NCBI RefSeq assembly: GCF_006345805.1
Contig: NC_043021.1
Span: 6,696,001 to 6,760,000 of the forward strand
From: Octopus sinensis
Lineage: Eukaryota
Direction: 5' to 3'
Length of the DNA: 64,000 nt
The position numbers and the translations under genes were made by a program. This document shows, piece after piece, positions 1-64,000 of this stretch (positions are counted from its first letter, which is position 1; each line of letters begins with the position of its first letter). The notes beneath the pieces were generated by a model. The model was not told the DNA's origin. It saw only the letters and a program-made list of their open reading frames with translations, and ran no database searches.

Positions 1-294
1 CTGTGTGTGTGTGTGCATGCGTGTCCATGTCAGCTTGTGCTAATCCAGACAAAGTGTGTTTATACAATGACAGGTGTAGAAAATTGTTTCAAGGTCTCAG
101 GTGTGCACGCACATGCACACACACACACACACGCATGCATTGATCTCCGGTCAACGCAGGTAGGGAAATATATACCCAATAGTGGAAACTATGCAGATTG
201 AAGACCCAGATCAAATAGTTACAAAGAAACCCCACAAAATAAGTCTCACCACTCAAAGAGAGGAAAAGAAATAGAACGAATCGCTCCCTTAAAC

Positions 295-576
295 CAGTGG
301 TTCTCAATCAATCAGGGTTCATATGACCCTTGAGTGAGGGGTCTACATAAAGGTTTTTGTTATTTTTAAAGTTAATGTACAATAAACTGAGTTTACATGC
401 TTTACCTCTACAACGCACAAAATATTTTGACAGTTTTTTTTTTTATACAATTCTTAATAATATTTAATTATTAAAATGTAACAGGATTTTTTAAGCATTG
501 AATGGCTTTGAGGGTCCACTCGAGTAAAATAGGAATCAAAAGGAGTCAACAGGTGAAAAATGGTTGAGAATCATTG
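295..576. mobile_element. hAT (Charlie-like) MITE
   Basis: TIR CAGTGGTTCTCAA / TTGAGAATCATTG; left TSD CCTTAAAC, right TSD split by the TTAA MITE. Confidence 0.75.
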
Positions 577-578
577 CC

Positions 579-777
579 TTAACCCCTTAGCATTTAAACC
601 AGTCATTTCCAGCTAAAATATTCTTCTTGTTCTATATTCAGACTGACCAGACGTGACATCTCACACCTATCCTAGATATATTTTGAAGATAAACAATCAG
701 ATCATTGGAAATCTCAAGGTTACCAGATAATGCAGGATGAACTCCAAATAATTTGAATAAATAATCTAAAGGGTTAA
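579..777. mobile_element. piggyBac-type MITE family 1 (TTAA TSD, CCCTTTAG/CTAAAGGG TIRs)
   Basis: TTAA-CCCCTTAG...CTAAAGGG-TTAA. Further copies at 6613-6825, 17385-17601, 17697-17925, 21608-21842, 30826-31480 (split), 35042-35269, 36796-37022, 37019-37217, 40159-42185 (split), 55886-56112. Confidence 0.82.
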
Positions 778-1262
778 ATGGACTTTCACACAGTTTCCGT
801 TAAGAGACTAGAATCCTTCGATCACCTCTGTCTACGCCGCATCCTTCATGTCCGATGGCATCACTTTGTCTCCAACAATTTGGTGCGACACCAGTGCAAA
901 ATCATCTCCCTCCGACAAGTCATCCTAATGAGACGTCTGCGTTGGCTTGGTCATGCCCTCCATCGTCAACCAGGAGAATTCATCTACAAAGCAATTGCCC
1001 CAGCTCCCCTTTAGGGTTGGCGAAAGCGATGTGGTGGACAACGAAAAACCTGGCTGATGACAGTCAAGGCTGATCTGGAACCCAACCTAGGCCCCCATAT
1101 CTACGGTGTTCACCGCTGGAATAAGGAATGGTTGGAGATCACATGTTCGTTAGCCTCAAGTCGCCAGGTCTGGTCAGCGTTTGTGAGAGATGCAGCATTG
1201 AGGATGAATGAAGCCAGCTCAACCCACCCCGGGTGAATGCTGTCTCAAGACAAGAGGAAGAA
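778..1262 (+). mobile_element. RTE-clade non-LTR retrotransposon 3' fragment (RT C-terminus)
   Basis: KRLESFDHLCLRRIL...RRLRWLGHALHR...*GWRKRCGGQRKTWLMTVKADL...R.VWSAFVRDA; one in-frame stop at 1012-1014. Confidence 0.85.
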
Positions 1263-1558
1263 GACTGTTTCTGTGTATTACGCTTACAGAGGCCATGGCA
1301 GTAGTATTTTTGCCCAAGTGCCATACCCTGGGATTGAACTTGAAGCCACCTAGTTATGGAGTAAAACAACCATATCTATGCAAAGTTATGAAAGTAGAGG
1401 GGGGGGGGTTGTTATTTGGTGTTGCTGATGGTGATGGTACAACTGATTGCTAGTTTGGTGTCATCTAAGAGATTGGCCCATTTGACAACAATGAAAGGAA
1501 GGCCAAAGGTTGAGTGTGTGCTTGTGTGCATGCCTGCCTGCATGTGTGCGAATGTGCG

Positions 1559-1590
<32 letters not shown>

Positions 1591-2041
1591 GGGAGAGTAC
1601 AGGGACAGTAAAAACAAAACTATGTTTGAGGGTGATGGTGATATGGAAGGGTCGCGTTACCGACAGTATGTGGGTTGTGTGGAAAGGAGACAGCGAGGTG
1701 AAAGTGGGTTGGGTGGGGGACAAATTGCCAAATTAATTTTAGTGAAACAGTTACAAAAACAAAAAAAAAGAAAAAGAGAGAGAAAGAAGGAAAAGTAGCT
1801 GGAACAGTTGTGCAGATGTTATGTTGGTGGGAGTTGCACAATTTTGTTCCTCGCAGTTGTAACACACAGTTGACAGCAGCCGTCTGTAAATGCATGTTTG
1901 TATGTATGTGTGTGTGTGTGTGTGTATTTATATGTGTGTAATGATAGGATTACATGCACCCACCCACACCCATACACACGTGCACACACACACACACTAC
2001 CTAGCAATTCTAAATGTTAAAAGTTTGAATAATGTAAATAC

Positions 2042-2124
<83 letters not shown>

Positions 2125-2260
2125 TACACATATACATACACACATTCAAACTCATTATCACTCGCTATCCTACTTTCCCTCATCCTATCCCTCCTTACCC
2201 ATTATCCTATCTGTTTTGTGAACACAGTTTCTCTTCTCTTATCTACTCTTCTACAGCCTT

Positions 2261-2294
<34 letters not shown>

Positions 2295-3472
2295 CTATTA
2301 TCTTCTCTCTCCAAACATTACAAGTTCTTCTCTCTCTCTCTCTATCCATCCTATCATTTCTGTCACTTCCCCCCTTTTCTCCCTACAAATATTACAAGTT
2401 CTTTTTTACACTAACTTCTCTCTCTTTTTGATATTTACTCCTCTCTCTATATATCTGTATAATCTCCCTCTCTCTCTCTGTCTCTCCACCTCACTCATCT
2501 ATTCACATTCCATAACCCTCCCCCCTTCTCTATTTCATCTCTATTCTACCACTCTATATACAGTTAACCATTCTCCTTTAAAATCCACCCTCCTCTTCAT
2601 GTTTTCAGGTTTCACTGTGATAGGAAAATGGAAAAATATCTTCATCAGTCTCATTGTCATTAATTTTACCTGTCTTTTCTTGTCAGCATGGGTTGGACAG
2701 GTCTGTTCCACTGTGATGCTAATGATGAGTGATGATGCTTGTCTTGAGTTACGCCAATTGAGAAGGAAGTGAGAGCGGACAATAATCTTAAGCCTTTGAA
2801 ACCCAATGTGAATATTTTTTATCTACCCAAAGCTTTCTCCCTTCCTCTCAGTAGGTAGGGAAACTGAAAAAAGGGTCCTAATTGAAGTAGGTGGATCTCC
2901 TTGCTTCCCCCACTTTCACAAGAGCTCAGCTGGACTACAGGGGTACCAGAGCAGGGAGCAGCCTGCCCTCTACCATTGCTGATAGTACAGTGTGATATGA
3001 ATGAAATTAAGTAGCTATTGCAGCTCCCCCCCACCACCACTCCCCACCCCTGCTGTGCTGTTGTTTAGCCCCAGGTCAACCTGGGTGTAACAGGTCTATT
3101 ATGAAAAGGCATTCATACCGTGACTGCCTCAATGTTTTTTCTGGGTATAGTGTAACTAGGGCTGTATCATCCACTGAGTCCATCCCTTTCAAAATATGAC
3201 TTGCTAGAAATAACAGCTAAAGCTCTCTCAAATCACATTGCCATCTTAGAAAAAACTGTAGACTTTGAATAATGTCGTCCTAGGTAATGTTTCCCATAGG
3301 CACTGGGTTGCCTTTGTGGTTAAGAAGCTTGCTTTGTAACCATGTGGTTTTGGGTTTAGTCCTATTACATGGCATCTTCTACAAGTGTTTTCTATGTCCT
3401 TGGTTTGACCAGTGCCTTGTGAGTGAGTCTGGTAGGTGGGACTTGTGTGGAAGCCCATCATATATATGCATA

Positions 3473-3865
3473 TACTCTTTGCTCTTTTACTCTTTTAGTT
3501 GTTTCAGTCATTTGACTGCGGCCATGCTGGAGCATCGCCTTTAGTCGAGCAAATCGATCCTGGGACTTATTCTCTTTTGCCGAACCGCTAAGTGACGGGG
3601 ACGTAAACACATCAGCATCGGTTGTCAAGCGATGTTGGTAGGGACAAACACAGACACACAAACATATACACACACATACATACATATATATATACATATA
3701 TACGACAGGCTTCTTTCAGTTTCCGTCTACCAAATCCACTCACAAGGCTTTGGTCGGCCCGAGGCTATAGCAGAACACACTTTCCCAAGATGCCACGCAG
3801 TGGGACTGAACCCGGAACCATGTGGTTGGTAGGCAAGCTACTTACCACACAGCCACTCCTGCGCC
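3473..3865 (-). mobile_element. tRNA-derived SINE family A (~400-440 bp, internal TA/GT microsatellite), full length
   Basis: Head GGCGCAGGAGTGGCTGTGTGGT (box A) ... GGTTCAGTCCC (box B); tail ggcggtgctccagcatggccgcagtcaaatgactgaaacaagt(aaagagt)n; more than 20 copies or fragments in the window. Confidence 0.9.
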
Positions 3866-4108
3866 TATATATGTATTTAATTGATTTGTTTGACTAAACC
3901 CGTCAAGGTGGTGCCCCAGCATGGTCACAGCCCAGTGACAGGAACAAATAAAAACTGTTATTGAATAGAGATATATAACACATACACTCATACATGCACG
4001 CACCTTGCAACAGTGGTTTGGTAGTGGTGGTGGTGGTGGTGGTTATGGTGGCGACAGCAGTGATAGTATTGTGGTGGTGGTAGTGTAGGATATTTGTTTG
4101 GTGGTAAT

Positions 4109-4331
4109 CTGGCAGAAACGTTAGCACGCCGGGCGAAATGCTTAGCAGTATTTCGTCTGCGTTACGTTGTGAGTTCAAATTCCGCCGAGGTCGACTTTGC
4201 CTTTCATCCTTTCGGGGTCGATAAATTAAGTACCAGTTACGCACTGGGGTCGATGTAATCGACTTAATACCTATGTCTGTCCTTGTTTGTCCCCTCTGTG
4301 TTTAGCCCCTTGTGGGTAGTAAAGAAATAGG
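4109..4331 (+). mobile_element. tRNA-derived SINE family B (~225 bp)
   Basis: ctggcagaaacgttagc...gagttcaaattcc (box B)...gtcgactttgcctttcatcctttcggggtcgataaattaagtacc; near-identical copy at 57474-57693, older copies at about 24620-24835 and 25130-25320. Confidence 0.88.
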
Positions 4332-4575
4332 TAATATATGAATAGATGGTTGATGATGGTGGTGGTGGTCCATGAGTTAGTTGTGATGGTTGTGGTGGTC
4401 CTGTTTGGATAGTATAATGTGACTAAGGAGGAGTGGAACAGGTGTTGTGTTTACATACATGAAGATGGTGAGGTGTGTCTGTATCAAAGATGAGCTAACT
4501 ACGATCTCTTATTCAGATATCTGTATCTTAGACAACATTACGTAATCTACTCTTTTTTTTTCCTCAAGAAAGTAG

Positions 4576-4746
4576 CAGGAGTGGCTGTGTGGTAAGTAGC
4601 TTGCTAACCAACCACATGGTTCTGGGTTCAGTCCCACTGCGGGGCATCTTGGGCAAGTGTCTTCTGCTATAGCCCCGGGCTGACCAAAGCCTTGTGAGTG
4701 GATTTGGTAGACGGAAACTGAAAGAAGCCTGTCGTATATATGTGTG

Positions 4747-4777
<31 letters not shown>

Positions 4778-4968
4778 TTGTATGTCTGTGTTTGTCCTTC
4801 CAACATCGCTTGACAACCGATGCTGGTGTGTTTACGTTCCCGTCACTTAGCGGTTCGGCAAATGAGACCGATAGAATAAGTCCTGGGGTCGATTTGCTTG
4901 ACTAAAGGTGGTGCTCCAGCATGGCCGCAGTCAAAATGACTGAAACAAGTAAAAAGAGAAAAGAGAGA
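4576..4968 (+). mobile_element. SINE family A, full length
   Basis: Aligns end to end with other family A copies. Confidence 0.9.
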
Positions 4969-5336
4969 AAGTGTAATTTGAGGTTAAATTTGGCTACTAT
5001 TTTTCACAAATCGAATAACCATACAGAGGCTTGTTGATTGGGGGAAGTTATTAGCAGAAATAAGGAATTAGCAGGATGTTGTTATATATCTTAGATTACT
5101 CAGGGATCGTGTCTACAGAGAGTTGGTAAAATTATCTCTGAGGAATCTGGAATCTGCACCGTTAAGCCAATATTTCCAGCTGGGGTAATCTTAGAATCTC
5201 TTCACTGATATATAAATATAGTCTCTTCTCAGTCATATATATATATATAATATATATATATATCACAGCCATGAATGTATGCGTACATATATATATGTAT
5301 ATATATATAGCCCAGCCATGTATGTATGCGTACACG

Positions 5337-5389
<53 letters not shown>

Positions 5390-5396
5390 CCCAGCC

Positions 5397-5427
<31 letters not shown>

Positions 5428-6233
5428 GCCCAGCCATGTATGTAAGTGTGTGTGTATATATATAATATATATATATATATACACAAACATACATACATAC
5501 ATGGCTGGGCTGCAAGTAGGTCAGATTTGAAACTGGCCTTAAGAAAATGATGAGGAAGTGTACTGGCTGTCAGCAGCAGCAGTAGTAGTAGTTGTAGTAT
5601 TTGTAATAGTAGTAGTAGTAGTAGTAGTCTGTTGTCTCTGTCAGATCAGGCTCTCATCTCACCCACCCCGTACATGCCTTACCCAGTGGATGCCTCCACC
5701 CCACCCCCTGCTTCCCCTTACTCTACATCCTCATTTTTTTTATTTTTCAAGTTGTTATTTCTTTCCTGGTTATAATATTCTTCACAACACAACTTTTATA
5801 TATTGAATGATGATTGTATGGAAGAGAGAGAGAGAGAGAGAGTTTGTGTGTGTGTATAAATCGAGAGTGGATGGCATAATTTTGGAATTATTCCAGTTAT
5901 CATGATGAATGTGTACACCCACACTCAGTAAAACCAAGGTACACACACTGCAACTAATGTAAGAGTAATATAACCACACACACACACACACACATTTGTA
6001 ATGTTATGTTTCATATTATTTCTACTTAACCTGTATTTTCTTCAGCTAAATCACATTCACATACATACACTATAAGTATGTATATATTTGTGTATGTATA
6101 AGTCTATGTATAAATATATAATTATAATTTCTCATTCTGTTCCATATAGTATTTCTATTCCTTCTGTCTTCTATTTCTTTCTATTTTTCATAGTAGACAT
6201 TATGGAAAACAAAAGTTGTATATATATATATAT

Positions 6234-6305
6234 GTGTCGGTGGTGTAACGGTTAGCATGGTTGCCTTCCAAGCAGTCGATCCGGGTTCAACTCCCGGCCG
6301 ACGCA
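6234..6305 (+). tRNA. tRNA-Gly(TCC), intronic
   Basis: 72 nt, full cloverleaf: acceptor GTGTCGG/CCGACGC, anticodon arm GTTGC-CTTCCAA-GCAGT, T arm CCGGG-TTCAACT-CCCGG, discriminator A; very close to metazoan Gly-TCC. Confidence 0.92.
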
Positions 6306-6313
6306 GGCTATAG

Positions 6314-6318
6314 TTTTT
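6314..6318 (+). terminator. Pol III terminator (T5) of the tRNA-Gly gene
   Basis: TTTTT 8 nt downstream of the discriminator base. Confidence 0.7.
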
Positions 6319-6928
6319 AATGAATGGCGGTGCCCCAGCATGGCCACAGCTCATGAGCTGAAACTAGATGAAATGAAATGAAAATATGTGTGTGTGTCTG
6401 TACTAATTAGTATTTGAATCCAGATAAATGTTGCATCCCGCACACACATGAATATAAAATAAATATTAACAACAGAGGTATTAATATCAAAAAGTCTTAT
6501 TTATCCCCGCTAAAATATGGATGTTCTGTTAGAACAAACTATACTGTGGTATTTGTCATGAGAGAACCTCTCATATTGGCTTTTCAGGACATGTATATGT
6601 ACCCGTCTTTATTTAACCCTTTAGTGTTCAGATTTCTTTGTCTAATGTATTGCTTATTTATTCATATTGTTCAGAATTAATCATGCATTATCTTGTAGCT
6701 TCAAGATTTCAATTATGTGTCTATATATTTTTAGAATGACATTGTAGGGTAAGTGTGTGATGTTGGATCTGGTCAGTTTTAACATAAACCAGGTAGAATA
6801 TTTTGGCCAGGTACAACCAGGTTAAATAAAACTTAGGAAAACACTTCTTTTGCATAAACCTGTAATGTTCATACATATACCAGTTTCTGTTTTTTCCCCA
6901 TACACAATTCTTTCCCATATTAATTTAA

Positions 6929-7528
<600 letters not shown>

Positions 7529-8869
7529 CTCTACACCTACCTTGAATGCTTTGAGACGGGCAACATACACACACACACACACACACACATTCATGTATGC
7601 ATGGACTGTCTGAGACCTTTTGAGGCAGTATTCTGAGGCTAGATGTTCCTCCTGAGGTCAACCTTCACTTGTTTACAAGTACAGTACTTTTGTCATTGCT
7701 TATCATTCACTTTTGCATGTTGAATCACTGAACTATCAGACTTTTTGCTTATGTGGGTATGAACATCACCACAGCCTATGTAATGCTTAATAAGGGTGCA
7801 TATACACACACACACACATAATTTTTTGTGTACTGGCATGTGCACTTATCTGAATGAAAACCTGTGTGTGTGTGTGTGTTTTATACACACACACACACAC
7901 ACACACACAACAGGCTTTTACACAGTTCATTCTATCAAATTTCACACACAAGTCATTGGTTAACCTAAGATTATGATAGAAGTTACTTACTGAAGGTGTT
8001 ATAATAGTGGATTTGAAAAGTAATTATGAAGGAAATTTCTTAAGCACACTGTCATACCTATGTGTATGTGCGTCTATCAGCATTATAATTTAAATTCCAT
8101 TTTCAATGCCGGCATGAGTTTAGTTTTTATTTACACGCAAGGCAAAACAAAAATGGTATGGAAAACACGAACAAACAGACAGAGTTAATAGAGATGATGC
8201 CTTTTGATCTGGATACGGAGAGGACACTGGAATAGAAGAATGTTTGTGTGTACACAAACAACAATTTATACTTAGAAATTTTAAGCATTATCCTTATCCA
8301 CCTTACTGCTTCTTCAATATCAATAAATTTTTAGCTATTGATTATGACAGTCGTAGCATGACAGTCATATACCTCCAGGAATTCCTGCTGGAATTCTTAA
8401 CTACAGAAATATATGTAACATACACAAAACAGCACTCCAGCTATGACTGTCTCTAAGTTTTTGTACGTCTGGAATTTTATTGACAATATTCAATATTTCA
8501 AGGGTACTTGTGTGTGATATGTGGAAAATTTATTATTTCTAGGAAGCCAAATGTCTATGTTGAAGCTCCCTGACTGTTTAATCTATTTATTTTCTGCTAA
8601 CGAACTGGTTTACAGCGTATATCAGATAATATTGACTTCCTTGTATGGAATGCATGTGTTTGTTGGTTTTCCTCTCCGGCTCCACTCCAACCCCGAGAAA
8701 CCATAAAAAATCAGAATGTTAAGCCAATTTCTCAAATAAGAAAAGTTTGCTTTGACTACACTGTATCTGTTTGGACAGATTTCACAGCAAGTGGCAGACC
8801 TTATGTGTCACCTGTTACTACAGCACCACCTGGGTTTTTCAGTGCCTTTAACAGAACACCTCCCCCACT

Positions 8870-8922
<53 letters not shown>

Positions 8923-10235
8923 AACATTCAGGCAAGGTCACCAGTCTATGGATAACCTATAAGTTCTGCTCTTTCTCCCCTCTCACTAGAAAGCACTGGC
9001 CCAACTCGTTAAATCATGAGAAAAAAGTGATGATGGATTGTATGGTGAGAGGAGGGAATGCTAGCAGAGGCAACATTGCATCATTTCATGAGCCAACAAA
9101 GGGACACTGTATATGGTTAGTCAGTTGGCTAGAAATAGCAATTGGATATTCCTCAGTTAACACACTGTCGCCTGAAAAGCCGAAGAAAGGTTCAAAAGAC
9201 ATTGTAAACAGTGTTATGTTTGAAAGGACTAATGCCTTTGATCATAGGTGTATCTGCACAATTCTGGCTGACCTGGGACTTAAACAACAACTAGTACAAT
9301 GTCATACTCAGGTATCAAGTGGTGGAAGACAAACACATTCATAGATCCATCCATCCATCTTATATATAAAGGGTAATGACGCCCTTCAGTCAAGGTTACT
9401 CCTAGAAAGTTCCCTTCTGAGGTACAAGCACAGGTAAAGTTGTTTGTGGAAGACCCGCAGTTGCCCATGCGTAACAGCCTTTCCTCTTCCCGCCACCGAT
9501 GTTATTCAAGGGAAAGGCAAAGGCTGATACATCTTGGCATCAGTGATGTCACAACTTGTTTCTTCAGCTGAGTGAACTGGAGCAAGGTGAAATAAAATTC
9601 AAGAACACAACACACAGCTCGGTCTGAGAATCAAACTCAATGCTCTAACCATTTATACACACACACACACACACACAGATAGACAATGATGCAAATAAAC
9701 AAATATAACTGCTTGGCTTAGATATATAAAATATACATACATATATACATATAAATAGAGAGGAGACAAAGACTGAAACAATTCGGACAATGAATATTCA
9801 TGTATGAATATGTATTCATATGCTAACAGAGCAGATTTAAATGGAGTAGAAAGACACAGAAAAACACCGCACTTTCTCTCCTTTATTTTTCTCTGTCTTT
9901 GTGCTTTATGTAAACCGACTCCGTTAATATATGTATATGTGTTGATGCATGAATGTTCATTGTCTGAATATCTCCAGTCTTTGTTTTCTCTCTATTTACA
10001 CATATATATATATATGTGTGTGTATGTACGTATGTTTTGTATATCTAGCCCAAGCGGCTTTATTTGTTTATTTGCTTATTTGCATCATTATCTCCATATC
10101 TGCTCACCTGGATTCCTCTTATAGCAACTCTTTACCCTGCGGATTTAGTTCTCGGTAAAGATTTCGGAATGTGAGTAGAAATCATTTGAGTGCTAAGTGT
10201 TTTCTATATTGAGCATCTGTGATCTCATCTCTTGA

Positions 10236-10270
<35 letters not shown>

Positions 10271-11579
10271 TACAATAAGATATAACAATAAATTAAATGT
10301 TATGATATGTTAAATACATTATTATAATATAGGTGGCTAAAGAAATTAAAAACCAAAAAGGTAGAATACATAATGAAGAGTTTGAAATAGCACCAACAGT
10401 TGCTAGAAATAAGAGCTAAAAAATACAACTTGAATAGCCAAAATCACCAACCTCATGAGATGTTCAAAGGGATAGTTTCTGACTATCAAATCTGCTCACA
10501 AGTTTTTGGTCAGCCTTGAGCTATAGTAGAAGACATGTGTCCAAGGTGCCATGCAGTGGGACTGAACCTGGATCCATGTGGTTGGGAAGCAAACTTCTTA
10601 CCACACAGCCTGGCCTACTTTGTTAGCTGAATATTTCCTCTTTCTCCTACTACCTTCCATCAAATCATCTGATCCCTTTAGAAGTCCGACCTCTTATCTC
10701 CTTTGTCCCTTTTAAAGGTGTTCTATCACCTTTACCTTCTAACTTATTATACTTGAACATTGTAACAGTGTTGTGGAGTACTCTGTTGAACTCTACAAAA
10801 AAAGGGCATCAGCCAGTCATTGAGATTAAACAGAGTGGATAAAGATCCCAAACCCTAAGGAAAAAGGTAGATTAGCTGATAAGTCGCCAGCTGCTACCCT
10901 GCTACCCCAGCAGAATCACTCACTATATACACATGTATGTTTGTGTGTAACCTCCGACTGTGTTAGTTTCCTGTTTATAAAACCAACATGGCTATTTTAC
11001 TCACATCTGTACAAATTTAGAAAAAAAAAGGGGTGGGAGGAAAAAACCCTGAAGTTTGCTATTATTTAGAATTCTATTCTCTCACTTCAACTGTACTACC
11101 ACATGGCTACTCAGTGAGCCAGAAACAGCAACCAAGTGTCTCTCTCTAATTGCACACCTTTGCCACCTTATAACAAAGGAGGACACATTGCACAACATAG
11201 CTAATGATACTCGTGGAAAGGCAAGGTATTCACAGCTGAAATAACTTTGGTCGAAAGTTTGCTTGATTAGAGCTAGGCAACAGTAACAAAGCATCCATGC
11301 CGGTGATACGTGAAAGACACCCAGTACACTCTGTAGAGTGGTTGACATTAGGAAGGGTATCCAGCCATGGATACCAAGCCAAAACAAACTGGAACCTGGT
11401 ACAGCTTTGATCTAGCACACCTCTTATGATCAAAGTCTTTCCAGTTATGTTCACCTTGTCTTTTTAAGGATATCTGCAGCTAGATCATCTGAAGTATCCA
11501 TTCCCTTATAAAAGCTGGTTAATGTGATTTGAGAGAGTTTTGGAGTACAATTTGTAGCAACTCAGACAGCTATGTAGAG

Positions 11580-11917
11580 CAGGGATTTTCAACCGTTTTT
11601 TTTATCTATGAACCCCTTTGATTACTATCTTATTCTGGTGGGCTCCCATAGCCATTTGATGTTTAAAAACTAGTTTTATTAAGACTTCTTTTGAAATTCC
11701 TATTAACTTGTGTAGATTGACCTATGTAAAATGTCACAGAAAGAAATCTTAACTTTTTCTTCCAATACACACCAAAATATACATCTAAAGTATAAATTTT
11801 TTCAGGGGCCCTTAAAATACTATTGTGGATCCCCAATTTACTATTTTGCTGCGTAGACCCCCACAAGATCTTATGTAGACCATCAGGGGCCATATGGACT
11901 CCATTTGAGAACCACTG
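11580..11917. mobile_element. hAT MITE
   Basis: CAGGGATTTTCAACC...TTGAGAACCACTG; TSD ATGTAGAG/ATTTAGAG (7/8). Confidence 0.8.
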
Positions 11918-11984
11918 ATTTAGAGATTTGTCGGTCAAGAAGTCCTTAGCAGTGTCTAACAAGTCTCAAATCTTGTGAGAAACA

Positions 11985-12170
11985 ATTGCCTGAAATAGCA
12001 GCCAAATCTCCTTTAGGTCACACCGTTCCATGTTAAAAAGAAAAAATGAAGGATACACAGGACAGTGTAGTCCCTAATATATTAAACAGGTATGATGGCC
12101 ATGGCTTGAATGCCATTATTCATAAGTCTGCTCAATCAAGACTGACCCGGGGCTAAGTGCCAATAACTTT
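11985..12170 (+). repeat. Dispersed short repeat (gaaatagcagccaaatctc...gatcataggtctgctc...ggggctaaac) of unclear class
   Basis: About ten degenerate copies in both orientations (for example near 3060-3250, 11430-11570, 21235-21600, 43140-43210, 52340-52480, 56200-56330, 61130-61290). Confidence 0.6.
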
Positions 12171-12350
12171 CAGACACAGCCCTGACCTATTAACAAACAT
12201 TGTACGGTCCCTCTCTTCCTTCCATTATTCCCTCTCTATATTTATCTTACGATTATATAAATAAACTCATTCTAAATTCAAATAAATTCTCTCAAATATT
12301 CCTTTGTTTACTTGACGGTAAATATTTATTAAATTTTGTTCTACTTCCAG

Positions 12351-12473
12351 ATTCGATATATTTCCCAAACCCAAGGCATGCCAGCGGAACATATGCTAAG
12401 TTCTGCCACAAAAACTGCACGCTTCTTTGTGCGTGAAAACACTGATAGCAATTATCCATTCTGGCGATTAAAA
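12351..12473 (+). CDS. HIPK2: HIPK exon: [41 protein letters not shown]
   Basis: CTTCCAG acceptor, GTAAGT donor, 123 nt, phase 0/0; matches the [15 protein letters not shown]...WRLK segment. Confidence 0.96.
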
Positions 12474-12749
12474 GTAAGTTTTGGCAGTGAGTGACTCACT
12501 TGCTCTTCTTCTTTTCTTCTTCTTCTTCTTCTTCTTTACCCAGTATATATTTACATGTGTTATTTCTGTTCTTTAAATTGCAGCTTTATGTGCACTGTGC
12601 TGCACAGTAAATAATAAGACGAACTGAACTTGATTTGTCTATGACCACTGCAAGCTTACAAACTGGAAACAAAGAGGAAAGGATGTGTGTGTGTGTGTGT
12701 GTGTGTGTATACATATACACTCAGACATAAAAGAAACATGGTCTCTTTT

Positions 12750-12792
12750 CCTCTTTGGTTTTATATATATATATACATATATACATACACAC

Positions 12793-12833
<41 letters not shown>

Positions 12834-12960
12834 TACATACACACACACATACATACATACATATATATATACATATATATATATACATACATATATATAT
12901 ATATACATATATATATTATATATATATATATAGATACATATATATATACATATATATATT

Positions 12961-13025
<65 letters not shown>

Positions 13026-13110
13026 GATACATCATATATATATATATATATATATAGATACATATATAGATACATACACACACACATACATACATACATA
13101 AGACCATACA
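12750..13110. repeat. Long compound (TA)n/(CATA)n microsatellite
   Basis: Seen directly. Similar tracts at about 2040-2140, 5230-5500, 33690-33925, 35950-36250, 41170-41350, 41730-41880, 47950-48020. Confidence 0.97.
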
Positions 13111-13754
13111 TACATACATGTATCAAGCAATCTTTTGAATGGCAAAGAAAAGTGCCAACTCATTGAGAATTACTTAACGATGTTCATTATATGTGAAGGT
13201 TACCTCTAACAAAATTATATTTGTGTTCTGTGTGCCAAGACTGTGTGTGTGTGTGTAATGCTTGCTTGGATGTTTGCAAGTTTCTAAGTTTGCAGACACA
13301 TCAAACCCTTAACAATCTTCAACAAAAACAAGCTGGAAGAGAATGCCACAGGGAAGGAGGTGGAGGCAGAAAGTAGAATCTTTTTGCCCTGCAAATTCCT
13401 CATTCCCCTCCTCATCCTCTCAACAAATAAAATTAATTTAATGGTTATTTGGCAAGAATATCAGGAAGCAAATTGTGTGTTGGGCTGAATAAATTTTGGC
13501 AGGATGTTAGAAATACTAGTGAAATATTTTTTTCCCTTCAGGGCTTTGGAGGGTTTTAAGATAAAAACCTGCTAAAAGAAATAATTTCCCCTCCCAAGAT
13601 AATTTAGGTAAAGAGGGAGAGAGGGAGGGTAGCAGTAGAGTTTATGCTTTAAAACCCAATCATAAGATTATGAGGAAACTAAAAGTGCAAAATAAGTTTT
13701 ACGGCTGAAACTAAGATGCTAAGGTGAATACTAAGATGTGTGTTTGTGTGTGTG

Positions 13755-14097
13755 TAGTAAGAAGCTTGCTTTCCAACCACAGGGTTCCAGGTTCAGTCCC
13801 ACTGCGTGGCACCCTAGGCAAATGTCTTCTATAGCTTCAGGCTGACCAATGCCTTGCAAGTGATTTTTTTAAAGATGGAAACTGAAAGAAGCTTGTGTGT
13901 GTGTGTGTCTTTGTTGCCCACTACTGCTTGACAACTGGTGTTGGTGTGTTTATACCCTGTAACTTAGCAGTTCCGGGTTCAGTCCCACTGCGTTGCACCT
14001 TGGTCAAGTGTCTTCTACTATAGCCTCAGGCCAACCAAAGCCTTGTGAGTGGATTTGGTAGACAGAAACTGAAAGAAACCCGTTGTATGTATGTATG

Positions 14098-14132
<35 letters not shown>

Positions 14133-14150
14133 TCATCATTTAGCGTCCGT

Positions 14151-14187
<37 letters not shown>

Positions 14188-14420
14188 ATGTATCTATGTA
14201 TGTGTGTGTGTTTGTGTGTCTGTCTGTCCCCCCCAACATCGGTTGACAACTGGTGCTGGTGTGTTTACGTCCCCGTAACTTAGCAGTTCAACAAAAGAGA
14301 CCGATAGAATAAGTACTAGGCTTACAAAGAATAAGTCCTGGGTTCGTTGTGCTCGACTAAAGGCAGTGCTCCGGCATGGCCACAGTCAAATGACTGAAAC
14401 AAGTAAAAGAGTAAAGTGAG
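13755..14420 (+). mobile_element. SINE family A, two-headed composite
   Basis: An older head plus a second head and tail; the internal microsatellite holds an inverted RTE-tail remnant (catcatcatttagcgtccg). Confidence 0.8.
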
Positions 14421-14731
14421 AGAGATGTCAAGGAGACAAACACTTACACCCCCCCCTTATCTCTCTTTCCGTCACACTCTCTCTCTCTCCCTTTCTCTAT
14501 CTGTCTCTTTCTCTCACTCACAAACAGACACACATGCACATTTGGCTGACTACCAAATCCACTAACAAGCTTCGGTCAGCCTGAGGCTATAGTAAAAGAC
14601 ACTTACCCAAGGTGACAACACAGTGTGACTGAATTGGAAACCTTGTTGTTGGGAAGCTAAGTGCTTAACCCCACAGACACGTCTACACCTTTATAGTATA
14701 TTACTAATGCTGTTATTATAATAATTTCTAA

Positions 14732-15112
<381 letters not shown>

Positions 15113-15971
15113 TGACTTAACGTTTTTTTTTTTCCCTTTCATCAACCTGGTGGCTATCCATAACCCCCTTTACCCCCCATCAAATATTCTACTTTTTTTT
15201 TTTTTTGATTCCTTGACCTTCCTCCCACCCTTCCCCATCTTTCAAAAAAGCCCCACCCACCCCTGTCCAGCCCAACCCAACCCAACCCAACCACTGTTCA
15301 TGATTCAGCTTTTAACTTGTTTTAAAATTTTCTTTTTCTTTCATCCAACCATCTATTTCTAACCCCCATCCCAACACCTTATCACCATCCTTGTTTTCAC
15401 ATCTAGTTTTCTATGATTGGGTTAGATGGCAAGAAAACAGCGTTTTATTGCCAAAATGCTTCATCTGATGCCATCCCCTTTAGTCACCCAATATTGACAT
15501 GCAGGGATACAGTACACCTGTTTAAAAAAAAAAAAAGAGAAAGAATTGGGAGAAAAAATAGCAAAATCATTTTTCTAACTCCACAAAATTTCATATTATT
15601 TACATTAGTCAGACTGGTGTTTCTCATCTTGACAGTTGCTTTCACTATGTTTCAGCTGTTGTTTCACTCCAGCCTCCTTTGGGTGTCTTATTTTGAACTT
15701 GGTTGTTGTATCGGAATTTCAAACCTCAGCCTGTTTTTGATCCACCTCCTAAGCAGAGATGACTACAATATAGGAAGCAATAACTTAGAAAGAAAAGAAC
15801 AGACTTCCACAACAGTCATAATAACAATAGATTACATAGACATTAGGCTTGTAAGCCTTTGAAATTCACTCTGTCAACTGCTTACAAGCATAGTGTGGTG
15901 GATAAAGGCATTGGTGAATGCAGTGCAGTCAGCTAGAGGTTCTGAGTTCAATCTCAGGCAAGGCAGGGTAA

Positions 15972-16303
15972 GACTCCCTTAAGTCATGAATGACCATGGG
16001 ATTGCACTTAGAAAGTTACTCACTGAGGTACAAGTCTGGGCAAGGTTGTTTTCTGGAAGACCAGCAGTCGCCCATGCATGCCAGCCTCCTCTCCTCTCTC
16101 TGTGCCACTGATGTTATCCAAGGGAAAGGTGAGGGACAATACAGCTTGGCACCTGTGATGTCGCAACTCATTTCTACGGCTGAGTGAACCTGAGCAACTT
16201 GAAATAAAAAGTGTCTTGCTCGAGGAAACAACACACAGCCCAGTCCGCGAATTGAACTCACTACTTCATGATTGCGAGCCCGATGCTCTAACCACTGAGC
16301 CAT
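15972..16303 (-). mobile_element. tRNA-derived SINE family E (CORE-like body)
   Basis: Minus strand head atggctcagtggttagagc...gagttcaattc, followed by gtgttgtttcctcgagcaagacac; related copies at about 9375-9652 and 46880-47062. Confidence 0.8.
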
Positions 16304-16557
16304 AGTGAATTCAACAACAAATCAACTGAAGCAAAAAAAATGTCATGAAAAGCAGAGTGGAATGGGAACAGTGTCCTGCCCGTAGATCAAATGAAGGACT
16401 AGTTTTGAAATTACGAAACAGCTGAGTTCAACGCAGGGCGCACAAAGAAGGCTGGAGCATACAGTAATCAAAATGAAGATACCAGTCTGATTAATAATGC
16501 AAATAGTGTACATAATATTTATTCCTCATCTCAGAAGCATAGAATTGTGTTGTCCGC

Positions 16558-17081
16558 AAAACTGGTGTTGTCTTACAAACCAGTTTCAAGGCAGGGTTTT
16601 CTGTCAGTCACTGGCGGCTATTCTTGCACTCTCGGCCCCACGTTCTTAAATATGCTACCTTTTATATATACATACATACATACATATTGCTGAGTCTTCC
16701 TTACCCGGCTTCATATCAAGGCATCATTTCACTTTCATAGACAGACCATTGTGTTTCTACCAAGTTTAGGACAGAAAAGTAAATAAATATGTAGCGCATA
16801 ACAAATGATGGTAACTGTAAAAACTGGTGTTGTCTTACAAACCAGTTTCAAGGCAGGGTTTTCTGTCAGTCACTGGCGGCTATTCTTGCACTCTCGGCCC
16901 CACGTTCTTAAATATGCTACCTTTTATATATATATACATACATACATATTGCTGAGTCTTCCTTACCCGGCTTCATATCAAGGCATCATTTCACTTTCAT
17001 AGACAGACCATTGTGTTTCTACCAAGTTTAGGACAGAAAAGTAAATAAATATGTAGCGCATAACAAATGATGGTAACTGTA
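16558..17081. repeat. 262-bp head-to-tail tandem duplication
   Basis: Units 16558-16819 and 16820-17081 differ by a single C/T inside a TA/CATA microsatellite. Confidence 0.95.
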
Positions 17082-17696
17082 AATTGCATTCGAAGCAGTT
17101 TTTGAAATATTGATTTTTGCAACAGCAACAGCCATGATGACGATAACAATGACAGGAGCAGCAATATCTGTCAATATGTCACAGAAATTCACATTCAAAA
17201 ATCTCCAGCTTTGTATTTTTTAAACAGTGATCTTTAGTGTAAATTTTTGTCAGAATTTCTTTCTTGTTTCCTTACTTGATAATCTTATTATTTACTTTTC
17301 CCCGTTTTCCTTTTTTTAGTTCTTTTCCTGTTTTTTCTTTTCTTCTTTGTTTTCAGTTTCAGCTTTCAAAAATTATCTTAGAGATTAACCCTTTAGCATT
17401 TAACGGTCATATCTGGTCAAAATGTCCCACCTGTTTTATGCCCAAATTAGCCACATCTGGCCTCTCACACCGACCCTACAATATCATTTCTAAAGATTTA
17501 AGTTGCTTCATCAAAATCTCAAAAGCTACAAAATAAATTCAAAACATTTTGAATAAATAAACATTACATTTGACAAAATTATGTGAAAGCTAAAGGGTTA
17601 AGAAGTTGGGAAGATATGGGCGAAGTCTATTTTGTCCATTTGATTACGATTTTTGGTTCTATCTGATGGTCTGTGGCCATCCTAGGATTACCATCT

Positions 17697-17925
17697 TTAA
17701 CCCTTTAGCATTTAAACCGGCCATATCCGGCCAAAAATATTCTACCTGTTTTATGTTCAAACTGGCCAGATCTGGTCTCTCACACCAACCCTACAATATT
17801 GTTTTAAAAATTAACAGCTACCTCATCAAAATCTCATAGCTACAAGATAATGCCTGATTAGTTCAAAACAATGTGGATAAAAAAGGATTAATTTTGGCAG
17901 AATAATGCGAACACTAAAGGGTTAA
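17697..17925. mobile_element. piggyBac-type MITE family 1, intact example
   Basis: TTAA at both ends and perfect CCCTTTAG/CTAAAGGG TIRs; a sister copy lies 95 bp upstream (17385-17601). Confidence 0.88.
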
Positions 17926-18095
17926 ATCAACATGAAAGGACTTGTACCATTGTGTTGGCCCTTTTAAAAATATTTTAAACTGACTTAGCTTTCAGCTCTT
18001 CTGAATCTTAATGATACCATATGGCATTAGTTATCACTTAACTGTAGTGTTAAATGGATAAGGAGATAATTCGCCCTTGGACAGAAACACTAGAC

Positions 18096-18355
18096 TAGTG
18101 GGTCTCAACCATTTTTCCTTTATGGATCCCTTTGATTCCTATTTGACTTTGGTGGATCCTGCCCCGTTGCCTTTTGGTGTTTTTTAAAAAAAAAACTCAT
18201 ATATTTTACAATTAAATGTCATTAGGAATTTTATTTAAAAAATGTTAATGTTTTGTGAATTGTAGAAGTATAACAAATTTATTGCAGATAAATAACAAGA
18301 AAATCTTACATGGACCCCCACCAAGGGCCATATAGATCCTAGTTGAGAACCACTG
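18096..18355. mobile_element. hAT MITE
   Basis: TAGTGGGTCTCAACC...GTTGAGAACCACTG with exact 8-bp TSD CACTAGAC. Confidence 0.88.
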
Positions 18356-19929
18356 CACTAGACTTGTAGGAAGCCTTTCCCAAACTATTTGCTGAACTCT
18401 GCACTGCATTTCATTGTGTATTTGGGGAGTACACCATACTATGTGTTTGAAGAGTACACTAATTCATTGAGTATTTGGGTACTATAACAATCCAGTTCAC
18501 ATTACCTCTTTTAGTTGTTGGAAATGTGTACCTGATCTTCATCTGGAGAATGTTACCTTGGAAGGTAACTGGCACCCTATCCCATGGGAAATTTATATTC
18601 TATCTGCTTCATACCATAAAACTAAAGTCAAGTATCAGTCCCCAAAGATCCATTGGAATGTTTAAGGAAACATTTGAATTAGATTTACAATACAATAATT
18701 CATTAATATTAATCTCTCTTCAATTTAGAAAATGTATAACATTTAAATTAACTGCTAAGATTTTGATGTCCAAAGATAATGAGAGCCAACGTACTGGCCA
18801 ATTTATGTTGTGGAAATTAAATAGCGAAATTAAAAATAGCCAAAAGATTTTCTAGTTAATGGTAGGATGTAGTGCAAATTGTACCATGATTGCCCGACAA
18901 CCAATAGATATATGTTTTTAGTTTTTGTTAGAGGTCCTATAATATCTTTGTGAGAAGAAGAAAAGTTGTTTAATGACCTCTTTCAGAGTCTTTGAGACTG
19001 GCAAGAGAAAAGTGCCAGACTAAAGATCTGGCCTAAATACTTGCTACAGAGTGGAATTCATTAAGGCCATGCAAGGATCTAGTGGTAGTGTTAAGCTAGA
19101 AGATGGTTCAAGTCTCATCATCATAAATGAAATGGTCCTTTTAACAGGCTTCCTCACAGTTTTTGTTTATCAAATTTCACTTGGATAGCTTTGGCCTCCA
19201 ATAACAAGGCTGTGCTAGAAGATACTTTACTAAAAAGGTGCATCACAGTGGAACTGAACTTGAAGCCATATAGTTGCAAAGCAAATTCCTTAGAATCCAT
19301 TTCAACATATTACTACTGCTTGTTATTTTATCCATCCTACCAAAAGAGGAATGAAAGAAATCAAACTTCAACATGATTTGAACTCAGTGTGTGGTACACA
19401 GTACATTTCTGGTCAATTTCCAACCACCCACCTTTTTTTAAAAGAGAAAACGTACCACTGGCAGTGATGAGATTTACAATTGGTGCTTAGACGGTATAAT
19501 ATACTTGTTAGGTATGTATTAGTGATTGGCATTCCGTTAAGTTCCTAAAGGATAAACCTCCTTTCTCTCTGTGAAGTTTATACTTCAACTCTGTGTCAGT
19601 TTCTTTGATGTCCCCGCGTTTTAGCAAACCTTGGTTTCTGTCTTACAGCAACAACAACAACAACAACTGCAGTGACAACACTCTTAAGGGTTCTTCTACC
19701 ACTAAACGCCTGTTGAGCCGTTGATTAAGTTGGTTTGGGGGGAAACTCAGCTGCCAGGATCAATCATTAATCTCTCACTGACACACACACACATACAGCC
19801 ACACGCACGTAAACGGATGCATATACCTGTCCTTATAGGTTGCTGACTGGGAAAATCAATATTATTTGAGCTAATAATTCTAATGCCAGCCATAAAGAAT
19901 CTCATTTCCTTTTCACTGCCACACTCTTT

Positions 19930-20531
19930 CTTTCCTCTATTTATCTTTCTCTCCTCTCTTATTCCCTTACAAAACTCAAATCACTTTCCTTCTCTCCTCT
20001 CTCTCTCTCTCTCTCACCAACCCTCTCTCTTTCTTTCTCTTTTCTATCTCTTGCCAACCCTACTATCTCTTTCATTTTCTCCTCTGTCTCTCACCAACCT
20101 TATCTCTTTCTTTTTCTCCTGTTTCTCATGAACCCTATCTCTTTCCTTCCCTCCTATCTCTCACCAACCTTATCTCTTTCTTACTCTCCTTTGTCTCTCA
20201 CCAACCCTATCGCCATCTTTCTCTCCTCTCTATCTTCAGGTCTCTCCCCCATCTCTTTCTCTCCTTCATTTCTTTCTTTCTCTCCTTTGTCTCTCACCAG
20301 CCTTATCTCTTTCTTACTCTCCTTTGTCTTTCACCAACCCTATCTCCATCTTTCTCTCCTCTCTATCTTCAGGTCTCTCCCTCGTCTCTTTCTCTCCTTC
20401 ATCTCTTTCTTCCTCTCCTTTGTCTCTCCCCAACCTTATCTCTTTCTTACTCTCCTCTGTCTCTCCCCAACCCTATCTCCAACTTTCTCTCCTCTCTATC
20501 TTCAGGTCTCTCCCTCATCTCTTTCTCTCCT

Positions 20532-20567
<36 letters not shown>

Positions 20568-20570
20568 ATC
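19930..20570. repeat. CT-rich degenerate minisatellite (polypyrimidine tract)
   Basis: Recurring ctcctttgtctctcaccaacc(c/t)tatctct and ctctatcttcaggtctctccc units; a similar CT tract lies at about 2210-2600. Confidence 0.9.
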
Positions 20571-22667
20571 TGCTCATCTTGCACCAGCAGCTAAATAACT
20601 ATCAGTAATTTGTGCAGCATGTCAATAATTTGCCCTGTGTTCATTGGAATTTTAAACTATTATTGATCAAAGTGTACGTCAGAAACTAGTTGATTTTATG
20701 TAATATTCCAGTAAATGAATGATGTAAGGAGGTGGAAGAGGAGGATAATAAGAATAATAATGATGATGATGATAATAATAATAATAATAATGATGATGAT
20801 GATACATTTTCCTCCTTCAGTCGTTAATTTTTTTTATATTTATTGATCTTACCTAACTTGTTGATTTCTGCTTCAGCTGATTCAACTGTTAAAATAAAAA
20901 AAAATTCTTGCAGTAACTGATTGGTAGAATTTGATTCCAGTTTTTTTTCTTTTTTTTTAAATTTTTTTTTTTAGATTTAAAAAAAAAAAAATTTATTAAT
21001 AAGCTTGCTCATTATTTCTTGTTAAATAATCATTATCTTTAATGAATCCTAGCTCACAGTAGTAGCTGTAGTAATAGCAACTACTACTGCTACTAATACT
21101 AATAATAATAACAACAACAACAACAACATCATCAGTGGCATTTTAGATAAGATGAGGAAATAGCTGTGAGCCCTTGATAACTACATTGCAGTTGTTTATG
21201 AGCTAATAAGTGAGCCTGGATGTGATTGGTTGACCTGGTAAATAGGGTAGCCAAAATCTCCCACAAATCATACACCATGCAAAAGGAAAGGGCATTGGAT
21301 AATGTACTTACAGATATAATAGAATATGAGAGAGTCATGGTTGGAATGTCTTTGATCATTGGTTTGACTAGTTAGAGTTGCCTTCATGAAACTATGTCTC
21401 TTTTATTGAGACATAGTATATCTAGGACTATATTACAGTTTCGTATTGCAGTGTAGTGTTGTTGTTGTTGTTGTTGTTGAGCTTCAGGTTACAGATCAGC
21501 CATAATTCAACAGATTTACGATCAAAGCAACCCAACCATGACATTGACATTTTTTCCTTGACATAGTGTATCTCGGGATACATTATCCAATGTGCTGTTG
21601 CTTTGTATTAACCCTTTAGTGTTTAAACTGGCTTTATCCAGCCCAAATTTTCTATCTGTAATTCTGTTGAAATCAACCTGATTTGGCCTCTCACACCTAT
21701 TCTACAATGTCATTCTAAAATGTGTTTATTTATGTAAACACATTATTGAGATCTCGAAGCTACAATACAATTAACCTAATTGAAAACAATATAATTAAAT
21801 ATTATTGCTTTCGACAGAGGAATCTGAATGCTAAAGGGTTAAGGTGTGATGTGGAAATTTGGTTGCTATTTCTAGCATGTCAAGCAACTCAATAGAACCT
21901 TCATCAACGGCTAGTTATTATTATTATCTGTGAACTACTTCCTTAATTACCGCATTCAATATCTGAAGACTTCCTCTCTCTTTCCTTCATCAACGTCATT
22001 TTCCAAAAATGTATTTCCTACTGGAAGCAAACTCTGCACAAATCTTTGCTGCAAATGTTGTTTTTATTTGTTCCTTATTTGCCATTTTCTTTTAAAAACT
22101 CTGTAATGTGCCAAATGTTAATAAATAATCCTCGACACTTCAAATTCTGTGCTCATAGAGCAAGAAACAAAAAAAAAAAAACGAAAGTTTGGATAATCTC
22201 TAAGGAATTCTACATGTTTGAACAATATTATTGCATGCAAACACAGTTATAATATCTGGCAGTTGTTGCAGAATTATTGACTTTGGAATAATTTATTCAC
22301 ATGTGCATATGCACATGCATACACACACACACACACTTACATGCACACATTGTTTCACGTTCTATCTGTTTTTCTATGCTGGCAAAGTTTGAACAAATGT
22401 TTATTTACGGCAATGTTTTATGCCTGGATGCCTCTCCTGTCACCAATCCTCACCTGTCCTTTAAAAGCAAACGGTTTTCCTTTTATTGCACTAAACTTCA
22501 AAACCGCTGAGCTACAGGATGTAATCTCTACTGGGAAATGTAAACATGACAAAAATGGGTTTTTTTTTTGGCTCAGGTAGTTTCATGCAAAAAAAGTGGA
22601 AAAAATAGCTTTCCATGTGCACATACATACACACATACATTCATGCATATAAACATATATATATATA

Positions 22668-22832
22668 GGCGCAGGAGTGGCTGTGTGGTAAGTAGCTTGC
22701 TAACCAACCACATGGTTCCAGGTTCAGTCCCACTTGCTGGCATCTTGGGCAAGTGTCTTCTGCTATAGCCCCGAGCCGACCAATGCCTTGTGAGTGGATT
22801 TGGTAGACGGAAACTGAAAGAAGCCTGTCGTA

Positions 22833-22873
<41 letters not shown>

Positions 22874-23047
22874 TTGTCCCCCTAGCATTGCTTGACAACC
22901 GATGCTGGTGTGTTTACGTCCCCGTCACTTAGCGGTTCAGCAAAAGAGACCAATAGAATAAGTCCTGCGGTCGATTTGCTCGACTAAAGGCGGTGCTGCA
23001 GCATGGCCGCAGTCAAATGACTGAAACAAGTAAAAGAGTAAAGAGTA
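22668..23047 (+). mobile_element. SINE family A
   Basis: Full head and tail, inserted after (TA)n. Confidence 0.9.
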
Positions 23048-24570
23048 TATGCATACATACATATGCATGTATGTATGTATGTACACACAAGGCAGGCTTG
23101 AGGCTATTGTTGTAGACACTTAACCAAAGTACTGCACGGTCAGATTGAACCTGAAACCTTGGTTGTGAATCAAATTTCTTACATACATGCACACACACCA
23201 CACACACACGCATGCACAGGTGAGAGTTTAATTCTCTATATCATATTCCTTAACCCGAAAAGAAAAATGCTTCTTGCCTCTTTGCAACTTAAGCGTTTTA
23301 GTATTTCTTTTTCCTTCTTTGCGACCCAGATGCTTAAAATAATGAGAAAAATATAATAGCAAGCAGTGTCAATGAGTCGTCTTACTCAAGGTCAGCTCTG
23401 CTTGAGCAGATCCTCAACATAGACGTAGCAGCTGAACAGCTAAACCGTATGACTCATTTATCTGTTGTCACTTGACAGTCAAATTGTGCACACAAACATA
23501 CAATGATTTATGGTGTGATGTGATGGGGGTGCACTGTTGCTATTTGCCCAAGCCATACTCTTTCTCTCTCTACTTTTCAAACTGTTTCTATTTGCTTGTT
23601 GTTGTTGTTGTTGTTGTGAAGCCCTAGATGCCCTCATCAGCTGAGGACCTCATCGCAAACTCCAGTACGACATGGTCTAATAGGGAGAGGTTGCTCAGTT
23701 TTGCTGCCTTCAGTCTCTCATATTAAAACCTCTCTTACTTTGTCTTTTAACCACAGCAGCTGTCTGAATTGTTAATCATGCATTCCAATTCTTGCAGGTT
23801 CATTTGTAATTAATTAATTAAGAAGTCAGGTAACGAACGACAATAAATAATTGCATCTTAATTCTTTTCTTCTGATATTTCCTTCATTAAATCAGGTTTC
23901 AGAAACTTTATTAGCTAAATATTTCATCAATTAGAGAAGGAACTGACTGAAATCTGTCAAATCTGCCTTCATTTTATTGACTCCACAGAAAGTTCCATTT
24001 GCAAATTAACCAAAAGATTTCCTGTCAAGACGATGACTCAATAGGGTCCAACTGAAATAATATAGATGGTTGCTACTTAAATATGTTATTCCACCCTGTT
24101 CCTAACTTCTATCCACCTTCCCCTGAAATCCCACTAAGCCTCCCCTCCTCAATCTCGTCACTGTGCCACCCAAACCCCCCAATTTATCTACTTTGCAATT
24201 AACTAAATTGATAAATTTGAAGTATTATATCTTAACCTTTTGGTAGCAGCACGTACTTATTTTTTGTTTGTTTTTGTTTAAATATTTTCTTTTCCTTTCA
24301 CCCAAACAGAACAGCACTTTTTTTTTTTATGTTACGTTTTTTAAAATTCAATCTGCTTATAATTTTCAGAATGTTGTCTTCAGGTATTGTCATGGCAACA
24401 TCACCGAAACCTTATCCCTATCAGCCCCTGGTAGTTAGTGTGACAGATTAGCACTTGTCTACTCTCCCCATGTGCTTACAAAGATCTACCAACTGCTTGA
24501 ACCCCTATCACTACTACTTGCTTCGATTGTTGATTATTGATACATTACATTTGCAAGACTCAGATATTAC

Positions 24571-24604
<34 letters not shown>

Positions 24605-26160
24605 GTTATTGTTATTGTGGTGAGCTGCCAGAAACATTAGCAATGCTGGGCAAAGTGCTTTATAGCAGTTCATCTGTCTCCACACTCTGCATTCAAATTC
24701 CAGCGAGGTTGACTTTGCCTTTCATCTATTTAAATATTACGGGGTCAACGAAGAAATACCAGTTGAGCACTGAGGTTGATGTAGATAAATGGCCCCTTTC
24801 CTGAACTTGCTGGCCTTGTGCCAAAATTTGAAACCATTATTATTATTATTATTTGGGAAAATCAGTTGGCAGAATTAAAGTACTGGTGAAGGACTAGAGT
24901 CGATATTATTGACTGTTCTTTTCTCCCCCAAATTTTAGATTTTGCACCCGTGTTGCAGTTATTCCTTTGGGTTGATGGGCATTGATTTAAATTGTCCCTT
25001 GTCTTTTTGGGGTCAATAAAATAAAGCACCAGAAAAGCATTGGGTTCAGTGATATCAAATTACACCCTATTCTGCTTCAAAAAAAAAAAAAAAATATTCA
25101 AGCCTTGAGCATATGCTAGAAACAATGAGGCTAGCAGATTGGTGGAAATGTTAGTGCATATTGCAATATTGAGTTACGGTGCTTTATGTTCTGAGTTCAA
25201 ATCCCAATGAAGCCAACTTTGCCTTTCAACCTCACAGAGTCAAAATAAAAGTACCAGTCAAGTACTGAAATCAGTAATATTGACCAAACCCTACTTTTTA
25301 TATTTGCTGGCCTTGTTAAGATCTCCAATGGTTACAGGCTGATTTGTGGAGTTATACTGTAGTCGCATATTACCCTTATTTGCATTTTCTGACCTTAATG
25401 AGTCATGTAAGGAGTTAAAACTTATCTCTCATTGTCTAGTCGTTTCTTTGTGGTCGGGTTACATTATTGGACAACATCCCCAGCTTCTTTGGGGTTTTTA
25501 GAAGATAGAGAACCAGAAAGTTTGATGGGTGTTAATGGTGATAGACTTTGTCACTTAAACTCGGTGTTCTGAGATTTTTTTAACCTCAGTATCAGTGATA
25601 GGTACAGCTGTAGAAACCATGCTAAATCAGATTATAGCGTAGTGCAGCTCCCTGGCTTACCTGTTTTTAGTCAAACCGTCCAACCCATGCCAGCATGGAC
25701 ATTAAGTGATGATGATGATTTTAACGGACATTAAATAATGATAATGATGGTAATCTGGGGGAATGTAATAGCAACTTGGATGTCTTACCTTATGACATTG
25801 GAACCATAGCTAAGCACCACCCACCCCTTAGGACACTTCTATTAAATTAATTAATTTCTACAATTTGCTGACCTGTTTGCTTTTAAATGTAAATTTTTTC
25901 TTTTTAATCATTTAATCTTTTGTTATTTTTTTATGTCTTTCATTTATTCATGCTGTAACTTTGATTTTATTTCATTGACCAAGTAGTATTTCATTATGTC
26001 TGGATCTTCTTTGCATCAGATTGCTTCTGTGATGAGTTTGTGTTCAAACTGAAAACAAATGTGGATTGTTTGTATTGTTTTTTTTGTTTTTTTTACCTTC
26101 GCTCATATTTTCAGATATATATATATAAATATATAAGTTCAGCAAAAATTTAGATTCAAA

Positions 26161-26241
26161 TGGCTGATGAGTACTCAGCATTTTAAATCTGTTGTAATAC
26201 TTACAACATTTAATAAAATGATGTACGAAACGATCGTACCA
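26161..26241 (+). ncRNA. Type I hammerhead ribozyme motif with extended stem II, sense to HIPK
   Basis: UGG-CUGAUGA(26164-70)-GUAC...GUAC(26223-26)-GAAA-C-GAUC-GUA(26236-38)-CCA: complete consensus core; palindromic ACGAUCGU stem III. Confidence 0.72.
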
Positions 26242-27647
26242 AATTACCAGAGTCATTGTTCGTGGCCGTTTGCCAGCTCCGTCTGGCTCCTGTGCAGGTG
26301 GCACGTAAAAAGCACCCACTACACTCGCGGAGTGGTTGGCGTTAGGAAGGGCATCCAGCTGTAGAAACACTGCCAGATGGCTGCACCAAACTCCAATCTG
26401 ATCTGGCAGAGTTTCTACAGCTTGATGCCCTTCCTAATGCCAACCACTCCGAGAGTGTAGTGGGTGCTTTTTACGTGCCACCTGCATGGGGGCCAGTCAG
26501 GCGGTGCTGGCAATGACCTCGCTCGAATGGTGTTTTTTTATGTGCCACCTGCACATATATATAGGTTTTGCCCTGAATAACAATTAGGGCAAAACCTATA
26601 CTAAATATCAAGTGATATATGATGTCCTGTGTGGTAGCTTGAGCTGCTGGAAATGGCAGCTAAATTTCTCTAAAATCAGGTTTTCTTACCTTCATTATCA
26701 AAAATTCATTCAATCTTTAGTAAAGGATTCATCCTACAGAAAAAGAAAAAAAAAAAAAAAAACTTAGCTTAGCTCTTCAATTTTTTTCCCCAGTATTTAT
26801 TTTCTTAATATAAAAATAAAACTGATAGATAACAATCCTTCAAGATAGAAGTAACAAGTGTATAGAAAAGACTGTACTTTTCAAGGATGTTCTCTCCTCA
26901 AACTGCACCTTCCTTACTATATTCCATACCAACAAGCAAACACTTAAGAAAAATATTATTTAAAAAACCAAAAACAAAAAAACGTATTTCGTAGTTCTTC
27001 AAAGATGCTGAAAAAGTTTGTAGTTTTTCTTCAAAATATATCAGAAATTTCCATTGGTACTGTTCATACTTATTAATATATATGTCTAATCTAAAAATAT
27101 TTAAAATTTTAGTTTTCCTTGTTATGTCTGTTCATTTTATTCATTTGAAATTCATTTCAAACCCTGAACAAACCTCTTGTCATCTGTAATCAATAAATAA
27201 CCTCAACCATTTATCACGGGTGAACCAAAGACTCAGTCACCAGTTGGTGAAATGCTTTCCCTCTGTCTCAGCAACATTGGTGAGCAAACCTGTTAGTCAC
27301 TTGAGATTAATGAACTATGCTGCCAAGTTAGCTGTTCTGAGTCACCCCTCCCGACCTGTATAAATCCAGCTCTACCCTATAATGTTACAGATGTGGTGGG
27401 AAGCAGGTGGGGAGTTGAACAGCCAGAAAAATCAAAGATCAATGGTAGGAACTATAAAAGTGTCAGTGACATATTTATTGAGATGAATAGGAGGTGGGTG
27501 GCCATGCTGTATGGTAGGAGAGAAGTGCCATACTAGATGGGATGACAGAACTGATATATTACATATGCATACAATACACACACACACACACATATTTCTA
27601 GAAAGAGGGTAGTGGGATGTCATATATATATATATATATATATATAT

Positions 27648-27824
27648 AGGCGCAGGAGTGGCTGTGTGGTAAGTAGATTGCTTACCAACCACACGGTTCC
27701 GGGTTCAGTCCCACTGCATGGCACCTTGGGCAAGTGTCTTCTACTACAGCCTCGGGCCGACCAAAGCCTTGTGAGTGAATTTAGTAGACAGAAACTGAAA
27801 AGAAGCCCCGTTGTATATATGTGT

Positions 27825-27869
<45 letters not shown>

Positions 27870-28089
27870 CGTGTATGTTTGTGTGTCTGTGTTTGTCCCC
27901 CTAGCTTGACAACCGATGCTGGTGTGTTTATGTCCCCGTCACTTAGCAGTTCAGCAAAAGAGACCGATAGAATAAGTACTGGGCTTACAAAGAATAAGTC
28001 CTGGGGTCGAGATGCTCGACTAAAGGCGGTGCTCCAGCATGGCCGCAGTCAAATGACTGAAACAAGTAAGAGAGTATAAAAGAGTAAGA

Positions 28090-28090
<1 letters not shown>
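27648..28090 (+). mobile_element. SINE family A
   Basis: Full head and tail, inserted after (TA)n. Confidence 0.9.
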
Positions 28091-28123
<33 letters not shown>

Positions 28124-28513
28124 AGGGGTGGGGCTGGAGGGTTTGTGTTGTAAAGTGTCTGTAACATGTTGTAGACTTAAGCTGAAGTGAAGTGTCATTA
28201 TGCAGGTATATCATAATACGCATACATGCACACACTCAAGTACCTGCATACACTCACACTCTCATAACAAACAACACATATGCGCATAAAACTCAATCAC
28301 ACGCCCATTCACTCACTCATGCATGTAGCCATGCACATGTGAACCGGTGCGTGCACACACTCACAATTTACTTACTTAAAACTATTGTCATAGGTAATTC
28401 TCAATGTTTTCCATGTGAAAATTGGCAATTTTTATGAGCCAGTATTTATTTATTTATTTATAGTATCATTACGCTTTATAACAATGATGTTTTTTTTTTT
28501 GTTTTTTTTTTTG

Positions 28514-29028
28514 AAATCGAAACTCGGTGACCGGCATCCGTTGCTAGTGGAGTGCTAAGTGTACCATACGAGTGAGATCGTGCCAGAGCAACAAGCCGGC
28601 CTTCGTGCCAATGGCATGTTAAACACACCGTTCGAGCGTGATCATTACCGCGTCGCCTTACTAGCACTTGTGCTGGTGGCACGTGAAACATTTGAATGAG
28701 GTCGTCGCCAGTGCCACTGGACTGGCTCCTGTGCAGGTGGCACGTGAAAAGCACCATTTGGGCGTGGCCGTTGCCAGTACCACCAAACTGGCCCTCGTGC
28801 CGGTGGCACGTAAAAGCACCATCCATTCGTGGCCGTTCGCCAGCTCTGTCTGGCACCTGTGCAGGTGGCACGTAAAAAACACCCACTACACTCTCGGAGT
28901 GGTTGGCGTTAGGAAGGGCATCCAGTTGTAGAAACTCTGCCAGATCAGATTGGAGTCTGGTTCGCCAGACCTCAGTCAAATCGTCCAACCCATGCTAGCA
29001 TGGAAAGCGGACGTTAAATGATGATGAT
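28514..29028 (+). mobile_element. RTE 3'-UTR-derived copy with (GAT)n tail
   Basis: Homologous to 50720-51321, including gtggcacgtaaaaagcacc modules. Related copies lie at about 26258-26378(+), 26385-26555(-), 37523-37745(-), 42512-42869(+), 47230-47507(+), 51325-51600(+), 58230-58400(+), 59965-60137(+), 63560-64000(-). Confidence 0.85.
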
Positions 29029-30972
29029 TTAAAGAAATTCTTCAGTTTTTCATGTTGTTAAAAACAATAGAGTATGTTGTTAAAAACAATAGAGTTTTGG
29101 TTGCATAACCTGCACATATTAAATACTGAGTTATAATAGCTGCTTGCTATTTTGGTCGGCTCAGTGACACACACATAGCAAAGTTGTAAGAGTACCAGAC
29201 AGAATGCCTTGTGGTATTTGTTTCAACCCTTTGAAATTTACAAATATAATACACAAGGCTATTTCTTTCTCACACCTCTCCTTCCTCCCCCTCTCTCTCT
29301 CTCTCTCAATCAGCTTCAGGAAGGGGTCAAAAGAAGAACATAATTGTGCCCCCCCCCCTCTCACCTTCCATGTTTGCACTGCAAGAAAGGAGCTGGTTAG
29401 CTGTCTGGGTGCAGACCAAATAATTGTCTGATTAGTCACGAGTCTGCTTCAGGTTACTGAGAGGACTGTATAACAATTTGGGCAAAACCTATACTAAATA
29501 TCAAGTGATATATGATGTCCTGTGTGGTAGCTTGAGCTGCTGGAAATGGCAGCTAAATTTCTCTAAAATCAAGTTTTCTTACCTTCAGTAAGGAAGAAAA
29601 ATCTGGACATTGCAGTCCTAGATATACAACACTGTGGATCTTTTACAGCTTGAATGCCTCGAGCCTGTTTTCTTTCGGTAGTTGCTGTGGTGAAAGAAGT
29701 AGTATGGAAGATGAGAGTGAAAGGAATTGCAACAGGCATGTTTATCTCCAGTCTCGAGAGCTAATCAACTTTTTCGTTTTCCACATGAAACAGAAAATAA
29801 GGCTGGAGAAGAAATGCCTGTCGCAAAGTGTTTCGTAAAAGATGGAAGTCTATAGCAAGTATGTTGCGAGTGAAAGAACCTGTTTAATCGAGAATGTAAA
29901 AAAGGATAAAGCAAAGTCTTCAGTGTGAGTATGTGGTTTGTGGGGGTCAATCGCCCCCCCCCCGCTTCATTTTTTGTTAATCACTCATTCTTATTTAATT
30001 GTATATATTTTAATTGTTTGTTTATTCATACGGTGTCTCATTCGATACCCTGACCCCAACATTTGTTTTGTCTGTCCCCCTATTGTCCCCTCTTTTTCTC
30101 AACATTATGGTGAATAAAGAAATACTCTCTCTCTCTCTCTGACCCCAATGTTTGTTTTGTCTTTTCCCCACCCCCGTATTGTCCCCTCTTTTTCTCAACC
30201 TTATGGTGAATAAAGAAATACTCTCTCTCTTCCCTTTCACTTTCTCTCTCTCTCATATCACCAGGACATTACTTGCTTATTCTATCAATACATTTACAGT
30301 CAATCTGCCAAAGTTTCTTTCTGCTAATTCTCATTCTTCCACTTGATGCTGTTCTATCCTTTAAAAAAAAGTAGTTCTACTCAAGTGGTTTCTTTCCTCA
30401 ATGTCTATCACACGGAGCTCTCTCCTTTCTCATTTCCCCAGATAAATATATATAAAATCTGAATTCTTTCAAATCTTGCACTGTCTGTTTTATGATTCTT
30501 AGAGTAGGTTCTTGTCAGATGTTTTTTCTCTCCTTTTCCTTTTGTAATTCCTAACATACTGAGTAGTTGCTTGAGGCCTGCTTTATTGTTGGTATCTTGT
30601 GACCCTGTTAAGAGTGACTTTGAATGCAAAAATAAAAGTAATAGTCTCTAGTTGATGTTGTCTGGAGTAATAACCATTATAGTTCTACAGTAGAAGAAAT
30701 GTAGACTATACAACATCCAAGAATTTTTTTTAGCAGTTGTCATCACATTGTTACACAGCATCAGATCTTTTTTCCTGATCTTTTAATATTTCATTCTGAA
30801 TTACTTGTATGTTTTGAAGTGCAGTTTAACCCCTTCACGTTTCAACTGGCCATATCCGACCAAAATATTCTACCTGTGTTACGTTACGTTACGTTATGTT
30901 ATGTTCAAAGTAGCCGGATCAAGCCTTTCACACCTGCCCTACAATATCGTTAAAAAAAACATACGATCATAT

Positions 30973-31395
30973 AGGCGCAGGAGTGGCTGTGTGCTAAGTA
31001 GTTTGCTTACCGACCACATGGCTCTGGGTTCAGTCCCACTGTGTTGCACCTTGGGCAAGTGTCTTCTGCTATAGCCTTGGGCCGACCAAAGCCTTGTGAG
31101 TGGATTTGGTAGACGGAAACTGAAAGAAGCCCGTCGTGTGTATATATATATATATGTATGTATGTATGTCTGTATGTATGTGTGTGTGTCTGTGTTTGTC
31201 CCCCCACCATCGCTTGACAACCGATGTTGGTGTGTTCATGTCCTCATAACTTAGCGGTTTGGCAAAAGAGACCGATAGAATAAGTACTAGGCTTACAAAG
31301 AACAAGCTCCTGGGGTCGATTTGTTCGACTAAAGGCGGTGCTCCAGCATGGCCACAGTCAATTGACCGAAGCAAGCAAAAGAATAAAGGAATAAA
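30973..31395 (+). mobile_element. SINE family A nested in a TTAA MITE
   Basis: MITE 5' half at 30826-30970; MITE 3' half resumes at about 31398. Confidence 0.88.
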
Positions 31396-31983
31396 GAATA
31401 TCATCAAAATCTCAAGGTCATGAAATGGTAAATGATTAGTTGAAAATAATGTGATTTAAAGTAGGCATAATCTGAACAGTAAAGAACTGCACACAATTTG
31501 TCTGATGTAAATCTAGTAATAGATAAAATCATGACCATTATTTGTTTATTCACAATTTGTGCTGTAAACTCTGTACTATATATCTTGTCCAATTAATATC
31601 GCAGTCGAAAAATTCATCGGTGCCCTACCTCTTGGCCGGCTAGTACAATAAAGACCTCCATCTGCAGATTAAAGCATGTCATAACTAGTTTTTACGTTGT
31701 ACAAACAGTTGTTCAAAGCTGTTGCTTTGTTGGCAATCATCTAAGGAGGTCTGGTTGATTGTGTATCTGTTATTCTTGGGTAGGAGGGGCAATCAGATAT
31801 TTACCCTGGTTGTTGCTATAGATATACAACAAACAGTTTTGTTACGAACCAACAAAGAATGCCTCTATGTGGCACAGCCTGCTGGAAATAGCAACTGAAT
31901 CTTTCTGAAATTACATCCTACTATTTTTGGAAGGGAAGGGCAACTCTAGATTGTGAAAAAGTTGCTTAAATAAGACGTAATAA

Positions 31984-32388
31984 GGCGCAGGAGTGGCTGT
32001 GTGGTAAGTAGCTTGTTTACCAACCACATGGTTCCGGGTTCAGTCCCACTGCGTGGCACCTTGGGCAAGTGTCTTCTACTATAGCCTCGGGCCGACCAAA
32101 GCCTTGTGAGTGGATTTGGTAGACGGAAACTGAAAGAAGCCCGTTGTATATATGTATATATATATATGCGTGTGTGTGTTTGTGTGTCTGTGTTTGTCCC
32201 CCTAGCATTGCTTGACAACCGATGCTGGTGTGTTTATGTCCCCGTTACTTAGTGGTTCGGCAAAAGAGACCGATAGAATAAGTACTGGGCTTACAAAAGA
32301 ATAAGTCCCGGGGTCGAGTTGCTCGACTAAAGGCGGTGCTCCAGCATGGCCGCAGTCAAATGACTGAAACAAGTAAAAGAGTAAAGAG
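31984..32388 (+). mobile_element. SINE family A
   Basis: Full head and tail. Confidence 0.9.
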
Positions 32389-32993
32389 AGATTAATCGCC
32401 ACAGATGGATCAGAGGTGGTAATAGCTTTGCTCAAACAGGGCTGACCTGTGGTTAAACAGCAATAAAATTTTGGTAGGAAATGTTAGACTTTAGTTGTTA
32501 CTACTGGTCTCCTACATTAATAACACTAAATTGAAACCGAGGAGAGCAACATCCTTAATGGATGGCACTCGGATCACATATTTATTGCTTGCTGACAACT
32601 GAGTCACCAGTTATTTCTCTACAGAGGCAGTTGCCATTCCATCTTCTCAAGTTAGCCTCTATAAATTGTGATCTTCAGAATTTCTTCAGTCATTTTAGTG
32701 TTAACAAGATAGGTTATTTTACAAATGTGTTACATTTATAAAGTGTCCCAGTTTGGTTTGAAGTTTTGCAACAGGAAATTATGAACGAACCAACTGTTGC
32801 TGCTAGTAGTTAATTCATTTAGTTATGTTTCTCGAGTGAAGTATATAGCTTCATAAATTATATAAAATGTATTTGGTGAGAAAATAGAGCTAGTTTTGTA
32901 GATTAAAATATGTATATTTTAGATATGAATATGTAACTTCAACCAAATGTGTTGACTGCTACTCTCTTTCTTTCTCTCTCTTTCTCCCCTTTC

Positions 32994-33041
<48 letters not shown>

Positions 33042-33863
33042 TTAGAGATAAAACCACTATTAGGCAAATCAAACAGTGAAAAACATAAACCAAAACATAG
33101 AAATAAATTAATTAATATAATATATAAAATATAAAATTCAAAATTTAAATTATTTAAATTTAAAGTTAAGATTAAAAAAAAATTTTTTTAATTATTAATT
33201 TATACTGTAAAATTAGATTTAATCCTAAATCTAATTTTTCCCTGTAAGTTTGGATTTACTCCCTAATATTATTATTAGGGCACAGATAGTGTGTCTATAG
33301 CCAGCTGGAAGAGATATCTTCCTGGGGCTACAAACTACAGTAGCATCCACCCTTAGGGGTTAGCCATATTCAAATGGCAAATATGCGTCACGATATTATT
33401 ATTATTATTATTATATATATATATATGTTTGTGTGTGTGTATGTTACACATGTATGTATAACATCCACTTTTCCGTTTTCGCATAGCACCAATGGAATTT
33501 TTCGGGACAGATGTTTTATGGGTGTTTGTTCTTCCTGTTGCCAGCCCTCACCTCTTTCCGAGTTAGGTAATATTTTCCGTGGCCAGGCATCTTTTCATGG
33601 AAAATTAAATGACACTGCTGTTTGATGGTGACGCTCATTTACAATTCTCACAGTGTGAAGACAGGGAGACACATGCACTGCTTGCACATATATATATATA
33701 TACATACATGTATATGTGTGTGTGTATACATATGTATATATATATATATATATATGCCAGAATGGAGAGCAGACGTTAAATGATGATATGTATATATATA
33801 TATTATATATATATATATATATATAACACATATGTATACACATATATATGTGTGTGTGTATAC

Positions 33864-33925
<62 letters not shown>

Positions 33926-33964
33926 TCATCATTTAAAGTCTGCTCTCCATTCTGGCATGCGTAT

Positions 33965-34310
33965 TACTCTTTTACTCATTTCAGTCCTTAGACTGCGGCC
34001 ATGCTGGAGCACCGCCTTTAGTCGAGCAAATCGACCCCGGGACTTATTCTTTGTAAGCCCAGTACCGGTCTCTTTTGCCGAACTGCTAAGTGACAGCGAC
34101 GTAAACACACCAGCATCGGTTGTCAAGCACACACACACACACACACACATATATAGGACAGGGTTCTTTCAGTTTCTCTCTACCAAATCCACTCCCAAGG
34201 GTTTGCTTGGCCTGAGGCTGTATATTGTATTAGGCATTTGCCTGAGGTGCCGCACAGTGGGACTGAACCCTGGATCATGTGGTTGGGAAGCAGGTTTCTT
34301 AACCACACAT
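33965..34310 (-). mobile_element. SINE family A (chimeric, older head)
   Basis: Reverse complement of family A. Confidence 0.82.
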
Positions 34311-34544
34311 CCACATCATATACATATATGTATATATGTTTTCTCAGAAACAGAGTTAGCAATTACAAACTTCAAGAAAGTATGCAAGCTATCGAAGATG
34401 TTCCATGAGATGCTGGGGAAATAATTTCCTTGGTCCTAGAGTCTCCTGATGAAATGGGATAAGGAGCTGGAGTTTTCCTTGTCCCCCCCCCCCCATTTGA
34501 AAGAGGACGTGTGCTGCCTAAGTCTTTTCGTATTCACAAACATA

Positions 34545-34713
34545 CGCAGGAGTGGCTGTGTGGTAAGTAGCTTGCTAACCAACCACATGGTTCCGGGTTC
34601 AGTCCCACTGTATGGCATCTTGGGCAAGTGTCTTCTGCTACAGCTTTGGGCCGACCAATGCCTTGTGAGTGGATTTGGTAGACGGAAACTGAAAGAAGCC
34701 TGTCGTATATATG

Positions 34714-34746
<33 letters not shown>

Positions 34747-34942
34747 ATGTGTTTGTGTGTCTGTGTTTGTCTCCCTGGTGTGTTTACGTCCCCGTCGCTT
34801 AGCGGTTCGGCAAAAGAGACCGATAGAATAAGTACTGGGCTTACAAAGAATAAGTCCCGGGGTCGATTTGCTCGACTAAAAGGCGGTGCTCCAGCATGGC
34901 CGCAGTCAAATGCCTGAAACAAGTATAAGAGAGTAAAGAGAG
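34545..34942 (+). mobile_element. SINE family A
   Basis: Full head and tail, small internal deletion. Confidence 0.9.
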
Positions 34943-35334
34943 GAATACATACACCCCATAGACTAAGTCACACGTCCCACCTGCTGAATCCCATTCACAA
35001 GGTATTGGTCTCTCTCTTAAGCTACAGTAGAAGACACTTGCTTAACTCTTTGTCATTTAAACTGGCCATATCCAGCCCAAATATCCTACCTATTGAATGT
35101 TCTAAGTGGCTAGATCTGGCCTTTCACACTTACCTTATAATATCACTCTAAAAATAAGCAGTCTTGTCATCGAAATCTCAAAGCTACGAGATAATCTATG
35201 ATTAATTCAAAACAATGTGAATAAATAAGCATTACATTTGACTGAGTAATCTGAACGCTAAGGAGTTAAGGGGTTGTGAATTGGGTTTGAACCTGGAATA
35301 ATGCATTGCAAACTCATTTTCGGAACCATACATT

Positions 35335-35559
35335 TACTCTTTTTACTCTTTTACTTGTTTCAGTCATTTGACTGCGGCCATGCTGGAGCACCGCCTTTAA
35401 TTGAGCAACTCGACCCCGGGACTTATTCTTTTGTAAACCCAGTACTTATTCTATCAGTCTCTTTTGCTGAACCGCTAAGTTACGGGGAACGTAAACACAC
35501 CAGCATCGATCGTCAAGCAATGCTAGGGGGACAAACACAGACACACAAACACACACACG

Positions 35560-35607
<48 letters not shown>

Positions 35608-35767
35608 TACGACGGGCTTCTTTCAGTTTCCGTCTACCAAATCCACTCACAAGGCATTGGTCGGCCCGAGGCTATAGTAGAAGTCACTTGCCCAAGGTGC
35701 CACGCAGTGGGACTGAACCCGGAACCATGTGGTTGGTAGACAAGCTACTTACCACAAGCCACTCCTG
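35335..35767 (-). mobile_element. SINE family A
   Basis: Reverse complement, full length. Confidence 0.9.
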
Positions 35768-35956
35768 CATGCATGAATGTTTTTAAACATTCTCCTCTTC
35801 GACATTCGTATATAAGTACTTTGCGTTTGCTGATACTCTACAGTGGTGAGGCCACTGCCCATATATCCTTTTCCACTTCATTAAGACTTAGTATCCATTT
35901 GTACTCAATTCAAAATACACTAAAAAACCTGCTTTACTCCTGTTTATATATGTATG

Positions 35957-36011
<55 letters not shown>

Positions 36012-36795
36012 GGAAGGAGAAGGAAGAAAAGTATATGTATATATAAATAATGATGATGATGATATACACACACACACACACACACACACGTATATAAAAG
36101 TAGAATGAGAAGAAATATATATATATATATATATATATTACACACATACATAAAGGTGGAATGAGAAGAAAGATAAGTATATATAAGTGTATGGGTGTGT
36201 ATACAAATACATATATGCATATATACACTTTATATACGCACACACATATATTCACACCTGTATTTTAAATATGCTTACTCACACCTGTGTTTTGTGGTGC
36301 TTACATTATTTATTTGCTAATTTATTGTTTGTTCTTAGGAATTACAGGGAAACCAGAGAAGCCACTGACATTTTATATAGTCTAGATAGACTTTTATCTG
36401 AGCCTATCTTCCCCAAACAGTTCACATTACTTCATTGGTTGCCAAACGACTTGTATAAAATCTCATTTATTCTAGTTTTTCTGTGCCAGATAACACTTGA
36501 AGGCTGTCTCTGGAGTTACATAATAACTCAAGTGACAATAAACTTAGAAGAGACATCTGAATTACATCATGAACCTGATAAAATAGTTTATACATAGCTC
36601 TCATTGAAAATCGAGAGAGTGTGACATAGCTGAGTCTGATATTATATAACTAAAGGGACATCTTCATATTTTCAAGTATTGTATTAGTTCAGACTGAGCA
36701 GTTGTTACAGAGAAAACAAACCTGTTTCTATAAACACTAGATTAACAGTGTTATATAAAAGGAGTTTACAGATTTTTGAAAAAACTCTGTAGCAT

Positions 36796-37217
36796 TTAAC
36801 CCTTTAGTATTTAAACCGGCCATATCCGGCCAAAATAGTTGATCTGTTTTATGTTCAAACTGACCAGATCCAGGCTCTCACACCTACCCTACAATGTTAT
36901 TCTACATTAAGTAATTACACCATCAAGATCTTGAAGATATGAGATAATGCATGATTAATTTAAATCAATGGGAATCAATAGGCATTATGTTTGATAGAAT
37001 AATCTGAACACTAAAGGGTTAAACTGGCCATATGCATCCCAAATATTTTAGCCATTTTATGTGCAAATTGACCACATCCAGCCTCTCGGACCTATTCTAA
37101 ATTGCCACGATAAAAATAATCAGTTGTATCAAAGTTTCAAAGTTGTGAAATAATGTATGATTAATTGAATAAATAAGCATTGCATTTGACAGAATAATTT
37201 GATTGCTAAAGGGTTAA
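36796..37217. mobile_element. Two adjacent family 1 MITEs sharing a TTAA
   Basis: An intact copy at 36796-37022 is followed by an older 5'-eroded copy ending CTAAAGGGTTAA at 37217. Confidence 0.82.
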
Positions 37218-37522
37218 TGTTTTATGTAACATAAAAATTGGCGTTCGATAAAATGAACTCTGAACTGAAATAAAGTAGTTTGGGGGTCTATGTGATGGAT
37301 AAAAGGGAAAAAAAATGAAAAGGAAAACTCGTTGAAGGCAGTGACTGGAACAGTAAAAAAAAAAAAAGAGAATATATATCTTTTACTCTTTTACTTGTTT
37401 CAGTCATTTGACTGCGGCCATGCTGGAGCACCGCCTTTAATCGAGCAACTCGACCCCGGGACTTATTCTTTGTAAGCCCAGTACTTATCCTATTGGTCTC
37501 TTTTGCCGAACCACTAAGTGAC

Positions 37523-37745
37523 TGGGGTCTGGGAAGCCAGAAGGCTGCACCAGGCCCAGTCTGATCTGGCAATGTTTCTACGGCTGGATGCCCTTCCTAA
37601 CGCCAACCACTCCGTGAGTGTAGTGGGTGCTTTTTACGTGCCAGACTAGGCTGGCAAACGGCCACGGTCGGATGGTTCTCTTACGTACCACCGGCACTGG
37701 TATCACAGCTGTAATTTCCATTGATGTTGATCGATTTGGATTTGG
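37523..37745 (-). mobile_element. RTE 3'-UTR-derived fragment fused to a SINE-A tail fragment (37380-37522)
   Basis: Reverse complement of the 42512-42869 type sequence. Confidence 0.8.
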
Positions 37746-38589
37746 ATTTTGAATATGTTGAATAAAATCATAATTAACTGATCCTCCTCTATTTTCTTTT
37801 ACCCAAAGTAAGGAAATTTTCAGCCACCCCCTTTCTAGCTCTTTCATCAGCCTTACTGAATATCATCAAATGTCAAACTACCACCACAAAACATTGCCTT
37901 TAATACAAACAACAAGCTGTTGTCAGCATTTCGGTATCTTCTAATTACACTTCTGTATCTGCTTTTTTGATCTGTCAGTGTACGAATCTTGTTTTCAGCA
38001 ATTCTCCTACTGCTTCTAAAATCTCCCTCTTTCTCTCCCTCTCTCACTCTCTCTCTCTGAATTTGTGTTTAATCCTAGAGATTGTCCAGTTAGCATAAAT
38101 AATTATCCGTTGTGGATTAATTAATCTAGACTTTGTTATAATTCTCTTCCTTATACTGTTTCTACATGGCACCTCGGGCAGTTCGCCTCCAGTCATTGCT
38201 TCAGATTAACCAGTGCATTAGTGAAAGTTTGGTTGGCAGACTCTGCAGAAGTGTGTAGTGTGTGTGTGTGTATGTGTATGTGTGGGAGAGAGAGAGAGAG
38301 AGAGCAAGAAGGGTTGCAGATTTGAGTATGGAATCCATCGTAGTAAAGGGAGGCAACTCTATGAATGTGAACAGTCAATCGATAGCTACAACTTGGTAGC
38401 TTACCAAGTGAGAGTTCTGAGGAAGGGGTGTCGATATAATTGACTACTATTACTACAACAACAACAACTACTACTACTACTGCAACTGACACTTTATTTT
38501 GATTTAAAAAATAAAGTATGGTTTTAGCATCAAGATTTTTGCAGTGTTACTGACTTAACAGTTTCCTTTTAAAATATTGACAATTATTG

Positions 38590-39120
38590 AATGAGAGAGC
38601 AGTGCATGCCATCAAAGTAACACTGGGGTAAGATACACGAAGCCCAGTATACCCATCATAACTACTCATATGATAAGAGTACACCAGGCACATGCATCAC
38701 AACCAACAAGATAAATAGCACATGACCTTGCAGGTGGGGGTCCAGTTAGAATTTTCTTCAGGTTGGGTAGCCCATCTCACTCAAAAGGTCCCTAAATAAG
38801 GGTTGTTTAAGGATATTGAACAAAACACTCATGTTTCCGAAGGTGAATTATCCAAATCCCAAATAATCCCTCTCAACACATGGCTACGATGCTCCCCAAC
38901 TACTTCTGCTCTTGATCAATGATGCAGAGATCGTCAGCCACTAAAGGACATGCTCAACTGGTTAAGGTCAAACAACTGACAAGCAAATATATGGGATTGA
39001 ACAGAATATTTGCTGTAACTCATTTTTTGATACAAAGACAAAACAATTTACATGATAATACTTCCAATCAGTTAAGATGAGAAACCATAAAAGCCACTGC
39101 CTGGTACTGCATCAAGGCAT
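38590..39120. repeat. Probable interspersed repeat of unknown class
   Basis: Balanced-composition block, non-coding in all frames, bounded by AT-rich DNA and (TTA)n; only one copy in the window. Confidence 0.35.
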
Positions 39121-39154
39121 TCTTCTTTGGTGCCATGACCAGTATTATTATTAA

Positions 39155-39199
<45 letters not shown>

Positions 39200-40470
39200 T
39201 GTTATGATAATAATAATAATAATATGCAAAATACTCTCTATGTAATCCCAAGGTTTAAAACAAACTTTTTTTTTTAAATTTATGTATTAGACATTCACTA
39301 GTACAACACCAAAAAACCCCCCAAATATATGGCACACTAGGCATAACAACAATGTGAACTTCCAACTTGTTGTCTCTTGAGGTGTCTGAGTGAAACTTGG
39401 AGCCAACTTGTACAGACATAAAGCAAAAGTCAAACATAGAATAATAATAATAATACAGAGCCATAGTTGGTAGCCGCAATGTTATACAGACAAAATCTTT
39501 TTAATACCCAAGGGGGAAATTGCACATGGCCAGTAAGGTCTTGTGATGGTGATAGCACATCAGTGCAGGCTTAATAACTGTTCAGTTTTTTTTTTACAAG
39601 ATTTTAGATCTGCTACTTAGATTAAATTATTTTGGTCTTATGACCCTTGTGCTTTTCTTCAGGGCTTTTAGATAATTTCGTCAATGAGAGAGAGAAGTTC
39701 AAATTTAAAATGGCTGAAATTTCGTTAGTATTGCAAGAGAAAGAAGTTTTTCTATTTCTGTTTTACATAGTCACTCACCCTACTAGAAACAGCAGCCACG
39801 TTTCCCCAGTATCATTTACTACTTCCTTAAATAAGTAAGAAACAAATTAGATAATGAAATCCTGTATAACCCTATAAAGATGAAATTACAATGGCTACAA
39901 TCCCATGGACTACATATCTGTTGAATCCGGTTTGACTGGGGTTAGACTACAGATGCAACTACAGCTATCATTATATTCCATTAATTGGTATTGAGGGAGT
40001 TAACGAGACACACCTGTTTTCTGATAGATTTACTGTTGTGTAAGCATGAAAAACATGTTTCATTTACAAATGTGCTACTAATGAGGATAGCCTTGACATG
40101 GTCACTTAACATGCTTAAAATGATAGCCATACCTGCCTCTCAAATCACATTTTACTGTCTTAACCTTTTAGTATCCAAACCGGCCTTATCCAGCTCAAAT
40201 ATTCTAATATTCTATGGATTTTTTTTTTTTTTTGTAATTCAGTCTGGCCAGGTACAGCCTCTGACACCCACTGTACATTGGCATTCTAAAAAAAATCACA
40301 GGCGCAGGTGTGGCTGTGTAATAAGAAGCTTGCTTTCCAACCACATGGTTCCAGGTTCAGCTCCAGTGCAAGCAACCTTGGGCAAGTGTCTTCTACCGTA
40401 GCCTCAGGCTGACCAAAGCCTTATGAGTAGATTTGATAGACGGAAACTGAAAGAAGCCTATTGTGTACAC

Positions 40471-40671
40471 CAGTGGTTTTCAACCAGGGTTCTGCCAGTA
40501 CAGTCCAGGGGTTCCGCAAGAAGTTACAAAAATGCTAAAATTGACAGTAATTTTTAATTCTCCTGTGCAGATATGTGTGCATAAGACAATTAAATTATTG
40601 CACAGGGGTTCCTCGAGCCAGTGAAATGTTTTCTTGGGGTTCCGCTCCAGCAAAAAGTTTGAAAAGCACTG
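40471..40671. mobile_element. hAT MITE nested in SINE family A
   Basis: CAGTGGTTTTCAA...TTGAAAAGCACTG with exact 8-bp TSD GTGTACAC (40463-70, 40672-79). Confidence 0.9.
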
Positions 40672-40675
40672 GTGT

Positions 40676-40706
<31 letters not shown>

Positions 40707-40833
40707 GGAGAGTGTTGTAGTTCGCTTGAAGCATTGTGTATTGTTTGTAAAGAATAAAAAGTTTTGAATGGTACAACAATGCACTATAATACAGACAAAG
40801 GGCTATACACCCGTTGTAATTTAGTTATCCATA

Positions 40834-40877
40834 GTCTGATATGATATTTCGGAATAAAATTCCTTCTTCAGATATTC
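40834..40877 (-). ncRNA. Minimal type I hammerhead motif (antisense)
   Basis: Minus strand reads GAAUAU-CUGAAGA-A-GGAA-UUUUA-UUCC-GAAA-UAUCAU-AUC-AGAC: full core, 4-bp stem II, AUC triplet; stem I is weak. Confidence 0.6.
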
Positions 40878-41216
40878 TTAGATGGGGTCGCTGCTAGCAG
40901 TGACTCCATCTAGGAATATTAATTAATTTTACCCTTTATTGCATTTATCCTTGCATTGTTGTAGCATATATATATCAATAATAATAAAGGGTAAAATTGA
41001 TTAATTAATAATTAATAATTTTACCAAGTAGTTCGGTATGTTAAAAGAACCATTTTAGGTAAACTTATACATAAAATTTTATAATTAAGAGTATAATTAT
41101 AATTAGGGTTCAGCAATGAGTGGTGAAGCAAATTTTTGCTGAACCCCAATTAAAATTATACTCATAATTATAAAATTTTATGTATGTATATATGTATAAG
41201 TATATATGTGTGTGTG

Positions 41217-41270
<54 letters not shown>

Positions 41271-41307
41271 GTATGTATATGTATGTATGTATGTATATAT
41301 GTGTGTG

Positions 41308-41352
<45 letters not shown>

Positions 41353-41615
41353 AATGAAAGAGAAGATAGAATATACGAGACTATATTATTAATCACAACA
41401 ATTGTTTCGACACATCTAGCATCGACTCCTCTTGTGGGACACACAAAAAAAGTGGTTCAGGAGTATCCGGTGGTGCAGACGTATGTATATATGTATATAT
41501 ATATATATATATATATAACGGGAAGCTTTATGAAAATAAACAAAAGACGAAGGCAGGTGGAAAACAAACGAACAATTGTATTAGTATGGCGCTCAGGAAA
41601 TATAAATAAAACAAG

Positions 41616-41653
41616 TCTTTAACGTTTCGAGCCTACGCTCTTCAACAGAAAGA
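41616..41653 (-). ncRNA. Minimal type I hammerhead motif, A6U core variant (antisense)
   Basis: UCUUU-CUGUUGA-A-GAGC-GUAG-GCUC-GAAA-C-GUU-AAAGA; stems I and II perfect, palindromic AACGUU stem III. Confidence 0.62.
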
Positions 41654-41734
41654 TACACAGAGAGAGAAAAACACAGAAAGAAGGAGAGAAAAAAAATGCG
41701 TGCAGTAGCTAACGAATCAACGTATGTTTACATG

Positions 41735-41795
<61 letters not shown>

Positions 41796-42511
41796 TATAT
41801 ATGTTATATATATATATACGTATGTTTACATGTATGTATACATGTATATATGTATGTATATATATAAATATATATATTTGTGTGTTTGTGTCTGTTTCTC
41901 CCCCCACCCTCACTTGACAACCGATGTCGGTGTGTTTACATTCCCTGTAACTTAGCAGTTCAGCATAAGAGACAAATAGAATAAGTACAAGGTTTGCAAA
42001 GAATAAGTCCTGTGGTCGATTTCTTTTGACTAAAAAAGCCCTTAAAAGCAGTGCTCCAGCATTGCTGCAGAAGAATAAAAAAAGCAACATTGATATCTTG
42101 AAGCTACAAGGTAATAGATGATTAATTCAAAACAATGAGAAGAAAGAAGCATTACATTTGACAGAATAATCTTGAATGGCAAAGGAAGGAAATGTTGAAT
42201 GATGTAGCCTTAGACATACTGTCTGAATAAATAATTTTAAGAAATTAGATGGTCTCTTATGCCCTTACTTCATATAAAGATAGGGAGGTCCCCGTGGCTA
42301 AACCACTTAACTCAGCATCTACCGGATTAATACTGATTTAAGATTAAACAATATAATTTATCTAGGACAGAATTGTCCAGCGTTACTTTATATGTTGTTT
42401 AACCCCAGACCAAGCATAATTAAATTTACTGTGTCTGGAACACCTTTTATCACAGTGTATCTTGGACTGAATTATCATGTCCTTTCTTGTAATGAAGCAT
42501 ATATATATATC

Positions 42512-42869
42512 TTGAGGCAAGTGAGAATCAAAATCGATCAACATCAATGGAAATTGTAGCTGTGATACCAGCGCCGGTGGCATGTAAGAGAACCATCCGA
42601 ACGTGGCCGTTGCCAGCGCTGCCCCGACTGGCCTCCATGCCGGTGGCACGTAAAAAGCACCATCCGATTGTGGCCGTTTGCCAGCCTCGTCTGGCACGTA
42701 AAAAGCACCCACTACACTCACAGAGTGGTTGGCGTTAGGAAGGGCATCCAGCCATAGAAACATTGCCAGATCAGACTGGGCCTGGTGCAGCCTTCTGGCT
42801 TCCCAGACCCCAGTTGAACCGTCCAACCCATGCTAGCATGCAAAGCGGACGCTAAACGATGATGATGAT
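42512..42869 (+). mobile_element. RTE 3'-UTR-derived copy
   Basis: Same 3' UTR and tail as 50720-51321. Confidence 0.85.
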
Positions 42870-43708
42870 TATATATATATTTTTGCTGTTATTTCAAGCC
42901 AGTTGAGTGACCACATAGAGAGAATTCTTTGTTGGCTTGTTATACACAAATTATTATTATTGAGGTGCTATCTCCTGTGAAGGTCACTTAACCTGCTAGA
43001 CTCTCCTTCAAATCATTTAGTATTTTTGAAAAGAAAAGAGATTGGCAGGTCCTGTCTGTACCAGAAGCAACCTGGGGCTAAACAACATCAACATCTAAGG
43101 AGGCATTGGCTAACAATCTTTGGAATGCATACATACTGCCTGAAAGAGTGATATCTGGAATGTCTTTGATCATAGGTCAGCCTTATTAGGGCTGACGTGA
43201 GGTTAAACAATAATCTCATTAATAGGTCAGTTGAAAGACAAACAAAATACGTATATTGAAAGGGAATTTAACAAGGATCTAAATATTAAAAAATCAGGGA
43301 TCTTCATGAATGGTTTTATTGTTGTTAAAAAGAAACCAACCCAAAACATTCTGGGTCCCAGTGCAGCTCTTCCACTTACCAACCCTAGTCAAGCCTTCTT
43401 ACCCATGTTAAAATGGGAAATGGACCCTAAATGATGATGAAATATGGCTGAGAGATTTTGCTTTGAATTCAGTATATTAGTATTGGTTTTGTTGCCAAGA
43501 ATTTGGTATTGCACAGTTGGTTTTTTCGTTGTTAAGTATGGCAGACAGTTGTTGCTATGGCCTTAGTTTTATTGTTAAACAGAGCAGACAGATGTTGTTC
43601 AGAACTCGGTGTTATGTCAGTAGTATTTGCCATTTCATTTACAAAGGTTAAAATGGAAGATCTTCTTAGTGGGAGCATGTGAAGACATTTTTATTTTTAT
43701 GCTTAAAA

Positions 43709-43872
43709 GCGCAGGAGTGGCTGTGTGGTAAGTAGCTTGCTAACCAACCACATGGTTCCGGGTTCAGTTCCACTGCGTGGCATCTTGGGCAAGTGTCTTC
43801 TGCTGTAGCCCCGGGCCGACCAATGCCTTGTTAGTGGATTTGGTAGACGGAAACTGAAATAAGCCTGTCGTG

Positions 43873-43917
<45 letters not shown>

Positions 43918-44130
43918 TTGTTTGTGTGTCTGTGTTTGTCCCCCTAGCATTGCTTGACAGCCGATGCTGGTGTGTTTATGTCCCCGTTACTTAGCGGTTC
44001 GGCAAAAGAGACCGATAGAAAAAGTACTGGGCTTACAAAAAGAATAAGTCCCGGGGTCGAGTTGCTCGATCAAAGGTGGTGCTCCAGCATGGCCGCAGTC
44101 AAATGACTGAAACAAGTAAAAGAGCAAAGG
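43709..44130 (+). mobile_element. SINE family A
   Basis: Full head and tail. Confidence 0.9.
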
Positions 44131-44576
44131 AAGTGATTTTGTGTGTGTGTGTGAGTGAATGGGCTTAACAACACAAGTGTTTGTTTATTATGATTACAAA
44201 AACAGAATGAAAATTGTTTAATTTGTCACTTCGTTAGATTGTGTATGAATGAGTGTGGTGGTATGCTAATCTAACTGGTGACTGTAAAAATGAGGTGCAT
44301 TGGTACTTAAAGTTTCTTTATATAGATTGTAGTTGGGGTTTAAAGTATGAGAGGAATTTGACAAGGTTGGTGACAGTTGCAATATCCAGGAGTAGGGTTT
44401 CATGTTTTTGTGCAAATAGTTTATGGAAAGGAATGCATGGAATATGGTTCTGGAAGCATCTAATATCTATAATGAAATTGTTATTTTATAAATGTTTTGG
44501 CTTATATGAACATTTAATCCATAATTGCTAGTCTGACAAAATATATTTTATTTCACTTACGACTCTTTAGGAACTC

Positions 44577-44617
<41 letters not shown>

Positions 44618-45589
44618 CACACACACACACACACACATTCATACATATATGCACATACATGTATGTATGCATGTGTGTGTATATAAATATATGTGTATAT
44701 ATATATATATGTGAAAAAATTTGGAGTTAACAAGAAGGCATACGGTTGGACATTTATTTCCAATCACTACAATTGTTTCTATGCAATGTAGTTCCCCATG
44801 CATGCAGGTACTTGATAATGCAACTGTTTTCCTGCATTATGAGATCTAGTTAAACTCAGGCGATATATATATATATATCAAACAAGAATGTTGAATGTGA
44901 CTCAGCTGGCTGGCACTTCAGACTCACTGTCAGCAACATTCTAGTTTAAGAATGATAAATTTGTAGTCTACAAAAGTATAGAGTAACCCATCAGATTAAT
45001 GTTTAAGTAAACAAATTTTTGTAACTGAGCATAAAACAAGCATTAGTATACACATACACACACACACGCATACGTGCGTGTCCCCCTCACGTACACAAGC
45101 AGCTGAGAATTCAAGAACATTAGGTATTGTTTAGTAGGGAGTTGGGTTAGGGTTTAATGACAAAATTGATGAAGTTGGAGAGAATAAGGCTGAATGAAGA
45201 ACTGAATGTTGAATAAAGTTGAAGACTAGGTATGAAACTAGTTATTTGATATCTATGTTATAAATATTTTCACAAGATATTTCTATGTGACAAATATTGA
45301 TACCACACATTTCTTTCTACGTTATATATATTGATATCACATATTTCCGTATGACAAATATTGACACGCTGCTGTACATGTGATATATATTGTCAATATA
45401 CATTTTTCTGTATGCTATGAATGCTCATACTTTTCTCTGTGCCAAATATTGATGCAACATTCCTGTCTTATAATGTTACATGATTTTTGTTCTTTTTTAT
45501 TTGTTTTACCAGATATAAGAATTTCTGATAGCCATGGTATTTTCCTGTTCTAGGCACGTGCAGTCCAGTTGGTTCCATAACCTCTCTAA

Positions 45590-45793
<204 letters not shown>

Positions 45794-47702
45794 TAAGTTC
45801 TTCATTTTGGTTTGCTCTGTTTCAGACTTTCATTATCCGAATGTATCGCTGTCGTGGTTTATGTTTTTTCTTTCTGCAAAACTATAAATTATTTCTTAAT
45901 TAGCTATTTAATTTCTCAAGTAATTACCAGACACTACTTAATTCTTTTACTACCAGTCCACATCAGACAGCTTGTATTAAAGTGTTCAAATTTCAATTAC
46001 AATTTCAATCAAAATTTTGTTATTACATTAACGAAGACATAAAATTTCAGAAGATATCCATCTGTCTTTTAAGCTCTGTTCAAAACTTATAAACTAATCA
46101 TGTTATAATCATTCACAAAATATTCATTAAAAAAAGCAAAACAAAACAGGTAAAAATCTTTGTGCACCAACATTGCATTTCTAACAAACAGACTGCTTGT
46201 ATGTTTAATTTTTCGGCTGTGTTATTAAGAAGCTCCTTTAGGTTACCATCTGGTTTTGGATTCAGGCCCACTTCTATAGTTCTGGGCCAACCAGTGCTCT
46301 GTGAGAGAATTTGGTTGACAAAAACTGAGTGGAAGCTTGTCATATGTGTGTGCCTTTGTGTCCCTCTACCCACCTCTTGACTACAGGTGATGGTTTATGT
46401 TCCCTTAACTTAGCAGTTCAGCTAAAGATACCGATAGAATTACTACCAACTTAAAAAGTACTCTGATTTGTTTGGCTAAAACCTTTAAGACAGTGCCCCA
46501 GCATGGCCATGGAAGAATTTAATGAAATGTCTTTTACTAAATTTCATGATATCATTAATAAGATTCTGATGAAAATTTTAATTCAAATATAAACCCTTTA
46601 GTCAGCATGGCCAAAGGTGGATTTGTATCAAAAAGGATTAAGTAATATTCCCGCCACCAACATATTTTTATATTAGGTTGGATCAAATTACCTTTTTTCG
46701 GTCAACTACAGGACGAAGGCCTCAGCACATTCTCTCCAAGAACCACGGTCTGATGTGGAGGTCATGAATATGAGCTTGTGATCATACTAGTTGGATGAGC
46801 TTACTCTGTGATTTTTATGTAGGTAAAGGTACCTTCTCGATTCATACTGACTTATAAGGGCTGGCTTCTCAGCTTCCATGGCATATATATTCCCCACTTG
46901 GATGGGATGCTCATCTGTCACTGGATTTTTGGCAGCTGAGTGGACTGGAGCAATGTGAAATGAAGTGTTTTGCTCAGGAACACAACACGTTACCCAGTTT
47001 AGGAATTGAAACCACAATCTTACAATCATGAGTCCAACACCCTAACCACTAAGCCATGCACCTCCTCAGTGATGCTTATATATTTGTCCTTTATTAGTAT
47101 TCCAAACACTGAAGTGGTGAAGTTTGATCTGTGAATGTTGAGTCTCACAGAGACAATGGTAAGTGACTGAAACCTTTGACGATTAGCTGTGCTTGAGAAG
47201 ACATGTCAAGCTAAGTGAAATCATAGTTGTGCCCAGTGCTGGTGACACACAAGTGGCACCTGTGTTAGGGAGACATAAAAGGCATTCATGCTGGTGACAC
47301 GTAAAATGCACCTGTGCATATAACACATAAAAGGCATTTTTATTGGTGACACGTAAAAAAGCATCCTGTACTCTCTCTGTGGAGTGGTTGGCATTAGGAA
47401 GGGTATCCAGCTGTAGAAATTGAGCCAAATTGGCTGGAGCCCTGTGCAGTCAAACTATCAAACCCACGCTAGCATGGAGAATGGACACTAAATGACGATG
47501 ATGATGATTTTATTCTCCAGATTCCTAATTGTTTTGTTAATTAAAATGGTAGGCAGTATATTCTTTGTTGTTAAAAATATGGTAACAGAAAGGGGTTGAA
47601 CATTTCCATGATTGATTTCGTGTATTTTGGATAAGTCTTCTTGTTTTTCACAAAACTGGTTCTTTTTTTTTTTTTTTTTTTTTTTTGCTTGTTTTTCTCC
47701 AG

Positions 47703-47868
47703 AGTCAAAAGTAGTGTGCAAAGTATGGAAATCTGCCGCCGACCACAAACAATAAGTGCTTATGATCTGAATCAGAATAGTGGATCAGTGGTTGCTAACT
47801 TAGTGCCATCATCAACAGGCAATATTACAGTCACATTTAATAACCAAATCAATGGTTTGCCTCCTCAG
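47703..47868 (+). CDS. HIPK2: HIPK exon: VKSSVQSMEICRRPQTISAYDLNQNSGSVVANLVPSSTGNITVTFNNQINGLPPQ
   Basis: Long T tract + CTCCAG acceptor, GTAACA donor, 166 nt, phase 2/0; VKS...MEIC and TFNNQ motifs. Confidence 0.95.
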
Positions 47869-47936
47869 GTAACATTAACCATTTCTCACTCTCTTTTTCG
47901 CTCTTTCTCTCTTTTGCTCTCTCTCCCCTCCCTCTT

Positions 47937-47997
<61 letters not shown>

Positions 47998-48115
47998 TAT
48001 ATACATATATATATATAGTTAATCCAAACAAGAAAACACAAAAAAACACAACAACGCGAGGACGTGGAACAAATATAGTATTATTGGACGCTCAGGAAAG
48101 AAGGGAAGAAGGAGG

Positions 48116-48150
48116 GTTTAACGTTTCGAGCGGAGCTCTTCGTCGGAAAC
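48116..48150 (-). ncRNA. Minimal type I hammerhead motif, U4C core variant (antisense)
   Basis: GUUU-CCGACGA-A-GAGC-UCC-GCUC-GAAA-C-GUU-AAAC; homologous to 41616-41653. Confidence 0.65.
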
Positions 48151-48220
48151 ATAGGAGAAGGAAAGATCCCGAGAAGGGAAGACAGAGGAAAAAAATCGCC
48201 AACGGTACTCATGAGGTCAC

Positions 48221-48256
<36 letters not shown>

Positions 48257-48850
48257 CAATTTAATAAATAAAACATATGCATTCATACATACATATATGT
48301 ACATACCTACATCTATATGTATATATACATGCATATATGGGTACAGGACACCACAAACGTAGAACACAACGAGAAACGAAAACATAAAATCAAACATGGA
48401 AACGGACTTTTTTTAACAACGAAAAAACAGAGTACAAGACAAACAACACAAAGAACATTCCCCTTCTTCAGCTGCCCCTGTGTCAGTCATTTGGATATGA
48501 GGTGGAAATTTTGTTCTTATATATATATAGAAAACTGCAGTGTTGGTGGTGTATGCTAAGGCTTACAAAGCTGGAATATATTTAATATAAGCACACAAAA
48601 GTTGTGAGGATCAGATTAAAGAGGATTATTTATATATATATAATATATATATATATATATCTACATATATATAAACCTCAATCTTCTGATAATGCCTACT
48701 TAATTAAAAATCATTTGCAGTCATTTCACTTGATTTGTCAGTTAATGAAAGCTAATTTACCTTTAATATTTTTCTTAATTACTTCATTTAATTAACCCTG
48801 CAGTACTTACTTTTGTTGTTGAGAACAATCATAGAATTTTTTTTACATAT

Positions 48851-49248
48851 GCGTAGGAGTGGCTGTGTGGTAAGTAGCTTGCTTACCAACCACATGGTTC
48901 CGGGTTCAGTCCCACTGCGTGGCACCTTGGACAAGTGTCTTCTACTATAGCCTCGGGCCGACCAAAGCCTTGTGAGTGGATTTGGTAGACGGAAACTGAA
49001 AGAAGCCCGTCGTATATATGTATATATATATATATGTGTGTATGTTATGTTTGTTCTCCCCAACATCGCTTGACAACTGATGCTGGTGTGTTTATGTCCC
49101 CGTAACTTAGCAGTTCGGCAAAAGAGACCGATAGAATAAGTACTAGGCTTACAAAGAATAAGTCCTGGAGTCGATTTGCTCGACTAAAGGCGGTGCTCCA
49201 GCATGGCCACAGTCAAATGACTGAAACAAGTAAAAGAGTAAAGAGAGT
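48851..49248 (+). mobile_element. SINE family A
   Basis: Full head and tail, ending about 180 nt upstream of exon 49426. Confidence 0.9.
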
Positions 49249-49425
49249 ATACACTTAGACACACACACACACACATTCACTTATATGTATTGCTGCATAT
49301 TAAATATCCCTACACTGGCTAATGTTAGCTTCACTCGAAAGTCTCCTCTGTACTGTGCATGTTAGATTTTAATCATTACCTTTGAACTGACCAATAATGA
49401 CTTTTTCGTCTTTCTTCTGATACAG

Positions 49426-49660
49426 GTGGCATCTCAGAACTTTAGTGGAACTGCTCCTCAAGCAACAGAACTTCCATATCTTCAGTATCCAGGCCAGTCA
49501 GGCACCACGTACCTGCCCTACCAACCAGGGCCACCACAAGTTGCTACCCAACAGCTTAACCAGCAACTGCCACCACAGAGAAACAGTACTCAGTTCAATC
49601 GACATGATCCATTCCGTCAACCTTTATTACCCTCCCTGGTTGTACCTGCCCCCATTCAAG
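49426..49660 (+). CDS. HIPK2: HIPK exon, Q/P-rich: VASQNFSGTAPQATELPYLQYPGQSGTTYLPYQPGPPQ...DPFRQPLLPSLVVPAPIQ(G)
   Basis: GATACAG acceptor, G|GTAAGT donor, 235 nt, phase 0/1, open frame; DPF.Q motif as in HIPKs. Confidence 0.9.
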
Positions 49661-49920
49661 GTAAGTTTACATCTTTTCATATGTTAACTCTCCTCTGCAA
49701 CTTTCCAACCATGAGGTCCTGTGTTCAGTCTCACTGCATGGCACCTTGGGTGTCTTCTTCAGTAGCCCTGGGCTAGCAAAAGCCTCGTGAATTGATTTGG
49801 CTGATATAACTGAAAGAAGCCCATCGTGTGTGTGTATGTAGGTGCATGGCCCTGTGTACACATCTATACCTGAAGATATCCAACTAAATGTGTGTGTTTT
49901 TTACATCTAAAATAGCTTGA

Positions 49921-49967
49921 ATACTGATGATTCAAATCTAAAGCTGGATTGAAACATATGTAGGATT
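49921..49967 (+). ncRNA. Degenerate hammerhead-like motif (sense)
   Basis: CUGAUGA(49924-30)-UUCA-AAUCUA-AAGC-UGGAUU-GAAAC-AUAU-GUA; both core halves and the palindrome are present, but stem I is broken. Confidence 0.4.
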
Positions 49968-50369
49968 TTTTAGGGTTATTTCTTTGGTTATTTATTTTGT
50001 TGTTCAAGTCCCCTTATATCCTGAATCTTATCTGTATTACTTTTTCATTGTGATACTAATAAATTTAACCAAGTATCCACTATATATTTTTTCTTCATTT
50101 TCTTTTATTAACTTTATATATATATATATATATAATTATAATAAGGGCTTAGAAAAATTTTGCAGCCTATATGCTGAGAAATAGATGCTAAATTGTCCCA
50201 CCACTCAAAGAAGTCACAAACACACCTGTTGAATTCGATGCAACAAGCTAACGGAAATTTTTAATAAAATGGGTAGTTTATTCATAAACTAACTGGAAAT
50301 AAGCATAAAGTTTGAATGTTCAAATTCTTCATTCTCCCTATTATCAAATATATATATATATGTATTTAT

Positions 50370-51321
50370 AAGCTCGCTAGAAATGAAGCCAGTATGCTCC
50401 GATGGATGTGTAATGCTGGTACTCACACCGGCAGAGTGTAATTACCTTGAGAAAAAGCTGGACCTAAGAAGCATCAGTTGTGTGTGCAAGAGAGACGTTT
50501 GCGCTGGTATGGTCATGTGGCGAGAATGGATGAAGATAGTTGTGTGAAAAAGTGCCACACCCTAGCGGTGAGGGAACCTGTGGAAGAGGCAGACCCAGGA
50601 AAACCTGGGACGAGGTGGTGAAGCACGACCTTCGAACTTTAGGTCTCACTGAGGAAATGACTAGAGACCGAGACCTCTGGAAGTGTGCTGTGCGCGAGAA
50701 AGACCGGCAGGACAAGTGAGTCCACAACTCGTGGCCTCTACATGGGATGGAGCCAGCCTACGTATGCATACCTTCCCTTCTTGGGACACAAAACTCTACT
50801 TGTGAAGACGTGTTGAGGCAAGTGAGGATCAGAATCGAAATCGATCAATGGAAATTGCGGATGTGCTACCAGTGCCGGTGGCATGTCGAAACTCTGCTTG
50901 TGAAGACCCATTGAGGCAAGTGAGGATCAGAATCGAAATCGATCAATGGAAATCGATCAATGGAAATTGCAGATGTGTTACCAGTGCCGGTGGCATGTAA
51001 GAGAACTTTCCGTTTCGCGACGTTGCCAGCACCGCCCCGTTTCGTGTCCGTTGCCAGCCTCGCCTGGCCCTCGTGCCGGTGGCACATAAAACACCATCCG
51101 TTCGTGGCCGTTTGCCGCTCTGTCTGGCACCAGTGCGGGTGGCACGTAAAAAGACCCACTACACTCACGAGTGGTTGGCGTTAGAAGGGCATCCAGCCGT
51201 AAAACAACTGCCGATTTGACTGGGCCTGATGAAGCTTCTGGCTTCACAGACCCCAGTAGAACCGTCCAACCCATGCTAGCATGGAAAACGGACGCTAAAT
51301 GATGATGATGATGATGATGAT
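50370..51321 (+). mobile_element. RTE-type LINE, 5'-truncated: frameshifted RT C-terminus + 3' UTR + (GAT)n tail
   Basis: RNEASMLRWMC...ERRLRWYGHVARMDEDSCVKKCH...GRGRPRKTWDEVVKHDLRTLGLTEEMTRDRDLW; the UTR has an internal ~90-bp direct repeat (about 50800-50886 and 50898-51000); ends ccatgctagcatgga...cggacgctaaat(gat)n. Confidence 0.88.
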
Positions 51322-51961
51322 ATAGGTGCCAGTGCTGCATAAAAGCACCCGTGTTGATGCCATGTAAAAGTGTCCATGCTGGTGTCATGTCAAAAAAAAG
51401 CACCCATGCCACTATCACATAAAGGTACTAAATTAAAAACACCCAGTACATTTGGTAAAGTGGTTGGTGTTAGGAAGGGCATCTAGCCATATCAACCATA
51501 CCAAAACAGACAAATGGAGCCCAGGGAAGCTCCCCAGCTGGCCGGCTCCTGTCAAACTGTCCAACCCATGCCAGCATGGTGAATAGACGTTAAATGATGA
51601 TGGTTACGAGAGTAGGGGGTACGTTTGTGCATATGTTTGTGTTGATATCATGGTCGTAAACAAGCATCACCGTCATACAGGTGGTGTTGTTCATTTCCAG
51701 TCTTCCATGAAAACATTTCTGGTCATGGGGAGAATGTTACCTTACTGGGAAATAGATAAATGTTGGCAACAGGGAGAGCATCCAGCCCGTAGGAAATCTA
51801 CTTCAACAAGTTCTGCCTGACCCATGCAAACATGGAAAAAAAGTGGATGTTAAATGATGGTGATGATGTTGGTGTTGTTTTATAATGGTATTGACAATTA
51901 TTTATTTTTCAATATACGTCTTCCTTTGTCTCTTCTATAACGGATATTCTATTGATTTCAG

Positions 51962-52053
51962 GTCTCAACTCACCAAATCGATATTCTAATGTTGTTCCTA
52001 TGGTTACACAAGCTCATCAAACACTACAACTGCAACCACAGATTATGTCACAG
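51962..52053 (+). CDS. HIPK2: HIPK exon: (G)LNSPNRYSNVVPMVTQAHQTLQLQPQIMSQ
   Basis: TTTCAG acceptor, GTAATA donor, 92 nt, phase 1/0; resembles the HIPK N.VP.VTQA...LQ.QP motif. Confidence 0.9.
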
Positions 52054-52057
52054 GTAA

Positions 52058-52097
<40 letters not shown>

Positions 52098-52616
52098 TCC
52101 TTGCTAATATATTTTGTACTAGCCACGTGTCTACATATTAGCCATCTTCCCATCTATACTCTATTTGAGCCAACAATGGAACCTCAAGATAGTCACTCAA
52201 TCTGTAAATGCAATCAAATCTTCACCCTATCGTTTGTCTTTTTTTGTCGAAGAAAAAATAAATAAAACCATTCCTAGTCACACGTGGTGGCTCTTCTTAC
52301 AGTTAACATCTCAACTTATCAATGGACACACTATGAAATTTGTTGTTTAGCCCCAGATATTCTCTGCTCAAAAAGAACCATGACCAAAGGCATTCTAAAC
52401 ATGACCATTTCACATTCTATCCAAATGTATCTAGAACTGCACTATCCAGTGTGTCCGTTTCTTCACAGACCCTTTTTTCTTTTTATTGCTGGAGCATGGA
52501 AGAAAGTACCCATGTTAGTTGTTAGCTGTCAAAACACTACACTACATCCTTCAAAACTTCCATGTTTCCTGAAATTTGCCAATGATACACCTGATGTCCT
52601 CCACCCCGTTTTCTTC

Positions 52617-52845
52617 TTAACCCTTTCGTTACCAACCAGGCCAAAACCGCCTCTGGCTCTGAAGTACAAATGTCTTGTTTTCATAAGTTTTGAATTAAAA
52701 TCTTCCACCAAACCTTAGTCACAATTTATGTTCCTGACACTAGCTTAATGATAACCAAGTTATTTTACTAAATTCTTTGTTATATTTAAGATAATTAAAA
52801 GAAACACAGAGCATCTCAAAATAAATTTGGTAACAAAAGGGTTAA
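52617..52845. mobile_element. piggyBac-type MITE family 2
   Basis: TTAA-CCCTTTCGTTACC...GGTAACAAAAGGG-TTAA; the interior is unrelated to family 1. Confidence 0.82.
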
Positions 52846-53686
52846 AAACTTATTCACTGTTCACTTCCTGTGCATATTCTATGTACTGTTCATGCCTTAT
52901 TGGTTACTTTTTCTAATGAACTGTAGTATACTTAATCACTGCATACAGTAATTTCATTATTATTATTTTATCATTATCTATAACAATGTGATTGTCATTT
53001 AGGTGCAGTGAATATTCACTTCAAAAATAAAAAGGGCTAATTAATCTCTTCTCGAGTGTAATGATATAAGGATCAACGGTTACTGGGCCTAAACAATAAT
53101 CACATAGTTAAACCCAGATCAACCCTGATTGAGCAACAAACTAGTAGAAATCAAAAGTATGTGAAGGGAGATTTGGCTATTAATTCTAGTAGATTCAATG
53201 ATCCCTTATAGGCTCACTTTTTTTATGAGTTTCAACTAAGTAGAACGGAAAAAAAATTAGAAAAAATTTCAATCAATAAATAATGTAGAAACAATTGTCT
53301 TCTCTTTGAGTTTGACTACATTGAATGGGAGTATAATAATATTTAGTCTGTCACATCAAGACTTATTACAAACAGTGAAGGCTGAGGTTTAAGTTGTTAT
53401 AACGACTGTGTGAGAGCATGTGAATATTTGTATCTCCTTGTGATCTTGCTTTATTGTTGTGAATAAATGTCATTCATTTCCAATATTCTTTGAAAATGTA
53501 TGTCTGGCCAGGGGCAAAATATCATCTTGCTTGGAAACAAGGTAAGGGTTGGCAATGGGCAGGGCATTTGGTTGCAGAAACCTCACCTCAATAAACTCTC
53601 GGCTGACCCATGCACACACGAAAGAGAGGGTTTTAAAATGATGATGATGATGATATATTTAATACGATCTCGGTTTATCTTTACAG

Positions 53687-53749
53687 ACTGTCACCACCCA
53701 ACATCTAACGCCGGTCATCGACAGGGGTCGTGGTCAAGTGTTCATGACG
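53687..53749 (+). CDS. HIPK2: Candidate in-frame 63-nt HIPK exon: TVTTQHLTPVIDRGRGQVFMT
   Basis: TTTATCTTTACAG acceptor and G|GTAAGT donor; 21 codons, no stop, phase 0/0 matching both neighbours. No homology recognised, so it may be an alternative exon. Confidence 0.7.
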
Positions 53750-53824
53750 GTAAGTTATTTCACTCTAACAAATCTTCTTTCAGCATCTCTTCCCTTATCT
53801 GTCTCTGTTTGGTCCTAAAATATT

Positions 53825-54222
53825 TTGAAGACGCTCGACCTTTATTCTCTAGAAAAACGCCGCCGCCATGGTGATCTCATTCTCACTCACAACATCATAA
53901 GCAGAAAGTGTAACCTTTCGAAAGAGCTGTTCTTCACTCCTGCTCCAGAGCGTCGGCTGCGGGGTCACTCCGAAAAGCTCTATCTGCGACGATTTCATCT
54001 CAGTCGAAGGAGAGGGGCTTTCTCCGTCCGGGTTGCGGATCCGTGGAATAAGCTGCCGGACAAGATAGTGAAGATGCCAACGACTGCTCAGTTCAAATTC
54101 TCTCTTGACCAGAAATGGCCTGAACTCTTTGCATGAACACCCTCCCTGTACATAACTCCATGTCCCCCTACATGGCCTTGCTTTTTGCTTTTTGAGCCAA
54201 AAAATTAACTTAACTGAACTAA
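53825..54222 (+). mobile_element. CR1/L2-group LINE 3' fragment
   Basis: LDLYSLEKRRRHGDLI...RLRGHSEKL...RRGAFSVRVADPWNKLP...FKFSLD, a typical CR1 RT C-terminus; short UTR ending in an AACT-type repeat. Confidence 0.85.
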
Positions 54223-54287
54223 ATGCTGCATACATTGAATGTGTTAACTTACACTGAACTTTGTATCGAGTCATCTGTCTTTCTCTA

Positions 54288-54668
54288 GGAGCACTCCGTC
54301 GGTTACAACGACGAGGGTTCCGGTTGATCCGATCAACGGAACAGCCTGCTCGTGAAATTAACATGTAAGTGGCTGAGCACTCCACAGACACGTGAACCCT
54401 TAACGTAGTTCTCGGGGATATTCAGCGTGACACAGAGAGTGACAAGGCCGGCCCTTTGAAATACAGGTACAACAGAAACAGGAAGTAAGAGTGAGAGAAA
54501 GTTGTGGTGAAAGAGTACAGCAGGGATCACCACCATCCCTGCCGGAGCCTCGTGGAGCTTTTAGGTGTTTTCGCTCAATAAACACTCACAACGCCCGGTC
54601 TGGCAATCGAAACCCCGATCCTACGACCGCGAGTCCGCTGCCCTAACCACTGGGCCATTGCGCCTCCA
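54288..54668 (-). mobile_element. tRNA-Arg(TCG)-like SINE with 13-bp target-site duplication
   Basis: Head tggaggcgcaatggcccagtggttagggcagcggactcgcggtc...gtttcgattg; TSD CTGTCTTTCTCTA at 54275-54287 and 54669-54681. tRNA-Arg-derived OR SINEs are known from octopus; the family assignment was not verified. Confidence 0.85.
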
Positions 54669-54765
54669 CTGTCTTTCTCTACACATATTCTCACTAATAT
54701 TTACAAAATCAAAACTCAATTTAACATGTTCACGTAATTAATTTGCCATTGCTCTTCTTTTACAG

Positions 54766-54987
54766 AATGCACCTATGAATTCCTGGCATGGAAACAGACA
54801 GGTAGTGGTGAGTTCTTGGCCACAGCAAATCCCAGCTTTAACTTCCCAAAGATCTATTCAGCAACCTGCCGCCACTGCTGTCATTCCCGACACTCTACCC
54901 ACTCAGGCTGTCTCCGATAGCTGGCGCCGTTCAATTGTATTGGCAGGAGAAGATCTTGAGCAAGCGCCACCTGCAGTGGTACCCTTG
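54766..54987 (+). CDS. HIPK2: HIPK exon: NAPMNSWHGNRQVVVSSWPQQIPALTSQRSIQQPAATAVIPDTLPTQAVSDSWRRSIVLAGEDLEQAPPAVVPL
   Basis: CTTCTTTTACAG acceptor, GTATGC donor, 222 nt, phase 0/0; W..W.Q, VIP.T and W.R motifs as in the HIPK interaction domain. The donor position is less certain. Confidence 0.85.
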
Positions 54988-56429
54988 GTATGCTGTTGTT
55001 GTTATTTAAAATATATCACTTTTTGTCTCTATTCCCTGCATATTGAAAATTATCCACTTCTATTTGTTTCTCACTGAATCTATGATAAATCGGTCCAGAA
55101 AGATAGTCTTTTATTAGCCTCTGAACAAGTCTTAATGATATTAATTGTAATGTTTATATATACATATTTTCTACTTCTTGTTAATTGGGTTTGTTTTATT
55201 TATTCCACTAATTAATCAAATTTTTTTTTTTGGTCACCTATTAAGTAAAATGCAATTTTGTCTATAATTCTAAACTATGTTTTAATTTGTCAGTTATTTT
55301 TAGTCAAGAAGTGTTGTATACATTTAGGTCCAACCAGGTCCCAAGTGTTGCACATTTAGGTTCGTCCAAGCCCCATTTGTTACCTATTTACGTCCATAAA
55401 GAATTTCAATATAACTAAAATGTTCTTTCTATTTTATCAAACTATAAATACCTACTCACACATCCACACACACCCTAACAAACTCGTAAACTATTTATAT
55501 GTATGTATGTATGTATGTATGTATAAAGCATTCTAGTTGTGTGTGTGTGTGTGTATATCAGAAGGCTTCTATCTGGAATATAAGGTATCTTTTCTCTCAC
55601 AGAATAAAATAATTTATCCCAGCCTGGGAACTTATTTGCTGATAGAGGCTATGACTAATGTTGCTATTATCATTTTTTTTTATTCTACTGTTAGTTTCCC
55701 CACTATATTTGTCTGTACTTCTGCCTCTCTTGTTCTTCATTTTGCTTGAAATCTCAGCAAAATAAAGACCTATTCTGTCTAGTGTCAACTGCTGGAATTG
55801 AATCGCCATAAAAGAAGTCAACCTAGGTAACAGGGAAGTCTTGTTTCATCACAAAACTTGTTAAAAATAAGTTGTTTGTGTTTCTTTAACCCTTTAGTGT
55901 TTAAACCGTCCATATCCGGCCCAAATAATCTACCTGTTTTCTGTTAAAACTGCCCAGATTTGGTATCTCACACCAACCTCTAATGTCAATCTAAAAACAG
56001 GTGATAACATCATCGAAATCTTGAGGCTACGAAATAATGCATGATTAGCTTAAAACAATATGGATGAATAAATATTATATTTGACAGAATAATCTGAATG
56101 CTAAAGGGTTAAAGAAAGAAATGAATTAAGTGCAAGAGACTTGCCCGACAAATAACAATCGGATCAGTGTTGCTCCAGCAGATCTATACAAGCAATGGTG
56201 ATCCAGCCATGACCATTATGTCTTTTCCTTTATATATAAGGGACCACATTGTCCAATGTATCTTCTTTTTTAAAAAAAGTCAGGTGTGATTTGAGGGAGC
56301 TTTGACTTTTGTTTCAAGCAAGTCAACTAACCAAGTAGAGAGTGAAAACACTTCTCATCCAGGCTTGTGATATAAAAAGTAGTAAGTAAAGTAAAGTCTC
56401 TAGCTGGTGACTGGAGTGGGAGGCTGTCC

Positions 56430-56745
56430 TCTCGACTAATGTATTGCATGGGTGCGGCTGGATGGTGGACTCTGGTAATGATGTTATTCCACGCTGTCCG
56501 ATCCATGGCGCTGGCCTTAACATGCTTGAGGTTGATGTGCTGCGAATTCAAGACTTCCTCAATTTGTTTCGCCCATGTCTTCTTTGGTGTGCTGCACTGG
56601 ATTCTTTAGTGCATGTGTCGCTGGTCTTCCAGTGCCCATCCTCCTGATGTGGCCAAACCACTGTAGCTTCTGCTGCTGAACTCGGTCTTCAATGGTCAGC
56701 TGTTGCTGGCATTGTTCTCATCCGCTGTTGTTTGAGATTCAGTAG
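56430..56745 (-). mobile_element. RTE/RTE-X-like LINE 3' fragment, degenerate
   Basis: The minus strand encodes ...QQKLQWFGHIRR...PKKTWAKQIEEVLNSQHINLKHVKASAMDRTAWNNII, with frameshifts. Confidence 0.7.
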
Positions 56746-56955
56746 TGTAGAGAGACATCAAGGCTCTGACAAAGTCACCACATTTCTAATAACATGATAT
56801 AATAGACTTAAGTCATCATCATCATCATCAACATGCCTGTTTTTCCATGTTTTTTTTTTATGGTGTTGTAGAACTGAGTATCCCTGTTTGTCCCGTGTTG
56901 TTGTTTGTGAGGTTCAATATGCTGAAATCTCAACACACCACATCTTCCACTCTCT

Positions 56956-56990
<35 letters not shown>

Positions 56991-57473
56991 GATTGACACC
57001 TGTAGCTGAACTCTTCATTGTTAGCCTTCAGCACTTTTAGTTACATTCACGACCCTACATTTGTATTTGCTTCTACATACATCAGGTATGACTCTTTGGT
57101 TTAAAAGCATCTTTCCTAACCATGTAGATTTGGGTTCAGTCCCACTGCATGGCACACTTGGACAAGTGTCTTCTACTATAGCCCTGGGCCAAACAAAGCC
57201 TTAAGAGAAATTTGGTAGACAGAAACTGGAAGAAGCCTATTGTGTGTGTTTGTGTATCCTTTGTTTTGATATCCTTGTTTTGTCATTATGTGATGGCTAC
57301 AAAAGAGCATCATCATCATATAAGCAATGTTATTCATTTCCTGTCCCTTATGGAAAATATGTCTGGCCATGGGGTAATAGTACCTTACCTGGATGCAGGT
57401 GAACATTGGTGACAGGAAAGGCAATTGGCTTTAGAAAGTCTGCCCCAACAAATACCATCTGATGCATGGTAAA

Positions 57474-57693
57474 AGGCCGCGAGCTGGCAGAAACGTTAGC
57501 ACGCCGGGCGAAATGCTTAGCAGTATTTCGTCTGCCGCTACATTCTGAGTTCAAATTCCGCTGAGGTCGACTTTGCCTTTCATCCTTTCGGGGTCGATTA
57601 AATAAGTACCAGTTATGTACTGGGGTCGATGTAATCGATGTAGTCCCTTTGTCTGTCCTTGTTTGTCCCCAGCCCCTTGTGGGCAATAAAGAA
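57474..57693 (+). mobile_element. SINE family B
   Basis: Aligns to 4109-4331. Confidence 0.88.
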
Positions 57694-59862
57694 TTGCATG
57701 GTAAAATGAACATTAAATGATAATGATGTTGGCATCAGCTGTTGTTTTTAATGCCTGCTATTTTCTTGACCCTTCCTTCCTCTCGTTTCTCTACTTTCAC
57801 TGTCCACTTTCAACACTAATTAAATCATCAAGGGTACAGAAGCTATTAACTATGTCCATTAAATCACTTGAGTAACCCATGGTGTTCGTTTTATGGATAC
57901 TCCTACTGCTAGTTACTCTTCAACATTTTGTGCATCTACAGACTTGGTTCTCTGTTAATACACCCATGATCCCCACCACATATTTAGTGTATCCATTGTT
58001 TACACTGAGTACACTGTATCAAGTACCTTGCAGATCAAGCAGAGATGGCACTCAGATGTCTTTCTGTTTTCTATGAACTCCTACTTTGACTTTCATTGAC
58101 TCTTTCTTAATGCTAACCACTTTATGTGGCACCGACAACTGTGAAGGACAAGCTAGTACATGTGGATGACAGTGATATTAAGACATGTCAAGCGAAGAAA
58201 ATATTGCTCTCGTCCATACATTCGGGCTTGTCTTTTACAGGTGTTGGTGCCACATAGCAAAAAGCACCAAGCACACTCTAGGAAGGGCATCCAGCTGTAG
58301 AAATCAAGCCATGACAGACAGTTGGAATCTGGGCAGCTCCTGTCAAACCGTTCAACCCATGCCAACATGGAAAGGATGTGAAATGTTGATGAGGATGGAA
58401 CTTTGCTTGGTCTTTAACTATGTTGACTTTTGGAGTCTTGACCATTCTTCCAGCTTTGCAACCATGTGGCTTCTGATCAGCCAGTTCTAGCAGACTTATG
58501 ATCAAAGGTATATCCACTTTGAGGGTTACTGAGGATTACATTACCTTAGGTGTCATTTTTCCCCTTTTTTTATTATTGGATGATGGGATATAATTTGAGG
58601 GTGAGGGAAATTTGATTGTTATTGTCCCACATGTAAAATGTCCTACATATTCAAATCAGAAACTGTCCATTATCAGAGTTCTCTAAGACCCCTTATACAA
58701 AAAAATAAATAAAATTTGTTGAAGCTTTTAATAACCAAAACAATGATTGGATAAAAATGGCTTTCAACTGTCCATAAGGTTATTCAATGCATTATAATTT
58801 ATCTGGTTAATTAATACATAATGATATTTTGCTTAATGTGTGATTGCATGCATATCTCTGAATCTGTAAATTTGAAGATAGATTATTTTTGTCAGTGGCT
58901 CCCTCTATTGGATTTGCTGTGTGAATGTTTCTGCTTGACTTGCAGAGGATTCAATTTTGTTGTCAGCACATTATAGTAAATGGACTGTTGAGTTGCAAAT
59001 GCAGACACTGTGTTGGCTGTGTGTGTGTGTGTGGTTTTGGGAGTTGAAATAAATGACTCATAGTACATATGACTGGCCATGCAATTGTTAGCACTCAACT
59101 CATGTGAAAAACCTTCTAGTTTTCAACAAGTGAACGATGTTAAATATTCTCAGTTAACAACAGAAAAGGATTTTTTTTATAGGATGTGAGGAAGTGTGTA
59201 ATAGAACTCTCTCTCTCTCTCTCTCTATACACACACACACACACTCAGTGCTGTGTGTCCCACACACACTTAACAAGAAAACTTCTCACACACTCTACCA
59301 CAACCAGCCAAACTATGTCTCTACATATCTTCTCTTCCTCACATTTCTGCTTCATACACTATGCTTACTTCCCCCTCCACACTTTTTTCGTGATATCCTG
59401 CCACTTATATTGTGGTGTTCCGAACCTCAAGGTTATGCCCTGGCACTTGTCACCATCTATATCTCTCTCTTCCTTTACTCAACCATCTCAATTATATTCT
59501 GATCCCTGTCCCTTTTGAGTATGCCTGGCACTTTGCCACCATCTCTGTCCTGCTGTCTCCTGCCTTCTCTATCCTTTTTCTTCACTTCCCTCTGCTTGGG
59601 TAACCATATATCTCCTCAGCAGTAGTGCACCTGTGTTTTCTCTTCAATCCTGATCTCTCTCTCTCTCTCCGGCCAGGGCATCCTTGTACTTCCTCTACAA
59701 CAAGACACCTGTTTCTGTCTCTCTGTCTCATTATAACCTTTCATCACCTTACTCAAGATCACCTCGTCTAATGCCCTTCCCCTCTTGAAAGTTTTTTTTC
59801 TGGTGCCACAAAAAAGAAATACCCAGTACACACTGTAGAAGTGTGGTTGATATTAGGACTTG

Positions 59863-59961
59863 ACTTGAGCAGCTCAATTCATCCTCAATGCTGCATCTCT
59901 CACAAACGCTGACCAGGCCTGGCGATTTGAGGCTAACGACCGCATGATCTCCAACCACTCC
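59863..59961 (-). mobile_element. Short second copy of the 778-1262 RTE 3' end
   Basis: The reverse complement aligns to about 1125-1225 (gagatca...gttagcctcaa.tcgccagg.ctggtcagcgtttgtgagagatgcagcattgaggatgaat). Confidence 0.8.
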
Positions 59962-61302
59962 CTATTGTTGGTATTAGGAAGGATATCCAGCTATAGAAAC
60001 CATGCTGAAACTGACATGCTGGAGCAAGAGACCTGGTTCTCTGATCTGGTGGTGGATTCTGTCTAACTGTCCAACTCATGCCAGCATGGAAAGCAGATGT
60101 GAAATGATGATGATGACGACGATGATGATGATGATGAGCAGCATTGTCTTAATACTTGCAGAGGTGTGAAGATCTAAGTTGAGAATAATAACTTACTACA
60201 ACAACAACAACATGCAAATGGTTTTATTGAAGGATTAACATTTGGAGAGAAGGAATACTTTAAGGATTCTCTGCTAAACCTAACCTGAAAATATCTGAAA
60301 AATCACTAGTGGTGGTGGTGGTGGTAGTAGTAATGTACTAATGGCATTAGTTGTGGTATAATGGTGAACGTAGTGGTTTTGGTAGTAGCCATAACCATAG
60401 GTCAAAAATTCATGTCGAATGTAAAATTTTAGTTCGTTTTCTACCTATAACAAATTATCATTACCCCTTTGATCCACCTCCAACTTAAAGCTAATAAGTA
60501 CCTGTGCTATCACCCTGTCCCCTTGTCTGCTAATGAAGATAAGATCGAATTTCTTCCTTCAGCATGTGAATTAATATTATTGTGAAATTAATTTTTAATT
60601 TCTTAATAAATCCTCTTTTTTTTTTTTGTCTGTGAGTCACTAACATAACCACTAGGTTTTTGTTTTCCTTCTCCAATTACACAGCAAATATTAATTAAAC
60701 AAAAATGTGTTTTGTCTGTCTGCCATTGAGTACATCATCCTTTAATTCATTTATGAAAATTCATATCAATGGCCCACTTGAATTACTTCTTTTCGCTTAT
60801 AATTTTTTTTCTCTTCTTAATTATATGCAAGTCTGTGAGACTGTTGGTTTAATCTGATTTGGAAACATAATTGTTCTGCTCTAGTTATTAGATTTTTAAT
60901 TCCCAGTCTTTAGTTCTAAGTATTAATGTTTCTAGATATTAAACAAAAAAAACTTGTTTCACCCTATCACCTAAGTTCTCTCTCTCATGTCTCCACTTCC
61001 CAATCATGTGTCCTCTTGACTTGTGAGTCAATGATCTACAAAATATATGTTTCACCCTCTAATCCTGGCTGCTTCAAGTTTGTTAACCATGCATATCTAC
61101 AATATAGACATTTGTCTGTAATTTGATGTTGTTTGGCTCCAGATCAGTCCAGATCCAGCTGAATTATGATGGAGAATGTTATAAAATAAAATATCTCCAT
61201 TGTTCTATTCAAGTAGTGTGTATTTAGGACTAGATTGTCTAAAGTGTTCTTTATTTTATAAAGATAATTGTGAGATTTGAAAGAGTTTAGAATTAACAAG
61301 CT

Positions 61303-61760
61303 TAGGCACGGCTGTCTGGTAAGAAGCTTGCTTACTTACCACATAGTTCTGGGTTCAGTCCCACTGCATGGCAACTTGGGTAAGTGTCTTCTACTATAGC
61401 CTCAGGCTGACCAAACCCTTGTGAGTGGATTTGGTAGATGGAAACAGAAAGAAGCCCGTTGTATATATGTATAGGAGTGGTTGTGTGGTAAGTAGCTTGC
61501 TTACCAACCACATGGTTCCGGGTTCAGTCCCACTGCATGGCAACTCGGGTAAGTGTCTTCTACTACAGCCTCGGGCTGACCAAACCCTTGTGAGTGGATT
61601 TGGTAGACGGAAACTGAAAGGAGCTTGTCATATATATGTGTGTGTCTGTGTCGCCACCATTGCTTGACAACCGGTGTTGGTGTGTTTACATTCCCACAAC
61701 AAGTACTGGGGTTGATTTCATTGAACTAAAAGTTCTTTAAAGCAGTTCCCCAGTATGGCC
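61303..61760 (+). mobile_element. SINE family A, tandem heads
   Basis: Two consecutive heads and one degenerate tail. Confidence 0.8.
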
Positions 61761-61829
61761 AGAGATATGGTTCTAAATAAACTGAGTGAAAATTAAAAGT
61801 TTGGTTGGCATGAAAGAAGACAGGACTCT

Positions 61830-62440
61830 GCTGCCACCTGGAAAAAGGCCTTGATGCTCAAAGAGCAGAAACTGATTGACAATCCATCCGATGTATTCAT
61901 TGTAAACTGGAGGTACACAAGAGATGCAAAGATACAGAGATGCAGACTTTGTATGTAGATGTACAGAAGTGATTAGCAGCAAGAGAACCTGTAAATTGAA
62001 TTGTTTCAATTTTTCCAGGCAGCTCCTTAGAAGTAGCTGACAGTTTCTGTTGCCCAGAATCAGCAGTAGAAGTGCCCTACCAAAAAAAGCAAGGTAGTCA
62101 AAGTAAAAACGTAGGGGAAAAGTTAAAAGGGGTTGTTGCCTATAAATAAGCAAGGCAACAGAGAGGTTTTCTTTCCAGCAGAATACAAGATGCTTATGTA
62201 CAAAGTGTGGTATTGCATAGTACACTATTATGGATAGGCATTGAATGTGGACAATGTGTAATGTTTGTGTGTGTGTCTCTGTCTCTGTGTTTGTGAATAT
62301 ATGGTTTGGCAAATCAGATCGCAAATTTGCAAAGAAGACATGGAACAAAGTGTCAAAGACTGATCTTAGAAGGTTGAACTCGGAGGAGGTGGCTGCAGCA
62401 GTAGGGGAGAAGCTGTGCTCTAGAAGACTGATATATGGAT
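61830..62440 (+). mobile_element. Highly decayed RTE-type LINE fragment
   Basis: Fragments SIRCIHCKLEVHKRC, DFVCRC, LEVADSF, DAYVQSVVLH and KKTWNKVSKTDLRRL occur in the order expected for an RTE RT C-terminus; many stops and frameshifts. Confidence 0.6.
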
Positions 62441-62454
62441 GATATTCACGTGTA

Positions 62455-62487
<33 letters not shown>

Positions 62488-63047
62488 ATGCTTACTGAAT
62501 TATCAAGCAGGACATCTCAGTGTAGAGAGCATTATATGCAGTGGACAAAAGTGCATTATATACACACACATATATATATATATATATACTGTATATATAT
62601 ATATATAGATACTGTATATTTATATATATATATATACAGTATATATAATTGCTTTCAATTATATAGTTTTGATATTGTTTGCTGTCAGTTAAATGTACTT
62701 TAGAGTTTCTTCTAAAGCCTTCCGCTGTGTGTGTGTGTGTGTGTGTGTGTGCGCGTGTGTGTGTGTGTGTATGTGTGTGTGTGTGTGCAGCTACTAAAAT
62801 ACTAACATTTTGCAACATACCAAACATTCTTTTGTCCACTGTGGAAAAATATTCAGTAATTATAATTAATGATTACAATTATAAATAAATATACAATAAC
62901 TGCTTTCTTATTAAAAGAAAGTGAAAACAGAAACCGACGTCTTTCTCATCCTTTCTCTTTCTCTTTCTCCAAAAGTACTTCCTTCCACTTCCCCGTCTTA
63001 GTCACACACCCCTTACTCTTTCCTCTACTCTTCCCCTCTCTCATTCT

Positions 63048-63105
<58 letters not shown>

Positions 63106-63729
63106 ACCCATGACATCATGAATCATATTTTATTTCATCTTCATTTGCTACTTGTTATGTATGTAATAAGATATGCACTGCTGTGTGTGTGTGTGTGTGT
63201 ATGTGTTTATATGTGTGTGTGTGTGTGTGTAAATGAAAAGTGCGTGTAACAGTTTTCTTTTATTCTGAAATGGCTTAGAATGGCTTGGCATACATTGGAC
63301 GTGTTCTATACATGTGTATATGTGTCCTTTATTTTTCACTGTTGTATAACTGTGAAACGATGTGGACATGGGTGAGAAAAACTATAAGCAAGTGCTTTCA
63401 AAGAAAAACACTTATTAACTTAATTTTTTTAAATTTCGCCCAAGTTTTGTCGACATTCCTTTTAGCTCCTGTTCGGAATCTGTTACTTGTAGGATATAAA
63501 ACGTAAAAAGAAATAATTTGATTAGTCTTTCTACTGTGGCTAAAGTTTGGGTTATCATCATCAACACCACCATCATCATCATCATCATTTAACATCCGTT
63601 TTTCATGTTGGCATGGGTGGGTTGGTTGGTTTGACAGGAGCTGTACCAGGCTCCAATTGTCTCTATGGCTGGATGCCCTTCCTAACGCCAACCACTATAC
63701 AACGTGTACTGGGTGCTACCAGAGCTTTT

Positions 63730-64000
63730 TATGTGACACCAGCACCAGTGCCTTTTACTTGGCACCAGTGCCTTTTATGTGGCACCAGTGCCTTTTACGT
63801 GGCACCAGTGCCTTTTACGTGGCACCAGTGCCTTTTACGTGGCACCAGTGCCTTTTACATGGCACCAGTGCCTTTTACGTGGCACCAGCACCAGTGCCTT
63901 TTATGTGGCACCAGCACCAGTGCCTTTTACGTGGCACCAGCACCAGTGCCTTCTACGTGGCACCAGTATAGTGCTTTTTTACGTGGCATGAGTGCTTTTT
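63730..64000. repeat. 20-bp minisatellite (GTGGCACCAGTGCCTTTTAC)n inside an RTE-tail element
   Basis: About ten head-to-tail units, some with a 6-nt GCACCA duplication; runs to the window end. Confidence 0.92.

What the first reader, a model, noticed from the sequence alone, without database searches (positions are those of the whole stretch)
26161..26241. Sense-strand hammerhead with a perfect core inside the 30.8-kb kinase-domain intron
Seen: stem I UGG/CCA, CUGAUGA, stem II GUAC/GUAC extended into a ~55-nt rod (CAUUUUA/UAAAAUG and UGUUGUAA/UUACAACA), GAAAC, GAUC loop and GUA, predicting cleavage 3' of 26238. A competing local hairpin GCUGA(26163-67)/UCAGC(26175-79) would sequester the core. 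Inference: activity would be switch-like and need dimerisation through the 8-nt palindrome ACGAUCGU; if active it would cut nascent HIPK pre-mRNA.
Basis: partly seen in the sequence, partly recalled or inferred. Interest (0 to 1): 0.8.

Follow-up and report, generated by a model that had tools for sequence, protein, structure and literature searches.

The report
Lone hammerhead-like motif in HIPK intron
A single sequence with the exact catalytic core of a hammerhead self-cutting RNA does sit in a 30.8-kb intron of an HIPK-like kinase gene, but it fails the curated family threshold, has no partner copy and is predicted to fold otherwise, so it is most likely a dead or crippled leftover, not a working switch.

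Summary

The motif has all conserved hammerhead core bases. It also has hallmarks of animal type-I hammerheads: the G10.1-C11.1 pair and a 2-bp helix III with a palindromic tetraloop.

Against a working ribozyme:
- Rfam Hammerhead_1 scores 13.8 bits against a 34-bit threshold.
- Helix I has 3 bp where about 6 is usual.
- A 48-nt hairpin replaces the short loop 2.
- Two local hairpins cover both halves of the core with probability about 0.95.

Chance is not excluded. A relaxed descriptor hits 0.6-0.9% of such windows, or hundreds of sites per genome. A hallmark-strict descriptor is expected about 0.15 times per 2.7-Gb genome.

No cephalopod genome could be reached, so copy number and orthologue conservation are untested.

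My reading is a solitary, diverged derivative of a mobile-element type-I hammerhead that is inactive or nearly so (about 0.5). Coincidence is about 0.35. A working cutter of HIPK pre-mRNA is about 0.07. Interest is low to moderate.

The parts
26153..26157 (+). Possible distal extension of helix I (GAUUC), pairing with GAGUC 26250-54 across a 3x8 internal loop. In the MFE fold this helix instead stacks on UGG 26161-63 paired with the second CCA at 26247-49.
   Evidence: chance-level complementarity
26161..26163 (+). Helix I, 3' strand (UGG)
26164..26170 (+). Core box CUGAUGA (C3-A9)
26171..26174 (+). Helix II, 5' strand GUAC (G10.1 is 26171)
26175..26222 (+). 48-nt insert in place of loop 2. 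It folds as a rod: 26179-85/26214-20 (7 bp) and 26190-97/26201-08 (8 bp, UAC loop).
   Evidence: -10.2 kcal/mol; 18% of 50-nt windows in the same intron fold at least as well
26223..26226 (+). Helix II, 3' strand GUAC (C11.1 is 26226)
26227..26230 (+). Core GAAA (G12, A13, A14, A15.1)
26230..26237 (+). Helix III: A15.1-U16.1 and C15.2-G16.2 closing the tetraloop GAUC. Together these form the 8-nt palindrome ACGAUCGU, which holds 2 of the 3 CpGs clustered at 26226-36.
26238..26238 (+). A17. The predicted scissile bond lies between 26238 and 26239.
   Evidence: hammerhead numbering rule applied
26239..26241 (+). Helix I, 5' strand (CCA)
26163..26179 (+). Competing hairpin 1, GCUGA/UCAGC, which sequesters C3-A6. 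It overlaps the 10-nt palindrome UGAGUACUCA at 26167-76.
   Evidence: pair probability 0.95
26223..26239 (+). Competing hairpin 2, GUACGA/UCGUAC, which sequesters G12, A13, helix III and the cleavage site
   Evidence: pair probability 0.97
14843..45607 (+). Host intron (30,765 nt, GT..AG, phase 0) of the HIPK-like gene. The motif lies 11.3 kb from the 5' splice site.
26115..26136 (.). (TA)n-type microsatellite ending 25 nt upstream of the motif
26259..26762 (+). Unrelated repeat that abuts the motif's 3' side. It consists of foldback/tandem GGTGGCACGTAAAAAGCACC units, a segment 97% identical to 29466-29590, and an A-rich end. Homology to other copies begins at about 26259, so the motif is not part of this repeat.

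Best explanation
This is a solitary, diverged derivative of the animal type-I hammerhead, the kind carried by retrozyme, satellite or Penelope-like mobile repeats. It now lies as a fragment of about 100 nt in unique AT-rich intron DNA, between a (TA)n microsatellite and a later retroposon insertion. It keeps the catalytic core, the base of helix II and the short palindromic helix III. Loop 2 has been replaced by a 48-nt hairpin, and helix I is reduced to 3 bp. In the HIPK pre-mRNA, both halves of the core are predicted to be locked in two small local hairpins, and there is no second copy to build a double hammerhead. I therefore expect it to cut very slowly or not at all, and to have no role in HIPK expression. 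Shown here: the anatomy, the context, the absence of a partner copy, the sub-threshold family score and the competing folds. Inferred: the mobile-element origin and the lack of activity.
For: The core and all hallmark positions are present. The Rfam alignment shows likeness to the family beyond the core: GAGU-C...G-ACGAAACG--CGU. Helix II differs from the consensus by a compensated pair (C-G to A-U), and loop 3 stays palindromic. PMC4209133 names G10.1-C11.1 and a palindromic helix III/loop 3 as features that argue against random origin. PMC7229834 describes a 2-bp helix III plus tetraloop as the invertebrate form. With those hallmarks the chance expectation is 3.6e-6 per window, or about 0.15 per 2.7-Gb genome, and none of 2,519 decoys gave a strict hit. 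Cephalopod genomes do carry the family: 235 Hammerhead_1 loci were reported in the giant squid (PMC6962438). The motif has three CpGs in 11 nt, inside an intron with CpG o/e 0.43 and a 29% GC flank. My reading of the cluster positions against the repeats, tRNA and exons seen in other calls is that most other such clusters in the window lie in those features, which hints at a young, inserted origin. Penelope-like elements show an insertion bias for microsatellites, (TA)n in the Naiad clade, and are often truncated to solitary motifs. For inactivity: Rfam gives 13.8 vs 34 bits. The hammerhead fold lies 5.7-8.8 kcal/mol above the MFE, with an ensemble fraction of 2e-6 to 4e-8 and hammerhead helix probabilities below 0.001. 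The double hammerhead is 6.8 kcal/mol worse than the best dimer. No second copy was found.
Against: No other copy of this sequence, no family consensus and no orthologue could be examined, so the mobile-element origin is an inference from probabilities only. Neutral decay would not be expected to spare all 27 core, helix II and helix III positions while eroding helix I and adding a neat hairpin. Flanking DNA shows no recognisable element ends, and the ORFs tested within 3 kb of the motif gave no protein-domain match (one search lists the nearby reading frames). The motif meets neither the tandem-repeat criterion of retrozymes nor the architecture of Penelope minimal hammerheads. The folding argument is weak on its own: the Rfam consensus hammerhead also gets only about 1e-4 of the ensemble in the same model, because nearest-neighbour energies ignore the tertiary contacts of the core.
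Confidence: 0.5

Rival explanations
1. It is pure coincidence. An AT-rich intron rich in small palindromes (GUAC three times, UGAGUACUCA, ACGAUCGU) happens to spell the two hammerhead boxes at a workable distance. There is no evolutionary link to ribozymes and no activity.
For: The relaxed descriptor is expected 0.007-0.009 times per window, which is hundreds of sites per genome, and 0.016-0.044 times per window in shuffles. The Infernal score is ordinary, about 0.13 expected per window for this model alone. Helix II rests on the self-complementary tetramer GUAC, which occurs three times in 70 nt. The rod is unremarkable: 18% of intron windows fold as well. A loosened pattern search in metagenomes returned only three hits, all in 62-70% GC contigs and none with a hammerhead helix II or helix I, close to my own rough expectation for chance matches. 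PMC6155905 warns that motif-only hammerhead calls were mostly false positives. The first-stage reader had many windows in which to find such a motif.
Against: Counting the literature hallmarks (G10.1-C11.1, Watson-Crick 15.2-16.2, palindromic tetraloop), the expectation falls to 3.6e-6 per window and 0.15 per genome, and 0 of 2,519 decoys reach it. The CpG-rich ACGAUCGU box matches the family consensus ACGcgCGU at its outer six positions in CpG-depleted DNA.
Confidence: 0.35
2. It is a working, host-retained intronic hammerhead. It would act either as a monomer helped by tertiary contacts that the folding model cannot see, between the internal loop of helix II and the looped extension of helix I, or as a transient dimer. 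It would cut nascent HIPK pre-mRNA in a regulated way.
For: The core is perfect, with a cleavable GUA triplet. It lies on the sense strand of an intron, like the amniote intronic hammerheads (PMC6155905). Newt type-I hammerheads can cleave as monomers when helix I has an internally looped extension matched to loop 2, and a 3 bp + internal loop + 5 bp helix I can be drawn here. Retention of three CpGs could reflect constraint. Nearest-neighbour folding also under-predicts the canonical hammerhead.
Against: The score is below the Rfam threshold by 20 bits. Helix I has 3 bp. Loop 2 is replaced, so the known loop-loop contacts cannot be assumed. Both competing hairpins form from neighbouring bases as soon as they are transcribed, with probability about 0.95. 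There is no partner in cis, and pairing between two separate single-copy nuclear transcripts through 8 bp is implausible. The double hammerhead is not the best dimer. There is no conservation evidence at all. From my own knowledge (Dye, Gromak and Proudfoot 2006), a hammerhead cut inside an intron need not prevent splicing, so even activity would not imply regulation.
Confidence: 0.07
3. It belongs functionally to the adjacent retroposon (26259-26762). The hammerhead would trim read-through intron transcripts to release the element's 5' end, as HDV-like ribozymes do for R2 and RTE elements.
For: The predicted cut lies only 20 nt upstream of where homology to other copies of the repeat begins. 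The element ends in an A-rich tract.
Against: Other copies in the window carry further repeat units upstream of the equivalent point and nothing like the hammerhead. A type-I hammerhead stays on the upstream cleavage product, so new insertions could not inherit it. The homology boundary (about 26259) does not coincide with the cut (26238/26239).
Confidence: 0.03

Closest known systems
Canonical metazoan type-I hammerhead of non-LTR retrozymes and satellite repeats (Schistosoma Sm-alpha, newt satellite 2, mussel and coral retrozymes; Rfam RF00163)
   Same: Type-I topology and all core bases. G10.1-C11.1 with a 4-bp helix II base. A15.1-U16.1 plus one more pair capped by a palindromic tetraloop, which PMC7229834 calls the invertebrate form. 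AT-rich setting. Weak helix III, which in newts is compensated by double-hammerhead formation.
   Different: Loop 2 (about 6 nt, with conserved contact bases) is replaced by a 48-nt hairpin. Helix I has 3 bp instead of about 6. It is a single copy, not a tandem repeat of about 170-400 bp. It scores 13.8 bits against a 34-bit gathering score.
Minimal hammerheads of Penelope-like elements (Cervera and de la Pena 2014, PMC4209133)
   Same: Type I, with short helix I (4-5 bp) and enlarged helix II. Thought to work only as dimers, with low activity in vitro. Mostly found as solitary motifs from truncated elements. Penelope-like elements favour microsatellite targets, and a (TA)n tract lies 25 nt upstream here. 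Arkhipova et al. 2021 also record split cores 35-50 nt apart in Naiad elements.
   Different: Those motifs usually lack helix III and loop 3, and carry an unpaired base between A9 and 10.1. They sit in pseudo-LTRs beside an RT/GIY-YIG ORF. None of this is seen here.
Amniote intronic hammerheads HH9 (RECK) and HH10 (CTCL), Rfam RF02275 and RF02277
   Same: A type-I hammerhead on the sense strand inside an intron of a protein-coding gene, thought to be domesticated from retroelement hammerheads (PMC6155905).
   Different: Those are conserved across birds and mammals and have canonical helices and loop contacts. Here no conservation data exist, the structure deviates, and no Rfam hammerhead family other than Hammerhead_1 was reported at E<=10.

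Membership tests
Hammerhead ribozyme, type I (Rfam RF00163, clan CL00010) | Conserved core: C3 U4 G5 A6 N7 G8 A9, G12 A13 A14, A15.1-U16.1 pair, H17 not G | tested here: met
   CUGAUGA 26164-70, GAAA 26227-30, U 26237, A 26238
Hammerhead ribozyme, type I (Rfam RF00163, clan CL00010) | Helix II of at least 4 bp, starting with G10.1-C11.1 | tested here: met
   GUAC 26171-74 / GUAC 26223-26. Predicted pair probability is only 0.001.
Hammerhead ribozyme, type I (Rfam RF00163, clan CL00010) | Short helix III (1-2 bp) with a small palindromic loop, the animal type-I form (PMC4209133, PMC7229834) | tested here: met
   A-U and C-G closing GAUC, forming the palindrome ACGAUCGU at 26230-37
Hammerhead ribozyme, type I (Rfam RF00163, clan CL00010) | Helix I of about 6 bp (4-5 bp in minimal forms) | tested here: not met
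   Only UGG/CCA (3 bp), then A.A mismatches. The Rfam alignment shows deletions and mismatches in helix I.
Hammerhead ribozyme, type I (Rfam RF00163, clan CL00010) | Short loop 2 (about 6 nt in the Rfam consensus) with bases that contact helix I / loop 1 | tested here: not met
   A 48-nt insert takes the place of the 6-nt loop. Whether its internal loop could substitute cannot be judged by sequence.
Hammerhead ribozyme, type I (Rfam RF00163, clan CL00010) | Score at or above the curated gathering threshold (34 bits) | tested here: not met
   No hit at gathering. Not listed at E<=10 in 1.2 kb. 13.8 bits and E 0.85 in a 103-nt search.
Hammerhead ribozyme, type I (Rfam RF00163, clan CL00010) | Site-specific self-cleavage after H17 | not testable with these tools
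   Needs in vitro transcription or RNA-end mapping.
Hammerhead ribozyme, type I (Rfam RF00163, clan CL00010) | Homologous copies with conserved core and covarying helices | not testable with these tools
   No cephalopod DNA was reachable. The ORF look-up and homology search found nothing. The HIPK search returned no hit above 90% identity. Metagenome patterns gave 0 and 3 hits, none hammerhead-like.
Metazoan non-LTR retrozyme | Tandem repeats of about 170-400 bp, each with a type-I hammerhead | tested here: not met
   One motif in 64 kb, with no self-similarity of the flanks. The UGAUGAG...GAAA stretch 135 nt upstream is not a hammerhead.
Metazoan non-LTR retrozyme | Expression as small linear and circular RNAs | not testable with these tools
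   No transcriptome data.
Penelope-like element minimal hammerhead | No helix III or loop 3; helix II of 6-8 bp with an unpaired base after A9 | tested here: not met
   Helix III and loop 3 are present, and G10.1 directly follows A9.
Penelope-like element minimal hammerhead | Location in a pseudo-LTR next to an RT / GIY-YIG ORF, or membership of a consensus family of truncated copies | tested here: inconclusive
   The five ORFs tested within 3 kb of the motif gave no Pfam match, and I saw nothing resembling a reverse transcriptase when reading the stop-free frames of 20-32.5 kb by eye. A severely truncated copy would leave no ORF, and family membership needs the genome.
Domesticated intronic hammerhead (HH9/HH10 type) | Sense-strand position in an intron of a protein-coding gene | tested here: met
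   Intron 14843-45607 of the HIPK-like gene, + strand
Domesticated intronic hammerhead (HH9/HH10 type) | Conservation at the orthologous position across species | not testable with these tools
   See above; no related genome available.

The most novel reading that the evidence does not exclude
An octopod-specific, host-retained type-I hammerhead with an expanded helix II self-cleaves the HIPK pre-mRNA inside its largest kinase-domain intron. It would toggle between the two locking hairpins and the active fold. That would make it an invertebrate counterpart of the amniote intronic hammerheads.
Probability: 0.04. Interest if true: 0.65.

Novelty: new member of a known kind. Interest (0 to 1): 0.27.

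Why it matters
If it were active and conserved, it would extend host-gene intronic hammerheads, so far documented in amniotes, to a mollusc. It would also provide a natural example of a ribozyme gated by alternative hairpins in a gene for a signalling kinase. As the evidence stands, the value is mainly cautionary. A perfect hammerhead core plus three drawable stems is expected hundreds of times per large genome. Only family hallmarks, copy families, conservation or cleavage data can tell a ribozyme from a look-alike. The locus would also make a convenient test of how much helix I and loop 2 erosion a type-I hammerhead tolerates.

Tried and rejected
1. Rfam over the whole window at gathering thresholds found only a tRNA. 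At E<=10 over 1.2 kb there was no hammerhead. Only a 103-nt search exposed the weak Hammerhead_1 match.

2. I looked for a second copy or repeat family in the window with the repeat finder, BLAST at word size 7 and mismatch-tolerant pattern searches. None was found.

3. I tested whether the motif belongs to the adjoining repeat. It does not: homology to other copies starts at about 26259, and other copies carry more repeat units upstream instead.

4. I tried to reach orthologous DNA through the minus-strand ORF that overlaps the motif. The exact look-up and the homology search both found nothing.

5. I tried to reach cephalopod HIPK loci through the exons. No hit exceeded 90% identity and none was named as a cephalopod, so there was no usable locus.

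6. I ran two metagenome pattern scans. The close pattern found nothing. The loosened pattern found three hits in 62-70% GC contigs, none hammerhead-like.

7. No supplementary files were held as text for the two Penelope-element papers I queried for cephalopod or mollusc hammerhead sequences.

8. A hammerhead-like shadow 135 nt upstream (UGAUGAG, a 5-bp hairpin, then UGAAAAC at 26027-56) raised the idea of a decayed tandem partner. I rejected it: C3 is replaced by G, there are extra bases, U16.1 is missing and Rfam reports no hammerhead there.

9. The thermodynamic argument is kept only as supporting evidence, because the canonical consensus also scores poorly in the same model.

I used individual ORFs and a list of stop-free frames instead.

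Full report
**1. What is in the sequence**

- UGG 26161-63.
- CUGAUGA 26164-70.
- GUAC 26171-74.
- A 48-nt insert at 26175-26222. It forms two stacked helices: CAUUUUA 26179-85 with UAAAAUG 26214-20, and UGUUGUAA 26190-97 with UUACAACA 26201-08.
- GUAC 26223-26.
- GAAA 26227-30.
- C-GAUC-G-U at 26231-37.
- A 26238.
- CCA 26239-41.

In hammerhead numbering this is a type-I arrangement. All core bases are present, along with G10.1-C11.1, A15.1-U16.1, C15.2-G16.2 and a GUA cleavage triplet. The scissile bond falls between 26238 and 26239. The 8-nt palindrome ACGAUCGU (26230-37) and the competing hairpin GCUGA/UCAGC are real.

One is a second competing hairpin, GUACGA 26223-28 / UCGUAC 26234-39. 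The other is the 10-nt palindrome UGAGUACUCA at 26167-76.

**2. Context**

The + strand carries exons of an HIPK-like kinase.
- One exon ends at 14842 (...NCLDDMAQ).
- The next starts at 45608 (INVPQDLEG...).
- The intron between them runs 14843-45607. It is 30,765 nt long, has GT..AG ends and is in phase 0.
- The exon peptides match proteins named homeodomain-interacting protein kinase at 60-72% identity over nearly the whole query.
- The downstream exon matches the last 30 positions of Pfam Pkinase.

Locally, the motif lies in 29-31% GC DNA that has no other copy in the window.
- A (TA)n microsatellite at about 26115-36 ends 25 nt upstream.
- An unrelated repeat begins at about 26259. It consists of foldback/tandem GGTGGCACGTAAAAAGCACC units, a segment 97% identical to 29466-29590, and an A-rich end near 26762.
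- Other copies of that repeat have further units upstream of the equivalent point and nothing like the hammerhead.

**3. Is it more than chance?**

A permissive type-I descriptor requires CUGANGA, helix II of at least 3 bp, GAAA within about 100 nt, helix III of at least 1 bp plus A-U, UH, and helix I of at least 3 bp. It finds only this site on either strand of the window.

| Null model | Expected hits per 64-kb window |
|---|---|
| 1,000 dinucleotide shuffles, permissive descriptor | 0.044 |
| Same shuffles, helix II at least 4 bp | 0.016 |
| 2,519 decoy descriptors (the two core boxes permuted), run on the real window | 0.0067 per decoy (17 hits in total; 15 decoys with a hit) |
| Same decoys, hallmark-strict version | 0 hits |
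| Factorised estimate from real sub-motif frequencies, relaxed | 0.009 (about 365 per 2.7-Gb genome) |
| Factorised estimate, strict | 3.6e-6 (about 0.15 per genome) |

The strict version requires G10.1-C11.1, a Watson-Crick 15.2-16.2 pair and a palindromic tetraloop.

Infernal is less impressed. Hammerhead_1 scores 13.8 bits against a gathering score of 34. The E-value of 0.85 covers 103 nt times 4,227 families, which I rescale to about 0.13 per window for this one model. Much of the shortfall appears to come from the 48-nt insert and the failed helix I.

The same alignment shows family likeness beyond the core. The pattern GAGU-C...G-ACGAAACG--CGU is shared. The helix II difference from the consensus is compensated (C-G to A-U). 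Loop 3 keeps its palindromy.

Cervera and de la Pena (PMC4209133) name G10.1-C11.1 and the palindromic 15.2-16.2/loop 3 as traits that argue against a random origin. PMC7229834 describes a 2-bp helix III with a tetraloop as the invertebrate form.

The motif also holds three CpGs within 11 nt, in an intron whose CpG o/e is 0.43. My reading of the positions against the repeats, tRNA and exons seen in other calls is that most other such clusters in the window fall in those features. That hints at young, inserted DNA.

The giant squid genome was reported to contain 235 Hammerhead_1 loci (PMC6962438), so the family does exist in cephalopods.

Taken together, I consider descent from a real type-I hammerhead somewhat more likely than coincidence. 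This weighing rests on rough priors of my own, not on a test.

**4. Would it work?**

Four points argue that it would not.

a. *Helix I.* It has 3 bp, where canonical type-I motifs have about 6 and minimal ones 4-5. A distal 5-bp helix (26153-57/26250-54) can be drawn across a 3x8 internal loop. That much complementarity is at chance level, and the MFE fold uses it with a different CCA (26247-49).

b. *Loop 2.* Its bases make the contacts needed for activity at cellular Mg2+. Here it is replaced by a rod that is itself ordinary: 18% of 50-nt windows in this intron fold as well.

c. *Predicted folding.* The hammerhead fold lies 5.7 kcal/mol above the MFE in a 93-nt context and 8.8 kcal/mol above it in a 107-nt context. 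The ensemble fractions are 2e-6 and 4e-8. The three hammerhead helices have pair probabilities of 0.0001-0.001. The two locking hairpins have probabilities of 0.95 and 0.97. Both hairpins form from adjacent bases, so they should form as soon as they are transcribed. This evidence is only supporting. The Rfam consensus hammerhead also gets just about 1e-4 in the same model, because nearest-neighbour energies ignore the tertiary structure of the core. That consensus does at least keep helices I and II in its MFE.

d. *The dimer route.* A double hammerhead built on the ACGAUCGU duplex scores -40.2 kcal/mol, against -36.8 for two monomers. The best dimer scores -47.0 and uses the UGAGUACUCA palindrome instead. 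More importantly, double hammerheads form between tandem copies in one RNA. There is no second copy in the 64 kb, which includes the whole intron.

A stretch 135 nt upstream (26027-56: UGAUGAG, a 5-bp hairpin, then UGAAAAC) looks faintly similar. It has G in place of C3, extra bases and no U16.1, and Rfam reports no hammerhead there.

**5. What it most likely is**

- Best reading (about 0.5): a solitary, diverged derivative of a mobile-element type-I hammerhead, now inactive or nearly so. It may be the 3'-terminal remnant of a truncated Penelope-like or retrozyme-type insertion. Penelope-like elements favour microsatellite targets, are often reduced to single motifs, and can show split cores 35-50 nt apart.
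- Coincidence (about 0.35).
- A working cutter of HIPK pre-mRNA (about 0.07).
- A processing signal for the neighbouring retroposon (about 0.03). This is unlikely because the ribozyme would stay on the upstream fragment, and the homology boundary does not match the cut.

**6. What could not be done**

No cephalopod genome is reachable with these tools.
- The exact look-up for the minus-strand ORF over the motif found nothing, and a homology search with the part of that ORF covering the motif also found nothing.
- The HIPK exon search returned nothing above 90% identity and no cephalopod locus.
- A close metagenome pattern found nothing. A loosened one found three hits in 62-70% GC contigs, none with a hammerhead helix II or helix I.
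- No supplementary files were held as text for the two Penelope-element papers I queried for cephalopod or mollusc hammerhead sequences.

Copy number, family consensus and orthologue conservation are the decisive computations, and all remain open.

**7. Comparison with known systems and verdict**

In design the motif most resembles the canonical animal type-I hammerhead of retrozymes and satellites.

It cannot be filed as a member of RF00163. Three defining features were tested and not met: the gathering score, the helix I length and the short loop 2.

It shares the sense-strand intronic position with the amniote HH9/HH10 ribozymes, but not their defining conservation, which is untested here.

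If it is real, it is one more member of a known kind, with an unusual helix II. Nothing about it is categorically new.

Interest is 0.27. The most novel reading still open is a conserved, hairpin-gated intronic hammerhead in octopod HIPK. I give that about 0.04 probability, and it would deserve about 0.65 interest if true.

Noticed in passing
window 26027-26056 (+): UCUGUGAUGAG-UUUG-UGUU-CAAA-CUGAAAAC combines a C-box-like UGAUGA, a 5-bp hairpin and a CUGA/GAAA stretch, 135 nt upstream of the motif. It looks faintly like a broken hammerhead or a C/D-box pair. Rfam gives only sub-threshold snoRNA matches (at most 13 bits) and no hammerhead.
   Followed up: partly
window 26270-26513 (also 28476-28988, 37536-37687, 42383-42826, 50866-51510, 63657-63971): A family of foldback/tandem repeats is built from units of about 40 nt containing GGTGGCACGTAAAAAGCACC. 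The copy next to the motif forms a long hairpin that matches the mir-449 model at 37.8 bits (threshold 60.4). This is probably a repeat-derived hairpin and not a conserved microRNA.
   Followed up: partly
window 6233-6306 (+): An intact-looking tRNA-Gly(UCC) gene (Rfam 57.6 bits; also called by ARAGORN) lies inside the HIPK-like gene region, on the sense strand.
   Followed up: no
window 4553-4984, 13904-14426, 22649-23053, 27630-28089, 30955-31398, 31965-32396, 34524-34946, 43689-44139, 48831-49253, 61280-61687 and inverted copies at 3644-3877, 35338-35756: There are at least a dozen copies of an interspersed repeat of about 450 nt. It has a B-box-like GGTTC(C/A)GGTTCAGTCCCACTG head and an internal (TA)n/(TG)n microsatellite. 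It is probably a tRNA-derived SINE and it dominates the intron.
   Followed up: no
window 53819-54133 (+): A stop-free 105-aa frame (…LEKRRRHGDLI…RGHSEKLYLRRFHLSRRRGAFSVRVADPWNKLP…) has no Pfam match. From memory it resembles the conserved C-terminal tail of invertebrate non-LTR retrotransposon ORF2 proteins. This was not tested.
   Followed up: partly
whole window; intron 14843-45607: CpG is strongly depleted (o/e 0.41 in the window and 0.43 in the intron). Clusters of three CpGs within 12 nt appear to fall mainly in repeats, the tRNA gene and exons. That would be consistent with historical gene-body methylation and with repeats being younger than the surrounding intron.
   Followed up: partly
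window 20000-20600 (+): A CT-rich tandem array with a period of about 35-37 nt (and a higher-order 96/133-nt spacing) reads as long open frames in several phases. It is low-complexity satellite and not coding sequence.
   Followed up: no
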